Shown here in pieces: positions 1 through 60,544 of a DNA stretch of 60,544 bases; the first letter of the stretch is position 1, and each line of letters opens with the position of its first letter. The notes under the pieces are model-generated. The model saw nothing but the letters and a program-made list of their open reading frames with translations, ran no database searches and was not told the origin of the DNA. The translations under genes and the position numbers were made by a program. Source of the DNA: a virus (lineage: Duplodnaviria; Caudoviricetes); IMG/VR virus record IMGVR_UViG_3300048996_000071, positions 1 to 60,544 of that record; one strand, given 5' to 3'.

Positions 1-666
1 CGTACCATCACTCATCTCGAGGGGAGTCGAGAAAACATCATGCGTTCTTGCGTCGAGCATTACCTTGGTGCCAGGTCGCACCTTGACCATGCTGCTATTG
101 ACGCGGGCATCTTCGAGGCCATTCATCACGAGCGGCAGACGTGTGTCGAAGTGGCTAGCCATCTCGACATAAGCCTTTGACCGGCCCATTGCCTCAAGAA
201 TGTCTATGCCATGCTCGCATGCCGTCGGCGGGTGCCACTCAACCACCAGCCCAGCAATGGCCCGGCGACCTTCCCTCTCGGGCGTGACGAAGCTGCCAAA
301 TGCAAGGTGCGATACCTCGTGGTACAGCAGCGACATGACGACCTCGTTGACGTCGCACGCTGGACAAGCGAGGCGCTTGTTCACGCCGCGAATGCCGCAA
401 CCGCCGACCTCGTGGACGAGGTTGTCTCCCAGCCGCATGGGCGGCTGGATGTAGATGTTCTTGCCGTCGGTGTACGACGCCTGGGCGGTCGAGTAGACCT
501 GCACCTTTGGGTCGCGCATCACGGCACGAGCATAGCGCTCCAGCATCGGAAGCATGGTGTTCAGCTTCCGTGTCGCAGTCCACGCCCGATTGGTCATCCC
601 AGTCTTATGCTGGGCACGCTGTAGCGCCCGATTTGCAGTGGGCGGCAACGTGGGTGTCTTTGCCAT
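1..666 (-). CDS. HExxH metallopeptidase-like N-terminus, probable VWA/CobT-like partner of the MoxR ATPase (runs off the window end)
   Basis: Manual translation from ATG 666 (GGAGG RBS): MAKTPTLPP...SYTDGKNIYI...LLYHEVSHLAF. The TDG and HExxH motifs are typical of MoxR-associated VWA proteins. Not in the ORF track because it is truncated. Confidence 0.7.
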   Translation of the reverse strand, partial: MAKTPTLPPTANRALQRAQHKTGMTNRAWTATRKLNTMLPMLERYARAVMRDPKVQVYSTAQASYTDGKNIYIQPPMRLGDNLVHEVGGCGIRGVNKRLACPACDVNEVVMSLLYHEVSHLAFGSFVTPEREGRRAIAGLVVEWHPPTACEHGIDILEAMGRSKAYVEMASHFDTRLPLVMNGLEDARVNSSMVKVRPGTKVMLDARTHDVFSTPLEMSDGT

Positions 667-693
667 ACGCACCTCCTATCATTATGGTACGAG

Positions 694-748
694 TGCCCCC
701 GCCGGGAGTCGAACCCGGCCTGCACCCAGTATCACTGTGCTCGGGGGC
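694..748 (-). ncRNA. tRNA-like minihelix element
   Basis: GCCCCCG..CCGGG-TTCGACT-CCCGG-CGGGGGC-A: 7+5 bp stack with T-loop and no anticodon arm; starts 7 nt after the upstream stop. Confidence 0.75.
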
Positions 749-755
749 GGTCTTG

Positions 756-977
756 CTAGCGCGTCGAGTCGGGAAGGTCCAGACCGGCCTCGTCCAACGC
801 ACTGGATGCGGCGGCGATCAGGGTCCGCTGATCGCTGTTCCAGCGCGCCTTCCCCGTCGAGGGGCCGCTGTTCACGATCTCGGTCGGGTCCTGCGACGCG
901 ACGATGAGGACAAAGTCGGTCATCTCCTCTTCGGACAGTTCCTCGACGAACTTCTCGATCGGGCTGGTGTTGCTCAT
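756..977 (-). CDS. small acidic hypothetical protein (MSNTSPIEKF...)
   Basis: GGAGG RBS; ATGA overlap with the upstream gene. Confidence 0.7.
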   Translation of the reverse strand: MSNTSPIEKFVEELSEEEMTDFVLIVASQDPTEIVNSGPSTGKARWNSDQRTLIAAASSALDEAGLDLPDSTR

Positions 978-1666
978 GTACTTCCTCCGAGTGGGTGTCG
1001 CGTCCGAGGCCTGGTTGCTTCCAGGTCCGGTGGTTCCGTGTTGTGCCTCTCGCCAAACAGTTCGCGCACGAGGGGTGGCCGCACGAGGGGCAGGATCTGG
1101 GTTGGCGGATCGTCGCCCGGCTGAATGACCGGGATGATGGCAGTTGGCGCCTCGGGCGGCGGCGAGATCGGCACCGGCGGCGGCGTTGTTCGCGGCCCGG
1201 GCCAGCCCTTGTAGGGAATCAGAAGCGGGGGTCGCGCCCGCTCCTCGTCGGGCCACTCAAGCATGTTCTGGTGCTTGGGTGGCGGCTCCGGGAACTCGAA
1301 CGCGGACCAGTCAATCATGTTCTCGTGCTTGGGTAGAAACTTCGGCGGGATGTACTGGAACTTCTGCGGCGGCCAGAGGGTATTGGCCAGCGCCTCCGGA
1401 AGGCCCAGCTTCGGCACTTTCGCCGCGTTCTCCTCGTCCGCCACGGACGTCACTGCCGTCACTGCCGCCTCGACCGGCGGCAGCTCCAGCATGTGGTGGT
1501 TGAGCCAGTAGCTGCTTGGACGCTCATCGGCCCAGGCGGTGGGGTCCGACCCCCTAGCAATGCAGGTAGCGTAGTACAGGAACGGCGGCAGCTCGTCGTC
1601 GGGTTCTTCCCTGTGGAGCATTTGCCTTACCGAAGGGTCGATGTCCTCCGGGCGATGAGATGTCAT
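974..1666 (-). CDS. proline-rich hypothetical protein
   Basis: 230-aa ORF with GGAGG RBS, operonic with the ATPase. Confidence 0.7.
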   Translation of the reverse strand: MTSHRPEDIDPSVRQMLHREEPDDELPPFLYYATCIARGSDPTAWADERPSSYWLNHHMLELPPVEAAVTAVTSVADEENAAKVPKLGLPEALANTLWPPQKFQYIPPKFLPKHENMIDWSAFEFPEPPPKHQNMLEWPDEERARPPLLIPYKGWPGPRTTPPPVPISPPPEAPTAIIPVIQPGDDPPTQILPLVRPPLVRELFGERHNTEPPDLEATRPRTRHPLGGST

Positions 1667-1675
1667 GTCACCTCC

Positions 1676-3277
1676 CTAGCTGTAGTAAGACTTGATGGAT
1701 TCCTCGACCTGGCGACGAGAGTCGGGGTCGAGGTAGTTGAGGACACCGATGGCGAACGCCTGCTGCGGCTGGAAGTGCCGCATGAGGCGGGCGACCTTGA
1801 CCTGGTTAGCGATGCCCCAGGTGACGTTGATGCTGCTGTCGGAGGCCAGGACTCGGATGTCCTTGGCAACCTTCATCAAGTCATCGAGAATCGGCGCCGG
1901 GTCGTAGTTGTCCAGCGTCATGCACCAGCGGGTGATGATGTCTCGCTCGATCGGCTCGGGCGGCATGCCGACGTTGATGTGCAACAGTCGCCGCGCGTCA
2001 GCGTCGCCGATCTCGTTGGTGCCGACGTTGCGTGAATCCCAGGCGGGGTTCGCCGCCAGTGCGATGTAGCAGTCCGGGTGCTGATCGAACTCCTGGCCAT
2101 CGGCCTGGTCGAGTACCAACTGCTTGCTGTTGTCGAACACGGGCCGGGTGAACTGCCAGATCGGTTCCGGTGCCGTGTTCGGCTCGTCAAGGCAGATGAC
2201 GCCCGGCTGTTCGTAAACCTTGGTGAACCGCCCGTACTGGAAGTACGTACCCTTTTCGGGGTGGTACATCATCTTCCCGGCTAGATCATCCAGCTCGGAA
2301 CTGCCGGTGATGGAGTACCTGGTGAACGGCGCACCCATCAGGTAGGCCATGTACCGAAGGGCCTCCGTCTTGCCGACGCCTGGAATGCCCCACAGGATCG
2401 GGGTCATGTTGAGCTTGGTCCAGGCTACGACAATCTGCCAGACGACACCGGCGTAGTCGGTGTACAGCTCCGAGTGCTCCTTGTCGCCGTGCAGGGGCAC
2501 CTGCTTGCCCCGGTTGCCGAAGTGATCGAGGTCGTAGACCGGCAGGAAGCATGGCTCCGCGTACGAGTTGGGGTCGTCGATGCGGCGATATGCCCTGATG
2601 CCACGCTTGCGATCGTCATCAGTCACAGGCGCATCGGACAGCCACTCCTGCGGCTTCACAGTGCGGTGACGAGTCGCCTGCTTTGCGGGGTCGACAACCC
2701 CGAACGACCTGTCGTTCTCCGGGAACAGTCGCAGTCCCTGAAGGTTGGGACGCCTGCTCGGGTTTGTGCTGAACTGCTCGTTGTCCTCGCAACCCTTGGG
2801 GTACTGGTCGAGGCGATCCGCAAGCAGCAACGCACCCTTAGCCAGGCACAGGGGCGCATCGTATCCCGTCTCGGCCCTCACCATCGAGGCCGGGACAAAG
2901 TTGGTGCAGCTAACGCAGTTCGCCGTGCGCGGCCGAGCTGCCGGGTCGTCTACCTCGTTGTTCGGCAACGGCAACGCGATCTCAAACTCAAACGGCGCCG
3001 AGAACGCACTGACGTTGAAGCCCTGGAATGATTTGCCGAACTGACCGCATCCCCTGGCGTTGTGTTCCAGCTGTCGGGCCTGGACCTGATTACTGGCCGC
3101 CGCGTTGAGTAGCGGCTTGCTGTGTACGCCGCAGATGGGAGTACCGATTGTCGAACCCATGTTCGTCCGCTGATCGTCGGCACTGATGGCAGAGGGGCAA
3201 TTGGCACAGCTGCGATCCGATCCCTTGACGGCGAACGGAAGGTTGAGCCTGCCATGTCTTGCGGGAGGTGTGGTCAC
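1676..3277 (-). CDS. MoxR/CobS-like AAA+ ATPase with Cys-rich N-terminus
   Basis: Walker A GIPGVGKT, Walker B ICLDE, sensor AANP, arginine finger DADARR; own promoter and RBS. Confidence 0.85.
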   Translation of the reverse strand: MTTPPARHGRLNLPFAVKGSDRSCANCPSAISADDQRTNMGSTIGTPICGVHSKPLLNAAASNQVQARQLEHNARGCGQFGKSFQGFNVSAFSAPFEFEIALPLPNNEVDDPAARPRTANCVSCTNFVPASMVRAETGYDAPLCLAKGALLLADRLDQYPKGCEDNEQFSTNPSRRPNLQGLRLFPENDRSFGVVDPAKQATRHRTVKPQEWLSDAPVTDDDRKRGIRAYRRIDDPNSYAEPCFLPVYDLDHFGNRGKQVPLHGDKEHSELYTDYAGVVWQIVVAWTKLNMTPILWGIPGVGKTEALRYMAYLMGAPFTRYSITGSSELDDLAGKMMYHPEKGTYFQYGRFTKVYEQPGVICLDEPNTAPEPIWQFTRPVFDNSKQLVLDQADGQEFDQHPDCYIALAANPAWDSRNVGTNEIGDADARRLLHINVGMPPEPIERDIITRWCMTLDNYDPAPILDDLMKVAKDIRVLASDSSINVTWGIANQVKVARLMRHFQPQQAFAIGVLNYLDPDSRRQVEESIKSYYS

Positions 3278-3297
3278 CGATCCTCCAATCAGCGCCT

Positions 3298-3326
3298 ATC
3301 CTACCACTACGATAGGCGCGTGTCAA
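3298..3326 (-). promoter_or_regulatory. housekeeping-sigma promoter
   Basis: TTGACA-17-TAGGAT upstream of the ATPase. Confidence 0.8.
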
Positions 3327-3354
3327 CCGGGATAAAACGGACACACTGATGGCT

Positions 3355-3609
3355 TCAATCCTCCAGGTTGAGCCATTCTTGCATCGTCAGCCCGTTCGGG
3401 TACCTGCCACGATGCTCGGCGTCACGCAGCCGCTGCTCGGCCACGGCCGCCGCCGCCGGATCAGCGAGGTGGTCATCGCAGAGGTACGGCATCGTCTTGC
3501 CGACTTTCCGTGCACCGGTGGCCTGCGCAGAGCAACCGGGGCGTTCGCACTTAACACCGGCGGCGGCCAGTTGCTGCCTGACCGCCGCCGCCTTGTCGTT
3601 CTCGCTCAC
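3355..3609 (-). CDS. small hypothetical protein, possible Zn-binding (CERPGC...CDDH)
   Basis: GTG start overlaps the upstream stop (GTGA). Confidence 0.6.
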   Translation of the reverse strand: MSENDKAAAVRQQLAAAGVKCERPGCSAQATGARKVGKTMPYLCDDHLADPAAAAVAEQRLRDAEHRGRYPNGLTMQEWLNLED

Positions 3610-4244
3610 GGTGCATCCTTCTCGCACTGGGCCAATGCATCTAGTGCTGGTTTGTATTTCGACTTGAAATCCTGGTAGGCATTCTCCTGGGTCTGCGCCA
3701 GGTCGCGCTGCCGTATCTGGATCTCGCGTAGTGCATTCCAGTCCTTCTCGGCGATGGCCCTGGTTGCAGCCTTTGCGATATCGATCTGCGTGTTGGACTT
3801 GCTGTTGAGCTGGTTGACATCCTCGATGATCGACTGCATCAGAACTACTGCCTGCCTGCATGACTCCGGCAGGACCGTCTTGGTAACGGTTTCGGTCACC
3901 GTGACGGTAACTGTTACCGCAGTCGTTGCGCCGGGCGCTGCCGCAGCTGGTACCGCAGGCCTGCGCTCCGGGTATGCAGGATTATCTGGTCCACGTTCCG
4001 CCAGATGCATGGCATACGCTGAGCTAATGATGTACAGCATCATCACCCAGAACAGCCATCTCGGTACGCGTACCCGCTTACCTGATGCGGGTGTCGGCGG
4101 AGGCCTTGATGCTGGCTGCGGCAACATCGGAGGCGGAGGTGAAGGCGGGGGCCTGTTCGCTTTCGCACGGGTTGCCCGCCTTGCCGGACTCGGCTCTGGT
4201 AGAGGCCGAGTATTCATGGCATTGATGAGATCATCCATGTCCAT
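3606..4244 (-). CDS. membrane-anchored coiled-coil protein
   Basis: Pro-rich N-terminus, one transmembrane segment, helical C-terminus. Confidence 0.7.
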   Translation of the reverse strand: MDMDDLINAMNTRPLPEPSPARRATRAKANRPPPSPPPPMLPQPASRPPPTPASGKRVRVPRWLFWVMMLYIISSAYAMHLAERGPDNPAYPERRPAVPAAAAPGATTAVTVTVTVTETVTKTVLPESCRQAVVLMQSIIEDVNQLNSKSNTQIDIAKAATRAIAEKDWNALREIQIRQRDLAQTQENAYQDFKSKYKPALDALAQCEKDAP

Positions 4245-4252
4245 GCTGACAC

Positions 4253-4900
4253 CTAGCCAAGAAGGCTAGGCGGCCCGGGAGCCGGACGGCCGACGAGATT
4301 TCCGTCAGCGTCGATCTCTTCGAGATACCAGACGCGACACGGGTACTGACCTCCGACGTCGAACTTGACAGTTCGCCAGTTCGTATCGACATGCTCGTCG
4401 CCCCTGAAAACGACGACCCCCGTGTGCGTGCCTTTCTGAAGGTAGCGGACGCGAGTGTTCACGGGAAACGAGCCGTCGTCAGTGTTGCGATCGGCCTCGT
4501 CGATCTCCTTGCCGAAGTACTGGTGAAGCAGTCGGCTCGTCTCGTCGACGAGCCTCTCCGGGTCCTCGATGTAGTCGAAGAACATCTTGTCGATAGAGGC
4601 GAGCGCCTGCTTCGCGGCGAGCAGCTCCACCTCGATGCCAACCGACACGGTCACCTCGGAGAGGAGCAGGTCGACATCACTCCGCCTCGCCCACACAAAC
4701 CCGGGCGCAGTCGGAACGTAGCCCGGTCGAGGCGGGATCAGCGCTGCGGTGCGCAGGTTCCTGAACGCCTCGCGAGCGGGCGCCGCCAGGGCGGCGAGCA
4801 CCTCCTTTTCGGTCAGTTCAGAACCTCGGACGCTGGAAGGGGATGCCGACCGCTTTGGGTGGCACAGCCTCTCCAGCAGGCTCGGGATCAGGTTCTTCAT
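4253..4900 (-). CDS. hypothetical protein, possible SH3-like C-terminus
   Basis: 215-aa ORF in the leftward operon. Confidence 0.65.
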   Translation of the reverse strand: MKNLIPSLLERLCHPKRSASPSSVRGSELTEKEVLAALAAPAREAFRNLRTAALIPPRPGYVPTAPGFVWARRSDVDLLLSEVTVSVGIEVELLAAKQALASIDKMFFDYIEDPERLVDETSRLLHQYFGKEIDEADRNTDDGSFPVNTRVRYLQKGTHTGVVVFRGDEHVDTNWRTVKFDVGGQYPCRVWYLEEIDADGNLVGRPAPGPPSLLG

Positions 4901-5204
4901 CGTCCCCCTCTTCTACTCCCAGATCATCCAGGAGTATGTCAAACTCTACGGAGAACGCCGCCATCATAGCGGCGCCGTACTCGGCGGCCGTTGCCTCGGC
5001 GGTCTCCTCGACCTCGAACTGAAGACGAAGCCAGCCATCGTCGGGGCATGCCGTGCATGCCGCCTCGCCGGTGGTCTGATGCGTGTTGCCGTGGCCGAGG
5101 CGAAACACCTGCGGATGTCCCCGCACATACTGAACGCCGTGGATCATGCAGCTAACCTTGACCGAGATTGCCCGCACCAGGGTGAAGGGCGTGTCGTCAG
5201 TCAT
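4818..5204 (-). CDS. hypothetical protein
   Basis: 128-aa ORF with CxxH/CxxC and an acidic tail. Confidence 0.55.
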   Translation of the reverse strand: MTDDTPFTLVRAISVKVSCMIHGVQYVRGHPQVFRLGHGNTHQTTGEAACTACPDDGWLRLQFEVEETAEATAAEYGAAMMAAFSVEFDILLDDLGVEEGDDEEPDPEPAGEAVPPKAVGIPFQRPRF

Positions 5205-5361
5205 AGTACTTCACTTCCGATAGTGTAGGTTGGTTGACGGAGCTAGGCGGCTCGTGATAGCATGACGCTACCGCGCCGCACCTGGACCGCAACCTGGGTG
5301 CACCAACCGCCTCGTGACTCCCCACCTCCCCGGGTAGAGATGTCACGAGGCGGTTGCTCTT

Positions 5362-5913
5362 TCAGCCGCAGTCGGCCCCGTCGTCCTCGCCCTGGTCGGC
5401 CTCGTCGTTCGGGTTCTCGGAGAGGCTCTTGATGAAGGCCAAGACCTCGCCGAGAGACTTGACCAGCTCTTCGCGGCGCGGCGTTGTGCCCTGTGGCATG
5501 CGCCACTTCCAGATCAGATGGCCCTCTCGGCTGTCCCAAACGTATCGAAACGTGGAGTGGCAGTACTGACATGTGACCTCCGCATCCCGGATGTGTGATG
5601 CGAGCGGCAACTCGGCCAGGGTTAACGCGCAGCAGTCGTTGGCGTATAGCACATCGACCAGCACGTCGTCAAGACTGGCGGGTGTTGCCGGTGCCTCCAG
5701 CATGCTGGCAACCGGCAGTGACTGGATTTGCAGCGGACGGCTGTCCAGACGATCGGCGATCAGGGTTTCGAAGTGCTCGTGTGCATTGCCCCTGGCGTAC
5801 GCTTCCGCGTCGGCCGTGTTGAAGATCCCGTGCGCGTAAGCCACGAGACCCAGTCGGTTTCCGTCGGCATCCGAAACTGCGAACAGAAACTCCGGAAGCT
5901 TCTTGTTTGTCAT
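5362..5913 (-). CDS. hypothetical protein (MTNKKLPEF...) with CC/CxxC motifs
   Basis: GGAGG RBS before ATG 5913; the frame is open upstream to 6054. Confidence 0.65.
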   Translation of the reverse strand: MTNKKLPEFLFAVSDADGNRLGLVAYAHGIFNTADAEAYARGNAHEHFETLIADRLDSRPLQIQSLPVASMLEAPATPASLDDVLVDVLYANDCCALTLAELPLASHIRDAEVTCQYCHSTFRYVWDSREGHLIWKWRMPQGTTPRREELVKSLGEVLAFIKSLSENPNDEADQGEDDGADCG

Positions 5914-6064
5914 TGTTTCACCTCCTCCCCTACCCCGCGCGGCGCCCATGTCGCGGCGCCGCATTTGGCCTACCCACGGGCCACGCTGCCGGACGAATGC
6001 CGGGGGGTGCGTGTCCGTGTAGGTAGACGCTAAAGGATCGTGACTGTCTATCACGATCCTACTG

Positions 6065-6178
6065 TTACCACCAATGCCTGACGCCGTGGCACCACCACTG
6101 GTTCCGATCGCCGTGCGTGTGAGCGCCGTGATCCTTGGTGTCGCTACACTTCTTTACTTTTGACTCTTCGTTGGTCAT
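6065..6178 (-). CDS. small Cys/His-rich peptide (MTNEESK...)
   Basis: ATGA overlap with the upstream ORF. Confidence 0.45.
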   Translation of the reverse strand: MTNEESKVKKCSDTKDHGAHTHGDRNQWWCHGVRHWW

Positions 6179-6330
6179 CCGATTGACCCCCAGTCCGCGT
6201 AGGCGAAGAGAAGTACGACAAACAGGGCGGACATGAGGACCCAGCACGCATCGTTAATAAGACACGGGGTGTCTCGGCACCGCTTGTTTGCGCAGCTGAA
6301 CCTCGGCCACCACCACGGTGCCCGATGCAT
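6175..6330 (-). CDS. small membrane protein (MHRAPWWW...)
   Basis: GGAGG RBS; hydrophobic C-terminus. Confidence 0.55.
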   Translation of the reverse strand: MHRAPWWWPRFSCANKRCRDTPCLINDACWVLMSALFVVLLFAYADWGSIG

Positions 6331-6343
6331 ACAGATCACCTCC

Positions 6344-6517
6344 TTACAGGTGTTGCGCCACCTCGGAGATCCCGAGTGCGACGGCGATGCCGAGCGGAAC
6401 ATAGATGATCAGTCCGCAGAACGGCCTGCGACTGGTGTGCTGACCGCCGTAACCACCACTCGAAGTCTTCTTGATTCCAGTGGTGTATTTCTGTCCACGG
6501 CCGACTTTCTTGGGCAC
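6344..6517 (-). CDS. small membrane protein (MPKKVGRG..., 57 aa)
   Basis: Manual translation; GGAGG RBS with GTG start; C-terminal transmembrane segment. Confidence 0.55.
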   Translation of the reverse strand: MPKKVGRGQKYTTGIKKTSSGGYGGQHTSRRPFCGLIIYVPLGIAVALGISEVAQHL

Positions 6518-6526
6518 CTGGCCTCC

Positions 6527-6688
6527 CTAAAGGGCGGCGGTCAGCAATCTCCACAACTTGCCAACCAGGGTCACGCGCCGATGGTGCTGAAGGCGGTGAT
6601 GCGTCACGCGCACCTTCTCGAGGAACTCGTCGAAGGGTGCCGACACCTGGAAGGAGAAGTCGCCGAGGTTGACTGCCGCTGCGCTCAT
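6527..6688 (-). CDS. small protein (MSAAAVNLG..., 53 aa)
   Basis: Manual translation; GGAG RBS; tiles with its neighbours. Confidence 0.5.
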   Translation of the reverse strand: MSAAAVNLGDFSFQVSAPFDEFLEKVRVTHHRLQHHRRVTLVGKLWRLLTAAL

Positions 6689-6704
6689 GGTACTCCAATG
6701 CCGT

Positions 6705-7185
6705 AGGCACCCGTCCCAGGTAGGGGCGGGTGCTGGATGGGGGTGCAGGGGTTCGCGAGAATATCTCTTGACTTACCTGCGTGGTTCCCCATCCAGCTGT
6801 CAGGGCTGTATTGACACTGCATCGCAACGACAGATGGATCTGTACACCCTTGCCTCGCGGGTTTACGGTCCCCGGGGGGAGAGTTCTAACCCTTGAGCGC
6901 TTCGTGTTAACGAGTCCAGCTGCGCACGAGAGGCTTGCCTACATACGAGGCCCAGTGACTGCACCGATTTACTGAATCCATGCCGGGTCTTGGTAGGAAG
7001 ACCCACCTGCATGCGGCCTCGCCGCTCCACCTTGGCGTGGTCGGCGACGGAGGACAAGTCCGGCACCCGCCGAGGAGCATACGTGCCTGGAGGTCAATCC
7101 GGCCGGGATGGTGTACCAGCGGGACGACGCTTCAATCGGTGCAGTCACTGCGCCCAGCATATGGGTCGCCGTGCTGTGTTGCGTG
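6705..7185. ncRNA. candidate large structured RNA or long 5' leader
   Basis: Perfect 17-bp inverted repeat 6953-6969/7134-7150, an 11-bp stem 6732/6787 and several hairpins; no convincing ORF. Confidence 0.5.
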
Positions 7186-7190
7186 CTTGC

Positions 7191-7219
7191 ATCCTACCAC
7201 ATGGATCGGGGGATGTCAA
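7191..7219 (-). promoter_or_regulatory. housekeeping-sigma promoter
   Basis: TTGACA-17-TAGGAT. Confidence 0.8.
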
Positions 7220-7240
7220 CCCCCCGATCTCATGGCGAGA

Positions 7241-7519
7241 CTACCGCTTCGCGCGTTGCGCCCTGCGGCTCGGTCGTGCCGGAGTACTGGAGACCGGTTC
7301 GATCCAGTTGTTCGTGGTGTTGCTCTTGTGCGCATCCATCAGGCCGAACGCCACCGTGACCAGCGAGAACTGGTGCTTGCCGTGACGAACCGTCTCGTCG
7401 ATGCACTTCACCTTGTTGCCACGGTGCAGCACCTGGTAAATTCGGTGAAGCCGCTCCGACTTTGGATGCTCGGCCACGAAGGACCGAGAGCCGTGCGTGA
7501 TACACGTGAGATGTGCCAT
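7241..7519 (-). CDS. hypothetical protein
   Basis: 92 aa; GGAGG upstream. Confidence 0.6.
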   Translation of the reverse strand: MAHLTCITHGSRSFVAEHPKSERLHRIYQVLHRGNKVKCIDETVRHGKHQFSLVTVAFGLMDAHKSNTTNNWIEPVSSTPARPSRRAQRAKR

Positions 7520-7571
7520 CTACCTATCACCTCCAACCTGTCACGCGGGGTGTAGCTTCCATGCTGCTACG

Positions 7572-7734
7572 TGACCGCCGAGGGACTCGAACCCCCAACC
7601 TTTCCCCGGCGCGGTCAGTCGTGCGATACACCTTCCGAGTCCCTGCAGGGAGACGCGACGCTTCTCACGAAAGGCATACCTCGTGGCTGACCCCGTACTC
7701 CAGGGACTGCTCTATCCAGTTGAGCTAGACAGAC
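7572..7734 (-). ncRNA. tRNA-like RNA with a ~90-nt insertion replacing the anticodon loop
   Basis: D-arm TAGCTCAACTGGATAGAGCA, variable loop AGGTT, T-arm GGGGG-TTCGAGT-CCCTC, imperfect acceptor stem. Confidence 0.65.
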
Positions 7735-7841
7735 AACCAGTTGCGAGCGCCAGCCTGTCGTTCTCAGGTCTGCCGGACGCTGGCGGATCGGTTAGACCGA
7801 ATTTCCGTAATCCCAGATCTGCCGGGTAGCAACTCGTAACG

Positions 7842-7917
7842 TAGCGGGAACTGGATTTGAACCAGTGATCTTCGGCTTATGAGGCCGACGAGGACGACCT
7901 AACTCCTCTATCCCGCC
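7842..7917 (-). tRNA. tRNA-Met(CAT), initiator-like
   Basis: Full cloverleaf: GGCGGGA/TCCCGCT acceptor, TCGGC-CTCATAA-GCCGA anticodon arm, TTCAAAT T-loop; CCA not encoded. Confidence 0.9.
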
Positions 7918-7921
7918 GTGA

Positions 7922-7967
7922 CTCACCCCCGGCCTGCACATCGTGCCAGGCTCAGGCCGAGGGTGAG
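7922..7967 (-). terminator. long GC hairpin downstream of 7984..9129
   Basis: CTCACCCTCGGCCTG...CAGGCCGGGGGTGAG. Confidence 0.5.
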
Positions 7968-7983
7968 GGTATTACTGGGTAGA

Positions 7984-9129
7984 TCAGCCTACCAACTTGG
8001 CGGCCTTGCGACCGTCCGCGTTGATCACGCCTTCGATGCCGGGGATCGTGCACTTGGTGCCGTCGTTCGGGTCGTTCTTGTCGGGGAACAGGCGGGCTGA
8101 CACCGCGCCCGGGCTCGGCGACTCGGTGCCGTACTCGTCGGACGGAGTCTTGACGATCTCGTTGATCGAGAGCACGGTACCCACGGGCTTGCCGGCGAAG
8201 GCGCTCAGGATATGGTTCGCGATGTTCTTCCGAGTACCGTCGCCCGCCGCGCGAGGCGACCGGGGCGTTGAGGTGCCACTCGCGGCCTTGCGGGGCTTCG
8301 CGACGCTGGCCCGACCCCGGGCCAGCCGGAAGCCCGCCTTGATGACGTCGGTCGCCTCCGGCGCTTCCTTGTCGAGGGCCTCGCGGACCTCCTCGGTCGC
8401 ATCCTCGGGCAGCGCCGCCACCTTGTCCTGATGGGCAGCGTACGCCCGCGCTGCATCGATCAGCTGCTGGGTGGACTGCTCGTTGAGCTTGTCCGGCCAG
8501 TCAGCGTCGACGCCCTCGGGCACCCGCACCATGTAGGGTGCGATGTACAGGCCGAGCACCTGATCGATGAAGGCCTGCGTCACGTCGACGGTCACCTTCG
8601 GCGCCGCCGGCGCCTTCGCGCCGGTGCTGACCAGCGAGTGCTTCTTGATCATGAACCACGAGCGGGCGTACGGCGAAAGCGCCGGGTCCTCCATGGCTCG
8701 GCCGACCTCGGCGTCGACCCAGGTCTTGACCCTGGTGCGGACGGCACCGGCGGGCAGCTCGTTGAACTTGGCCCGAATGTCGTTCAGCACACCGTCGGGG
8801 AAGAAGCCGGTGCTTTCGTCGCGCACGTCGCTGCAGATCAGGCCGCCGACCCAGTCGCCCGATTCGTTCCTGACGCCGAGGTAGTCGATGAAGTCGGTGG
8901 CGAGCTTGTCGAGACGCGCAGCCTCGGCAGCGGCTTCCGCCTTGGCCTTCGCCTCGGTTTCGGCCGCAGCAGCAGCCTTCTGCTCCTCGGTCAGCTCGAC
9001 CGGCGCCTCGGGCGTGCCCTCGGTGGTCGAGTCGACCGCGTTGGGGTCGGTCGACTCAGCGCTGGCTTCGGTGCTGACAGTCACGGTCTCGGTCTCGCCG
9101 AGCACCGCACCGTCCTGGGAGTCAGACAT
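7984..9129 (-). CDS. acidic/Ala-rich protein with putative C-terminal winged-helix-like domain (paralog 1)
   Basis: GGAGG RBS; C-terminus HILSAF...EYG..SPSPGAVSARLF is shared with the two adjacent genes. Confidence 0.8.
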   Translation of the reverse strand: MSDSQDGAVLGETETVTVSTEASAESTDPNAVDSTTEGTPEAPVELTEEQKAAAAAETEAKAKAEAAAEAARLDKLATDFIDYLGVRNESGDWVGGLICSDVRDESTGFFPDGVLNDIRAKFNELPAGAVRTRVKTWVDAEVGRAMEDPALSPYARSWFMIKKHSLVSTGAKAPAAPKVTVDVTQAFIDQVLGLYIAPYMVRVPEGVDADWPDKLNEQSTQQLIDAARAYAAHQDKVAALPEDATEEVREALDKEAPEATDVIKAGFRLARGRASVAKPRKAASGTSTPRSPRAAGDGTRKNIANHILSAFAGKPVGTVLSINEIVKTPSDEYGTESPSPGAVSARLFPDKNDPNDGTKCTIPGIEGVINADGRKAAKLVG

Positions 9130-9179
9130 GTGCACCTCCAAGGTGTACGATAGTGTGTGTTCTCCGTGCGTCACCACCT

Positions 9180-9208
9180 ATGCTAGGCGATGGTTGGTCC
9201 TGTGTCCA
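9180..9208 (-). promoter_or_regulatory. promoter
   Basis: TGGACA-17-TAGCAT. Confidence 0.55.
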
Positions 9209-9397
9209 GCCGACCGGCGAAGATTTTTCCAACGTCGCTCGACCACGGACAACCCGACTATCGGGTGCCCTTGTGCGGGTGTGGATCGCGAGGCCCACAT
9301 TACGCTAACCCGCCCTGTTGCTAACCAGCAGAGTTGAATCCGCTGATTGTGACACTGTCGTCGTCCTCGATGTCTATGGCCAGGTATTCCCGGGCCA

Positions 9398-9853
9398 TCA
9401 GGCTACCTTGATCGCACCCTTCCTGCCAGCAGGGTACGCATCGCTGATGATCAGCGTACCCTTGACGTTGCCAACCGTGCGCGGCGTGCCGTCGGCGTCG
9501 AAGAGTCGCGCCGCAACGGCACCGGCCCCCGGAGAGTCGTCGCCGTACTCCACGGAACGATGCCTGGCGATCTCGGCGACCGTCAGCTCCGCGTGCTCGG
9601 GCTTGTCGGTAAAGGCACTGATGATGTGCTGGCCGACATCACGTCGCGGGCCGAAATACTTCTCGGCAAGATCAACCTTCGGCGCAGGCTCCTCCTCGTC
9701 GTATGCGCTCTTCCCGGTTTCGATCGTCTCGGCGAATTTGTCAAACGCCTCGGCGATCGACGAGTACACTCTCGCCTCGATGTGATCTTCCGTCAGATTG
9801 TAGTTCATGCGGAACTCTCGCGCAACGGCACGAGCCGCTCTGACTGCGTCCAT
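9398..9853 (-). CDS. putative winged-helix-like protein (paralog 2), leaderless
   Basis: HIISAF...EYGDDSPGAGAVAARLF; ATG lies 6 nt after the -10 box. Confidence 0.8.
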   Translation of the reverse strand: MDAVRAARAVAREFRMNYNLTEDHIEARVYSSIAEAFDKFAETIETGKSAYDEEEPAPKVDLAEKYFGPRRDVGQHIISAFTDKPEHAELTVAEIARHRSVEYGDDSPGAGAVAARLFDADGTPRTVGNVKGTLIISDAYPAGRKGAIKVA

Positions 9854-9859
9854 ACAACC

Positions 9860-9889
9860 ATCCTACCTTACACAGGCCGGTCATGTCAA
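9860..9889 (-). promoter_or_regulatory. leaderless promoter
   Basis: TTGACA-18-TAGGAT-6-ATG. Confidence 0.8.
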
Positions 9890-9899
9890 CCAGCTTTGT

Positions 9900-9938
9900 G
9901 CCTGGGGCGGGAATCGAACCCGCCCTGCACCATCAGGC
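9900..9938 (-). ncRNA. tRNA-like minihelix element
   Basis: GCCTG-ATGGTGCA-GGGCGGG-TTCGATT-CCCGCCC-CAGGC. Confidence 0.8.
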
Positions 9939-10565
9939 TACCCTTTCTCCACCCTTCACGTTGTTGACGTAGCAGGGCACGATGCCCGGCGTGAGCGACT
10001 CACGCTTCCCGTCGTCCGTACGGAACAGCCACGCCATGACGGCACCAGGTGACGGGTGGTTGTTGCCGTACTCCTCCGACGTGTGCGCGACAATCTGGGC
10101 AATCGTCAGCTTCGTGCCGATCGGCAGGTCAGCGAATGCCGAGATGATGTGCCTGGAGACCTGGCGCCGAACGGGCGTGCGCTGTAGGGCAGGATCACCC
10201 TTCGGCCCACAGTCCGGCCTCGGCTGCAACACAGCCTGCTCGTTGCGCCGCTGAATCACCCAGGGCCAATCGCCATCGATCAGGCCCTGCACGATCGCGC
10301 CAGCCAGCACCAAATTCAGCTGATCGAGGTTGGCGCCGCACTCGGCGGCCAGCGTATTGTAGTCGACCTGCATGCGGTCCCGAGCATCTGCATCGGGTGC
10401 GTAGTGAAGCAGCACCTCAAGCAGACTATAGCTCGCCGTACCGGGACCTGTCATGTCCCCTCCGATGATGATTCGCCGTAGTGTCTGGCTGGCCGTTTCG
10501 TGCGGGTACGCCATGCGGCGTATCTGTTCCCGCACTTCGTTGTCTACGCGCACCATTCTACTCAT
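9933..10565 (-). CDS. putative DNA-binding protein (RHH-like N-terminus, winged-helix-like C-terminus; paralog 3)
   Basis: N-terminus MVRVDNEVREQIRR..TASQTLRRII; C-terminus HIISAF...EYGNNHPSPGAV. Confidence 0.75.
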   Translation of the reverse strand: MSRMVRVDNEVREQIRRMAYPHETASQTLRRIIIGGDMTGPGTASYSLLEVLLHYAPDADARDRMQVDYNTLAAECGANLDQLNLVLAGAIVQGLIDGDWPWVIQRRNEQAVLQPRPDCGPKGDPALQRTPVRRQVSRHIISAFADLPIGTKLTIAQIVAHTSEEYGNNHPSPGAVMAWLFRTDDGKRESLTPGIVPCYVNNVKGGERVA

Positions 10566-10846
10566 GCGGCCACATTCCCGACTATGTCAGGCTGAGCAAC
10601 ATTCGGGTCGATGCCGACGGCTTTCGCCAGTCGACGTCCACCTGCAGTGCGGTAGAACCACAGCTGGTAATCTTGCATCCAGCTACGTACGCACTTCGTC
10701 GTCGGACACACCGTGTTCTGGTGGTCGCAGTGGTAGGATAGCCACTTGATCTCCAACTGGTACCAGGCGCCGTCCTGTTTCAGGACGGACGGCACGTAGT
10801 TGTAACCAGACAGCTTCCGTAGGTTGCGATACCTTTGTCTACCCAT
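10562..10846 (-). CDS. hypothetical protein, leaderless
   Basis: ATG 10846 lies 6 nt after TAGGAT. Confidence 0.7.
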   Translation of the reverse strand: MGRQRYRNLRKLSGYNYVPSVLKQDGAWYQLEIKWLSYHCDHQNTVCPTTKCVRSWMQDYQLWFYRTAGGRRLAKAVGIDPNVAQPDIVGNVAA

Positions 10847-10852
10847 GTACAC

Positions 10853-10881
10853 ATCCTATCACATGGATCGTTCACTTGCAA
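10853..10881 (-). promoter_or_regulatory. leaderless promoter
   Basis: TTGCAA-17-TAGGAT-6-ATG. Confidence 0.75.
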
Positions 10882-10917
10882 CCCCACTCTCCCAGAGCTT
10901 CAGGAGATTAGGAAAGC

Positions 10918-10957
10918 GCCTGGGGCGGGAATCGAACCCGCCCTGCACCTATCAGGC
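10918..10957 (-). ncRNA. tRNA-like minihelix element
   Basis: GCCTG-ATAGGTGCA-GGGCGGG-TTCGATT-CCCGCCC-CAGGC. Confidence 0.8.
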
Positions 10958-10967
10958 TTTGTGCACC

Positions 10968-11429
10968 TCAGCGACCGCCAGGCTGCCAACCATCAGGGCT
11001 GCTCGGACGCTTGGTGTGATCGCCAACCTCGAACCCGACCATTCTTTCGCGTCGGATCTGGTCAGTGATGTCCTGCTGGCCCTGCGCTTTATTGCGCCTG
11101 GGCAGCCCAGCCTCTGTCGGCTCGCTGGGCTCCGTGCCATCTGGACCCATCAGCGACGGGTTCCGCAGGAACACGCATTCCAGCATCGCCTGCGCGATGA
11201 AGTCGAACTCCTCACCCATCCGACCGGGCGTGTGCCCGAGGTTGGTCAGAAAGTCGACCGCCGCGTCTTTGGCGCCGTCGTAGATCCGTTCACCTTCCGA
11301 CAGGCCAAGAGTCAGCGCCAGGCGCAACCTCAACGACTGGTGAAGCATGCTCACCTGCCTGTGAGTCATCCTGTCGATAATGCTGACCTGGTCGAGTACG
11401 CCTTCGGCGTACTCGTGCTCATCTGGCAT
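10968..11429 (-). CDS. hypothetical protein (MPDEHEY...), paralog of 12281..12583
   Basis: Start follows the conserved ACTAGTCATG motif; shared DGA.D.A and Q.MLEC.F motifs. Confidence 0.7.
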   Translation of the reverse strand: MPDEHEYAEGVLDQVSIIDRMTHRQVSMLHQSLRLRLALTLGLSEGERIYDGAKDAAVDFLTNLGHTPGRMGEEFDFIAQAMLECVFLRNPSLMGPDGTEPSEPTEAGLPRRNKAQGQQDITDQIRRERMVGFEVGDHTKRPSSPDGWQPGGR

Positions 11430-11475
11430 GACTAGTGCCTCCCTACCATGTGCGCAGTAGTCTACTGCGCTACGT

Positions 11476-11523
11476 GCCTGGGCGAGGAATCGCACCCCGC
11501 CTGCACCGAACTATCGGCCAGGC
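11476..11523 (-). ncRNA. tRNA-like minihelix element (variant loop TGCGATT)
   Basis: GCCTG..GGTGCA-GGCGGGG-TGCGATT-CCTCGCC-CAGGC. Confidence 0.7.
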
Positions 11524-11525
11524 TA

Positions 11526-11606
11526 TCAGGTTTTGAGCGCTATGTACAGGGCCGCGGCAATGATTGCCGTTACCCAGAACACGCGTTTGAATGTGCCCCA
11601 GTCCAT
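11526..11606 (-). CDS. 26-aa membrane peptide MDWGTFKRVFWVTAIIAAALYIALKT
   Basis: Manual translation; GGGAGG RBS; stop lies 2 nt before a tRNA-like element. Confidence 0.6.
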   Translation of the reverse strand: MDWGTFKRVFWVTAIIAAALYIALKT

Positions 11607-11618
11607 GATACCTCCCTG

Positions 11619-12185
11619 TTACAGGTCGATCGTGGAGTGTCCGCATTCGAGCTCGTAGGCTGCCGTAGGATCACGGTGCGCCTCAACCACGAACCGACGG
11701 ACCACCCTGGGCGCACGCAGCGTACCGTCCACGAGGGGCGGGCAGCTATAGCATGGCCTGCGCTCGGGCGGCTGGACAAGGTGGCACCCGCAACCCAGCA
11801 CCTCGGTGTCCCGCTGTGGCCTGGCCCGGTAATCCCGGTACCAGTCCACCAGGGGCACGCGGACCAGGTGAATCGGGCAGTCGCGCAGCTCGGACAGACT
11901 CATCAGGCGCTCGTACTCGGCATGCCGCACGTCATCGGCACGGGACAGGTCGAGACCCTCCCGGTCGAACACGTGCTCGCAGTAACCCTCGTACGAGTGC
12001 TTGCCGCGCCTGGTGATCTCAGTGCCGCTGCCACAGGGCACGCAGTACCACGTGAACCGCAGCCAGCTGATCAGCGAGGCTCGGGATTCCGATTTGTACT
12101 CGAATCCCTGCAGCCAGTCGTAATACCAGTCCAGCTGCGCGTCACGACGGAACGAACGCACCTCGGCGTCTTCCATGTCACCCAT
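11619..12185 (-). CDS. Cys-rich hypothetical protein
   Basis: CVPC, CEH, CPIH, GCGCH, CYSC, ECGH motifs; conserved start motif. Confidence 0.7.
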   Translation of the reverse strand: MGDMEDAEVRSFRRDAQLDWYYDWLQGFEYKSESRASLISWLRFTWYCVPCGSGTEITRRGKHSYEGYCEHVFDREGLDLSRADDVRHAEYERLMSLSELRDCPIHLVRVPLVDWYRDYRARPQRDTEVLGCGCHLVQPPERRPCYSCPPLVDGTLRAPRVVRRFVVEAHRDPTAAYELECGHSTIDL

Positions 12186-12236
12186 GACTAGTGGGCCTTC
12201 CTACCATGGCCAGCCCCTGTCTAGGGCCAGCTACGC

Positions 12237-12276
12237 GCCTGGGGCGGGAATCGAACCCGCCCTGCACCAATCAGGC
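12237..12276 (-). ncRNA. tRNA-like minihelix element
   Basis: GCCTG-ATTGGTGCA-GGGCGGG-TTCGATT-CCCGCCC-CAGGC. Confidence 0.8.
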
Positions 12277-12280
12277 TTTA

Positions 12281-12583
12281 TCAGGTGACGATCTGCTTTT
12301 GTGCGAGCCTGTCCATGAACGGAACGTCATACATGAACGCGCACTCCAACATGGTCTGCGTGAGCCCATCGTACGATGGGCTCTGTGGATCGACCACGCC
12401 CGAGTCGTGAATCAGACTGATGGCGCGATCAACGGCGCCATCACGAATACTGGTCGCCTCGCTACTGGTTTCCAGCAGTACCGTCCTATTGATCAGGACG
12501 TTGTACAGCTGGAAGGTCAACTCTGTGGCCCGATCGTCCATGATCTGGCGAACGTCGTCGACCGTGAAGCTAGACTGTGACAT
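12281..12583 (-). CDS. hypothetical protein, leaderless
   Basis: TAGACA-17-TAGGAT-6-ATG (12590-12618). Confidence 0.75.
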   Translation of the reverse strand: MSQSSFTVDDVRQIMDDRATELTFQLYNVLINRTVLLETSSEATSIRDGAVDRAISLIHDSGVVDPQSPSYDGLTQTMLECAFMYDVPFMDRLAQKQIVT

Positions 12584-12631
12584 ACAGCCATCCTACTCTA
12601 CCGGCCAGCCCCTGTCTAGGGCCAGCACTGC

Positions 12632-12670
12632 GCCTGGGGTGGGAATCGAACCCACCCTGCACCATCAGGC
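12632..12670 (-). ncRNA. tRNA-like minihelix element
   Basis: GGGTGGG-TTCGATT-CCCACCC, a compensatory change relative to the other copies. Confidence 0.8.
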
Positions 12671-12677
12671 CTTCTGT

Positions 12678-13097
12678 TCAGCCGCCCAGAATACGATCGG
12701 CATAGTCCTCGTTGTACCACACGTTGCCAGCTCGATCCAGGCACGCCGATCCCTCCGCCTCGTGGCCGAGGTAGTCGGTACAGCGGCCAGCCTCATCGGA
12801 GGAAGACTTGCACCTGCCAAGGTAGCCCACCATGTCGAATCCCAGCTCGTCCAGTTTCGCGTTGCTGGGCTTCTGACCCTGGTAGGCCAGTGGCGTCGCC
12901 ACGTCGGTTGCAGCGAAGTCAGCCGGAATCACGCAGAACGCGATCCAGTCATACTCCTCCATGTCACGGACGGCGTTCAGGATGTGCTCCTGGACCAGGG
13001 CGTTCGACCGAAAGGTCTCTTCGCCCTGCATGAACACGTCCGTCTCGGTCTGCTCGCCTGATCGAAGCGCGATCGTCACGTTTGCCCGTACAGCCAT
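12678..13097 (-). CDS. hypothetical protein (MAVRANVT...)
   Basis: Start follows the ATTAGTCATG motif. Confidence 0.7.
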   Translation of the reverse strand: MAVRANVTIALRSGEQTETDVFMQGEETFRSNALVQEHILNAVRDMEEYDWIAFCVIPADFAATDVATPLAYQGQKPSNAKLDELGFDMVGYLGRCKSSSDEAGRCTDYLGHEAEGSACLDRAGNVWYNEDYADRILGG

Positions 13098-13144
13098 GAC
13101 TAATGACCTTCCTACCATGTGCGCAGCTGTCTACTACGCAACGC

Positions 13145-13183
13145 GCCTGGGGCGGGAATCGAACCCGCCCTGCACCATCAGGC
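13145..13183 (-). ncRNA. tRNA-like minihelix element
   Basis: Identical to the 9900-9938 copy. Confidence 0.8.
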
Positions 13184-13187
13184 CTTA

Positions 13188-13484
13188 CTAGAGTTTCGCG
13201 ATCCAGAAGATCCACCTGCCGACCAGGAACGACTGGCCACCGTTGCGCTCGACATCGGCCTCGACGCGTTCAGTGTCGAGGACGCGAAGCGAGGCTTCCA
13301 GGTTGAAACGCTGGTAGGCGGTCAGCACCTGGCGCCCGCCCTCACCTTTGAGAATAGCGCCGAAGCCCTTCCAGGCATCCTCGAAGTTCGGGTATTCGAT
13401 GGTGTTGGCAGTGATGGTGGCGTGTCCTGGGCTGTTCCAGCCCACGGTCCACGTACCGGCCGTCTTGATCATTTCGACAGTCAT
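13188..13484 (-). CDS. hypothetical protein (MTVEMIK...)
   Basis: Start follows the ACTAGTCATG motif. Confidence 0.7.
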   Translation of the reverse strand: MTVEMIKTAGTWTVGWNSPGHATITANTIEYPNFEDAWKGFGAILKGEGGRQVLTAYQRFNLEASLRVLDTERVEADVERNGGQSFLVGRWIFWIAKL

Positions 13485-13534
13485 GACTAGTGACCATTCT
13501 ACCCAGGCCAGCCCCTGTCTAGGGCCAGCTTTGC

Positions 13535-13581
13535 GCCTGAGGCGGGAATCGAACCCACCCACACCCCACCAGGAGCCAGGC
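13535..13581 (-). ncRNA. tRNA-like minihelix element
   Basis: GCCTG..GGGTGGG-TTCGATT-CCCGCCT-CAGGC with G-U pairs. Confidence 0.75.
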
Positions 13582-13588
13582 TTTTGTA

Positions 13589-13864
13589 CTAGTCGCCGTA
13601 GCAGCGGAAGCAGTAGCTCCATCCCCTGCACCAGTGACCCTGGTCGATGGCCGCACCCCAAGGGGTACGGTACAGCACTCCCTCGCGTCGCATGGCAGCG
13701 AATGCCAGCTCGACAGCGTACTCCTCGGCGAGCGGTGGCTGACTATAACGCACCTCGTGAGGCAGGTCATAGTCAACATAGTAGCTCACCCACCAGTCCA
13801 CCTGGAAGGTGAACATCTTCCGCTGGTGTTCCGGCAGCATGCCCAATGCAACTTCCAGCTTCAT
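13589..13864 (-). CDS. hypothetical protein
   Basis: 91 aa; conserved upstream module. Confidence 0.7.
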   Translation of the reverse strand: MKLEVALGMLPEHQRKMFTFQVDWWVSYYVDYDLPHEVRYSQPPLAEEYAVELAFAAMRREGVLYRTPWGAAIDQGHWCRGWSYCFRCYGD

Positions 13865-13915
13865 AGCTAGAGTCCCATTCTACCCTGGCTGGCCCCTGTC
13901 TAGGACCAGCACTGT

Positions 13916-13957
13916 GTCCAGGGTGGGAGTCGAACCCACCAGATCACCAATCTGGAC
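13916..13957 (-). ncRNA. tRNA-like minihelix element
   Basis: GTCCAG..GGTGGG-TTCGACT-CCCACC-CTGGAC (6+6 bp, covarying). Confidence 0.75.
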
Positions 13958-14061
13958 GCGTGGCAGGGTTATTTGAGATCACGCACATTGCCTGGCCAGC
14001 CTGTGCGTAACCTGCGAGGTACCATACTGAGCCGCCCCATGCCATACAGAGGCCCTCTACG

Positions 14062-14127
14062 TAGCATCCCGGAATCGAATCCGGCAGTAGACGAGGAGTG
14101 CCCGCCCACCGGCTAACCTGCAATGCC
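14062..14127 (-). ncRNA. degenerate tRNA-like element
   Basis: GGCATT...CCGGATTCGATTCCGG-GATGCT-A; stack is imperfect. Confidence 0.4.
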
Positions 14128-14162
14128 GACCACTCACCACCCCCGTCCTTGGGGGTGAGTCC

Positions 14163-14789
14163 CTATTTGCCAGTGTATTCGCGCACCTGGCGAGCGTGTT
14201 CGATGGCGACCCTGGCAGCCCGCATGATCTGCGGACTGAGTTTGCCCGTGAACCCGTACTTGGACTTCACGTAGGCAGCGATCTCGGCCCTGGTCGGGCC
14301 GTTGCCGCTGGCGCCACCGTTGCTGGAGCTGGTGCGGGTGCTGGCAGCGCGCTTGGGTGCAGCGCCGCCCTTCGGCGCACGCTTCACCTTCGACGCGGCG
14401 GCAGCCCTGTTGTCCAGCTTCTCGGCAACAGCGGGCTTCACCACGCGGGCCACCTTTAGCGGACCGTCAGGCGTGTCGATCATGCGCTGGACCAGGCGAT
14501 CACGACCCACGAACCAGACACCTTTGTCAGTGTCATAGCGCGGGTAGTTGTCGACCTCGTCCTGGCTGACCGAGATGCCGGGTCGGGGACTGGCGGGCGT
14601 GTTGTTCGGCGCTGATTCCAACGGCGAACGCACGCCCACGCAGAACCCCGTCATCGGGTTCACCACGTCGACCAGTTTGTTACCACCCAGGTCTCGGCGA
14701 CGCAGCATGGAATGAGGTTCGACCCGATTCTGGACGAACATGCGTTCCGTGCGCAGCTGTTCCTGCGTGATCACAATTGGTTCAGTCAT
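14163..14789 (-). CDS. basic protein with Lys/Ala linker and possible Lsr2-like C-terminal DNA-binding module
   Basis: C-terminus RAEIAAYVKSKYGFTGKLSPQIMRAA; conserved start motif. Confidence 0.7.
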   Translation of the reverse strand: MTEPIVITQEQLRTERMFVQNRVEPHSMLRRRDLGGNKLVDVVNPMTGFCVGVRSPLESAPNNTPASPRPGISVSQDEVDNYPRYDTDKGVWFVGRDRLVQRMIDTPDGPLKVARVVKPAVAEKLDNRAAAASKVKRAPKGGAAPKRAASTRTSSSNGGASGNGPTRAEIAAYVKSKYGFTGKLSPQIMRAARVAIEHARQVREYTGK

Positions 14790-14836
14790 GACTAATGACC
14801 TTCCTACCATGTGCGCAGCTGTCTACTACGCAACGC

Positions 14837-14876
14837 GCCTGGGTGGGGAATCGAACCCCACCTGCACCTATCAGGC
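14837..14876 (-). ncRNA. tRNA-like minihelix element
   Basis: GCCTG-ATAGGTGCA-GGTGGGG-TTCGATT-CCCCACC-CAGGC. Confidence 0.8.
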
Positions 14877-15122
14877 TTTGTTATTCGAAGTGATGTCAAC
14901 CGTGATGTCAGCCGTGACCAGTTCTCCCTGCATCGCGTTCAGCTCCAGCTTCACGAAGTGCAGGTACTCGTCATCGGTCATCAGGCCCCTGCGATATTGC
15001 GCCAGGATCTTTTCCAGGTACGCCATGTGCGTCGCACGGATGGCATCACTGATCATGTCGTTCAGCTTCCTGGTACGCCTGGTCATCGGCCGCTCGACAG
15101 CTTCGATGGTGATTTCCGGCAT
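14871..15122 (-). CDS. hypothetical protein
   Basis: 83 aa; GGGAGG RBS; stop lies inside the tRNA-like element. Confidence 0.7.
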   Translation of the reverse strand: MPEITIEAVERPMTRRTRKLNDMISDAIRATHMAYLEKILAQYRRGLMTDDEYLHFVKLELNAMQGELVTADITVDITSNNKA

Positions 15123-15170
15123 GACTAATGCCTCCCTACCAGTGCGTGCCCCTGTCTAGGACACGCTAGC

Positions 15171-15238
15171 GGCTGTAGGGGGAATTGAACCCCAGTAGGA
15201 CCAGGCGCCCCCATATTGCCAGGCGCCCATCTACAGCC
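15171..15238 (-). ncRNA. tRNA-like element (first of the array)
   Basis: GGCTGTAG...GGGG-TTCAATT-CCCC-CTACAGCC (8+4 bp), starting 9 nt after a TAGTGT -10-like box. Confidence 0.7.
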
Positions 15239-16015
15239 AAACCATACACACTACCTATCTTCGGTGCCACCTAGCTAGTCAGGCTAGGTGTAGAACTGTT
15301 TTGTTTGATCCCCGTCCCGGTGTTGGCGTAACGCCTTTCGGCGCCGCCCCCGTTTCGGGGAACGTTACCCGACTCATTTACCCGAGAGTCAGGGCCGGAG
15401 GGAGTGTTCGGCGCCCGGTTTGATCGATCCATGGCTCTACCACGGAGGTGCACGATCCCTCGTTTCAGCTAACCGCTGGTCACTATCCGACTAGGGGTGA
15501 ACCTAGGGCCAAAGGTCGCACATGAACCGTGATCCTGTTTCAGTCGCTACCGGTAGGCCGGTCGCGACGTCCCCAGGCGGAACGCGGGCTAGCAATGGCG
15601 CTGTGTTCACGCCGTTGTACGGGTCTGGCAATCGGCACAGGCTGGCCGCTATCACGTCCGATTCACCCAGTTGCCGTTCGGCCGTGCGCTACTAGGTCGG
15701 GAGTGCGCGTTCAGGCATCGGCTAGATGTTTCGCTAGCCACACACCCTACAGGCGGTGCACCTACCGTTCCCGCACGTCCCGTCAGGGTCGTGGGTGAAT
15801 GCGAACCGCGCAGTAATGATTGCGCGACCCGAATTCGGAGGGTCAACCCAGGTGTAACGTGCGCACCCGGGGTCTAGCTGGTGTTGCGCGGCCCGTTGTG
15901 GCGCCGGTAGTACCGTAACACAGGTGGTGCAATGTGCGCCAGCCGGTATCCCGTGTGTGGGATGTGGGTTACAACGTCGGCCCGCCCGGCCCCGGTGTTC
16001 TGTGGCCGTGTCAAA

Positions 16016-16044
16016 ACCATACGTCCAGGGCCTACCGGTGTCCA
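16016..16044 (-). promoter_or_regulatory. promoter
   Basis: TGGACA-17-TATGGT. Confidence 0.55.
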
Positions 16045-16467
16045 GCTACATTCCTGTGATGCGGGTCACAGGATATATCTGCACGTCAGTGGGGGTTAGG
16101 GCCAGATGGTGATAGTACGGTCACCGTAGCATGCCATCGACAGCAATCTATGTACACCGTAAACAGTTTACGGCGTACAGTGATCCCCGTCACTGTTTTT
16201 GCGGGGACGTATCGGTACCTGTCCGGCAAGTCCGTTATGTCGCCCAGGCGCCGTGACCTGCCAAAACGCCGTAGGATGGCGCCTAGCGGCCTAGCGGGAA
16301 GGGGTCGGCATGATTGGGTGTGCCTTATGTGATCATGGCCCTACGGCCGTCCTAGGTGCCTTAAACGGGCATCCTAGGGACGGGATGGCATCGTCCGTTG
16401 GCCCGTCGTGGGGTGACCAGGGACGATGCCGCGCCTAGGCGTACGCATGGACAGGGATCGATGGCTC

Positions 16468-16548
16468 GTCCACATAGGACCGTCAACAGTGGACGTCTAC
16501 TGTGGACGGTCATTTGTGGACGTCCACTGTGGACCGTCCACAGTGGAC
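16468..16548. repeat. six tandem copies of the 13-bp palindrome GTCCACWGTGGAC
   Basis: Copies at 16468, 16482, 16495, 16509, 16522 and 16536; the last two are perfect. Confidence 0.85.
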
Positions 16549-16758
16549 CCTATGCATGGACAGACGTCGATATGACCAGCTACCTAGTATCCTAGGATGC
16601 CCAGACAAGTCTCTATACTTGCTACGCAGTATAGGGTATACGGTGTATGGGGTTAGGGCAGGCGGCGCTGGTGTGGGGGTATGGGGGTATGGTGTATCTG
16701 ATTGCAGGCGCATACAACATAGGGCCACAGGGCCACACGTGCTCGTAGTTGATCATGC

Positions 16759-16778
16759 CTTGTTTCACGTGAAACAAG
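16759..16778. promoter_or_regulatory. parS: parS centromere site
   Basis: CTTGTTTCACGTGAAACAAG contains the exact consensus TGTTTCACGTGAAACA. Confidence 0.85.
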
Positions 16779-17089
16779 ATGGCCAACCGTTTGACTGCCG
16801 ACCCGTTTATTTCTGTGTGCCGATAGCGTGCGCTATCGGCCCGGACCAGACTAGGACAAAACGGACAGGCGATATATAGCCATATGGCCTGACCCGGGGG
16901 TGGGAAAATGATCATGGGGGGTGGCGCGCGGGGCTTGGACCAAAGTCGATGCTCATAATTTTTTGAAGATATCATGATCAACTAACAGCGTCTGCACCTT
17001 CAAATCTGTTCCCACCTCCCCGAGCACGACCCCGCTACGCATACACTGAGTGCTCGACCACCAAGAGCCTAGGCCAGTAGTATTCCACT

Positions 17090-17610
17090 ACAGTAGGTTT
17101 CCTATATTTCTCCTATGTATCTACTATATTTCTCCTATATTATTTCCATAATATATATGCAGGTCAAACACTATATGATCATGCTTTTAGGATATACGGA
17201 ACCAACCCCGAACCCCCGGGGATACTGTAGGGAATCGGCCCTGGTGGGCGAGCGCTATGCGTGAGCTGTGCTACTCGTTACTCTACGTTACGTAGCTATA
17301 AGTATGATCGGAAAAATTTTGGTTTCACGGGGCTTAAGAAAAAATTGCCACTTATCCGGTCCGGGGTGTCACGACCCCCCGGCGGTTCCATAATAAAAGA
17401 CTGTCGACGTTTCCGCAGGTCAACCCTAAAGTGTTTACGGAAAACAAAACGGAAAACAGCCCGAGTGACATATTGTTTCCGTTAATAAAATGTCTCCGTA
17501 TATCTACTGGAATTTCTGTGTTTCCATAATTTCCATAATACCTGTACCGATGTCACGCTGCGTATATATGGAAACGGAGATTTGGCGTTTCCGTAATGTT
17601 TCCATAATAG
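17090..17610. repeat. AT-rich region with TTTCC(A/G)TAAT-like repeats; candidate replication origin
   Basis: Local GC drop; repeated tttccataat/tttccgtaat/tttctcctat motifs, some inverted. Confidence 0.55.
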
Positions 17611-17644
17611 CTGTTCTGATGCCGGGGTCCGATAGTGCAAGCGC

Positions 17645-17673
17645 TTGACGCCGGGCAGCGACACGCCTATACT
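17645..17673 (+). promoter_or_regulatory. promoter
   Basis: TTGACG-17-TATACT. Confidence 0.75.
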
Positions 17674-17709
17674 AGGCGTGTCGCGCAAAGCACTACCCGA
17701 AGGAACACT

Positions 17710-17994
17710 GTGTCTGCCCCTGTTGCGGAGTCCCCCACCCGCGTCATTCCCACTGTTACCGTTCCGACCGAGATTGCAGTCGTGCTGGCTCGCGACTCGG
17801 CGCGGCGACAGTCGCGCCACCGCATGCAGCGTGCGGCGCGGATCTACTCCGGCAAGACCACCTTGCTTGATAAGGTCTCCACCTACCCCGACAAGGGGTG
17901 GGCGGCGCTGATCCTCATCGGGACCGCCTTCGTCTTCACTGGCGTCGGATTCGCGGTCGCCCTCGTGGTCGAGTCCATCGTCAAGTCTGCCTAG
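17710..17994 (+). CDS. small membrane protein
   Basis: AAGGA RBS with GTG start; C-terminal transmembrane segment. Confidence 0.65.
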   Translation: MSAPVAESPTRVIPTVTVPTEIAVVLARDSARRQSRHRMQRAARIYSGKTTLLDKVSTYPDKGWAALILIGTAFVFTGVGFAVALVVESIVKSA

Positions 17995-18011
17995 GGTAGG
18001 AGTAACCCATC

Positions 18012-18278
18012 ATGGCGGAGCCAGCTCCTACCCACAGGGAGCGCCTTAATAGGGCGCGAGCGGCCGGCACGTACGAGGATCTGCGTCCTCAGCTCACCGA
18101 ATTGCTCGCCAACCGGCACCTGTCATTCGCCATGGCGGCGGCTGCGCTCGGCATGGCGACGAAGACTGTCCGTATGGCGGCGGCTGCGCTTCGCATCAGC
18201 AACGTGAACGCGAACCCAGGGAAAGGACTTGTGACCATCATCAGAGCCTATACCGCCGACTGGGATCGCGGCTGGTAG
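18012..18278 (+). CDS. helix-turn-helix protein
   Basis: LSFAMAAAALGMATKTVRMAA HTH pattern; AGGAG RBS. Confidence 0.65.
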   Translation: MAEPAPTHRERLNRARAAGTYEDLRPQLTELLANRHLSFAMAAAALGMATKTVRMAAAALRISNVNANPGKGLVTIIRAYTADWDRGW

Positions 18279-18351
18279 GGTGGGTCTAGCTAAGCCGGGA
18301 GAAACGACCCCGCCCTCAATACACACTCGTACCGGCACTCCCTACTAAGAC

Positions 18352-18385
18352 AAGCAGGCCCCCAGGTTTCCCTGGGGGCCTGCTT
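18352..18385. terminator. terminator between convergent genes
   Basis: AAGCAGGCCCCCAGG-TTTC-CCTGGGGGCCTGCTT. Confidence 0.8.
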
Positions 18386-18397
18386 CGCTCTGTCGGG

Positions 18398-18817
18398 TCA
18401 GCTAGCTAGTCTGGCCCGGCTTCTGTGTAGCATTCGTGCGACGCTCAACGGAATCAGGTGGTCCCGGCGGAGGGTCCGGACTTCCTTGAGCTTGCGACGC
18501 TTGGGCGGCTGGACATCCAGTGCGTAGTGGTATGTCGCGGCATAGGCGATGAAGGCGTCCAGGAACGCGTCGTACCGGCGGACTGCTGAGATACGTTCCG
18601 TCTGCGCGCCGTTCATTCTGCGCTGGACTTCCCGGCCGTAGTCGCGGTTAGCTTTCCTGCACATCGGCCCATCGCAGCCCAGCGCCTTCGTGGCGCGTCT
18701 GCCGTGCGGGTAGGCCGCGTACTCTTGGTCGAGCAGCTCCTCCCTGCAAGCCAGCAGGAAGGGCCAGTGATCGTCAGACCATTCGCCATCGCCCAGCTCG
18801 GGAACAACCAGCATCAT
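18398..18817 (-). CDS. hypothetical protein with HG...GCxxxxC motif
   Basis: ATGA overlap with the helicase gene. Confidence 0.65.
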   Translation of the reverse strand: MMLVVPELGDGEWSDDHWPFLLACREELLDQEYAAYPHGRRATKALGCDGPMCRKANRDYGREVQRRMNGAQTERISAVRRYDAFLDAFIAYAATYHYALDVQPPKRRKLKEVRTLRRDHLIPLSVARMLHRSRARLAS

Positions 18818-20961
18818 GCCGCCTTTCCTGGCAGCAGCTTGCCGCCTAGCATTGATGGCCTGCCTCGTGTACCGCCGGGCTGCTCTTCCAGGATCAGCAT
18901 CTCGAACTTAACCATGTGGTTGATCGTCTTGAGCATCAGTTCCGATTCGACGCCCTTGATGAGCTTCTTAAGATAGTTCATCGTGATGCCGGACTTCTTG
19001 CGGTCATAGTACCTGACAACGGCGTGGTAGATCTTGTCTTCCAGTTCGTCCGCTTCCGTTGCCATCATCGCAGTCCGCACCACGCCGTACGTCTCCAGCA
19101 GGTACGGATACAGCGCCCTGAGCTTGGTGATGTGCTCCTCGGTGATCAGCTCGGTGCGCTCGTTGATCGCCAGCAGCAGGACCAGCTTCTTCAACAGCAA
19201 GTCGATGCGGTTGAAGATCGCCGTCGACTCCTCTGTCTTGTCTTTCAGCGCGAAGACTTCTTCGTAGAAGCTTTCGAATGCGACTAGAGCCGCAGGCTCA
19301 AAGGTCACGTCCTTGGGAGTCATTGCCCAGTTGTGCACGCCCTTCAGATATTTGACCGGCTCGTCGTAGTTGGTGATGTAGGCATTGATCGCCTTCTGCT
19401 TCTTGCGTGGGCCGGTGACGAACACCCATCTGTTGATAAAGCCAGCCGCGTCATCCTTCTCGCCTACCACGCCGCGGATAGACTTGTTCTGCGTGGTCGT
19501 CATTACCTGGCCGAAAGGCTGCATCGCAATCGCATGACCAGCTCCACGTGATGCCGCCGAAATGCTGTGCGGAGCGTCGTACACCTCCATGAGCTGCGGC
19601 TTGAGCGAGGACCCCGCGCGCGAACCTCGCGAGACAAGACTGGCCATCTCGTCGAACTCAAGGTAAACTCTGATTGGCCAGTCTTTCTGTGGAGCGGCCG
19701 GTGCCGACGGATCTTCAATCTTGTGTACGAACATGTCAACCAGCACCTCGCCCGAACCGGGCGTGCCGCCGAGTTTGGTTCCCATCGGCAGCGGGTCGTT
19801 GTGGTCGAAGGGGAGTGCTCGTGACAGCACCTGCTTCAGGTGTGCCTTCGCCCTGGACTTGCCTGTACCGGACGGCCCAGTTAGGCAGACAAAGATATTC
19901 GGCACAACCTTAGGATTGTCCAGCAGTACCCTGTTGCGACCGACGCCGTAGCCGAGCGCCATGAGGCCAGTCCAGAAGTGGAACTCCTCCGGACAGGTGT
20001 CCTTTGTCGTCTCCGCCATCCAGGCCCACAGGAACGTGTTCGGCGTGACGAGCCTGCGCCAGTTAATGCTGGCGACTACCGGGCCGACCGACTCGGCGTA
20101 GTCCTGATCCTCGACGATGTGCAGCTGAACAACGTTGGACTTGGCCACCGATGGCGGCGGTTCGTCTTCCGTAGCTGCTTCGTCATTTTCCTGGGGGTCG
20201 GGGTCCACCGTGGGTGGGGTGCGCGATAGGAACGTCCCTGCGGACGTGGTGTACTTGCTATACCCCAGTTCACCCGCGATCTTCTCGCGAAGCTCCCTAA
20301 AACCTGCCGGGTCCTTTTTGTAGCCCGGAACCGGATAGCCGTAGTGCCAGGCCGCAAAGTCCCAGTTATCCCCACCCATGGCGCAGCTGCCGCAGTGCCA
20401 CAGCTGCTTGTCCTTGTTCATCCAGGCGCTGGGATCGTTGTCCGGATGAGCTGGATTTGGACAGCGGACCTTGCCCTCGTTGCGATAGGTGGCAGCGTCG
20501 ACGTGCCCTTTGCCAACCCAGCGGTTGTACGCCTCAATGATCCCGATGGCTTTGATCTCGCCGTCGAGTGCCATCTCCTCGGCGGACAGCACGACACTGT
20601 CGCCGTCCAGCACCTGTGGCACATGGACGTTGCCGTCTTCCGGCCTGCCTTCATCCTTCTGCTCGACCGCTGCTGCGGTCGCCGGCACGAGCTGAAGATG
20701 GGCGCTGCGCGCCTTGAGTGCGGCAAGTCTCTCGGCCGCAGTTCCGGTTGGCGGCGGAAGTACTGGTCGCGCAAGTGTGGGCTGCGTTGCGGGTGTGGGC
20801 ACCTCCTGGATTTGCTCTGGAGCTTCAGCCTCGACAACAACGGTGGCCCCGCTTGCCGCTGCTTCTTTTTGGGCCTTGAGTTCGGCCAGCTTCGCCGTGA
20901 AGCTGGTGCCACCCTTGGGGGTAGAGCCCATACTGCTCACTCTGTCATGACTCCTGCCCAT
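18814..20961 (-). CDS. Zn-finger (CHC2-like) plus P-loop replicative helicase (DUF3987-like)
   Basis: CPNPAH...WHCGSC; GPSGTGKS; EFDE; GFINRW; true start may be ATG 20931. Confidence 0.75.
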   Translation of the reverse strand: MGRSHDRVSSMGSTPKGGTSFTAKLAELKAQKEAAASGATVVVEAEAPEQIQEVPTPATQPTLARPVLPPPTGTAAERLAALKARSAHLQLVPATAAAVEQKDEGRPEDGNVHVPQVLDGDSVVLSAEEMALDGEIKAIGIIEAYNRWVGKGHVDAATYRNEGKVRCPNPAHPDNDPSAWMNKDKQLWHCGSCAMGGDNWDFAAWHYGYPVPGYKKDPAGFRELREKIAGELGYSKYTTSAGTFLSRTPPTVDPDPQENDEAATEDEPPPSVAKSNVVQLHIVEDQDYAESVGPVVASINWRRLVTPNTFLWAWMAETTKDTCPEEFHFWTGLMALGYGVGRNRVLLDNPKVVPNIFVCLTGPSGTGKSRAKAHLKQVLSRALPFDHNDPLPMGTKLGGTPGSGEVLVDMFVHKIEDPSAPAAPQKDWPIRVYLEFDEMASLVSRGSRAGSSLKPQLMEVYDAPHSISAASRGAGHAIAMQPFGQVMTTTQNKSIRGVVGEKDDAAGFINRWVFVTGPRKKQKAINAYITNYDEPVKYLKGVHNWAMTPKDVTFEPAALVAFESFYEEVFALKDKTEESTAIFNRIDLLLKKLVLLLAINERTELITEEHITKLRALYPYLLETYGVVRTAMMATEADELEDKIYHAVVRYYDRKKSGITMNYLKKLIKGVESELMLKTINHMVKFEMLILEEQPGGTRGRPSMLGGKLLPGKAA

Positions 20962-21926
20962 TGATCAGAGACGGTCATGGCCTCGATCGCATTGCGTTCC
21001 CTGAATTCAGTCATGCGGTGCCGGACGTCCAGGAACTGGGGCAGGTAGTGCTCAACCCCGTCGGGCACCTTCATGTTGCGTCCGAGCGGGAGGCGCATCA
21101 GGTTTCCCAGCTGCTTCTCCTTGTCGGAAACCGTGTCCTGCTTGGGGAAGATTTCCACCGACAGCTGCGGCATGTCCTGTACCGGGTCGCCGAACTTGGC
21201 GCGGTGTTTGAAGAAGTTCTTCCCGCGCAGCAGCTCGAACCTGTCCGTCTGCAGAAGCACCATCGTCGCCAGCTCGCGAGCGACTGACGCTTCGGTCGGC
21301 TCATCCAGGATGACGTAGACGTGCATGCCCTTGTGGCCCGAGTACGTCACCAACGTGCGGTAGCCCAGGAGGTTCTGTGACTCCACGGCCAGGATCTGCG
21401 CCATGGTCCGCATCTGGTACACGAGAAACTTCTCGACGTACTCCGGCCTGTGGGGATTCTCCCAGGCGCCGCGAGGATCGCCGTCAACGAAGTGGTCCCA
21501 CGCAGTATTGATGGGATCAATGCTGATCGGCATCGGGTAGTACCGACCCTCAGGCCAGGTCATGTACTTACCTGCCTCTTTCGCCTCCTCCAAGTCAATG
21601 TCGAAGGCGAAGAACTTGACGGTGCCGGTCTGGCTAACCAGGTAGTGGCCCATGCTGGACTCGCCGCGGATGTGCTTCGCCAGGTCCTGGCGGGTGATGC
21701 GCTCGCGTACCGGGTACCAGCTTCCGTCGGGTCGCTGGAATGCCTTCACGTCCGGCCGGGAGATGAACGTCTTGGCAAAGAGATTCGCCAAGGTGTCCTG
21801 CTCCTCGGCGGTGTATTGCCTGCTGTGCAACACGCCTCCAGAGAGAACAAGTGGCCACCCGCTACGGTGGCCGAGTGGATATTCTGATGTGGTCCCGGCG
21901 CCGATAGACCTATTTGCGCAGGTCAT
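20937..21926 (-). CDS. archaeo-eukaryotic primase (AEP/prim-pol) catalytic domain
   Basis: FAFDID, SGHKGMHVY, GNLMRLPLG; true start may be near 21830. Confidence 0.8.
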   Translation of the reverse strand: MTCANRSIGAGTTSEYPLGHRSGWPLVLSGGVLHSRQYTAEEQDTLANLFAKTFISRPDVKAFQRPDGSWYPVRERITRQDLAKHIRGESSMGHYLVSQTGTVKFFAFDIDLEEAKEAGKYMTWPEGRYYPMPISIDPINTAWDHFVDGDPRGAWENPHRPEYVEKFLVYQMRTMAQILAVESQNLLGYRTLVTYSGHKGMHVYVILDEPTEASVARELATMVLLQTDRFELLRGKNFFKHRAKFGDPVQDMPQLSVEIFPKQDTVSDKEKQLGNLMRLPLGRNMKVPDGVEHYLPQFLDVRHRMTEFRERNAIEAMTVSDQWAGVMTE

Positions 21927-21941
21927 AAACGCTGGATGTAG

Positions 21942-21970
21942 AACATAACACGCACTTCGAAGGGCGTCAA
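21942..21970 (-). promoter_or_regulatory. promoter of the replication genes
   Basis: TTGACG-17-TATGTT. Confidence 0.65.
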
Positions 21971-22184
21971 CCGCGCGGTGGCGCCGCGCGCCCGGTCATG
22001 CTACACTATGCCTTGCTACCTCCAGAGGCCACAATCCACGCCGGTCAGTTGCTACCTGACCAGTCTCCCCCCAGGAGACAAGGCGTGGATTTTGGTCTCT
22101 CCGTTTCCCGTTCGGCGATCCGGGGATCGCTTGCGCCTCCGTGATAGATTACTCTGAGTCGACCGTCCTAGCTAAGGGATCTGC

Positions 22185-23630
22185 ATGGCGACAGAATTCT
22201 GGCTCCGCAACCCCCAGCGCAGTGTGCGTCAAGCCATTGCCGAGGGTGTCGAGCGATACGTCTTCGATCAGGCGCTAGTCAACTGGCAGCGCCAATCTCC
22301 TCACGCCTTCATGCGTGAGCACTTCCTGGGCACCGGCCTCAACCCGCTGTACGTACTGCAAGGCGACCAGGGCGCCCGACTGTACAGCATGTTCACGACG
22401 CCGGATCAGCCGATCGCCGTGTGGCCCACCTGGGACCCAAGTCAGGAACTGGATCTGCTGGAGCATTACCTCGCGCTCCCCCAGGGTGAAGACATCTACC
22501 TGTGTGGTGACGACGAGATCGATTCGTCGATTCGACCAGTGTTCGACCAGGAGCACAGGGTCTTCATCACCGGCGGTCTCAGGATGCAGACCGGTCCACA
22601 GAAAGACAAGATCATCGGCGAGATCCGACAGCTGTGTGCAGGCTACCCCAACGCCATCGTACACCTGTCCGGCGCACTCACGTTCGGCACCATGTTCAAC
22701 TGGGGTTGGCAGTCGGTTGATTGGTGCACCGACGAGGCTCGCGTCTACGGTAACATCATCTTGCCAAACGGCATCAAACTGAGGTTCGCCAGTGATGACC
22801 TCATGCTGTACTCCGACTGGATCGAGATGGTCGGGTTCACGGTCGAAAGGCTGAGCAGGCATCGCAACGAGCAGGTCCAGTTTCACATCAGGTCGGCACT
22901 ATGGGCCGCCGAGAACTTCGACAGGGACTTGCGCACCAAGCGCCGCTACACGCCGAACCTTGCTGGCGCATCCGCGCTACCCAGTACGTGGGCTAGCCAG
23001 AACACCAATGCCCAGCGCAACTGGCGTAAGAGTAGCACCATCGCGTCTCGTGCACTGCCGATGCTCAACAAGGCCGACGGCGACAAGGCGTTCTGCGATT
23101 ACTGCGTCCTGAGTACATCTTGCAAGCTGGCGCGCGCCGAGCAGGTTTGCGGACTGGAGGAGACCGAGATGGGCGAACTGGCGAAGCACTTCAAGACCCG
23201 TAATTCCGACCAGATCATCGACGGGCTGACGGATCTGATCGTGATGCAGGCTGACCGCATGGAGCGCAGCGTCGCCGCCGAGGACGTCGAGGGCGAGGAC
23301 GGCCCCAGCTCCGAGGTGACTCGCCAGATGAACAGCGTGTTCAGCAACGCGACGGCGCTGGCTAAGCTGCTCAACCCGAACCTCAACGGTAAGGGCACGA
23401 CGGTTAACAACCAGACGCTGAACATCAACGGCGGCAACATTCCGTTCAGCTCGGGTAACCCTCGCGAGGTCATGGCTGCCATCGTCAAGGAGCTGACCAT
23501 GGCCGGCATCCCGCGCGACGAGATCACCGCCGATATGATCAAGGCGGTGCTCCGGCAGGGTAGCGATCAGCAGACTGACCAGCAGGCCCTGGAGGGTGTT
23601 ATCGTTCAGAACACCTCGGCCAAGGAGTAG
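22185..23630 (+). CDS. hypothetical protein: possible degenerate TGT/DpdA-like N-domain, Cys cluster and helical terminase-small-like C-terminus
   Basis: VHLSG...WQSVD; CDYC...C...C; first gene of the packaging operon. Confidence 0.55.
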   Translation: MATEFWLRNPQRSVRQAIAEGVERYVFDQALVNWQRQSPHAFMREHFLGTGLNPLYVLQGDQGARLYSMFTTPDQPIAVWPTWDPSQELDLLEHYLALPQGEDIYLCGDDEIDSSIRPVFDQEHRVFITGGLRMQTGPQKDKIIGEIRQLCAGYPNAIVHLSGALTFGTMFNWGWQSVDWCTDEARVYGNIILPNGIKLRFASDDLMLYSDWIEMVGFTVERLSRHRNEQVQFHIRSALWAAENFDRDLRTKRRYTPNLAGASALPSTWASQNTNAQRNWRKSSTIASRALPMLNKADGDKAFCDYCVLSTSCKLARAEQVCGLEETEMGELAKHFKTRNSDQIIDGLTDLIVMQADRMERSVAAEDVEGEDGPSSEVTRQMNSVFSNATALAKLLNPNLNGKGTTVNNQTLNINGGNIPFSSGNPREVMAAIVKELTMAGIPRDEITADMIKAVLRQGSDQQTDQQALEGVIVQNTSAKE

Positions 23631-23632
23631 CG

Positions 23633-23818
23633 ATGGGAAAGCTTACCCCCGAGCAGATGGCCTTCGACGTCAGTCAGTTCTTCGATCCAGACGCTCCGTC
23701 GGGCGAACCGATGCTTGAGCAGATTCATGACCCCTTTACTGGGGATGTGATCTGTCCAGGCATGAGAATCGACACAGACGGAAACATTCACCGCACAGTA
23801 CCGAAGGGGCAGTCATGA
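23633..23818 (+). CDS. small hypothetical protein
   Basis: GGAG RBS; tiles with its neighbours. Confidence 0.55.
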   Translation: MGKLTPEQMAFDVSQFFDPDAPSGEPMLEQIHDPFTGDVICPGMRIDTDGNIHRTVPKGQS

Positions 23819-24243
23819 CAGCGAACACGACACACTTCTCGGAGAAGGACTGCCCCGTCAAGGAGTGGCACGGCAACCCGTTCCGGTACTGCGGCTCGTG
23901 CAATTGGAGCGAGGAGACCAAACCGGTGAAGTCGCCTGACTACGTCTTCGACTTGATTCGCGCACTCAAGGATAATACGCCCCTGAACTTCCATGGCCAC
24001 GAGGTGCCAGCGGATATCCAGGCTGCGCTTTCCCAGCTGGACTGGGTGAGGCGTGACAAGCACGCCTGCCTCATCGACGCTGAGGTGGACCACTTCGCGG
24101 TCCGCGAGCAGTACATCATCGGGTGCCAGTGCCACGAGGGCAACGTCAAGCACATCTGGCAGCCCGGTGACCCGGCGTACGTCTGTCCGACGTCCGGCGT
24201 TACGGTCGCCGACCCGCGCACCCTCATCAAGCAGGGGGACTGA
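23815..24243 (+). CDS. Cys/His-rich hypothetical protein
   Basis: ATGA overlap. Confidence 0.6.
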   Translation: MTANTTHFSEKDCPVKEWHGNPFRYCGSCNWSEETKPVKSPDYVFDLIRALKDNTPLNFHGHEVPADIQAALSQLDWVRRDKHACLIDAEVDHFAVREQYIIGCQCHEGNVKHIWQPGDPAYVCPTSGVTVADPRTLIKQGD

Positions 24244-24244
24244 G

Positions 24245-24529
24245 ATGGGTGTCGTTTACGAGCCGCCGGTTGTGCACACCTGTAGGCCGGGCTGGACGCT
24301 GCGGGTCCTCACGGAGTCGCTGCCGCCGTTCTTTCTGCCGGTCGGTACCCGCCTGTCAGATCCGCCGACGCCCTGGAATTACCCCGCCGGGACCGTGGTC
24401 GAGTGCGACTGCGGTAAAACGCACGTGAGCCTGGGCTCCGTGCGCCGCAACACGCCGGGCATGTGCTTCTTTCGCTCCGAGGGTCGGTTCGAGCGGTGGC
24501 GTCGCGAGCGGCGGCAGGCGCGTGTTTAA
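24245..24529 (+). CDS. hypothetical protein (MGVVYEPP...)
   Basis: HTC and ECDCG motifs; follows the previous stop. Confidence 0.55.
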   Translation: MGVVYEPPVVHTCRPGWTLRVLTESLPPFFLPVGTRLSDPPTPWNYPAGTVVECDCGKTHVSLGSVRRNTPGMCFFRSEGRFERWRRERRQARV

Positions 24530-24678
24530 GTCTGTTCATCTTCGACTTGCCCCTGGTCGCTACGCATGCGGCGTTGGCAAGCGTTGGTCTAGTCAGGACA
24601 TTAGCAGTGTCTTGCGGCCACGGAAGGTTGACTGTGGCGGGTGTAAGCGTACCGTCGCCTATCGCAAGTTGGTGAAGC

Positions 24679-26535
24679 GTGTCTAAGACGCTCGAAGAGG
24701 AACTCGAGTGGCTGCAGAATAATCCGGCGTTCGATGAGCGTCCTGCCAGCATTACCGAGTTCCTCGGGCCGGATTACCTGAACATCGAGGGGGGCGTTCG
24801 GCCGGGCGTCCGCAAGGCACTTGTTGACATCTTCGGAGAAGAGTCAAACGGTGAGACTATCGCTCGGGTGCAGCGCGCCATCATGACCGGGGCGATCGGT
24901 ATCGGTAAGACGACTCTCGCATCCATCGCTCTGCCGTACATGTGTCACTGGGTCCTGTGCCTCAGTGACCCACAGGATTTCTTTGACCTCCTGCCTGGCA
25001 GTCGTATCGCGTTCATGCAGATGTCGACCAGCGAGGACCAGGCGAAGCAGGTTCTCTTCGGCGACATCTTTGCCCGCATCAACCACTCCCCGTGGTTCAA
25101 GAAGTTTCCGTACGACTCTCGGTTCAAAAACCAGATTCGGTTCCCGAAAGATATCTGGGTCGTACCGGGCGACAGCTCCGAGACTACCTTCGAGGGTTAT
25201 AACATTCTGGGTGGCATCCTTGACGAGATCGACTCCCACAAGGTCACGCCCAAGAAGGATTATGCGCAGAGTGGATACGACACGATCAACTCCCGAATCG
25301 AGTCGCGGTACGGCACCAAGGGACTGCTGATCCTGATCGGACAGATGAAGGCATCGCTCGGGTTCGCCGCCAAGAAGTACAAAGAGTTTAAGGTCGATCC
25401 TGACGCAGCCGTCGCTCGCATGTCCATCTGGGAGTCGTTCGGCTGGGACGACAAGCGCTTCAATGACGGCCACGGCAATCGCAAGAGCTTCTGGTATGAC
25501 CCGCGGCGTAAGGGTATCGTACCTGATGTGTCCATCAAGATGGGCGCAGTCTCCACGACGGAGCACCTCATCGAGATACCGCGCACGTACATGGCCAGCT
25601 TCCTGAACGATCCCGAGAAGGCGCTGCGGGACCTGGCTGGCATTCCTCCGCTGGTCGGCGCTGCCTTCATCGGCATGGGTGACCGTATCTACGAGGCGCG
25701 CGATCGGTGGAACGAGAGGTTCCCAGGCGTAGGCAGTCCTGTCCGTACGACCTTGTCGTCGGCAGACTTCGAATCGTGGTTCCGGGCGCCGGACACGCTC
25801 CCCCGGGCGGCCCATCTAGACATCGCGTACGCGTCGGACGGCGACGCGCTGGGGCTAGCGATGGGCCACGTTCCGGAGGTCAAGGAAATCGATGGCGAGC
25901 TACGGCCAGTCATCGTGTTCGATTTCCTGCTGCGCATGAGGCCCATGCCGGGTTACCAGCTGATCTTGAGTGACATCCGACAGATCATCTATTACCTGCG
26001 AGATGACCTGGGATTCAAGATTGAGAAAGTCACGATGGATGGCTTCCAGTCTACGGACATGATGCAGCAGCTCCAGAAGCGCCGGGTGAATGCTGAATAT
26101 TTGTCGGTCGACAAAAAGAAGTTGCCCTACCAGGACTTGCGTGACGCACTGTACGAACGGCGCGTAGAGTTCCCCCAGTACATCACGCACCGGCGGCACG
26201 GTGACGTAGAGCGTGTCGAGATCGCCATCGAGGAATTGTCGCAGCTAGTCGACGCTGGTCCAAAAATCGATCACCCCGACGGTGGCAGTAAGGACGTGGC
26301 AGACGCCATGGCCGGTGTTGTGCATACCCTCATGGGTGACCGCAAATACCGCCGTGGTGTATCCTCCGTAAGTCCTGTCGATGGGCAGGAGCACCCGACG
26401 GGTGGCAGCAGCTTCAGTGGCATTTTCGCACCATCGCCCCTCTCGGGACTCGCAGTGCCTTCGCTCCCAGTCCCCGGGTCGCTGCTGCGCGGAGCTCCGA
26501 ACCTGCCTGACTATCTCCGTCCACGGAATCGGTAG
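24679..26535 (+). CDS. terL: terminase large subunit
   Basis: Walker A GAIGIGKT, Walker B GILDE, RNase H motifs HLDIA/MDG, KIDHP..GSKDVADA. Confidence 0.92.
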   Translation: MSKTLEEELEWLQNNPAFDERPASITEFLGPDYLNIEGGVRPGVRKALVDIFGEESNGETIARVQRAIMTGAIGIGKTTLASIALPYMCHWVLCLSDPQDFFDLLPGSRIAFMQMSTSEDQAKQVLFGDIFARINHSPWFKKFPYDSRFKNQIRFPKDIWVVPGDSSETTFEGYNILGGILDEIDSHKVTPKKDYAQSGYDTINSRIESRYGTKGLLILIGQMKASLGFAAKKYKEFKVDPDAAVARMSIWESFGWDDKRFNDGHGNRKSFWYDPRRKGIVPDVSIKMGAVSTTEHLIEIPRTYMASFLNDPEKALRDLAGIPPLVGAAFIGMGDRIYEARDRWNERFPGVGSPVRTTLSSADFESWFRAPDTLPRAAHLDIAYASDGDALGLAMGHVPEVKEIDGELRPVIVFDFLLRMRPMPGYQLILSDIRQIIYYLRDDLGFKIEKVTMDGFQSTDMMQQLQKRRVNAEYLSVDKKKLPYQDLRDALYERRVEFPQYITHRRHGDVERVEIAIEELSQLVDAGPKIDHPDGGSKDVADAMAGVVHTLMGDRKYRRGVSSVSPVDGQEHPTGGSSFSGIFAPSPLSGLAVPSLPVPGSLLRGAPNLPDYLRPRNR

Positions 26536-26541
26536 GTACCA

Positions 26542-28293
26542 GTGTCCGGACTTGAGAAGCGTCCGCCTTTCGTCGGCCCCACAAAGGCGCCCGCGGAAGC
26601 GCCTAGGACAACACGTGAGGCGCGGGCCAGCGGGTCCGAGTTCAAAAAGGCGGCGCCTCCGCAGCTCGGTGAGGCGTTCGGTCAGGTTTGGCACAACGAC
26701 AGCAGAGTCTGGAACCGCCTTCCCGGCGGTGGCATTATCCAGTTCGACCTGAATCAGCTGACGCTGTCTGACTTCCGGGCGATGAAGGATCACTACCAGA
26801 TCAACGCAAGCCTCAGTGTGCTGATGTTCCTCATGCATCAGCTGGACTGGAAGGTTGTCAGCGACAACCCGAAGATCGCCAAGTTCTGCGACGACAACAT
26901 GCGTGAGGTGTGGACCCGCATGGTCCGCGCACTGAGTCAGTCGTTCTGGGCGGGATACTCGCCCAACATTCTCCAGTGGGAGAATGACATCGATGGCAGG
27001 GCTGTCAAGCTCACCAAGATCAAGGACCTGATTCCCGAGCTGTGCGACGTCAACTGGAAGGACGTGGAAGGCTGGGCGCCGCCGGGCCATAACAAGCCGA
27101 AGATTCAGGTCTACGACGGGATCAATCAGTACGGACTTGGCTGGCCGATTCCGCCCGAGAATACTCTGTGGTACACGCTTCTCAAGGAGAACCAGAACGT
27201 GTACGGCAGGAAGCTGCTGCGGCCCGCCTTCACGCCGTGGTACTTCAGCATCCTGATCCACATGTTTGCCAACAGGTACATGGAGCGCTTCGGCGAGCCG
27301 CTGCCTGTTGGTCGGGCGCCGATGGACAACATCACGCTGCCGAATGGGAAGAAGACCACCGGCCTCGCCGTCATGGGTGAGATTCTGCAGAACTTGCGGA
27401 ACCGTGCCGTCGTCGTTCTGCCTGACGACCGGACGCTGCTCGGTACCAGCAACGCCGAGTTTGATTACCAAATTGAATACTTGGAATCGCAGATGCGTGG
27501 CGCCGACTTCGAGCGCTATCTCATGCGGCTCGACGAGGAGATCAGCCTTGCGCTGTTCACTCCGCTTCTGATCCTGCGCACCGCCGACGTGGGTAGCTAC
27601 AACCTGGGCACCACACACTGGAACGTGTTCCAGCAGATGCTGAACGCACTGTCTGGCGACTGGGCTGAGTACATCGACAGGTACGTACTGGCACCGATGG
27701 TCAAGTTCAACTTCGGAGCGAACGCCAAGAAGGCGCACATCAAGTTCCGCAAGCTCGGCGACGAGAAGTCGCAGCTCGTCATCACTCTCCTGCAGGCATT
27801 GGTCTCCGCGAACAAGGCGGACCTGGATTTGGAGCAGCTCGGTGAGATCGCTGGACTCACTCTTAGTGAGGTCAAGGAAGTCACGACGCCGCCGGACGCG
27901 CCTCCATCAGATCCAGCCAATGATTCAGGCTCGGGCGGCGGTGGAGCTGGTTCAACTGGAAAGACAGGAGATAAGGGGGGGTCGGCTAATCGGCGAGCCG
28001 GGAGTCAGCTACCGGGTGTGGATTCGGTGCGAGCCCAGATATCGGCTCGAGTTGCCGCCCAGCTGGCGCGTGCGACTGCTGCGCAGGATTCTTCCATTCG
28101 ACCGGACCTTGGCTTTCGTCGACAGCTTGGCGATGCTTTCGGATCCAGGGCCTCGAGTCATGATCTGGACCGAGTATACACAGTGGCCGGATCGTGGCTT
28201 GGCGAGATGTACGACGCAGGAATCCCCGACCTGGCTGGCAAGTTTGACGTCTTCCTGAAGGAACTCCTGGAGGCTCTGGGTGGCGCAGACTGA
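26542..28293 (+). CDS. portal protein (DUF935/Mu gp29-like)
   Basis: Position after terL; YGRKLLRPA..W, YMERFGEP and GSYNLG motifs. Confidence 0.85.
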   Translation: MSGLEKRPPFVGPTKAPAEAPRTTREARASGSEFKKAAPPQLGEAFGQVWHNDSRVWNRLPGGGIIQFDLNQLTLSDFRAMKDHYQINASLSVLMFLMHQLDWKVVSDNPKIAKFCDDNMREVWTRMVRALSQSFWAGYSPNILQWENDIDGRAVKLTKIKDLIPELCDVNWKDVEGWAPPGHNKPKIQVYDGINQYGLGWPIPPENTLWYTLLKENQNVYGRKLLRPAFTPWYFSILIHMFANRYMERFGEPLPVGRAPMDNITLPNGKKTTGLAVMGEILQNLRNRAVVVLPDDRTLLGTSNAEFDYQIEYLESQMRGADFERYLMRLDEEISLALFTPLLILRTADVGSYNLGTTHWNVFQQMLNALSGDWAEYIDRYVLAPMVKFNFGANAKKAHIKFRKLGDEKSQLVITLLQALVSANKADLDLEQLGEIAGLTLSEVKEVTTPPDAPPSDPANDSGSGGGGAGSTGKTGDKGGSANRRAGSQLPGVDSVRAQISARVAAQLARATAAQDSSIRPDLGFRRQLGDAFGSRASSHDLDRVYTVAGSWLGEMYDAGIPDLAGKFDVFLKELLEALGGAD

Positions 28294-28606
28294 GATACCG
28301 CGAACCTCGCGTCATCAGCCGCGCACGAAGAATGACCTTAGGTGCATGTGCCGTCGCCAATGTTTACTAGCGGTGTTCGGGCTTGACGCTCGGGGTAGGC
28401 TCTACCTGCACGTCAAGGTTTACAAGCAGGATCGGATCTTCGGAAACCTGATACTGCGTGGCGGTCCAGTGGAGTTGCAGTGTCGCGAGTGCTTTCGCTG
28501 GCATATCATCAACTTCAGAAACAACGAGCCGGTGATGGAAGAAACCAGAGCCCCCGCCGAGATAAGGCAGACGAATGACGACACTGGCACTGCCGAGGGC
28601 GCGTAG
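28280..28606 (+). CDS. Zn-ribbon protein (Mu Com-like)
   Basis: LRCMC...LL...VELQCREC. Confidence 0.55.
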   Translation: MAQTEIPRTSRHQPRTKNDLRCMCRRQCLLAVFGLDARGRLYLHVKVYKQDRIFGNLILRGGPVELQCRECFRWHIINFRNNEPVMEETRAPAEIRQTNDDTGTAEGA

Positions 28607-29741
28607 CTTCTTCACGCTCTCGGACGGGTTCGGGATCCAGCCGAATGTCTACCGCAAGAGCAGCAAGCGTACCCTGGTGGTTGAGCACGCGGCAGTCTTT
28701 CGTTCCGGCACGTTCCGCGACAGCAGTGGATACCAGAATGAATGGCTGGATATCCACATGCGGCAGATGTTGGAGAACTTCAACTACCTGCGCAACAACA
28801 AGATCTTCGAGAACGTTCCGGTTCGCCTCGGTCATCCCGGGTTCCTGATCAACGGGACGCCTGGCACTGGTGCCGTGGCGGGCTGGCACACGGCGCTCGT
28901 GTCGGAGAAGCTCGTCGCTCCGCATGACGGCGTGGAGTATGACTACGTCTTCGCGGACTTCGAGATCTTGGACGGCAAGGCGGCCGACGACTACGAGGCC
29001 GGCCTTCTGCGGAACAGGTCCGCGGAGATCATCCCGTACTTCACCAATAACGAAGCAGAATTTTGGCCCACCTATGCGGGGTTCGCGTTCGTGGACATCC
29101 CGGCGGTGGAGGGCCTAAACTTCAGCCGCGACACGTCAACGGCCCAGGGCGGGGATGCACCAGCCCGAGTCATCGTCATGTTCGACAAGGAGATTCCAAG
29201 CATGACCACTCCCGTTTCGGGCGTTCCGGCCCCGGCAGACCGTCCGGCCCTGGGTGGTGCCCCGCAGGCGCAGGCCCAGGCTCACGTGTTCAGTATCAAC
29301 GGCCAGGCGACCAGCGACTTCGCCGCTGTGCAGCGGCATATCACCGTGCTGGAGACGCAGGCCTCCGAGACCCGTACCGCCGCGCGTCAGGCGTTCGTCA
29401 GCAACCTCGCGCACCACGGTGCGATCCTGGCGGCTGCGATTCCCGACTTCGAGGCCGCTGTCGCGAAGATGGACGACGAGACCTACGACCTGTTCTGCAA
29501 GGGCTACGCGGGTGTCGGCACGCTTTCGGCCGTCGGACAGCACGCCGCCCCGGCCGCCGCTGGCGCACAGGGCACCCAGTTCAGCAACGGCGCCGGTGCG
29601 GTGGCCAACCCGCAGGCGGAGGAGATCGAGATCGCCAAGCAGGTCGTCGCGGGCCTCCGGCGCAACGGCATGCACGGCGCCCAGCTCAAGTCGCGGCCGT
29701 CGTACCAGAAGCTCGTCGCCGCGGGCCTCGAGCAGGCGTAA
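28575..29741 (+). CDS. capsid maturation protease/scaffold
   Basis: PVRLGH, AVAGW, RSAE, AFVDIPAVEGL; Ala-rich scaffold tail; synteny. Confidence 0.8.
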   Translation: MTTLALPRARSFFTLSDGFGIQPNVYRKSSKRTLVVEHAAVFRSGTFRDSSGYQNEWLDIHMRQMLENFNYLRNNKIFENVPVRLGHPGFLINGTPGTGAVAGWHTALVSEKLVAPHDGVEYDYVFADFEILDGKAADDYEAGLLRNRSAEIIPYFTNNEAEFWPTYAGFAFVDIPAVEGLNFSRDTSTAQGGDAPARVIVMFDKEIPSMTTPVSGVPAPADRPALGGAPQAQAQAHVFSINGQATSDFAAVQRHITVLETQASETRTAARQAFVSNLAHHGAILAAAIPDFEAAVAKMDDETYDLFCKGYAGVGTLSAVGQHAAPAAAGAQGTQFSNGAGAVANPQAEEIEIAKQVVAGLRRNGMHGAQLKSRPSYQKLVAAGLEQA

Positions 29742-29781
29742 GCCACACTCGCCGGACGACTGAGAGAGAGCAGAAACAAAC

Positions 29782-30567
29782 ATGGCTGACTTCGTCAAGG
29801 GTGGGCTTCCGGTCACGCCGTTCGGCGAGAACAACTGGCTGCGGTCCACCAAGCTGGTCCGGACCACGTCCTACACGGTAGCTCGTGCGACGATCCCCCC
29901 GGTCACCATCGACGGCGTCCCGGGCCAGCGTGCCCTGCAGAAGGGCACCGTCATGGCCAAGATCACCTCCGGCCCGGACACCGGCAAGATCGGCCCGTTC
30001 CAGGCGGCCGGTACTGCCGAGGTGCAGACGGTGACCCCGACCACGGTGACGGCGGGCACCTTCACGCTGACCATCGTCAACCCGGTGACCGGCGTCTCGC
30101 GCACCACGGCGGCCATCGCCTTCAACGCCACGGCGGCGGTCATCCAGGCTGCACTCGAAGCACTGGACAACGTCGACGCCGGTGATATCCTGGCGGCTGG
30201 CGGTCCCATCAACACCACGGCAGTCACGCTGACCTTCTACGGCCAGTTCATCGGCAACCCGGCGCAGATGACCGTGAGCAACACTGGTCTGACCGGCACC
30301 CTTGCGGTCACGACCACAACGGCAGGTGTCGCCGGAGCGGCGGACGGTCGCCAGACGCTGGGCAACATCGTCGGCATCAACAACACCTGGGTGCCGTGGC
30401 AGTTCATGGAGCGCGACGTCGAGGTTGCCATCGCCTACGAGGCGGCCGGCGTCCAGGCGTGGTGCATCGAGCTGGACGCGGCAGGCCTGCCGATCACGCT
30501 CACGAACACCACGCGCGACCAGATGAAGGGTGGCGTCACTGCCACCATGGACCTGAAGTTCCATTAA
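29782..30567 (+). CDS. head decoration protein with an inserted domain
   Basis: GTVMAKIT..GKIGPF...ADG.QT..IVGI (gpD-like), located between protease and major capsid gene. Confidence 0.75.
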   Translation: MADFVKGGLPVTPFGENNWLRSTKLVRTTSYTVARATIPPVTIDGVPGQRALQKGTVMAKITSGPDTGKIGPFQAAGTAEVQTVTPTTVTAGTFTLTIVNPVTGVSRTTAAIAFNATAAVIQAALEALDNVDAGDILAAGGPINTTAVTLTFYGQFIGNPAQMTVSNTGLTGTLAVTTTTAGVAGAADGRQTLGNIVGINNTWVPWQFMERDVEVAIAYEAAGVQAWCIELDAAGLPITLTNTTRDQMKGGVTATMDLKFH

Positions 30568-30582
30568 GAAGGGTTGCCAGGT

Positions 30583-31893
30583 ATGACTGGTTTCAACGCA
30601 CCGGGGATGGCCGGTCCTGCTGGCGGTCCTGCTGGCGGTGCCTCGCAGGGCGTCGGTACGCTGACTGGCAGTCCCAACGTCCCGGCGTATGTGCAGTTCA
30701 CGAACCCGGCCTTGCGTGGAGCCGTGAACCACGCTTCGCCGATTGGCCTCGACCGGATCATCCGGCGCGAGGTCATGCTGGGCATCGTTCGCGAGATCGT
30801 TCCGCCACTGCAGCACATCGGTACGACGCTGTGCCCGTGGCTGGAGGTCGACTCGGACGACGTCATCTTCGGCTACGCGCAGGGTCAGGCCGACGGCCTC
30901 ATCCCGGCCCGCGCCGAGGACGCCGAAGCGGAACTCGCCCAGAAGGATGACACCTTCCTGACCGAGGGCCGGGCGTCCGTCATCGACTGGGCGGTCAAGG
31001 ACCACTACGACGCCAGCGACGTGCAGCGTGCTCGCGAGTGGCTCCGCATCCGCGAGCTGATGCGGGACCAGGAGGTGCTGCCGCTGACCGCGGGTTCCGC
31101 GGGCGCCGACTTCGCCGCCAAGCTCACGCGGGACGCGGTGAAGCGCAAGCGCAAGCTGGACAACCGGATTGAGTGGCTGATCATGTCAGCCCTCTCGACC
31201 GGTGCCATCGCCTACAACGATGGCCGCATCAAGTTCGCGGTGGACTTCCTCCGTCCGGGCAACCAGCAGGCGGTCGCGCCGGGTACCACGCTGTCGACGG
31301 GCAACGTCCTGGGCACCGGCTGGTCGAACACCAACTCGGACCCGATCGGCGACATCATCGCCATCCAGCAGTACATGTTCGACGTCTACGGGATCACCAT
31401 CCGCAAGGCCATGGTCTCCCGCAAGATTCTGAACATGATCATGAAGTCGGACAAGTTCGTCGCTCGGTCCGGCCTGGTTGTGGGCGGCACGCCGTCTTCG
31501 CCGATCAACCCCAACTACGTGATCGACGGCTGGGGTCCGGCGGCAGCCATCGCCATCGTGGCGCAGCAGACCGGCATCACGTTCATCGAGTACGACTCGG
31601 TGTACCGCACGCGGAACGTCGCGAGCAACACCTTCGTGAACAACAGGTTCTTCCCGGAGAACCGCATCCTGTTCATGCCCGACGAGGCCGAGGTCGCCGA
31701 GTTCGACGACACCGAGCTGGGCATGGGTCGTCTGCTCACCTCGCCTCATCCGGCGAACAACTGGTCCCCGGGCGTCTACAACTGGGACCACGAGTACGGC
31801 GTGGACCCGTGGGGCGCCGACTACGGCACCGGCGTCAAGGCCTTCCCGGTCTTCCCGCACATGGATCTGACGCTCACCTACGACGTCTTCTAG
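30583..31893 (+). CDS. major capsid protein (lambda gpE-like)
   Basis: RIEWLIMSALSTG, WS..NSDPIGDI; strong codon bias; synteny. Confidence 0.88.
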   Translation: MTGFNAPGMAGPAGGPAGGASQGVGTLTGSPNVPAYVQFTNPALRGAVNHASPIGLDRIIRREVMLGIVREIVPPLQHIGTTLCPWLEVDSDDVIFGYAQGQADGLIPARAEDAEAELAQKDDTFLTEGRASVIDWAVKDHYDASDVQRAREWLRIRELMRDQEVLPLTAGSAGADFAAKLTRDAVKRKRKLDNRIEWLIMSALSTGAIAYNDGRIKFAVDFLRPGNQQAVAPGTTLSTGNVLGTGWSNTNSDPIGDIIAIQQYMFDVYGITIRKAMVSRKILNMIMKSDKFVARSGLVVGGTPSSPINPNYVIDGWGPAAAIAIVAQQTGITFIEYDSVYRTRNVASNTFVNNRFFPENRILFMPDEAEVAEFDDTELGMGRLLTSPHPANNWSPGVYNWDHEYGVDPWGADYGTGVKAFPVFPHMDLTLTYDVF

Positions 31894-31897
31894 GAGT

Positions 31898-31928
31898 CTG
31901 GCGCGCGCCGCACCTGGGTGCGCGCCAG
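31898..31928 (+). terminator. hairpin after the major capsid gene
   Basis: CTGGCGCGCGCC/GGTGCGCGCCAG. Confidence 0.6.
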
Positions 31929-31949
31929 CTCAGGACGGAGAACAGTAAG

Positions 31950-32144
31950 ATGGCAACCAAGAACGCTGACGGAACGGTCACGCTGCGGACCCAGGGTTCG
32001 CTGGCGTACACGCCGAGCATCACGCCGACCACGAGCCTTTCCCGGCCTGCCACTGCGAAGTCGATCGGCGGCGGCGGCTTCGAGTCGTCCGGCCGGCTTG
32101 CCAAGCAGAAGGGGCGTTCGATCGCCTCCAAGTCCGCCCGGTAA
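31950..32144 (+). CDS. small basic protein (MATKNADG...)
   Basis: GGAG RBS; 64 aa. Confidence 0.6.
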   Translation: MATKNADGTVTLRTQGSLAYTPSITPTTSLSRPATAKSIGGGGFESSGRLAKQKGRSIASKSAR

Positions 32145-32208
32145 GTACCCAAGGTTGGGGGTGTCTCTGCGGAGGCATCCCCTTTCCTTACAGTGAGGGA
32201 GCAACGCA

Positions 32209-32571
32209 ATGTCCGACCAGCCCGAGAACACCCCGGCCGGTTCGTACCGAGTCGCAGGCAACGACGTCTCCGGTTATCTGGGTGTCGACAACGAGTACAT
32301 GAACTACGCCGACGAGACTCAGAAGCCGAGCCTCACGGAGGAGGAGCAGTACCTGTTCCTCCCGGCTCCGGTCGACGAGGAAGACGAGTCGGTCGAGGGC
32401 TACGGCCCCGTGACGGACGAGGAGAAGTCGGCCGAGTCCGACGACGAGGACGCCGAGCACAAGGAGCAGCGGAACCCGGAGCCACTTCCGGGCGACTTCG
32501 TTGCCCCCTCCCAGTCGCCGTCACCCGAAGCCGAGACGGTTACCCTGGCGCCGACGCGTCCGGCCCTGTAG
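32209..32571 (+). CDS. acidic hypothetical protein
   Basis: GGGAG RBS; 120 aa. Confidence 0.7.
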   Translation: MSDQPENTPAGSYRVAGNDVSGYLGVDNEYMNYADETQKPSLTEEEQYLFLPAPVDEEDESVEGYGPVTDEEKSAESDDEDAEHKEQRNPEPLPGDFVAPSQSPSPEAETVTLAPTRPAL

Positions 32572-32601
32572 CAACCAGCACTGCAACAAGGAGGATGGGC
32601 A

Positions 32602-33093
32602 GTGTCATACTCCACTCCTGATCAGGTACTGCTCGGGAACATTCCGCTGCCCGCAGCCGACAAGGTGCGCAACGCAGTCGATCGTGCCGCCGACGAGATC
32701 GACGGCACGATCGGCTTCCTGTACCAGACGCCGATCAGGTCGATTGGCCCTCACCAGCGTGCAGTCGAGGCGCTGATGATAAACCTCAATAACTGGCTTG
32801 CAACCGGACGTCTCGGCATGGAGCTGACGGCAAGCACGCAGCGCGTCGAGCTGCATTCGTACTTTGCTGTCCTCGTGAAGCAGGCAGTTGATACGCTTGC
32901 CAGGATCGTCGCCGGAGATATCGTCTTGGAAGGTGTTCCAGTTCCTGGCGGCGGAACTGCAGCGATGTCAGGTCCGGCGATTTACAACAAGGATGACAGC
33001 TCTAACGTCGATGACTTTTACGATAAGGTCAGCAATCCGCCGACGTATCCGGCTGAAGGCTTCTACCTGTTCGGGCCGAGGATGTACTTCTAA
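32602..33093 (+). CDS. head-tail adaptor
   Basis: MSYST start, A.DEIDG.IG.LY.TP (Mu gp36/SPP1 gp15-like pattern). Confidence 0.7.
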   Translation: MSYSTPDQVLLGNIPLPAADKVRNAVDRAADEIDGTIGFLYQTPIRSIGPHQRAVEALMINLNNWLATGRLGMELTASTQRVELHSYFAVLVKQAVDTLARIVAGDIVLEGVPVPGGGTAAMSGPAIYNKDDSSNVDDFYDKVSNPPTYPAEGFYLFGPRMYF

Positions 33094-33587
33094 TGCCGAC
33101 CCGTGCAGATGTAGACATCTCAGTAGACCCAAGCCGCGTCTCCGTGATGCTACTGAAGATGCAGATCAAGCTTCAGGCTGCTGGCCTTGAAATGTTCATG
33201 CAGAACACAGTGGTTCCGTGGCTGAAGATCCGCGCGGCCAAGAGGTTCACCTCGGAGGGCGACGACGCATCAGGTAAGTGGACTCCCCTGAAAAAAGCTA
33301 CCGAGGGGTTTCGTACGCGCCAGGGATTCCCCGCTGCGCACCCGATCAACGTTCGAACCCTTCAGATGTTCGACTTCATCACCAGTGCCAACGGCAGTAT
33401 GACCGGTGGCTCGGGTTACGCATCGCTCAACTGGCCTGGCTCAAGCGGCCGCGCAAAGAAGATTGACGAAAAGATTCGCACCGCCCAGGGCCTCAAGCCC
33501 GGCGTCGTTGCCAGGCCGGTGCTTGGCCTCAGCCAGCGCGACGATATCTTCATCGCGGGCCGCCTCCTCACCCACCTGTTGAGTTGA
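33093..33587 (+). CDS. virion morphogenesis protein (Mu gpG-like)
   Basis: RF..EG....GKWTPLK..T and ARPVLGLS motifs. Confidence 0.75.
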   Translation: MPTRADVDISVDPSRVSVMLLKMQIKLQAAGLEMFMQNTVVPWLKIRAAKRFTSEGDDASGKWTPLKKATEGFRTRQGFPAAHPINVRTLQMFDFITSANGSMTGGSGYASLNWPGSSGRAKKIDEKIRTAQGLKPGVVARPVLGLSQRDDIFIAGRLLTHLLS

Positions 33588-33588
33588 C

Positions 33589-34104
33589 ATGACGATCCTG
33601 CCGGATCTTAACTGCTTCCCGAACAACGCCGTGGAGATCCTTGTTCCGCGACTGAAGACGCTTGATGTGGACATTCCTGTCCTCAAGCGTCCATTGCGAG
33701 ATGGCGACGGCGAGCAGGCAATCGGCGTCTTCGCCAGCACGTGGCTGCCGGACGAGGCGAGCTATGAGATGAACGGCGGCGTGAGCCTGCTCGGGCAGCC
33801 ACGTGCCGCCAGCGAGCAGACGCTGAGCACCTACACGATCAACGTTCAGGGCTACGTCTTGGACACCGACGAGCAAAAAGGCATCGGCGTTCACAATGTT
33901 CTAGCGAAGATGATTCGCGCGTTGCTTTACCGCGACCCGGTGTTGGCCGTAGGATTGGACGCACTTAGCTACACGTTGTTCGGTTCGACCGAGCGGATTC
34001 AGCGTAGACGAGTCGGTGTCCAGCGGTACTTGAACGACGAGATCGGCGGCGTGTTCATGTTCCTGTCGACGCTGGAGTACTACATCGAGACAGAGACAAC
34101 GTAG
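33589..34104 (+). CDS. tail terminator/completion protein
   Basis: Size and synteny. Confidence 0.55.
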   Translation: MTILPDLNCFPNNAVEILVPRLKTLDVDIPVLKRPLRDGDGEQAIGVFASTWLPDEASYEMNGGVSLLGQPRAASEQTLSTYTINVQGYVLDTDEQKGIGVHNVLAKMIRALLYRDPVLAVGLDALSYTLFGSTERIQRRRVGVQRYLNDEIGGVFMFLSTLEYYIETETT

Positions 34105-34123
34105 CTTCGAGACGAGGGCTGAA

Positions 34124-34471
34124 ATGTCAGTTACCCCCGAGCGACTGGCGGAGCAGCGGCGGTACGCCGAACAGCTTCGTCGGGAGATCGCAACGCTGGA
34201 CTTCGCAGCGCGCGAAGACCTGGTGGAAGCGGAACTCGCTAACCAGAGCGTGGCCCTCGATGAGGAGATCGCGCGGCTGGAGGCCCAGCGCAGTGAGAAG
34301 GTTGAGATTGCGGTGCGCCAGGGCGGCGGGTCCGTGGCCGAGGCTCTGGCTGCGATGGAGGCGGTGGAGCGCGAGTCTGCGCTGCCGGTTCCTGCGCCCA
34401 GTGCACGTCCGTCGATCGGCGTCACCCCCACCGCCACGAGCACGAGCACCGAAGGTGAGGGCGGCAAGTAA
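34124..34471 (+). CDS. coiled-coil hypothetical protein
   Basis: Heptad-rich; stop overlaps the tail-tube start. Confidence 0.65.
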   Translation: MSVTPERLAEQRRYAEQLRREIATLDFAAREDLVEAELANQSVALDEEIARLEAQRSEKVEIAVRQGGGSVAEALAAMEAVERESALPVPAPSARPSIGVTPTATSTSTEGEGGK

Positions 34472-35835
34472 TGCCTGGTTTCTCTTCACAGGGTGGTCAC
34501 TTCGCAGTGATGACTCAGGCCACGCCGGACACCTTCCCGGCTGGCTTCGCTACCACGGCGGTTAACTTCCGCACCCGTGGCGGCGCACTCGCCATCAACC
34601 GTGACCTGCTCATTCCCGACCCGGAGATCGGCGGCGGGCGCGACATCGCTGACGCCTACCTGGGTGCGGCCGTCTGGTCCGGCGACATCGAGTTCTACGC
34701 CCGGCTCCGGAGCCTTCCGGTGCTCCTTCGTGCGGCGCTTGGTCTCAACGCTGTCGGTCCGACCGGCGCACAGGAGATCGAGACCCTGACGATCACGGGT
34801 GCACCGACGGGTGGCACGTTCACCCTGACCTACAGCGCCCAGACCACCACCGCGCTGCCGTACAACGCAACGGCGGCCCAGATCCAGGCGGCGCTCCAGG
34901 CGCTGTCGAACATCGGTGACCTGGATGTGATCGTCACCGGTGGCCCCTTCCCGGCCACGGCGGTCGTTGTCTCCTTCGTCGGTGCCCTGAGTGGCACCGT
35001 GACGGGCGCGCCACTGACAGCTACGCCAGCCTTCACCGGCGGCACCACGCCAGCGCTCGGCATTGTCCGTACCCAGACGGGCCTCAGTGCAACCCCGGCG
35101 AGCAACGGCTACCAGCACACCATCAGCCCCAGCGACCTGGCGCAGCTGCCATTCCTGTCGGTGGAGGAGCAGATCGGTGCCGGCCTGGAGGTCTACAGGT
35201 ACACCGACGGCGTTGTCAACACTCTCCACCTGGAGTCTGACGCCAACGGCTATCTGATGGGCACTGTCGGCATGATTGCCCGCAAGCAGACTGCGGGTAC
35301 CACGCCGATGACCGCCGGTCAACTGGCAGCCCAGACTGACGAGTCGGCAATGATCGTCGGCACGAACATCACGATCACCTACAACGGCGTCAGTCTCCCG
35401 GCCAAGTCGTTCAACTTCGACTTCAACAACAACTTCGAAGACGACGACTTCCGACTGGGCAGCTTCAACATCGGCGACCTCACCCCGAAGCGTCGCGAAG
35501 TAACGGTCGGCGTGAGTATCCGAGAGTCGAGCAACGCGATGTGGCGTCAGGCTGCATACGGCGGTTCGGCTCTGGTGACGCCGGGTGGCCTGATCACCAA
35601 GCAGGGTCTCGTGATCACGATGAGCACTTACGAGACGCTCCCTGGCGTCACGTCCCCGCTGACCCCGTTCACGCTCACGCTGAACTTCCCGTCGGCGGCG
35701 CTGACCCCGTACGCCTACGACCCGTCTGGGGACGACGTCATCGAGTCCGATCTGACCTTCCAGATCGTGCGCAACCAGAGCTACCGGCCGCTGGTGTACT
35801 GCTACGTCGTCAACGACGTGGCGACCATCGTGTAA
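34471..35835 (+). CDS. major tail tube protein with an inserted domain
   Basis: Thr/Gly-rich; FNFDFNNN; lies upstream of chaperone and tape measure. Confidence 0.82.
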   Translation: MPGFSSQGGHFAVMTQATPDTFPAGFATTAVNFRTRGGALAINRDLLIPDPEIGGGRDIADAYLGAAVWSGDIEFYARLRSLPVLLRAALGLNAVGPTGAQEIETLTITGAPTGGTFTLTYSAQTTTALPYNATAAQIQAALQALSNIGDLDVIVTGGPFPATAVVVSFVGALSGTVTGAPLTATPAFTGGTTPALGIVRTQTGLSATPASNGYQHTISPSDLAQLPFLSVEEQIGAGLEVYRYTDGVVNTLHLESDANGYLMGTVGMIARKQTAGTTPMTAGQLAAQTDESAMIVGTNITITYNGVSLPAKSFNFDFNNNFEDDDFRLGSFNIGDLTPKRREVTVGVSIRESSNAMWRQAAYGGSALVTPGGLITKQGLVITMSTYETLPGVTSPLTPFTLTLNFPSAALTPYAYDPSGDDVIESDLTFQIVRNQSYRPLVYCYVVNDVATIV

Positions 35836-35956
35836 GCTTCTCGATTCCCGGACCCCCGGATTCGAGATGGGGGCGGCGGCAGGCCGGACTCGCGGCCGGA
35901 CGATATCACCTGCCGTCGCTCCACTAAACAAGAAGGCCTAGAAAGGGCGAACAGGC

Positions 35957-36631
35957 ATGACCATGCCGGACCCGCGGCTCGCGCCGCAGCAGACAGTGCA
36001 GTTCCCGCCGCCGAACTTCCAGGGTGGCGTCCCGGCCCAGGTGCTCGACCCCAGCGCGCCTGGATACGGACAGTTCCAGTCGCCGTACCAGCAGCCACAG
36101 CCCGAACCGACCGGCTTTACCGGCGAGGTCGAGGTCGAGGAGTACGGCGACTACTACGGCTTCTCGCAGGAGCACGTCTACTTCCTGCCCGACGGCAAGC
36201 TGTGGATCAAGTTCAAGGTGTTCACCGAGGGCGACCTCGCCATGTACCACAAGCTCCTCAAGCGGGATGTCGTGGTCGAGAAGACCAGCGGTGACGCTCG
36301 CATCAAGATCGATCAGATCGAGGAGCGTCACGCCCTTCTTCACGTGGCTGTCACCGGCTGGTTCATGATGAAGAAGACCCCAACGAAGGGATGGGTGCAG
36401 CAGCCCTTCAGTAACGGCCGGGGTGGCACCGAGTTCGACAAGTGGATGAACGTGGCGAACCCGGAGATCATCGCCGACCTCGCCGAGGCCGTCCGCAAGG
36501 AGAACCCGTTCCTGCTCGGGACCGGCGCCGACACCATCGAGGCCCTCGACAAGCAGATCGACCAGCTCCAGAAGCAGCGCCAGGAACTGGTGGACCGGCA
36601 GCGGGGGGAAGCCGTCTCCGCGAACAGCTAA
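35957..36631 (+). CDS. tail assembly chaperone (gpG)
   Basis: Synteny; slippery site near the 3' end. Confidence 0.8.
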   Translation: MTMPDPRLAPQQTVQFPPPNFQGGVPAQVLDPSAPGYGQFQSPYQQPQPEPTGFTGEVEVEEYGDYYGFSQEHVYFLPDGKLWIKFKVFTEGDLAMYHKLLKRDVVVEKTSGDARIKIDQIEERHALLHVAVTGWFMMKKTPTKGWVQQPFSNGRGGTEFDKWMNVANPEIIADLAEAVRKENPFLLGTGADTIEALDKQIDQLQKQRQELVDRQRGEAVSANS

Positions 36632-36882
36632 GGGACTACGTACGGGGCCGGGAGATTAGTAGTCCTGTCCCCGTACTAAGGTTGCTAGCTGTCGCGGATG
36701 CGATGGAGTTCCGGCATCTTCCTGTTGCTGGTGGGATTTACGATCAGCACCCTGAGTTCATCGAGGCGATGATGCGCTTACTGTCGGAGCGCGGTATTCA
36801 CGAGCGCGAAAAGCAGAAGGCGCGCGATAACGAGAACAAGCAGGGAACCAGGATGCCCAGTCATCCACGGCGTAAACGGTAG
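36603..36882 (+). CDS. tail assembly chaperone frameshift extension (gpGT, -1 shift at G GGG GAA)
   Basis: GGGGGGAA at 36603-36610; the -1 frame is open to 36882 and encodes LPVAGGIYDQ. Confidence 0.8.
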
Positions 36883-36890
36883 GTGGGGGT

Positions 36891-36931
36891 GACCCCCGTC
36901 GTTTGACATCAAGCGACGGGGGTCGTACTCT
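36891..36931 (+). promoter_or_regulatory. hairpin with embedded promoter upstream of tape measure
   Basis: GACCCCCGTCG..CGACGGGGGTC inverted repeat; TTGACA(36903)-17-TACTCT. Confidence 0.6.
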
Positions 36932-36994
36932 GTGTTGCGTCGGGCACCAGAGGCCCATGGGGACTCACGAAGGTCCACAGAGGGGCTCTAGCCA

Positions 36995-39900
36995 GTGACA
37001 AGTTTTATCAACATCCAGATTCGGATCATGGCGCAGCAGGCGATGCGCCAGATTCAGCAGATGCAGGGCCAGATGAACGGCCTTGGCGGACAGTTCGGCA
37101 GGGCCAACAACTCTGCCCAGGGGTTTCGTAATACGCTCTCGGCCACGTCCCAGCACGTCACTCGGTTCGGTAGCCAGATGCAGTGGACCGGCCGACAGGT
37201 GGAGTATAACTTTACGCTACCAATAGTTGCAGCTGGCGCGGCGGCAATGAAGTTCGCGCTGGAAAACGAAGCTGCAATGGTGCGCGTGGAGAAGGTCTAC
37301 GGCGACGGCACGCAGACTCTCGAAGAGATGCGGCACGAGACCGATGCGCTCGGTCGTGCGTTTGAGCAGCTATCGAATAACTTCGGCGTGAACCGTGCGC
37401 AGGTTATCGCCATTGGTGCCGACTGGGCTGCCGCCGGATCCTCGGGTCTCGCTCTAGCTAAGGCTGTCGAGCAGACCCTGAAGACTATGATCCTCGGCGA
37501 GATGGGCTCGACGGAGGCAACGCGAGCACTCATTGCAATTCAGGCACAGTACACCCTGAGCACGAAAGAGCTTACCGAAACCATCGACATGCTCAACATG
37601 GTGGAGAACCAGACCGCCATTAAGCTGTCTGAACTGGTGGAGGGCTTTTCGCGTGCCGCCGGTACGGCACGTTCCGCTGGCGTCTCAACGCGCGAACTTG
37701 CCGCGATGATGGCTGCCCTCGTGCCAGCTGCCGGTACTGCCGCACAGGCTGGTAATGCACTCAAGACGATCTTCTCGCGGATGCTGGCCCCGACCGAGGA
37801 GGCCAAGGATGTCCTCGGCTTGATGGGCATTAACACCGCCGACATGGGGTGGCAGTCATTGAGCGCTGCTGACCGACTCATGACTCTCGCCAAGGCGTTC
37901 ACCAGCCTCGGCGGCGCTGAGGAGGATCACCTTACCGGTCAGGCGGCAGTGGTCAGCTCGCTGGTTGCCAGCCGATACCAGATCAACAAGTTCGAAGTCC
38001 TCATGCAGGACATGGTCCGGACGCAGGGGCGCTACCAGACCGCGCTGCGTGTGACCGAAGATGAGCAGAAGGTCTTCGACCAGTCGGTTCGAGAGCTGAA
38101 CGCGGTGCTGGATAGCAACCCGCGTAAGCTTGAGATGATCAAGGTGCTGATGCAGAACGCATTGGCAGACGCGATCCAGCCGATGATCCCGGCTATCCTA
38201 AGTCTGGCCAGTTCGGCGGCGGCGTTCTTCCAGAAGCTCAGTGAGCTGAATCCTTCGGTACTGAAGCTCATCACCGTACTCCTACTGCTGATCGCAGTAG
38301 TAGGTCCGTTGCTTCGGTACCTTGGGGCCACGTTCGTACTCCTTGGCTCCCTCGGTCGCGCCTTCGCGTTTGCCTCCACTCCAGTCCTCATGCTGGCTAG
38401 CGCGTTGTGGGTTCTGATCAAGATCCCGGTGCTTGCGTTCCTGTCGGTTGTCAGCAAGGGCGTCATGATGTTCGGCTTCATTGTGAGTCGAGTGTTCCTG
38501 GGCATCGGACTGGCATTCAAGTTGATGTGGCTCGGACTCAAGCTGCTGGCAGCTCTGACCTGGGTCGGCGTCGCGAGCATGATGGGCGCCTGGCGATTCT
38601 TCGTATTCAACATGATGGGCCTGCCCGCCGTACTGTTCGCGCGCGTTAGTGCAATCTTCGTCGCCGGATTCCAGACGCTGCGTGGCATCACGATTCTTGG
38701 CTGGGCCAACATCCGCGCAATCTTCTTGGCAATGACTGCAGCTGTTGGCATCATTCCTACCGCTGTCGCTTCACTGTTCCTGGTGTTGGCTTCTCAGTTT
38801 TGGGCTGGATTCCTTGGCCTGGCAACCATTGCCCAAAGGGCAACGGTTATGCTCAGCGGAGTTCTGTACCGAGGTTGGGCTGCACTTTTCATCGTGGCAA
38901 ACGGAATGTTCTTCACCTTGCGCAACATCTTCGTTGCGGGGTGGGCGTCCGTTCAGGCGGCAACCGCCACGGCCTGGGTCGGACTCAGGGCGCTGTTCGT
39001 CGCGGGCCGGGCAGCACTGCTTGGCATCTGGCTGACGATGCAGACTGTCATGCTGGTGCAGTGGCGGGCGATGTGGGCTGCCATGGTGCTGATCGGTGCG
39101 AACTTCATGTCGAGGATGCGTGGCATTTATGTTGCGTTCCTGATGATGACGCGCACGTTCAGTACATCCGTAATGGCGGCGCTGACGGGTCCGTGGGGTG
39201 CGGCCATTGCTCTTGTGATCCTTCTGGTGGTGATGTTCTGGGACGAGTTGAAGCAGGCCTGGAAGGCTATCGTCGAGGGAACCATCAAGGCGTTCAATGC
39301 GCTGCCACAAGGTGTACAGAACGCTATGCTGAATGTGGTTCGGGTTGTGCGGGCAGCCGTCATGGCAGTCTATAACCTGTTCAGCTGGATGAACCCCTGG
39401 GCGCACCACTCGCCGTCGCTCGTGGAAAATGTCACCTCCGGCGTGGCCGAGATCAAGAATCAGTTCGGTAGCCTCGGGGACATCGGCAGTGTATTCCAGC
39501 AGGCAGGTCTCGATCTCGAAGAGTTCGGGATGCACGTCCGCAAGCTCCAGGCTGCAGCAGACGCGAAGGCGTGGGAAGATCTTCGCAAGCAGTTGCAGTC
39601 CATTGCGCCTGCGGCTATTCCAAGCTTCGACAAGTTGGTATCGATTCTGGGTCCGCTCAAGGACCTACTCGAAGATATCAACGTAGACCTGCGTGCACAG
39701 CAGATGATCGTCGACAGTCTCAAGCCTGGGCTGGACGCGGCTAACTCTGCGTACGACGAGCAGAAGAACATCCTCGACGGGCTCGCGAAGGCTGCCGACG
39801 CCTACCAGAACCAACTTGACGCCGCAAAGCAGAAACTGGAAGACTTTGCCTCTGCGCCCATCGAAGGCATGAAGGCGATGGGTGATGCCATCTTCGCCAA

Positions 39901-42250
39901 TACGATGGAGCAGAAGCGCCTTCAACTGCAGCTCATGCAGATGGAGGATGCGGTTGGGCCACTCGACCAGCTCCAGGGTCGCCTCGATGCCATTAATGGG
40001 CAGATGGAGTTGCTGTCGGGCGAACAGACCAATCTTCGCAATGCCGGGGCGGGCAGCGAGATCCTGTCTCAATACGACGACCAGATCGCTGCACTCGAAG
40101 ACCAGCAGCGAGCCATCAACGAGCAGGTCAAGCCGCTGCAGGATCTGTCCGACGCGATCGATGACCTCGGCCGCAAGGGGCAGATGCTGGATCTTGAAAA
40201 CAGTCTGAAGTTCGATCCCCTGAAGAAGCAGATCGATGATGTTGCCCACTCTATGAAGGAGTTGCCGTTCGAGGAGATCCTTGCCGGGATCACCGAGCAG
40301 CGTGCCGCGGTCGATGACCTGACCCAGAAGTATAACGAGGCGCAGGACGCCGTTGACGCACAGAAGGAAGTCGTCGATCAGCTCGACGCCGCGCGTCAGG
40401 CCCTGCAACTCACGTATGATCTGGAGAAGGCGAAGCTAGACGAACTCACCGACAAGTACCAGCAGGTCGAGGATCGCATTCGGTCCATTGAGCAGGCGTT
40501 CCGTGATCTTGGGCAGGCAGCCCGGGATGCATCCGATGCCTACGTCTCGCCTGGCGTGCAGAACTTCCTGGATGCCGCTGGTGGTAGCTTCCCCGACCCA
40601 GGCGGCAAAGGCGGCATGGGTCGTGAACAGACCGACATCGCGGATCAGTCCAAGTTGATCGACGACTTTACCAAGGAGCTTGCTGACAAGACGAAGAACA
40701 TGTTCGGCATGTTCGACTTCTTGGAGCCGATCAAGAGGGGGTGGAACAAGGCGTGGGGATGGGTTAAGGAAAACATCGGCCCGACGTTCGGCGAGATCGG
40801 CGGAATCTTCGGCGAGAAGATGGCAGGCCTGAACCCATTCAAGGGCGCGAGCAAGTGGGTCGAAGCTGGCAAGGAGATTCTCGGCGATATCGGCGGATTC
40901 TTTTCGGACATCTGGAAGCTCATTGGTCCAGATGTTATGAAGATCTTCAGTGAGACCTGGAAGGCGCTCCAGGATGGATTCAAAACCATCCAGCCCGAGA
41001 TTGCGAAGTTCAAAGATCTCATCGGACCCGCTGGTGAATCGATCAAGACCATCTGGTCGGCACTCGGGCCGATACTTGGCGTCATTCTTGGCCTCCTTGT
41101 TGCGGTTGTCAAGGTGTTGCTTTCGGGATTGGCTGGTCTCGTCGGTCCTCTAATCAAGGGCATTGCGGATGTTATCGCTGGCATCATCCGGGTGATTCGG
41201 GGACTCATCGAGGTAATTGTCGGCATCTTCACGGGCGACAAGGACAAGATCTGGAGCGGCGTCAAGGATATCTTCCTTGGCCTGTGGGATATCATCGTGG
41301 CAGCACTCGAGGGTCTAGCCAGTTCCCTCCTGGGCCTCTTCTGGGGCCTGGTCAATGGCATCGTCGAGGCAGCCATCTGGCTGTGGGACGAGCTGGTTGG
41401 CCACTCGATTATCCCTGACATCGTCAATGGCATCAGCGAGTGGTGGGACAAGCTTGTAGCTTGGACGAAGGCGCCGTTCCTCCTGATCAAGGACATCATC
41501 ATGGCGGTGGTGGATTGGGCGAAGGGCAAGTTCGACGAGTGGATCGAGAAGACCAAGTGGGTCCGCGACAAGATTAGCGAATACATCGGAGCCGTGACCG
41601 ACAGGTTCTGGGACATCGTCACCAATATCAAAGGCGTCTGGGATAACTTCTGGAGCTGGATCGACCGGATCGTTGACAGGCTGAACGGCATGAAGGATCG
41701 GTTCTCGTTCGGCGGTATTTTCGATGGGCTGAAGAACGCCTTCAGGGATGCGATGAACTGGATCGTAGGCAAGTGGAACAACCTGAGTTTCGGAGTCGGA
41801 GACTTCAAGATCGGCACGCCGGACATCGACTTCTTTGCGAGCGGCGGCGTGACCAACGGGGTTGCGGTGGTGGGCGAGGGTCGGTCACAATATCCGGAGT
41901 ACGTCATCCCGACGGACCCGAATTACCGCAAGCGTGCGGTTCAGTTGTTCGCCGATCTTGGTAAGCAGCTTGGTGTTGGCAGTTCGCGCGAGGGTGCACT
42001 GCTTGCCAGCATTGTGGCGGGACAGAAGCACGGCGCCTTCGGCCAGAAGGTTCAGATGCTTGCGTCTGGCGGAATTACTGGTCGTAACTGGAAGTTTCGC
42101 GGAGTTGGTGGTAGCGCCGTAGTCTTCGCGCCAGTCACCAAGCACTCGGAATATCACTTCCATGGCGACCTGTCCTTCCCGAACATCAAGAACGGCGAGG
42201 ACGCAGAGACGTTTGTCAGGAACCTTGAAGCATTGTTGAATGAGGGATAA
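36995..42250 (+). CDS. tape measure protein
   Basis: 1751 aa; TP901-type N-core (AGNALKTIF), hydrophobic and coiled-coil segments, Trp repeats, HSPS and FASGG motifs. Confidence 0.93.
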   Translation: MTSFINIQIRIMAQQAMRQIQQMQGQMNGLGGQFGRANNSAQGFRNTLSATSQHVTRFGSQMQWTGRQVEYNFTLPIVAAGAAAMKFALENEAAMVRVEKVYGDGTQTLEEMRHETDALGRAFEQLSNNFGVNRAQVIAIGADWAAAGSSGLALAKAVEQTLKTMILGEMGSTEATRALIAIQAQYTLSTKELTETIDMLNMVENQTAIKLSELVEGFSRAAGTARSAGVSTRELAAMMAALVPAAGTAAQAGNALKTIFSRMLAPTEEAKDVLGLMGINTADMGWQSLSAADRLMTLAKAFTSLGGAEEDHLTGQAAVVSSLVASRYQINKFEVLMQDMVRTQGRYQTALRVTEDEQKVFDQSVRELNAVLDSNPRKLEMIKVLMQNALADAIQPMIPAILSLASSAAAFFQKLSELNPSVLKLITVLLLLIAVVGPLLRYLGATFVLLGSLGRAFAFASTPVLMLASALWVLIKIPVLAFLSVVSKGVMMFGFIVSRVFLGIGLAFKLMWLGLKLLAALTWVGVASMMGAWRFFVFNMMGLPAVLFARVSAIFVAGFQTLRGITILGWANIRAIFLAMTAAVGIIPTAVASLFLVLASQFWAGFLGLATIAQRATVMLSGVLYRGWAALFIVANGMFFTLRNIFVAGWASVQAATATAWVGLRALFVAGRAALLGIWLTMQTVMLVQWRAMWAAMVLIGANFMSRMRGIYVAFLMMTRTFSTSVMAALTGPWGAAIALVILLVVMFWDELKQAWKAIVEGTIKAFNALPQGVQNAMLNVVRVVRAAVMAVYNLFSWMNPWAHHSPSLVENVTSGVAEIKNQFGSLGDIGSVFQQAGLDLEEFGMHVRKLQAAADAKAWEDLRKQLQSIAPAAIPSFDKLVSILGPLKDLLEDINVDLRAQQMIVDSLKPGLDAANSAYDEQKNILDGLAKAADAYQNQLDAAKQKLEDFASAPIEGMKAMGDAIFANTMEQKRLQLQLMQMEDAVGPLDQLQGRLDAINGQMELLSGEQTNLRNAGAGSEILSQYDDQIAALEDQQRAINEQVKPLQDLSDAIDDLGRKGQMLDLENSLKFDPLKKQIDDVAHSMKELPFEEILAGITEQRAAVDDLTQKYNEAQDAVDAQKEVVDQLDAARQALQLTYDLEKAKLDELTDKYQQVEDRIRSIEQAFRDLGQAARDASDAYVSPGVQNFLDAAGGSFPDPGGKGGMGREQTDIADQSKLIDDFTKELADKTKNMFGMFDFLEPIKRGWNKAWGWVKENIGPTFGEIGGIFGEKMAGLNPFKGASKWVEAGKEILGDIGGFFSDIWKLIGPDVMKIFSETWKALQDGFKTIQPEIAKFKDLIGPAGESIKTIWSALGPILGVILGLLVAVVKVLLSGLAGLVGPLIKGIADVIAGIIRVIRGLIEVIVGIFTGDKDKIWSGVKDIFLGLWDIIVAALEGLASSLLGLFWGLVNGIVEAAIWLWDELVGHSIIPDIVNGISEWWDKLVAWTKAPFLLIKDIIMAVVDWAKGKFDEWIEKTKWVRDKISEYIGAVTDRFWDIVTNIKGVWDNFWSWIDRIVDRLNGMKDRFSFGGIFDGLKNAFRDAMNWIVGKWNNLSFGVGDFKIGTPDIDFFASGGVTNGVAVVGEGRSQYPEYVIPTDPNYRKRAVQLFADLGKQLGVGSSREGALLASIVAGQKHGAFGQKVQMLASGGITGRNWKFRGVGGSAVVFAPVTKHSEYHFHGDLSFPNIKNGEDAETFVRNLEALLNEG

Positions 42251-45200
42251 TGAGTGCAGTAGAACTTCGCGCCTTGGGGACGACTGCAACGTACGCCCCC
42301 GTGATGAAGCGCGCCACTGCTCACCTCTCGACTGGGCAGTCTGTACTGGTTGTTCCGGACATGAACTTGGTTGGTGCCCAGGGAGCTGACGTCTCTGGCA
42401 CCGCCAAGTTTCTGGTGTACGTTTCGACTGACTCTGCTCGAACCGCGTACACCATGTTCGCCTATACGCCAGCCGTCGCACCGATGCTTGCCGCAAAGAG
42501 TGCGATCTGCTCTGTGGCCCGATCGGCCAGTGACAACAGACTCCTCATCGCCTACCAGGGCATCGACAACAGCGTTCGCCTGATCACACTTGCGTGGTCA
42601 GGCACCGCGTACACCGGCGGCACCGAGCAGACGGTTATCGCAGCCAATGCCGTGACGAACCGCATCAGGGCGATCGACGTTGACGACACTGGGCCGAGCA
42701 TCATCAGCCCGGCGGTGGCGGTGTACGAGTCGCTGGCCAGCAGTGGACAGGGTGCTTACGTCAGGGCGTACATTCGTAAGGATGACCAGACGACGTGGAT
42801 CAAAGCCTGGGAAGAGCAGATCTTCACCAGTCAGTTCATCAACGCTGGCAGCGAGGACATCTGTATCGCGTGGGACGCGAGTAATCTTTCGGCGAACGTG
42901 AACCGCCTGGCGATCTACTACACGCGCAACCACACGACGGGCGACCTCGGAGACAAGGTCGTTGAGATCAGTGTGAACGTCAACACTGCGACGACGAACT
43001 CGGCCACGTTGACGGGCACATGGTTCAGCAATCTGAATCAGAACATTGCCGCCGGAACGCGCCGCGGCTGGCTGTTCAGCGAGGCGAGTGGCGTCTGGAT
43101 GTTTGCCACTTCTGTTGGCAGTACGTCGCCGTTCTTCATGGCGGCGCGACTGTATCACAACGTCTTCACCGGCATCATTCAGAACAAGACTGTTCAAAGT
43201 CCGGCCACCCAGGCGCAGCCTACAAGCGTCTTCAATATCGTGCGATCGATCTTCCCGCAGGGTGCGGTGGCCTGCAGCTTCTCCGACGGTCGAGTGATGT
43301 TTACCTACTCGGGTCTCGGCCTCCTGGTCAGCTACACTACGCGGTCCGTCGTTATCAGGTTTTCGACGACGACGACTGTAACCTCCGCACTCTCTATCGA
43401 CACAGCGCCGCGTATCTTTGACCTGGGATACACGTTGGCCGACGGTGTCATCGGAGTATACGGCGGTGACAATAAGCGCCTTTCGGTAGGCGACTTCCAG
43501 TTCAACGTGATGGCGATGTATGGCAACAAGGGCGTGTCCCTGAATGCCATAAACAACGACACCTTTGACCGCACCGTCGCAAACGGCCTTGGCACGTCGA
43601 ACAGTGGCTACGCCTGGAGCGTGATCGGTACCGCCTCGAACTATGCGGTGAACGGCTCGGCTGCTACCATGTCAATGGCTGCGGTCAACACAGCGTATAA
43701 GGCGATAACGACTGCTGGACCAAGTGCTGCCGACAGCTCGCAGTACGTTGACATCACGGTTCCAGTTCTGGCAACTGGCGCCACGATTAACGTTGGCCTT
43801 GTTGCCAGGTACCTGAACGCGAGCAACTTCTACGAGCTGAATATCAACTTCCTCACCACCAACGCGATTCAGCTGACGGTCAACAAGACTGTGGCCGGAG
43901 CGGTTTCGACCGTCGCAGGCCCAACCGCATCCGGCCTGACTCACGTGGCTGGAACGACGTATCGTATCAAGCTTCTGGTGACGGGCAACGCGATTAATGC
44001 CTACATCTGGAGTCCGGGCGGCGTGGAGCCAGCTCCACAGATCGCGACGACGGACGCCTCGCTGTCGTCGGCCGGGCAGCAAGGTTTCAGCTGTAGCCGA
44101 AACACTGGCAACACGAACGGCGTACAGTCGATCACCTTTGACAACTACGCGTACTTCGCGGCACTTCAGTTCATCTCGCGAAGGGCGCGAGCGGTGACCG
44201 AGGATGTTCCGAGTGCGCCTACGGTTGTTGCGCCGATCAACACAGTCGTAGCCAAGAACACACTGGATATGCGCGTCCAGTCCCAGAATATCAACATCTA
44301 CAGTAACGCCCTGGGGAAGGTCGAGGTTCAGCTCGCGGTCGACGCCGGATTCACTACCAGTCTGCGCACCATCACTGAGGCGGACTCTAGCTACGTTTCC
44401 CTTTCGGCAACGACTGGGACGACCCCGCCTATCAGGGTCACGACACTGACAGCGAGTGGAGTAAATGCTCTGTTCGCAGGCACTTGGTACCTGCGTGCGA
44501 GGATGATTGACGATCTGGGTGGCGCGTCATCGTACAGCGCAACGGTCAGCTTCATCGTGTCCCATCCGCCGACCGCTACGCCCACAGCGCCGGCCGCCGG
44601 GTCCAGCCTGATCTACGGAACTGGCGACGTTACATTCAGTTGGAACTTCAGTGACTCGGAGCCGACAGATACTCAGTCTGCCTATCAGGTCATTGTTGCC
44701 CGACTGGACACTGGCGCAATAGTCTGGGATTCTGGCAAGGTTATCTCATCCGCTAAGTCGGCGGTAAACAACTTCGCATCGGGACTGAAGGACATCCCGA
44801 TGCAGTGGACCGTATCATTGTGGGACTCGGGCAACTCGCAGGGTCCGCTCTCTGCGCCGGGCATGTTTACGGTCATGGACCCACCCACCGTGTCCATCAC
44901 GGCGCCCACGGGTGCCAGCACGGTGACCACGGCGCTGCCCACAATCACGTGGAACTTCACCGCTGGTGGCACTCGGACCCAGCGCGGCTATCGTGTACTG
45001 ATTTACGATCGTGACCCGGTTCCGGATGTCGTCGTTGCTGATACTGGCTGGCTGATGGGTGCGGCAGTTTCGTATACCTTCCCCACGCAGGTGCTACAGC
45101 AGAGCGACATCAACGCATTTACCGAGGGCTTCGAAGCAGGCGTCGCGGGTTGGACGGCGACGAACTGCACGATCGCATCGAATGCCGTCAACTTCCACAG

Positions 45201-46383
45201 CGGCACCAAGTCGGCGCTGCTCACTGTGACCGGCACGCCAACCCAGGCGTACGCTCGTCCTGGAGAGATTCCCGTGGTCGGTGGCGACTGGTACTATGCT
45301 TCGACCTGGGTGCACTGTGTCGCGGGCTACTCGCTGGTCGGCGTCGCCATCGACTGGATCGACGCGACCCACACGTACATCAGCACCACGATCATGCCTG
45401 GCAATGGCGGCCCACTGGCTGCGAACACCTGGGAGCAGCGCGTCATTGCATCGGCACAGGCTCCGGCTAATGCCGCGTACGCTGTAGTTGGTCCGACGAT
45501 CAGTGGCAACCCGCCCACGAGCACTGCGGTGTCGTTCGACGATGTGGCATTCGACGAACTCAACTACCAGGTGTATGTATACGTCCAGGACACGGTTGGA
45601 CTCCAGGCAGTTGACAACGAACTGTTCATTACGGACTGGGTGCCACCGGCCCAGGCCGCCGCAACGGCCACCTCGCTTGACAACTTCAAGATTACGGTAG
45701 CCTGGACGAATGCGGCCCAGGACGCCAACTGGATTTCGTGGCGGGTATACAGGCGCTACATGGTGACGGCAACGTCGGACCTGGATCTGTATGACACGGC
45801 GCATGTATGGACCCTGGTGGACGAGCAGTTCGCGTCCTCGGCTAGCATGTCGTTCCAGGACTATCTGGCCCCGCTGAACAGGCAGATTCAGTACTGCGTG
45901 GTTCAGCTGGCTGACCGATTCGGGTCGATGATCGAGTCGGACATTGTAAGCATGTCGACGATTACCTTGGTCGGTGACCGGTACTACTTCGTACCCGAGG
46001 TTCCGATCGGCTCCATCGCATCGTTCGAGGCGGCCAACGTGACGGCCGATGGGTTCGCCAAGGAAGTCGAACAGGCAGTCATCCACGTCAAGGGTCGCGG
46101 GCGCCAGGTTCAGATCGGTGACGACTTGGGTTACATCGGAAGTCTCACCATCAAGTTGCGCAACCCGGCAACGGCTCGCCGGGACCGCGAGTTCTTCGAG
46201 TTCCTGTCCAGCGACGATGCTGGAAACGTCTACATCAGGAGCCCCTTCGGTGACGTCTTGTATGTAGCCTTTGGTAACATACCCACGACCCGAATCGCTG
46301 GGACTGGCCTGGGCGACATGGCTGACATTACAGTCCCTTACATGGTTGTGTTCGGCACTCTGCCGGTCACCCGTAACTCCTGA
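42250..46383 (+). CDS. large minor tail protein (lectin/FN3/CBM-like domains, possible Dit-like C-terminus)
   Basis: Thr/Ser-rich beta domains; DTFDRT, FEAG..GW and APANAAYA motifs. Confidence 0.78.
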   Translation: MSAVELRALGTTATYAPVMKRATAHLSTGQSVLVVPDMNLVGAQGADVSGTAKFLVYVSTDSARTAYTMFAYTPAVAPMLAAKSAICSVARSASDNRLLIAYQGIDNSVRLITLAWSGTAYTGGTEQTVIAANAVTNRIRAIDVDDTGPSIISPAVAVYESLASSGQGAYVRAYIRKDDQTTWIKAWEEQIFTSQFINAGSEDICIAWDASNLSANVNRLAIYYTRNHTTGDLGDKVVEISVNVNTATTNSATLTGTWFSNLNQNIAAGTRRGWLFSEASGVWMFATSVGSTSPFFMAARLYHNVFTGIIQNKTVQSPATQAQPTSVFNIVRSIFPQGAVACSFSDGRVMFTYSGLGLLVSYTTRSVVIRFSTTTTVTSALSIDTAPRIFDLGYTLADGVIGVYGGDNKRLSVGDFQFNVMAMYGNKGVSLNAINNDTFDRTVANGLGTSNSGYAWSVIGTASNYAVNGSAATMSMAAVNTAYKAITTAGPSAADSSQYVDITVPVLATGATINVGLVARYLNASNFYELNINFLTTNAIQLTVNKTVAGAVSTVAGPTASGLTHVAGTTYRIKLLVTGNAINAYIWSPGGVEPAPQIATTDASLSSAGQQGFSCSRNTGNTNGVQSITFDNYAYFAALQFISRRARAVTEDVPSAPTVVAPINTVVAKNTLDMRVQSQNINIYSNALGKVEVQLAVDAGFTTSLRTITEADSSYVSLSATTGTTPPIRVTTLTASGVNALFAGTWYLRARMIDDLGGASSYSATVSFIVSHPPTATPTAPAAGSSLIYGTGDVTFSWNFSDSEPTDTQSAYQVIVARLDTGAIVWDSGKVISSAKSAVNNFASGLKDIPMQWTVSLWDSGNSQGPLSAPGMFTVMDPPTVSITAPTGASTVTTALPTITWNFTAGGTRTQRGYRVLIYDRDPVPDVVVADTGWLMGAAVSYTFPTQVLQQSDINAFTEGFEAGVAGWTATNCTIASNAVNFHSGTKSALLTVTGTPTQAYARPGEIPVVGGDWYYASTWVHCVAGYSLVGVAIDWIDATHTYISTTIMPGNGGPLAANTWEQRVIASAQAPANAAYAVVGPTISGNPPTSTAVSFDDVAFDELNYQVYVYVQDTVGLQAVDNELFITDWVPPAQAAATATSLDNFKITVAWTNAAQDANWISWRVYRRYMVTATSDLDLYDTAHVWTLVDEQFASSASMSFQDYLAPLNRQIQYCVVQLADRFGSMIESDIVSMSTITLVGDRYYFVPEVPIGSIASFEAANVTADGFAKEVEQAVIHVKGRGRQVQIGDDLGYIGSLTIKLRNPATARRDREFFEFLSSDDAGNVYIRSPFGDVLYVAFGNIPTTRIAGTGLGDMADITVPYMVVFGTLPVTRNS

Positions 46384-46395
46384 GAGGGTGGCGTT

Positions 46396-47601
46396 ATGAG
46401 CTTCGCGCCCGGACCCTACCCTCCAATTCCGGACCAGGGTCTACCGCCGGACGAGGTGATTGATGCCTTGATCGCTGGCATTGTTCGTATCACTCGGCGG
46501 GTAGAGATTTACGAGAACGATGCGATTACTCCCTTCGACATTCCACTGTGGGATGGGCGACTTGTCGACGGAGAGGTGACCGTCGACCGCGAGCGTGACG
46601 AGCGTCGCATGTGCGACGTCACCCTCACGAACTACGACAACGCCTTGCGGATCAACCCGATCGACGGATTCTGGTACGACAAGATTCTCAAGGTGTTCTG
46701 GGGTATCCGGTACTTCTCGGCGGGCGTCGAGAAGCGATGGGAAACTCAGATCGGCGAGTTCCTGATCGACAGTATCTCCGAGGCGTCGTTCCCGCACACC
46801 GTAAAGATCGTCGGCAGGGACTACGCAAAGAAGTGTCTTCAGACAAAACTTAAGAGCAGCCTCTCGTTCTCGCAGTATACACCTGTCGAGGATATCATCG
46901 CCGCCCTTGCGGGCAACAGTGGCATCACGAAGCTGTCGTTGCCATACACCGGCCAGGGCTTCGCTCAGGACATCGTGTTCGAGCGAGGCACCGAGCGCTG
47001 GAAGGTGATGCGTCAGCTTGCCGAATCTATCGGGTATGAGCTATACTTCCGTGGTGACGGCAACCTCACCATGCGTCCGTACGGCGACCCGACCTTGAGT
47101 CCGCTACGATGGATCTTCAATCAGAGTCCACTCGACGGGACGCTGGTCAACTACGAGCGGACCAGTAACGACTCGAGAATCAAGAATCACATCATCGTCA
47201 CGGGCGCCACTACGACCGACCTGAACGGCTTCACTCAGACTGCATTTGGCGAGGCGATCAACAACGACACTATCTCGCCCACGAGGGTGTCGCGCATCGG
47301 CGACAGGGTGGACCCTATCGAGTCTGACTACATCACCGACAGCGTCCAAGCGCAGGCACTTGCGGAACAGCGCCTGCGCGTTTCGGCGCTGGAAGAGTTC
47401 GACATCAACTTCGAGAGCGTCATCATTCCCTGGCTTGACGGCGGTGATATCGTTGACATCGTAGACAGGGGCGAGGGAGAGTATGTCCCGAGCCGGTTCC
47501 TGTTGGTCAACTTCACATTCCCGCTAGCACTGAATCCGATGACAGGTACTGCCAGGCGTGTCACCATCGTCGGGACCACGCATGCTCTGGAGTATCAGTA
47601 A
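46396..47601 (+). CDS. minor tail/hub protein
   Basis: Synteny; PWLDGGDIV motif. Confidence 0.75.
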   Translation: MSFAPGPYPPIPDQGLPPDEVIDALIAGIVRITRRVEIYENDAITPFDIPLWDGRLVDGEVTVDRERDERRMCDVTLTNYDNALRINPIDGFWYDKILKVFWGIRYFSAGVEKRWETQIGEFLIDSISEASFPHTVKIVGRDYAKKCLQTKLKSSLSFSQYTPVEDIIAALAGNSGITKLSLPYTGQGFAQDIVFERGTERWKVMRQLAESIGYELYFRGDGNLTMRPYGDPTLSPLRWIFNQSPLDGTLVNYERTSNDSRIKNHIIVTGATTTDLNGFTQTAFGEAINNDTISPTRVSRIGDRVDPIESDYITDSVQAQALAEQRLRVSALEEFDINFESVIIPWLDGGDIVDIVDRGEGEYVPSRFLLVNFTFPLALNPMTGTARRVTIVGTTHALEYQ

Positions 47602-50078
47602 TGACTGACGAAACAGTAGGATTCGATAAGATTGACACGGCCTCCCGCGTGCGGGAGGTGATCAAGAAGCTTGCCAGGCAGACTGTGGCAAACGAGGTTC
47701 CGACCAAAAACATCGGTCGAGTTATGTCGGTTGACCTGCCGCGGCTCAGGGCGACGGTCTGGTTCCCGAACGACGAGCAGCCAATCGAGGTCAGGCTGCT
47801 AAGCTCGGTTATCCCCGGCGAGTGGCAGCATAAGTCTGCGACGAACGGCGGGTACGACTCGCTGTCGGGCTACGGCTCGCAGGCTGTGGTGCAGCGCCTC
47901 AATGGTTCGCTGTACATCACCGAGGTACTGACTGGCGGGCAGTTCAGTTTCGACCTCCGAACGATGAACCACAGCATCGTCGCACAGAAGGCTACTCCTA
48001 CCTCGGCAGGTAACACGACAAGTATCGAGCCGATCGTGGACCAGCCACTCGAGACGTTCATCAATTGCCGCGTTGTTGACAGCACGATCAACGAGGATCA
48101 GGCGATCGAGTTCGGCCCATTCACCCAGTACTACTCTGGCCAGCCTGGCATCGGTTTCATTGAGATGACGGTTGCACTTTCGCCGAACCGGGGAACCAAG
48201 TACTACAAGTTCGTGGTGAACCCCGCCCAGGAGTTCGACCACCCGGGCAGTACCGGAATCCTGGACAGCTGGTTCCGGATCATGTCGGAACACAGTATTG
48301 CGGACTCGGCTGGCACGATCGCTACGGCGGCGGACTGGGACCTGGACATCAGCTATAAGCGTACTGCGTACGGCAACACTAGCGAGTACGCGGGGTACCC
48401 TGAGATCTGGTTCCGCATCGTCAAGCGTTCCACGTGGACTGGCGGCCTCGATGCGTTGGTCACCCTCAGGGCCACCAACATTCAGAAGGCCCGCTCCTTG
48501 GGTGGTCGAGAGCTGTTCATGCAGGAGAAGCGAACTGGGCCGACCGAGATCCACGGGCACCTCGGATTTCACAACTCCAAGCATCTGTTTCGCGACACAG
48601 ACGACTATGCGCTGTTCGACAACTATGGACGCGTCACGCTGGCAGGTACTGGCTGGCAAACGTCCGACTCTGGCCAGGTGTGGTCCGGCACCACTGGCAT
48701 GAACGTCGACGGCGTATCAGGTGTCATGTCGCACACGGCTGCTAATCAGACATTCACTGCCCGTATCAACGACAACCAGACCCAGGTCGACGGAACCTGG
48801 GTGGTGTGGGTCGAGCAGGTCGCACTCGGTGCAGAGTTCCAGACGCAGGGTATCTTCAGGTTCCTCGATCAGAATAACAAGGTCGCGTTTAAGGTTATCT
48901 TTGACCTGCTCGGCGTGGTCAAGCTGTCGGTGATCGAAAGCTATCTTGGTGTGCACAACTTCGTAGGATCAGACGTCACCATGCCGTTCACGTACGCGGC
49001 GAACACGAAGATCCGAGTACGCGTGAAGATTACAACTGTCGGCGCGTACTACTTCAAGGCGTGGCTCGACGGCACTCGCGAACCAGAGACTTGGACCAAG
49101 ACGGGCAGCATCCCCAACATCACCGGTGGAACGAACTACGGGTACGGATTCCAGAACACAACCGGTGGCGCCAACTCGAACCCTCGCCCGTCGAACATCC
49201 ACTTCGCCGAGGCGAAGCTGTACGTTGCCAACCCGACTCTGGACAACGGCGGCGCACAGTGGCACACCGGGCCGTGGCGGAGTGGCCTGCTGCGAGTTGC
49301 GAGTGATGTGCAAAAAGCCTTCACCACGTCCGTTGCAGGCTGGGGTTGGGATGGCAGTAGAGTCAAGTGGTACGTGATTTTCCTGCACGGACCCGGCCCC
49401 CACCGTAACGGGCTCGCAGTGGGTAGATCCAATCTTGAGATGCCAGACGTTGGCGCCACGATCCCTGTAGTTCCTAACGGAACTACAGTTACCGTTAACA
49501 GTTCCGGGATTCCACTCGCTCCGGAGCAGGCGTTGTACTGTGCCATTCCGCCCGGCTCCGACTGGCGAGACCTTGGCCAGTTCCTGTTCATCGTGGATGG
49601 AACAAGCACTCGCGACTATCAGCTGCCCGAGTGGGCAGTGCTGATCGCCTCGCGTGGGCCATCTGGTAATGCCGTCTTTGCTTTCAATGCTCGTCCCGAG
49701 TTGAAACTGGGCGACGGAAGTCAGCTAGACTCGTGGCATGCACTTCCGTTCCGCGGTGGCTGGTCGGACTATGGCGGTCAGTGGCAGGGCGCACAGTACC
49801 GCATGGAGCCTGGTAACGTAGTCCGCCTGCGTGGGCTCTTCAAGGCAAACGCGGCAACTGTTGGAACGCCCTCGATTGTTGGCGTGTTCGCCGATATGCC
49901 TACCTTCTTTTCGCCGCCGCTAGAAGAGGTTTTCCACACCATCGCTTCGGGCAGTGGACTCGGGGCGGCACGCATCGAGGTATTCCCCGATGGCAGGCTG
50001 GAGACTCCACAGCAGATGAACGGCGGCGGAGCTCTGTGGATCTCGCTGGCAGGTATTACGTGGGTAGCCAACATGTGA
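47601..50078 (+). CDS. minor tail/receptor-binding protein
   Basis: C-terminal VVRLRG...ARIEVFPDG...WISLAGITW fibre-tip motif. Confidence 0.75.
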   Translation: MTDETVGFDKIDTASRVREVIKKLARQTVANEVPTKNIGRVMSVDLPRLRATVWFPNDEQPIEVRLLSSVIPGEWQHKSATNGGYDSLSGYGSQAVVQRLNGSLYITEVLTGGQFSFDLRTMNHSIVAQKATPTSAGNTTSIEPIVDQPLETFINCRVVDSTINEDQAIEFGPFTQYYSGQPGIGFIEMTVALSPNRGTKYYKFVVNPAQEFDHPGSTGILDSWFRIMSEHSIADSAGTIATAADWDLDISYKRTAYGNTSEYAGYPEIWFRIVKRSTWTGGLDALVTLRATNIQKARSLGGRELFMQEKRTGPTEIHGHLGFHNSKHLFRDTDDYALFDNYGRVTLAGTGWQTSDSGQVWSGTTGMNVDGVSGVMSHTAANQTFTARINDNQTQVDGTWVVWVEQVALGAEFQTQGIFRFLDQNNKVAFKVIFDLLGVVKLSVIESYLGVHNFVGSDVTMPFTYAANTKIRVRVKITTVGAYYFKAWLDGTREPETWTKTGSIPNITGGTNYGYGFQNTTGGANSNPRPSNIHFAEAKLYVANPTLDNGGAQWHTGPWRSGLLRVASDVQKAFTTSVAGWGWDGSRVKWYVIFLHGPGPHRNGLAVGRSNLEMPDVGATIPVVPNGTTVTVNSSGIPLAPEQALYCAIPPGSDWRDLGQFLFIVDGTSTRDYQLPEWAVLIASRGPSGNAVFAFNARPELKLGDGSQLDSWHALPFRGGWSDYGGQWQGAQYRMEPGNVVRLRGLFKANAATVGTPSIVGVFADMPTFFSPPLEEVFHTIASGSGLGAARIEVFPDGRLETPQQMNGGGALWISLAGITWVANM

Positions 50079-50125
50079 CGATGCTTGACGCGCCGTGTAG
50101 CTTCATGATGGAAGGAGGGCCAACA

Positions 50126-50467
50126 ATGTCTGAACCTGAACAGCCAAGCGACAAGAGCCCACTCTGGAACCTCGTCCATCTCAGCCCGGCACTGTATATC
50201 GGCCTTGTCGTAGCAGTTGCTGGCGTCCTCGGCGCCTTCGGTCTGGCCATCAGTGGCGAGCAGAAAGAGTCTCTCGGGACTCTCGTTCTCTCGGTGGTTG
50301 CTATCCTGCAGGCCGTGTGGACGGGCGCCAAGACGACTCCCAACAAGAAGGTCGTCGTTGTTGCGCCAGACCCGATCGCCCAGCCGACGCTGGTAGTGCC
50401 GGGCGAGGCGACTACTACGGCCCGACAGGTCGACATTCTCGACGCTGCGCGTGGCATGCCCCAGTAA
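50126..50467 (+). CDS. holin-like membrane protein
   Basis: Two transmembrane segments ending AKTTP; GGAGG RBS; lysis cassette. Confidence 0.65.
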   Translation: MSEPEQPSDKSPLWNLVHLSPALYIGLVVAVAGVLGAFGLAISGEQKESLGTLVLSVVAILQAVWTGAKTTPNKKVVVVAPDPIAQPTLVVPGEATTTARQVDILDAARGMPQ

Positions 50468-50476
50468 GGGAGAGTC

Positions 50477-50722
50477 ATGTTCGTGCGGGTATTCTTCGGG
50501 TGGCTCGGCAAGAGGTACCCGCACCGAGACTGGCGGGCGGTTCGCACATTCTGTGCGTGGCTGGTCATCGATGTAGTGCTGGTCAACTGGCCGGTGTCGA
50601 TGCTCACCTACGCCAGCAACGAGCCGCCCCTCATTCTTTCACTCAGTTGGTTGGCGCTGTTGATTGAGGCTATTAGCCTCTTGACGGCAAGCCAGGTCCA
50701 CGAAGAGACGGGAACCAATTAG
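50477..50722 (+). CDS. membrane protein
   Basis: Two hydrophobic segments. Confidence 0.65.
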   Translation: MFVRVFFGWLGKRYPHRDWRAVRTFCAWLVIDVVLVNWPVSMLTYASNEPPLILSLSWLALLIEAISLLTASQVHEETGTN

Positions 50723-51586
50723 ATGTTGCTGACGCCAGACTTCACACTGCCAAGCCCAAACGTGCGCGCCTCGAACACCACCGACGCGGTGTGGTGGCTG
50801 AGGTGCCACCTGCTCGAGTTGGAGCCGGACACAGAGGACGGCGGCACCTACGCCAACAAGCCCGGGTTCCACAACAAGGGCAAGCAGGTTCGCGACAACG
50901 GTGCTTACAACTCGACCACGGATTATTCTATCCGGCAGGCCGTCAACCGCGAAGGTATTTGGTGGCGGGAATTCAGCTCCGCCTTCGACTGGACCTTCAA
51001 GTCCGCACAGCGTGGTGACTACTCGAACATCGCCACGTACACGCAGCGACTGTTCGCCGCGGCGCTCGATCCGAACGACACACGCCTCGACGGTCTGTAC
51101 GAGTTTTACGGTCAGGCCGACTTCGACAAGGTCGTGGAAGGCTACAACGAGTGGGAAGAGCGGAACGTCAGTTCCGATCCGTCTCACCTGTGGCACCTGC
51201 ACTTCTCGTTCCTCCGCAAGTACACCGGCGACTTCCTCATCATGTACGCCATCTACACTGTCCTGGCTGGCTGGACCATGCAGGAGTGGCTCGACAGCTT
51301 CGGCGACACTCCGGTCGAGACGCCTCCTCCCACGCCGATCCCGATGCCGGAGGGACTCCCGTTCTATCAGCTCGGCACCCGCGTGCTGCGGGACCTCAAT
51401 CCGGACATGACGGGCACCGACATTCTGTACATCCAGAAGTTCATCGGTCCCGAGAAGTGCGGCGCAGCTGACGGAGGCTACGGCCCCAAGACCACGTCCG
51501 GTGTCCGGTGGTATCAGCGCATGCGCGGCCTCAACGACGATGGCATCGTCGGCCCTGCCACCTGGCACAACATGGGTGTGCGGTAA
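50723..51586 (+). CDS. endolysin (Zn-peptidase-like domain plus peptidoglycan-binding domain)
   Basis: GFH...SAFD...SHLWHLH; C-terminal DG.YGPKT...YQ...GL.DDGIVGP.TW. Confidence 0.85.
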   Translation: MLLTPDFTLPSPNVRASNTTDAVWWLRCHLLELEPDTEDGGTYANKPGFHNKGKQVRDNGAYNSTTDYSIRQAVNREGIWWREFSSAFDWTFKSAQRGDYSNIATYTQRLFAAALDPNDTRLDGLYEFYGQADFDKVVEGYNEWEERNVSSDPSHLWHLHFSFLRKYTGDFLIMYAIYTVLAGWTMQEWLDSFGDTPVETPPPTPIPMPEGLPFYQLGTRVLRDLNPDMTGTDILYIQKFIGPEKCGAADGGYGPKTTSGVRWYQRMRGLNDDGIVGPATWHNMGVR

Positions 51587-51616
51587 CCTTCTAGTTTAAC
51601 TACGCACGCGGAGGGT

Positions 51617-51955
51617 ATGCGAGCAATGTCGGCTCTCCAGGTAGGCATCGCCGTGATCAGTGCGCTGGTCGCCGTGATCCAAAGTGGAGCCGTTGCGATC
51701 CTGGTTTGGGTCTTCAAGCGGGTCATCGGCGGCGGCCTGGTTGCAAGAAGCGTTCTAGAGGACGTCCGCAAGGACCGTGACGAGAGGGTGGCCGACGCCG
51801 TAGAGGCTGCCGCTTTGTGGCAGGCTGCGCATATCAGGAGTGAAGAAGCGCGCGGGGTGCAGGCAGCGCACGTGAATCAGCTGCTCGAAACAGGTCGGAT
51901 TGCTGAAGCACTGCTGCGCTCCCTGCAGCCCCACGACAGGGAGCCTCAGACGTGA
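51617..51955 (+). CDS. membrane protein (lysis cassette)
   Basis: N-terminal transmembrane segment plus coiled coil. Confidence 0.65.
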   Translation: MRAMSALQVGIAVISALVAVIQSGAVAILVWVFKRVIGGGLVARSVLEDVRKDRDERVADAVEAAALWQAAHIRSEEARGVQAAHVNQLLETGRIAEALLRSLQPHDREPQT

Positions 51956-52188
51956 AGTGGAAGCTACGGTTCTTCGGGGGAGGGCCAGATGATGACGTGG
52001 ACACCGTAGATCTTACGGAACAGAAGGTCGCCGCGCGGGCGGCACTTGCGAAGTCCACCCAAGCTCTGGCGGAGGCACGGCGACGCGGACCGGAGGTAGC
52101 GCGCGTAAGCAGATCGTTGCGGGAGATCCGGGCGAAGAATCATTTCGCCGAGATGATCCAGGATTCTTTCAGGGGTAGTACATCATGA
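51952..52188 (+). CDS. hypothetical protein
   Basis: GTGA overlap; NHFAE motif. Confidence 0.65.
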   Translation: MKWKLRFFGGGPDDDVDTVDLTEQKVAARAALAKSTQALAEARRRGPEVARVSRSLREIRAKNHFAEMIQDSFRGSTS

Positions 52189-52466
52189 TCACCGTACTGA
52201 TCGGCCTCACTGCCTTGGGGGCGATTGGCTTCTGTTTCTTGTATGCGTTGCTGGCCCCGTTCTACAAGAGCGAGGGCGGCTGGAATATGATGGCCTTCAT
52301 GGTCATCGTCGGCACGATGGTGACGCTGTCCCTCTACTTCCGGAGTACTGGCACTCGGGCGCCGGACTGGTTGGCATATGTCCTGTGGGGGATGTGCTGC
52401 GCGTGCGTGTGGTGGAGGGTCACAATCCTTCTGCGGGCGCAACTCAAGAGATGGACTTCCCGCTAG
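52185..52466 (+). CDS. three-transmembrane protein (holin-like)
   Basis: ATGA overlap; hydrophobic. Confidence 0.65.
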   Translation: MITVLIGLTALGAIGFCFLYALLAPFYKSEGGWNMMAFMVIVGTMVTLSLYFRSTGTRAPDWLAYVLWGMCCACVWWRVTILLRAQLKRWTSR

Positions 52467-52475
52467 TCGGGAAAG

Positions 52476-52522
52476 AGAGAACGGCTCGGTGCTCTGTTGG
52501 GGTGAGCACCGAGCCGTTCTCT
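52476..52522. terminator. terminator between convergent arms
   Basis: 19-bp perfect stem AGAGAACGGCTCGGTGCTC/GAGCACCGAGCCGTTCTCT. Confidence 0.85.
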
Positions 52523-52526
52523 TACT

Positions 52527-52826
52527 TCAGTTCGATCTGCGATTCTCCTTGAGCCACTTGCGTGCCGCCGCAATGGCGCGCAGCCTGGCGATACCGCCTG
52601 GCGATGTGGTACGAATTGGCATCTTGACTGTCTGTGGCATTCTGTACCAGCAGGCAGAGCATGCTACCATCTCCCGGGACACTCCCGTCTTGTCGCAGCC
52701 AGGGCAGTCCATGTCATCTGGGGGCATCAGTTCGTCGCGACAATCAGAGCGGCACCAGGTGCCGCAAGGAGCGGTGGTCCAGCGATGCACAGGAGTAGCC
52801 CCAGGCCGCCACGCTTCGGCGCCCAC
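52527..52826 (-). CDS. Cys-rich hypothetical protein (start uncertain)
   Basis: CPGC...CSACW motif. Confidence 0.5.
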   Translation of the reverse strand: MGAEAWRPGATPVHRWTTAPCGTWCRSDCRDELMPPDDMDCPGCDKTGVSREMVACSACWYRMPQTVKMPIRTTSPGGIARLRAIAAARKWLKENRRSN

Positions 52827-52896
52827 ACAGGTTGTAGCATTCCCGTGAGCGCACTTGCGATGCCGAGTGCCAGCAGAACGAATCCGAGAATTCGCA

Positions 52897-53259
52897 TCAG
52901 CCCTCCACGTTCACTAGTTCGGACCAGACGGTGCCCGCCTCGTCCACGAGGAAGAACTCCCAGCGGAGTAGATCACACTCGCGGATGTCGGCCTCCACGC
53001 CTTCTTCGAAGAAGTGTCTTTCGTAGATGCCGATCGTGTCGGCGTAGTCACTGTCACCAGTGATGAACAGCAGACGCTCTTCGTTAACAGCGTCGAGGTT
53101 GCTCGCGATCGGCTTCCCGATCAGGGGGGATGCGTCGTAGAGCGACGCATCCAGCTTCGCCCCGAACGCCACCCTGCACCGAAGTTCGATGTGCAGCTCG
53201 CTCGTCGGTGGCGCTCCGGCCTTGAGGACGATCTTGCGCTGCGTGGTGATGTCTGTCAT
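52897..53259 (-). CDS. hypothetical protein
   Basis: GGAGGAG RBS; ATGA overlap. Confidence 0.65.
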   Translation of the reverse strand: MTDITTQRKIVLKAGAPPTSELHIELRCRVAFGAKLDASLYDASPLIGKPIASNLDAVNEERLLFITGDSDYADTIGIYERHFFEEGVEADIRECDLLRWEFFLVDEAGTVWSELVNVEG

Positions 53260-53591
53260 AACTCCTCCAGGTTAGCTCGCTTGCGAAGAGTATCGATATG
53301 CCACATGAGTGCAAGGATACATGTACCCTTGTTTCCAGTGACGTGCTCGAAGGCCGTCAGCGCCGACACCGCTACATCGAGTAGTTCCTTCTTGACGTCG
53401 TCGATCCCGCCGTGAACTCCTTTGCGTGGGTTCTGTCCGGTCACGCCAATGTAGGCTGCGATGACCTCTCCGGCCTCCTCCTGCACCTTTGCCAGGCGGC
53501 CCCACGTGAGCGCCTCTGGATCGCGAGTAGCATTGGCGGGTGACTCGTCAATCCACTTGCTCAGGTTTGCAATCGTTCTGGACACCGTCAC
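53256..53591 (-). CDS. MazG-like nucleotide pyrophosphohydrolase
   Basis: KVQEEAGEV...GQNPRKG...KELLDVA. Confidence 0.8.
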   Translation of the reverse strand: MTVSRTIANLSKWIDESPANATRDPEALTWGRLAKVQEEAGEVIAAYIGVTGQNPRKGVHGGIDDVKKELLDVAVSALTAFEHVTGNKGTCILALMWHIDTLRKRANLEEL

Positions 53592-53755
53592 CCCCTCGTC
53601 TCCCATGCGTGCGGGTACGGCGACGGCGTGACGGTCATCCTCGCGGGCTGTGGCACATCGTGCGGCACGTTCCGGCGCCGGGCACACCCTACGACGGACG
53701 CCAAGAGGAATGCCGTCACGACGGCGAAGACAGTCAATCGCTTGCGTAGTGTCAT
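53588..53755 (-). CDS. small lipoprotein (MTLRKRLTVFAVVTAFLLASVVGC...)
   Basis: Manual translation; basic N-terminus, hydrophobic region, lipobox VVGC; GTGA overlap. Confidence 0.55.
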   Translation of the reverse strand: MTLRKRLTVFAVVTAFLLASVVGCARRRNVPHDVPQPARMTVTPSPYPHAWETRG

Positions 53756-53918
53756 CAGAAATCCTGCCTCTCTTTCGGGCGTCTGTCATTCTCGTCGCGG
53801 ACCGGCGGAAGATCCTGGTGGACGAAGGCAGGCTCCGGGAGTCCGCAGCGAACGCTGCTAGCGCCGCCGACCAGGGCGGTGCACCAGCCCAACTTGTCCG
53901 GCTTGTATTCGTGCTTGT

Positions 53919-54149
53919 TCATTCCTCCTCCTTGAGATCGACCTTCTCGACCTGCATCGTCCTCAGGTTCAGGACGTAGACCTCGTCGAGCTTCTTGTGA
54001 TACGTCGCCAGGACGCCGGCGGTCAGCATGGCGTCATGCTCGCTGTCAGCCGGAAGGGCGGCAGCGAGGTTGAGCTGGTCGGCATAGTCGACGTAGTAGA
54101 CCGTCGGGCCGACGACGAGAATGCTCTTGATTGGCGTCATTGCAGGCAT
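53919..54149 (-). CDS. hypothetical protein
   Basis: GGGAG RBS. Confidence 0.55.
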   Translation of the reverse strand: MPAMTPIKSILVVGPTVYYVDYADQLNLAAALPADSEHDAMLTAGVLATYHKKLDEVYVLNLRTMQVEKVDLKEEE

Positions 54150-54258
54150 TACTCCCGCTCTCCGTTGCAGTACCGGTAGCCCGGCACCTCGTCGTCACTC
54201 TTGTACCAGTCGTGCTCTTCGTGAGCCCCGACCTCTTCGCAATGCTCTACCGGAATCA

Positions 54259-55431
54259 TTACTTCCTCCTAGTTACCCTGACGTAGGACTCGCCGTACTT
54301 CTTCTTGGTGATACCCCTGACGGCGGCTTGCTGTGAAGGTGTCAGCCTGCCACTCAGTATCAGGTCGTCGACGACGCTTAGCGTGAGCCGCCCCTTGCAC
54401 TCGGCCACGATGGCCGGGCCGAGGATCGCGGACAGCTTATCGAAGTCCATGTCTCGGCGGCCGGACGCCCCGACCTTGACCCTGCCGACCGGAGCGTCCC
54501 ACTCGATCTGATCCGTCTCCTCGCCGTGCATCAGGAGTCGCTTCTCAACCTCGTTCTTTAGCTGATTGAGACCCTTGAGTTTGTCGGCGATGTCAGCCAT
54601 CACCTCAGCCAGGTCGTCAATGTCCAGGCCCATGACGCCGCCCGCGTCGATGTTCGACCTGAGCTTCAAGCACGAAGGCTTGCGGACACAGTATGTGCAC
54701 TCCGGATTAAGCTGCTCGGAGGCGTCATCCTCGTCGGTGTCCATGATGTCCTGGGCGATCTGCTTGAGGGTCTGCCAGGTGTTCTTAGCATCCTCGCGAG
54801 TGAAGACTACGCCGATCTTCTCATGGCGGAGGAAGTCGAAGTCCACCCAGATGCGTGTGGCGTTCGGGTACAGGATCAGCGCGGCTAGCGCGTACACCTT
54901 CGCCTGGATATTCTCTCTGAGATCCTCGGCTCGCAGTGGCTGCCGCTGCGACTTGTAGTCCACCACCCGGATCTCGCCGCCACCAAGGTCGTCGAACCTG
55001 TCCATGATGTAATTGAACCGGATCTTGATGATCTCGTTGGCGACACGATCCAGCACCGGCACCTCGAAGAAGTTCTTCTCTTCGAGGCTGATGATCTTGC
55101 AGCCGATGATATCTTCGAGCATGTAGGGGCGATTGAACCAGCCGATGAGGATCGCGCGTCCCTCGCGGTACCACTCGGTGTTGATGTCCGGACTGATCAA
55201 CTGCTTGTAGTACTTGTCGTACAGTTCGAGGAGTACGTCCTCTTCCCACATGTACGTCTTGTGGATCTTCACGCCGCCGATGAAGTCCTCAAGGGCGGCG
55301 TGAAGCGTGGTGCCCAGCAGGGCGGCATCGCCTTGGAAGTTGGCGCCACGATGGATGTTCTCAGCCACGAACCGCGACGGACACGCCATCCACGTCTTGA
55401 TCGACGAGGCGCTCAGTGTCTTAGGAAGCAC
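54259..55431 (-). CDS. PD-(D/E)XK RecB/Cas4-like exonuclease
   Basis: LSASSIKTW..CP, GTTLH, MDR...VVDYKS, C.YC....C; GTG 55431 with GGAG RBS (frame open to 55617). Confidence 0.85.
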   Translation of the reverse strand: MLPKTLSASSIKTWMACPSRFVAENIHRGANFQGDAALLGTTLHAALEDFIGGVKIHKTYMWEEDVLLELYDKYYKQLISPDINTEWYREGRAILIGWFNRPYMLEDIIGCKIISLEEKNFFEVPVLDRVANEIIKIRFNYIMDRFDDLGGGEIRVVDYKSQRQPLRAEDLRENIQAKVYALAALILYPNATRIWVDFDFLRHEKIGVVFTREDAKNTWQTLKQIAQDIMDTDEDDASEQLNPECTYCVRKPSCLKLRSNIDAGGVMGLDIDDLAEVMADIADKLKGLNQLKNEVEKRLLMHGEETDQIEWDAPVGRVKVGASGRRDMDFDKLSAILGPAIVAECKGRLTLSVVDDLILSGRLTPSQQAAVRGITKKKYGESYVRVTRRK

Positions 55432-55620
55432 TCTTGGTCTCCTTGCCAGCCGCCCGAGTCCGACGCTTTCCGCCCCAGACGCCGTATCGCTCATCCCGCC
55501 GAATTGCACTCGTGTCGCACTCCCGGCGAACCGGGCAGCCGAAGCACCATCCAGCCACGGCGTCGTCGCCTGTCTCCGACTTCCCAGGATAGAAGATGTC
55601 CTGGTAACTCTCGACACCGA

Positions 55621-56124
55621 CTATGTCGCCGGCGGGACCTCGCCAGTAGTCTCGACAGGCAGCACGACCGCGCCAGTCGTCTTCGCCTGAAACTGCTGCT
55701 TGAACTTCTCGAGTGCTGCCTTCTCCGCATCCGCAGTCATTGCCGGCAGTTCCAACGGGGACGTCTGGCTCTCCGTCGATGCTGGCGTCGGGGTCTCCAG
55801 CGTAGTACTCTTGGACGACTCGCCTTCGGATGGCGTAGCACTGTCGGTCACAGACGAGTCCGCACCTTTTGGGTCACTGCCCTCGCTGGCCTCACCTTCA
55901 CTGGACTCTTCCGCACTGGCGGGCGCTGGCGGCTTCGGAAGTTCGACGTCGGATGCGACGACCTTGACGCGGAAGTCGACAACCTTCTCCTCGGCGGGGA
56001 GGATGGTTGACTCGTCGGCAGGGATGATTCCTTCCTTCTGTCCGGCGGTTGGCCCACCGAGGCGGGGACGGTTGAAGACGATGAGCGGGAAGATCGCCCG
56101 CGGCTCAGCTGGTGTTTCGGTCAT
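55621..56124 (-). CDS. low-complexity Ser/Thr/Glu-rich protein
   Basis: 167-aa ORF. Confidence 0.6.
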   Translation of the reverse strand: MTETPAEPRAIFPLIVFNRPRLGGPTAGQKEGIIPADESTILPAEEKVVDFRVKVVASDVELPKPPAPASAEESSEGEASEGSDPKGADSSVTDSATPSEGESSKSTTLETPTPASTESQTSPLELPAMTADAEKAALEKFKQQFQAKTTGAVVLPVETTGEVPPAT

Positions 56125-56152
56125 TTGTGGTCCCTTGTGTCCCGGGGGTGGA

Positions 56153-56905
56153 CTAGAACAGGTTTGTTGAGGTTTCGACCAGGCGACGATCGGCCTTCGC
56201 CCACCGCACCGGGTCTAACTCGATGCCAACTGCTGGTCGGCCGAGGTTCCTGGCGGCGATGACCGTAGATGCCGACCCGCCAAAGGGATCGACGATGAAG
56301 TCGCCACGATTGGTGCTCGGCTTGATGAGCATCTCGAGCAGGGCCGGCGGCTTCTCGTGCGGGTGGATGAGCTTGTCGGGGCGAATCTGTGGGACGTGAA
56401 GCACGGCGTTGCGCCGCTTGTCCGACAGTGGGCGGTTACCCTTCTTGAGGTAGAGGATGAACTCGATCCCCTGTCCCCACGAAGCTAGGTTACCCTGGCC
56501 TGGACCATCCTTTTCCCAAACCAAGATAGCAGACCGACGGTACCCGTGTCTAGTCAAACTATCGGCTACTTTTAGCCACTCATCCAAGACCTGATGGGCG
56601 GTGAAGATGTACAGGTCGGCCTCGTCCACGGTGGCCGGAAGCAGGCTGTCCATCACATCCTGAAAGACTGCAATGGCTTCTTCAGGAGTGCTGTCGTTCA
56701 GGATCTTCGTGGCATTCGCCTTGCCCTCTGGCGTGGTAGACGAATTGCTCTGGTTGTCGACACCGAAGGGCGGGTCAGTGATTACACAGGCAACCCGGCG
56801 CTTCGCCTGAAACCGCTTGCACAGTTCAATACTGTCACCCTGCCAGAGCTGGTGGGCCTCCGCGTTCATACCGGGAACTGTCGGGGCTGTCGCTGCTGCT
56901 GTCAA
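56153..56905 (-). CDS. DNA amino-methyltransferase (N6A/N4C, beta class)
   Basis: TDPPF, HPHEKP, DPFGGSAST, GIELD. Confidence 0.88.
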   Translation of the reverse strand: MTAAATAPTVPGMNAEAHQLWQGDSIELCKRFQAKRRVACVITDPPFGVDNQSNSSTTPEGKANATKILNDSTPEEAIAVFQDVMDSLLPATVDEADLYIFTAHQVLDEWLKVADSLTRHGYRRSAILVWEKDGPGQGNLASWGQGIEFILYLKKGNRPLSDKRRNAVLHVPQIRPDKLIHPHEKPPALLEMLIKPSTNRGDFIVDPFGGSASTVIAARNLGRPAVGIELDPVRWAKADRRLVETSTNLF

Positions 56906-57149
56906 CGATCTCGCCGTCCATTACTCGTTGTTCCGGGGATAGATAAAGCAATGCGGCCAGTAATGCGCCGACCGGGTTTGCGTCCTGATCGATCAGGACG
57001 GCCTGCGTGTAGTGGCCGAGGGCCGGGCCACGATCGACGTTGACCTTCATGTGATACTCGACTGACTTCCCATAGCGCCGCATGGGCGAGAGGTCAACAG
57101 TGCCGACCTGCTCGCCCATGCCGTCACGTATGGTGACGTGAAGTTCCAT
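56835..57149 (-). CDS. hypothetical protein
   Basis: Start coupled to the upstream stop. Confidence 0.55.
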   Translation of the reverse strand: MELHVTIRDGMGEQVGTVDLSPMRRYGKSVEYHMKVNVDRGPALGHYTQAVLIDQDANPVGALLAALLYLSPEQRVMDGEIVDSSSDSPDSSRYERGGPPALAG

Positions 57150-57778
57150 CAGAAGTCAAAGAGGCTCGCGGACGCGTTGCCGTCCTCTTCGTTGGAGTTC
57201 CGGAAGATCTGCTCGATGCGCTCCCACACGAACGATGGCAGCTCATCTGGGTCCGGCGAGATGAACGGCTGAATCGAGATGACGACCAGACCCTCCGGCA
57301 CCTCCTCGCCGCACTGATAGAAGACGTTGCGTTGCGCGCGCACCTGCGTGTCGTTGTTCAGGAGCAGGCCCTGTACCGCGTCTTCGGCTGCCTTCACCAT
57401 GTTGGTCAGGTCGGCGGCCTTGTCGACGATGCGCCTGCCGTTGACCTCGGCGACTTCCAACTTCTGCCAGAAGTGGAACGTCAGCTCGACGTGCGCCCCG
57501 GCCCACAACGAACGATCCTTCGCCTTGGCCGGATCGCCCGTGACGTATCGGCGCAGGTCAGGGAACTTCTTGAGCAGCTTGGCGTCGATGAACTCGCGGA
57601 GGTAGGGGTACTCCAAGAGCATCGTCGCCGCCAAGGCGGCCTCATACGCGTGCAGTTCCTGGTTCCGCCCCATCGTGGCGAAAACCTTCCCGGTGGCATT
57701 GCGACCGCTGGACAGCGGTCCGACGGCCCAGGGTCGGGGATTGACTCCGAGCACGTACCAGGTTTTGTTGCTTGTCAT
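57149..57778 (-). CDS. rusA: RusA-like Holliday junction resolvase
   Basis: DLTNMVKAAEDA.QG...NDTQV. Confidence 0.75.
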   Translation of the reverse strand: MTSNKTWYVLGVNPRPWAVGPLSSGRNATGKVFATMGRNQELHAYEAALAATMLLEYPYLREFIDAKLLKKFPDLRRYVTGDPAKAKDRSLWAGAHVELTFHFWQKLEVAEVNGRRIVDKAADLTNMVKAAEDAVQGLLLNNDTQVRAQRNVFYQCGEEVPEGLVVISIQPFISPDPDELPSFVWERIEQIFRNSNEEDGNASASLFDF

Positions 57779-57796
57779 ACGTGGTCCCTCCAGGTG

Positions 57797-58150
57797 CTAG
57801 TGAAACAGGTGACCGTAGTACTTGACGAGAACGAAGGCAATCGTGATGCTGATGACGCCGAGGCAGAGCAGCGCGAGGAGCGCTGACAACGCATGGCCGA
57901 ACCATCTCATCACAATGCCAGGCCGATAGGTCTGCTTCTGCCGCTCCGCTGTCCGGGTGTCAATCTCGGCGACGAACTTGTCAACGTTATCCTTGCCCGT
58001 CTTCGGCATGACTGACGTATCGCCGGGGCGCGCGAAGATCCTCGTCTCACGGCTGTCGGCAACCCTGGGGATGGGCTGCGTCTGATCTCGGCCGTCCTCG
58101 GCGAACTCGGGACGCCGTCGGTGTCCGTATCTTCCTGATGGACCCGCCAT
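57797..58150 (-). CDS. membrane protein
   Basis: C-terminal transmembrane segment; GGAG RBS. Confidence 0.6.
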   Translation of the reverse strand: MAGPSGRYGHRRRPEFAEDGRDQTQPIPRVADSRETRIFARPGDTSVMPKTGKDNVDKFVAEIDTRTAERQKQTYRPGIVMRWFGHALSALLALLCLGVISITIAFVLVKYYGHLFH

Positions 58151-58159
58151 GCCTAACTC

Positions 58160-58540
58160 CTAGGGCAGCTCGTATGGATAACTCATGGTAAGGCTGTAGT
58201 ACCAGATCGACATGTCGACGGTCAGCGCAAGATTAAGCTCTGCGGTTGCCCCTCGTGACTTCATCCAGCCGGGGAGCAGGATGATTCCGTCACAGGCGAG
58301 AAGAATCCTGAAGTCAGCCTTCAGGTATTCCGCGTACGGCTTGCTGCCGCGCTCCTCGGGTGTCTCGCCGTGGTCAACCTCGTGTGGCGAAAGGACATCG
58401 TACCCCTGCCCTCGCAGGCGCGTCGCCGCCTTTTCGAAGTAGGGAAAGTTGTGATCTTCGATGCCGGCCATCGGCCCGGCCAGGTAGTAGTGCATCGACG
58501 CTGTGCTGCCGATGCCCTTGCGTAGGGGCGCCTTCCTCAT
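58160..58540 (-). CDS. DUF4406/nucleoside deoxyribosyltransferase-like protein
   Basis: YLAGPM.G...NF..F, SP, LLACDGI.LLPGW..SRGA..E. Confidence 0.8.
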   Translation of the reverse strand: MRKAPLRKGIGSTASMHYYLAGPMAGIEDHNFPYFEKAATRLRGQGYDVLSPHEVDHGETPEERGSKPYAEYLKADFRILLACDGIILLPGWMKSRGATAELNLALTVDMSIWYYSLTMSYPYELP

Positions 58541-58691
58541 TATTACCTTCCGGTGTGCGTGTGGCCGAGGAGCACGTGGATATCTTCTGCCTCGGCTACG
58601 ACGTTGTCGAGAGCCGTGTCGTTTCGCGTTATGGCTGCCGACCAAACACGCGGTAGCTTAACTGCCAGCAGGAGATACAAGAAGATCTTCC

Positions 58692-60182
58692 TCATTCCAG
58701 CTCAATCCTCATGCCGGGGGCAGTCAGGCTGATGACAAGACGAGGTGTTCCGAACTTGACAACAATTGACGGCGATGATAGCCTGATCGTGATAGGCACG
58801 CTAGGAGTAGAATCCTGCGGGATGCCGTCGACGTGCTCGTGTTCGATGAGAGCGAAGAGGTCGCTACCTGTGACCGCACCCTTGCCGGTAAAGACTGCGT
58901 CCGACAGGATAAAGGCATCCGTCGAAATGATGCCCATGTGCTCAAGCTCGCTGATCAGTGTAAACTGATCGACAACTCCTAGCGAAACCCTGACCGGTGC
59001 AGTGTCATCCAACATGAACGAATCGGACGCGGTCACGCTACCACGCTGGGCTTCGGATAGCAAGGCCGAATCACTATCGGTCACATTCAGCTTCAGTAGA
59101 GTGTCGGTGAACGTAAACGAGTCGAACTCTTTTACGGCGGCGCTCGATGTCGCATCGCTGAGCATAAAGGTATCACCATCCCTGGTTGACAGAGATGGTG
59201 TAGCTTCCGTCAGACTGAAGGCTTCGGAGATCTTGACAGTGAATGCAGGAGTACCCTCGCCCAGGGAGAACCCATCGGTACTGACGACACTGATTCGTTC
59301 CGACTCTGTCAGTGTAGCCAAATCTGTGCTGGTTGTTGCAACACTCGGAGTACCCTCAACAAGAGTTGCTGAATCTGTATTACTGGTGGAGAGTGTAAAC
59401 GTACTGTCAGAAAGTGTGATGGACTCAATCTCGTGCGTAGCAAGACTGTAGATGCCATCGCTCAGCGTAGCTGAATCTGTACTGGTAGGTCCGCCGCTGC
59501 CGAAGAACCCAGCCGGATCGGCGACGAGACTGATGGCGGGAGTTCCGGTGCGAGACAGTTCATTGCCTCCACCTCCCGTCGCGTCGCTGCGCGAGCCTAT
59601 GCCTGTGTACTCGACCATCCAATCCGGGTTTAGCGCCTGCCAGGTTGTATAGTCGCCTGTTGACAGGCTATCCCATTCAGCGTTGGAAAGTACCCGCTTC
59701 CAGATGGCATCGACTGCGAACTCGCCGTTGATGAACTCCGAGGCAGAGTTCAGAAACTGGCCAATGCGAATCTTGAAGGTCGAATCAGCTGCTGACCCGA
59801 CGCCGACATCGGTCAGGGATGCTGTCGCAGTAAAGTGTGTTAGCGCACTACCAAGGACACCGTAATGTCCGGTGGGGTTACCACTGACATCAACTTTACT
59901 TGCGCCAAGAACCGCCCAGTTTCCGATAACTCCAAGCGATGACAGGTTGGCGCTACTGATTGGACGAGCAATGGTGTTGACGCCGTAGTTCAGTGTGCCG
60001 AACGTCTCGACAAAAAGAACCCCGGCCGCTCCTGAAGAGTTAACGATGTGAGCCAGGGCGCCATTCGATGCGTCACCCAGTTTTACAAGTGAGGCAACGC
60101 TGATAGGTCCGCCATCAACACCGACAAGGTTGCCAATGGAGAAGTCGATCTTAGCATTGTTGCCGTTAAGCGAGTACGCCAT
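58692..60182 (-). CDS. LamG/concanavalin-like domain plus (S/T)D..(F/L)TL(S/T)(D/E) repeat protein, probably virion-associated
   Basis: N-terminal IGQ...INGE....IW.RVLS; about 14 periodic Ser/Thr/Asp repeats. Confidence 0.7.
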   Translation of the reverse strand: MAYSLNGNNAKIDFSIGNLVGVDGGPISVASLVKLGDASNGALAHIVNSSGAAGVLFVETFGTLNYGVNTIARPISSANLSSLGVIGNWAVLGASKVDVSGNPTGHYGVLGSALTHFTATASLTDVGVGSAADSTFKIRIGQFLNSASEFINGEFAVDAIWKRVLSNAEWDSLSTGDYTTWQALNPDWMVEYTGIGSRSDATGGGGNELSRTGTPAISLVADPAGFFGSGGPTSTDSATLSDGIYSLATHEIESITLSDSTFTLSTSNTDSATLVEGTPSVATTSTDLATLTESERISVVSTDGFSLGEGTPAFTVKISEAFSLTEATPSLSTRDGDTFMLSDATSSAAVKEFDSFTFTDTLLKLNVTDSDSALLSEAQRGSVTASDSFMLDDTAPVRVSLGVVDQFTLISELEHMGIISTDAFILSDAVFTGKGAVTGSDLFALIEHEHVDGIPQDSTPSVPITIRLSSPSIVVKFGTPRLVISLTAPGMRIELE

Positions 60183-60196
60183 GGCTCACCTCGTCG

Positions 60197-60544
60197 TTAG
60201 GCCAGCGAAAGGGTGACGGCCAGATCCAGGGCGACAGCCGACGTCTTGGTCACCATGGTCACGACGCGGCGGTTCAGCATGCGGCCGGTTGCCGCCGTCG
60301 CCGAGTTGAAGAGTCCCCACTCGTTCCACTGAAAATTGGCCTCAGTGGTTGCGAACGTCGACTTGAAGTCGATGCTCGCACTGCCAACCACTACGCCGTC
60401 GGTGTGCAGGGGGTATGTCGCGAGCATCCCCTTGCGGATCTTGTTGGTAGGTGCCGCCGCACCCTGCAGATCCGTCTGCGTAGCCGCCGCTGCGGTGGTC
60501 GAGTCGCCAACCCCGAGCGCCGCGTTCGCGTTGTTGAAGAAGGT
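60197..60544 (-). CDS. tail-fibre/collar-like structural protein (5' part outside the window)
   Basis: LGVGDSTTA...QTDL...F...EANFQWNEWGLFN motif; frame open to the window edge. Confidence 0.65.
   Translation of the reverse strand, partial: TFFNNANAALGVGDSTTAAAATQTDLQGAAAPTNKIRKGMLATYPLHTDGVVVGSASIDFKSTFATTEANFQWNEWGLFNSATAATGRMLNRRVVTMVTKTSAVALDLAVTLSLA

What the first reader, a model, noticed from the sequence alone, without database searches (positions are those of the whole stretch)
9854..15170. Modular cassette architecture: tRNA mimic, ~46-51 nt expression module, ORF
Seen: eight spacers between an element and the next ATG (11430-11475, 12186-12236, 12584-12631, 13098-13144, 13485-13534, 13865-13915, 14790-14836, 15123-15170) are 46-51 nt. 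They share TAGAC(A/T)...GTAG(G/A)(A/G)(A/T)GG, and six end (C/T)TAGTCATG. The 9854-9899 spacer is also 46 nt. Segments 13095-13151 and 14787-14843 are identical over 57 bp. Inference: the ~90-bp element-plus-module unit is a portable junction that allows gene gain, loss and shuffling by recombination, like an integron or moron array. tRNA 3' halves are also the classic attB-type targets of tyrosine integrases, so a site-specific mechanism is possible, although no recombinase gene lies in this window.
Basis: partly seen in the sequence, partly recalled or inferred. Interest (0 to 1): 0.75.

Follow-up and report, generated by a model that had tools for sequence, protein, structure and literature searches.

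The report
tRNA-mimic punctuated phage gene cassettes
In this soil actinophage, small early genes are separated by a repeated unit made of a stripped-down tRNA look-alike, a hairpin and a ribosome-binding box; it probably marks where the long early RNA is cut, and it also gives recombination a place to add or remove genes.

Summary
All nine spacers, the shared motifs and the 57/57 identity are real and far beyond chance: 8 motif hits against 0 in shuffles.

The "tRNA mimic" is an anticodon-arm-less tRNA top half. It has a 12-bp acceptor/T-arm stack, a GGTTCRANYCC T-loop, a GG(U) linker and a purine discriminator, and it has no encoded CCA. It starts 0-10 nt after a stop codon and always lies on the gene strand.

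A covariance model built only from Gordonia phage copies finds the window's copies. Pairing is 97% with heavy compensatory change. The next hairpin also covaries and uses G·U pairs, which fits a structure formed by the sense strand.

The same order (mimic, hairpin, Shine-Dalgarno leader, start) recurs in the unrelated Gordonia phages VanLee, Morgana and Cafasso. There, a cassette gain/loss has its crossover inside the mimic.

Best reading: these are RNA-processing and stability punctuation marks, like plant-mitochondrial t-elements. The repeats secondarily act as recombination scaffolds, as PeSLs do in T4-type phages. No recombinase was found in a record that is 77% complete. No RNA data exist, so the cleavage step is inferred.

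The parts
15171..15238 (-). First tRNA-like element (TLE) of the array. Three-arm form with an 8-bp acceptor and a 4-bp T stem. No ORF lies upstream of it.
   Evidence: The minimum-energy fold gives acceptor, central arm and T arm. Rfam scores it only as a weak tRNA-Sec match (23.5 bits).
15123..15170 (-). Module. Hairpin at 15144-15166 with loop TAGACAG, box GTAGGGAGG at 15131-15139, then CATTAGTC and the ATG.
14871..15122 (-). Cassette ORF of 83 aa.
14837..14876 (-). TLE with a 5-bp acceptor and a 7-bp T stem.
   Evidence: E 5e-6 with a model built from Gordonia phage copies only.
14790..14836 (-). Module. Hairpin at 14812-14832. 14787-14843 is identical at 57 of 57 positions to 13095-13151.
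14163..14789 (-). Cassette ORF of 208 aa with no Pfam or PHROG family.
   Evidence: There are 11 homologues, mostly on contigs of 1-5 kb.
13958..14162 (-). Irregular spacer. It holds a strong hairpin at 14138-14157 and a degenerate T-arm-like site at 14071-14082. It may be the remnant of a lost cassette or hold a very small ORF.
   Evidence: Model R1 does not match it.
13916..13957 (-). TLE with a 6-bp acceptor and a 6-bp T stem. Its acceptor GTCCAG/CTGGAC is changed on both strands relative to GCCTG/CAGGC.
13865..13915 (-). Module. Hairpin at 13888-13910, box GTAGAATGG.
13589..13864 (-). Cassette ORF of 91 aa.
13535..13581 (-). TLE with an extra small arm.
   Evidence: Model R1 gives a weak hit, E 0.06.
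13485..13534 (-). Module. Hairpin at 13507-13529, box GTAGAATGG, then CACTAGTC and the ATG.
13188..13484 (-). Cassette ORF of 98 aa.
13145..13183 (-). TLE with a 5-bp acceptor and a 7-bp T stem.
13098..13144 (-). Module. Hairpin at 13120-13140.
12678..13097 (-). Cassette ORF of 139 aa.
12632..12670 (-). TLE with a 5-bp acceptor and a 7-bp T stem.
12584..12631 (-). Module of the promoter type: TAGACA, 17 nt, TAGGAT, 6 nt, ATG. This geometry fits a leaderless mRNA. Hairpin at 12604-12626.
12281..12583 (-). Cassette ORF of 100 aa. It is a distant paralogue of 10968-11429.
   Evidence: 32% identity over 66 aa.
12237..12276 (-). TLE with a 5-bp acceptor and a 7-bp T stem.
   Evidence: the minimum-energy fold has frequency 0.93.
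12186..12236 (-). Module. Hairpin at 12209-12231, box GTAGGAAGG, then CCCACTAGTC and the ATG.
11533..12185 (-). Cassette ORF of 188 aa (11619-12185), followed by a 24-aa hydrophobic ORF (11533-11606) that has an ordinary GGGAGG Shine-Dalgarno sequence.
   Evidence: only 3 homologues.
11476..11523 (-). TLE with an extra arm. This is the copy that matched Gordonia phage VanLee by blastn.
11430..11475 (-). Module. Hairpin at 11452-11470, box GTAGGGAGG.
10968..11429 (-). Cassette ORF of 153 aa.
10918..10957 (-). TLE with a 5-bp acceptor and a 7-bp T stem.
10847..10917 (-). Atypical 71-nt spacer reading TTGCAA, 17 nt, TAGGAT, 6 nt, ATG.
   Evidence: read directly from the sequence. The consensus scan scored it below its cut-off.
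9933..10846 (-). Two overlapping ORFs: 94 aa (10562-10846) and 210 aa (9933-10565).
9900..9938 (-). TLE with a 5-bp acceptor and a 7-bp T stem.
9854..9899 (-). Module of the promoter type: TTGACA, 18 nt, TAGGAT, 6 nt, ATG. Hairpin at 9876-9894.
9398..9853 (-). ORF of 151 aa. It shares a C-terminal domain with 9933-10565 and 7984-9177.
7842..7917 (-). Genuine tRNA-Met (CAT) on the same strand. It has no encoded CCA; ACGT follows the acceptor, as in the TLEs.
7573..7616 (-). Outlying TLE with a 6-bp acceptor, followed by a hairpin and a Shine-Dalgarno sequence.
695..748 (-). Outlying three-arm TLE with a 7-bp acceptor, followed by GATAGGAGG and an ATG.

Best explanation
The leftward early-gene block of this actinophage is punctuated by tRNA-like elements (TLEs).

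What a TLE is: a 39-68-nt tRNA 'top half'. Its acceptor-like stem and T arm together always stack to about 12 bp. It has a canonical T loop, a short linker with GG(U) (or a small extra arm), a purine discriminator and no CCA.

Proposed mechanism (inferred):
1. The TLE is transcribed as part of the mRNA.
2. Host tRNA-maturation enzymes recognise it: RNase P at its 5' end, and RNase Z or exonucleases plus the CCA-adding enzyme at its 3' end.
3. The transcript is therefore cut between cistrons, and/or the upstream message ends in a stable tRNA-like cap.
4. The downstream fragment begins 4-5 nt later with a 6-8-bp hairpin, read here as a 5'-end stabiliser, whose loop UAGACAG is conserved.
5. It then carries a Shine-Dalgarno-like box GGUAG(G/A)(A/G)(A/U)GG, a conserved CAYUAGUC and the AUG.

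Three of the ten junctions have instead become sigma-70-type promoters for leaderless mRNAs.

Because the roughly 90-bp unit is repeated in direct orientation, it also serves, as a by-product, as a substrate for homology-driven deletion, duplication and exchange of the intervening genes.

Shown: the anatomy, the conservation of a single-strand fold, its recurrence in other phages, and a crossover inside a TLE in Gordonia phages.
Inferred: cleavage, stabilisation, and who does the cutting.
For: 1. tRNA-specific anatomy.
- GGTTCRANYCC occurs 12 times on the minus strand, 0 on the plus strand, 0.6 expected.
- The outer three T-stem pairs are all formed in 26 of 28 minus-strand copies (12 window, including the genuine tRNA-Met, plus 16 VanLee). 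Slid controls give about 1-2 of 3.
- Acceptor plus T-stem pairs sum to 12 or more in 13 of 13 window rows (12 TLEs plus the genuine tRNA-Met) and 15 of 16 VanLee copies. The split varies: 8/4, 7/5, 6/6, 5/7.
- Every copy is followed by R then C, never CCA. The phage's genuine tRNA-Met has the same trailer.

2. Covariation.
- Model R1 was built from 6 Gordonia phage copies only. It finds 9 window copies at E <= 0.01, and 0 hits at E <= 1 in about 85 kb of distant relatives.
- On 50 distinct copies, 97.1% of cells pair, against 73.2% in shuffles and 38-57% in slid controls. Ten of 12 pairs change on both sides, in 125 cells.

3. Hairpin 2.
- 95.3% of cells pair, against 33-56% when slid. Four of 6 pairs show double changes.
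- The nine hairpins hold 11 G·U pairs.
- The sense strand folds better than the antisense strand in 8 of 9 spacers, by 5.9 kcal/mol on average.

4. Position and orientation.
- TLEs begin 0-10 nt after stop codons and always lie on the gene strand.
- The first TLE, 15171-15238, has no ORF upstream. That fits removal of a long leader.

5. Recurrence elsewhere.
- The order TLE, hairpin, conserved Shine-Dalgarno leader, start is found in Gordonia phages VanLee (15 hits), Morgana (11) and Cafasso (11). The terminase is only about 27% identical.
- The VanLee-type leaders seen show no obvious -10/-35 boxes (read by eye), which suggests co-transcription.

6. Precedent.
- The tRNA-like module of M. smegmatis YrlA is cleaved by RNase P in vitro and receives CCA in vivo (PMC4201824, passages read).
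- Plant-mitochondrial t-elements with the same T-arm motif define mRNA ends (PMC1920247, passages read).

7. Recombination by-product.
- Cafasso's single junction is a chimera of the two junctions that flank Morgana gene 154 (= VanLee gene 143). The crossover lies in the shared CGGGGCACG of the TLE.
- Morgana has a tandem TLE duplication where Cafasso has one copy.
Against: - There are no RNA data for this phage or its analogues, so no transcript end is mapped.
- The window's commonest TLE has only a 5-bp acceptor. PMC4201824 calls a 7-bp acceptor a major RNase P determinant. The 12-bp stack may compensate, but this is untested.
- RNase P cleavage would leave upstream mRNAs with only 0-10 nt after the stop codon and no protective 3' structure.
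- Three junctions look like self-sufficient promoters. The conserved hairpin loop TAGACA resembles a -35 box. A DNA-level reading is therefore not excluded.
- The strict conservation of the loop UAGACAG and of CAYUAGUC is not explained by this model.
- Conserved structure with variable sequence is also what a recombinase that reads folded single-stranded DNA would produce. Integron attC sites behave this way (recalled, not tested here).
- The alignment behind one search was fitted to the model, which inflates pairing somewhat.
Confidence: 0.5

Rival explanations
1. PeSL-like regulatory cassette acting on DNA and transcription. The GC-rich TLE hairpin stops or insulates transcription. The module is a promoter, with TAGACA as the -35 box and TAGGAT, TAGAAT or TAGGAA as the -10 box. 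Each small gene is then its own moron-like transcription unit.
For: - Three junctions have canonical geometry, with the -10 hexamer exactly 6 nt before the ATG: TTGACA-18-TAGGAT, TTGCAA-17-TAGGAT and TAGACA-17-TAGGAT. Two of them are picked up by the consensus scan.
- The loop TAGACA matches TTGACA at 5 of 6 positions and is strictly conserved.
- PeSLs in T4-type phages combine a promoter with a stem-loop in ORFan regions (PMC2839356, abstract read).
Against: - In the six junctions that end YTAGTCATG the TAGAC(A/T)-to-TAGNNN spacer is only 13-14 nt. Four of these hexamers lack the final T.
- No T-run follows any TLE. The terminator scan found 0 sites on the minus strand in 9000-19000.
- A plain terminator needs no T-loop consensus, no GG linker and no 12-bp stack.
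- Hairpin 2 relies on G·U pairs, which exist only on the sense strand.
- The VanLee-type junctions carry TLEs but no promoter-like boxes that I could see.
Confidence: 0.17
2. The unit is a recombination site of an integron-like or attP-like system, and a site-specific recombinase recognises the tRNA-like element.
For: - In Gordonia phages the cassette indel and the TLE duplication have breakpoints inside the TLE.
- The window's 57-bp identity begins exactly at the acceptor 3' strand.
- tRNA 3' parts are common integrase targets (PMC5559632 Table 2).
- VanLee encodes a tyrosine integrase (PMC8320454, whole text read).
Against: - The 60.5-kb record has no Phage_integrase hit and no Resolvase hit at E <= 1. 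It is only 77% complete.
- The crossover sits in the 9-nt stretch shared by the two copies, just after a shared 12-nt T-loop stretch, so homology or microhomology suffices.
- Four of the 7 Morgana/Cafasso discontinuities do not touch a TLE.
- Compensatory upkeep of tRNA tertiary-structure features is not needed for a double-stranded DNA att site.
Confidence: 0.06
3. The TLEs are the product rather than the punctuation. They are excised as stable mini-tRNAs that act in trans. They could be decoys or sponges for host factors that bind tRNA acceptor ends or elbows: tRNA-targeting toxins, the CCA-adding enzyme, modification enzymes, or Ro/PNPase particles.
For: - There are many copies of a minimal, very stable fold (minimum-energy frequency up to 0.93). 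It keeps exactly the parts of a tRNA that such enzymes read.
- They lie in early, host-takeover-type gene blocks.
- VanLee also encodes a Ro-like protein, a nucleotidyltransferase and a polynucleotide kinase.
- Ro-associated Y RNAs carry tRNA-like modules, also in phages (PMC4201824, abstract and passages read).
Against: - The window has no TROVE or PolyA_pol gene.
- The tight coupling of each TLE to a stop codon upstream and a translation start downstream is not required for a trans-acting RNA.
- There is no direct evidence that the RNAs accumulate.
Confidence: 0.12
4. The repeats are selfish tRNA-derived elements (MITE- or SINE-like), or decayed tRNA genes, with no function for the phage.
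For: - The TLE 3' half is an exact 24-nt match to tRNA-Leu(TAA) genes of unrelated bacteria, so a tRNA origin is plausible.
- Distant helicase relatives lack such arrays.
Against: - All copies are on one strand, all follow stop codons, and all keep the fold through double changes.
- Decay would not repeatedly remove exactly the D and anticodon arms while keeping a 12-bp stack.
- Two unrelated phage lineages keep the same order of parts.
Confidence: 0.05

Closest known systems
Plant-mitochondrial t-elements and the organellar tRNA-punctuation model (Forner et al. 2007, PMC1920247; abstract and passages read)
   Same: - Both are non-canonical tRNA-like folds that keep the GGTTCRANYCC T arm and an acceptor-like stem.
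- Both lie directly beside coding regions in polycistronic transcripts.
- In plants their borders coincide with mRNA 5' and 3' ends made by RNase Z and RNase P, and the excised element receives non-templated C/CA.
   Different: - This case is a bacteriophage of Actinobacteria.
- The elements are smaller and lack both the anticodon arm and the D arm.
- There are 10 or more in a dense array.
- Each is fused to a fixed hairpin plus Shine-Dalgarno module.
- No transcript ends are mapped here.
PeSLs, promoter-early stem-loops of T4-type phages (Arbiol et al. 2010, PMC2839356; abstract and outline read)
   Same: - Both are short composite repeats between non-essential ORFans in a plastic early region.
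- Recombination between copies explains insertions, deletions and replacements between close relatives. The same is seen here for the Gordonia phage arrays.
   Different: - A PeSL is a strong sigma-70 promoter plus a terminator stem-loop.
- Here the structured part is a tRNA mimic without a U-tract.
- Only 3 of 10 junctions look like promoters.
- Mini-circles were not looked for.
SAS/ESAS of Cluster K mycobacteriophages (Pope et al. 2011, PMC3203893, passages read; PMC12699233, passages read)
   Same: - Both are a conserved asymmetric box containing the Shine-Dalgarno core a few nt before ATG starts of non-structural genes.
- Both occur in one orientation, and an inverted repeat often lies just upstream.
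- The function of SAS/ESAS is still unverified (2025 paper).
   Different: - The 13-bp SAS consensus is absent here: 0 junction matches at up to 3 mismatches.
- Pope et al. found that ESAS departures do not support RNA pairing. Here the hairpin covaries.
- In the passages I read, no tRNA-like element is described with SAS.
tRNA-like module of bacterial Y RNAs (YrlA; Chen et al. 2014, PMC4201824; abstract and passages read)
   Same: - Both are partial tRNA mimics (acceptor, T arm, D-loop features) in Actinobacteria and phages.
- The M. smegmatis module is cut by RNase P and receives CCA.
   Different: - YrlA is a single free-standing ncRNA next to a Ro60 gene and has a Ro-binding stem.
- The TLEs are many, lie between cistrons, and in the window have no Ro gene nearby.
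Integron attC/cassette arrays
   Same: - Both are arrays of short, mostly unknown genes in one orientation, separated by structured repeats whose fold is conserved more than their sequence.
   Different: - No integrase was found.
- The repeats here are tRNA mimics with their own translation signals, and three carry promoters.

Membership tests
Canonical tRNA gene | Full cloverleaf with an anticodon arm, detectable by ARAGORN or by Rfam tRNA at the gathering score | tested here: not met
   ARAGORN and Rfam find only tRNA-Met at 7842-7917. The TLEs reach only 20-25 bits against tRNA-Sec, whose gathering score is 47.
Canonical tRNA gene | T arm with GGTTCRANYCC, a 12-bp acceptor/T stack and a purine discriminator | tested here: met
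t-element / tRNA-punctuation processing signal | Non-canonical tRNA-like fold with the T-arm motif and an acceptor-like stem, lying outside tRNA genes and next to coding regions | tested here: met
   The elements start 0-10 nt after stop codons.
t-element / tRNA-punctuation processing signal | Element borders coincide with mapped mRNA 5' and 3' ends | not testable with these tools
   No RNA data are available for this stretch.
t-element / tRNA-punctuation processing signal | Cleavage by RNase P and RNase Z, with CCA added to the excised element | not testable with these tools
   This needs enzyme assays or small-RNA sequencing. The only precedent read is M. smegmatis YrlA.
PeSL (T4-type regulatory cassette) | Strong sigma-70-like early promoter in each repeat | tested here: inconclusive
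   Three of 10 junctions have good -35/-10/N6-ATG geometry. In six junctions the spacer is 13-14 nt.
PeSL (T4-type regulatory cassette) | Stem-loop that acts as an intrinsic terminator | tested here: not met
   The consensus scan found no terminator-like site on the minus strand in 9000-19000. No T-run follows the TLEs. This is a consensus test only.
PeSL (T4-type regulatory cassette) | Lies among non-essential ORFans in a plastic region | tested here: met
   Ten of 10 cassette proteins have no Pfam family, and 7 of 10 have no PHROG. Paralogues are present. Homologues are few.
PeSL (T4-type regulatory cassette) | Recombination between copies accounts for indels between close relatives | tested here: inconclusive
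   Met in the analogous Gordonia phage arrays. Not testable for the window's own lineage, because the close relatives' contigs could not be fetched.
Integron | Adjacent tyrosine recombinase (IntI) | tested here: not met
   PF00589 gives 0 hits at E <= 1 and PF00239 gives 0 hits. The record is 77% complete.
Integron | attC sites recombined as folded single-stranded DNA at a fixed point | not tested
   Only one crossover was resolved. The strand and the mechanism are unknown.
SAS/ESAS (Cluster K mycobacteriophages) | 13-bp consensus with at most 2 mismatches, 3-7 bp before the start codon | tested here: not met
   The window has 9 matches at 3 mismatches, fewer than the 18.5 expected by chance, and none is at a junction.
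YrlA-type Y RNA | Encoded next to a Ro60 (TROVE) gene and carrying a Ro-binding stem | tested here: not met
   The window has no TROVE hit. VanLee has a Ro-like gene at record 65751-67367, but its TLE array lies elsewhere.

The most novel reading that the evidence does not exclude
Actinophages run an integrase-free, integron-like cassette system whose joints are anticodon-less mini-tRNAs. Host tRNA-processing enzymes cut the early polycistron at every joint. The dozen or more excised CCA-tailed mini-tRNAs then act in trans as decoys for host factors or defences that read tRNA acceptor ends and elbows. The same repeats let genes be swapped in and out.
Probability: 0.12. Interest if true: 0.9.

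Novelty: new variant of a known kind. Interest (0 to 1): 0.78.

Why it matters
If the mimics are processing signals, this is tRNA punctuation, a strategy known from organelles, reused by bacteriophages to express and insulate host-takeover genes.

It would explain about 100-nt "empty" gaps that are currently left unannotated in several Gordonia phage genomes. It would give a rule for predicting mature mRNA ends. It would also show how one repeat can serve both expression and modular gene exchange.

The idea can be tested directly. VanLee, Morgana and Cafasso are cultured on Gordonia rubripertincta (records seen).

Six full-text searches, plus passages of PMC10690425, found no description of such arrays.

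Tried and rejected
**Searches for relatives of the window**
- Megablast of 9000-16000 against phages: no match.
- Junction patterns in viral contigs: 0 matches. In metagenome contigs: 0 matches.
- Helicase-primase as a single protein in viral contigs: none.
- Helicase alignment A2 found 6 metagenome loci and 2 IMG/VR loci at 37-48% identity. They have no TLE array (0 R1 hits). They are too distant to test cassette turnover.
- Closer relatives (73-81% identity) exist only on contigs I could not fetch.

**Sequencing runs**
- No RNA holder is listed. The one DNA holder is a soil metagenome.
- Laying its contigs showed only that they break at the TLE repeats: pieces 7000-9904, 9909-10945 and 10920-12262. 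The listed joints have 20-22-nt sides at under 95% likeness, so I do not trust them.

**RNA and motif libraries**
- Rfam found nothing above threshold apart from the genuine tRNA-Met.
- The SAS consensus is absent.
- TROVE and PolyA_pol are absent.

**Alignment and model steps**
- MAFFT alignments A3 and A5 of unequal-length TLEs misplaced gaps in the acceptor strand and were not used. The model seed was therefore 6 equal-length Gordonia copies out of more than 30 available.
- RNAalifold on A1 proposed an extended hairpin instead of the acceptor stem. I rejected it because the 13916-13957 copy breaks it while keeping the acceptor pairing.

**Other**
- Scanning genome contigs with the TLE 3' half returned only tRNA-Leu(TAA)-type matches in unrelated bacteria, which gives no host clue.
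- A shuffled-acceptor null for single elements is weak (p 0.04-0.7). I rely on the model-based count instead.
This call repeats it with that field added.

Full report
**Observation.** The window is the whole held record: a 60,544-bp linear viral contig from a soil metagenome, estimated 77% complete. The genes at 1-21.9 kb run on the minus strand, so I read everything below on that strand.

Every item in the finding checks out:
- The nine spacers are 46-51 nt.
- Eight carry TAGAC[AT]...GTAG[GA][AG][AT]GG.
- Six end in YTAGTCATG.
- 13095-13151 equals 14787-14843 at 57 of 57 positions.

The composite motif has 8 matches and none in 100 shuffles. It occurs nowhere else in the record.

**The tRNA mimic.** ARAGORN and Rfam see one genuine tRNA, tRNA-Met at 7842-7917. 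The repeated elements stay below every Rfam threshold.

The T-arm signature GGTTCRANYCC occurs 12 times, all on the minus strand, against 0.6 expected.

Anchoring on that loop alone, the outer three T-stem pairs are all formed in 26 of 28 minus-strand copies (12 window including the tRNA-Met, 16 VanLee). Slid controls give about 1-2 of 3.

The 12 nt that follow the loop are all paired. Part pairs with an extended T stem and part with an upstream acceptor-like strand. The split is 8/4, 7/5, 6/6 or 5/7, so the coaxial stack is 12 bp or more in 13 of 13 window rows (12 TLEs plus the tRNA-Met) and 15 of 16 VanLee copies.

The linker is 8-16 nt, or a small extra arm, and always contains GG, mostly GGU. 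I read this as a stand-in for D-loop G18-G19. That reading is inference.

After the stack comes a purine, then C, and never CCA. The phage's own tRNA-Met has the same ACGT trailer.

Isolated copies fold into this shape as the minimum-energy structure, with frequency up to 0.93. Copies begin 0-10 nt after the preceding stop codon.

The 3' half is an exact 24-nt match to tRNA-Leu(TAA) genes of unrelated bacteria. The element therefore looks like a class II tRNA that has lost its D and anticodon arms.

**The 46-51-nt module.** It has four parts:
- Four to five nt into the spacer, counting from the discriminator, a 6-8-bp hairpin starts. Its loop is TAGACAG in 7 of 9 units. At least four different stem sequences occur.
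- On alignment A8, 95.3% of cells pair, against 73.4% in shuffles and 33-56% when slid. Four of 6 pairs change on both sides. One row, h9854, is a column out of register and was kept.
- The nine stems hold 11 G·U pairs. The sense strand folds better than the antisense strand in 8 of 9 spacers. The hairpin is therefore selected on the sense strand, which most simply means in the RNA.
- Then come GGTAG(G/A)(A/G)(A/T)GG and, in six units, CAYTAGTC and the ATG.

Elsewhere in the genome Shine-Dalgarno sequences are ordinary, so this box is specific to the array. A plus-strand gene near 18013 also uses GGTAGGAG.

The six YTAGTCATG units read best as Shine-Dalgarno leaders, with 8-10 nt to the ATG.

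Three junctions (9854, 10847 and 12584) instead show TTGACA-18, TTGCAA-17 or TAGACA-17, then TAGGAT, then 6 nt, then ATG. That is the geometry of sigma-70 promoters for leaderless mRNAs. In the six YTAGTCATG units the TAGAC(A/T)-to-TAGNNN distance is only 13-14 nt.

**Context.**
- The cassette ORFs are small (24-210 aa). Ten of 10 tested have no Pfam family, and 7 of 10 have no PHROG.
- Three neighbouring genes share a C-terminal domain, and another pair is 32% identical.
- Upstream of the first mimic lies about 2.7 kb without convincing ORFs. It holds AT-rich repeats, a 56-bp palindrome and promoter-like sites.
- The record has no tyrosine or serine recombinase, no Ro (TROVE) gene and no CCA-adding enzyme gene.
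- It does encode a PD-(D/E)XK nuclease and a weak RusA-like resolvase match.

**The same architecture elsewhere.** The only nucleotide hit of the array was one mimic, 11473-11531, against Gordonia phage VanLee.

VanLee's right arm has about 100-nt gaps between small leftward genes. Each gap holds a mimic, then usually a covarying hairpin that starts 1-2 nt after the discriminator, then a conserved CACGGCACCCAAC...GGAG leader and the start codon. Morgana and Cafasso have the same arrangement.

These phages are only distantly related to the window; the terminase is about 27% identical.

I built covariance model R1 from six equal-length VanLee and Morgana copies.
- It finds window copies at E of about 1e-6 to 2e-5.
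- At E <= 0.01 it gives 9 (window), 15 (VanLee), 11 (Morgana) and 11 (Cafasso) hits. All are co-oriented with the local genes.
- It finds none at E <= 1 in about 85 kb of distant helicase relatives.

On the 50 distinct matches:
- 97.1% of cells pair, against 73.2% in shuffles and 38-57% when slid.
- Ten of 12 pairs change on both sides, in 125 cells.
- The alignment is model-fitted, which favours pairing, but the margin is large.

**Test of the recombination idea.** The window's close relatives could not be fetched, so I tested the idea on the Gordonia phage arrays.

Between Morgana and Cafasso the collinear blastn chain has 7 discontinuities. Three of them touch a mimic, and these are 3 of the 4 discontinuities within the mimic-bearing part. 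HSP ends are approximate.

The clearest case: Morgana gene 154 (= VanLee gene 143), together with one junction, is absent from Cafasso. Cafasso's single junction matches Morgana's upstream mimic on its 5' side and Morgana's downstream module on its 3' side. The switch lies within the shared CGGGGCACG at the acceptor 3' end.

Morgana also has a tandem duplicate of a mimic that is single in Cafasso.

Indirect signs in the window's own lineage:
- The 57-bp identity starts exactly at the acceptor 3' strand.
- Homologues of two cassette proteins lie mostly on 1-5-kb contigs.
- The public assembly of the source run breaks at the mimics.

**Mechanism.** Two things are shown. A single-strand fold that keeps tRNA-specific features is under selection. 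It also sits at cistron borders in at least two phage lineages.

The rest is inferred. Host RNase P and RNase Z, or exonucleases plus the CCA-adding enzyme, treat each mimic as a CCA-less pre-tRNA. They cut the early polycistron. The downstream message is left with a 5' hairpin and a Shine-Dalgarno sequence.

Precedents are M. smegmatis YrlA and plant t-elements.

The repeats are then natural substrates for homology-driven cassette loss, duplication and exchange, as with PeSLs.

I put this at about 0.5. The rivals are:
- a DNA-level terminator and promoter cassette, 0.17;
- trans-acting decoy mini-tRNAs, 0.12;
- site-specific recombination, 0.06;
- selfish repeats, 0.05.

**Weak points.**
- There are no RNA data.
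- The window's commonest form has only a 5-bp acceptor.
- The strict conservation of UAGACAG and CAYUAGUC is unexplained.
- Folded-ssDNA recognition cannot be excluded by covariation alone.

**Novelty.** Six full-text searches and passages of PMC10690425 gave no description of tRNA-mimic arrays between phage genes. The VanLee announcement, read whole, does not mention them.

I rate it a new variant of known kinds: t-element punctuation, PeSL-type shuffling and start-associated sequences.

Noticed in passing
window 15239-18010: About 2.7 kb without convincing ORFs lies just upstream of the array. It holds AT-rich repeats of the TTATGGAAA/GGAAAC type, repeated GTCCACAGTGGACG-like words, a 56-bp near-perfect palindrome at 16467-16522 and several sigma-70-like sites. 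It may be an origin and/or the early control region.
   Followed up: partly
window 7842-7917: A genuine tRNA-Met (CAT) sits on the gene strand inside the same block. It has no encoded CCA, and a tRNA-like element lies about 225 nt downstream at 7573-7616.
   Followed up: partly
window 7984-9177, 9398-9853, 9933-10565: Three consecutive genes share a C-terminal domain of about 85 aa (40-44% identity; phrog_6708, unknown function). This is a local paralogue family that spans two junctions.
   Followed up: partly
window 18350-18423 (minus strand): A strong GC-rich hairpin followed by CUUGUCUU lies after the gene that ends near 18398. It gives weak sRNA/terminator-like Rfam matches below threshold and is probably a terminator.
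   Followed up: no
L002 (VanLee record 65454-67367, 57959-58672, 59765-60226): VanLee, which carries 15 tRNA-like elements, also encodes a Ro-like RNA-binding protein next to its tRNA-Arg, a nucleotidyltransferase and a polynucleotide kinase. A second T-arm motif lies about 100 nt upstream of the tRNA-Arg.
   Followed up: no
L009 20573-20647: A distant helicase relative from IMG/VR has a single three-arm tRNA-like element (7-bp acceptor, long hairpin, T arm) but no array.
   Followed up: no
L014 2788-2811 and L039 4884-4907: The 24-nt tRNA-Leu-type 3' half occurs in an Arcticibacter chromosome and in a Thermoleophilia MAG contig where ARAGORN calls no tRNA. These may be tRNA fragments or att-site remnants.
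   Followed up: no
window 18814-21926 and 54259-57778: The replication and recombination genes are a DUF3987/CHC2 zinc-finger helicase-primase, an AEP-type primase, a PD-(D/E)XK nuclease, an N6/N4 DNA methylase and a weak RusA-like match. No lysogeny genes were seen in the parts scanned.
   Followed up: partly
L011 15310-15442 (Morgana): Two copies of one tRNA-like element lie 88 nt apart, with only about 40 nt between them, including a possible mini-ORF. This looks like a junction duplication caught in the act.
   Followed up: partly
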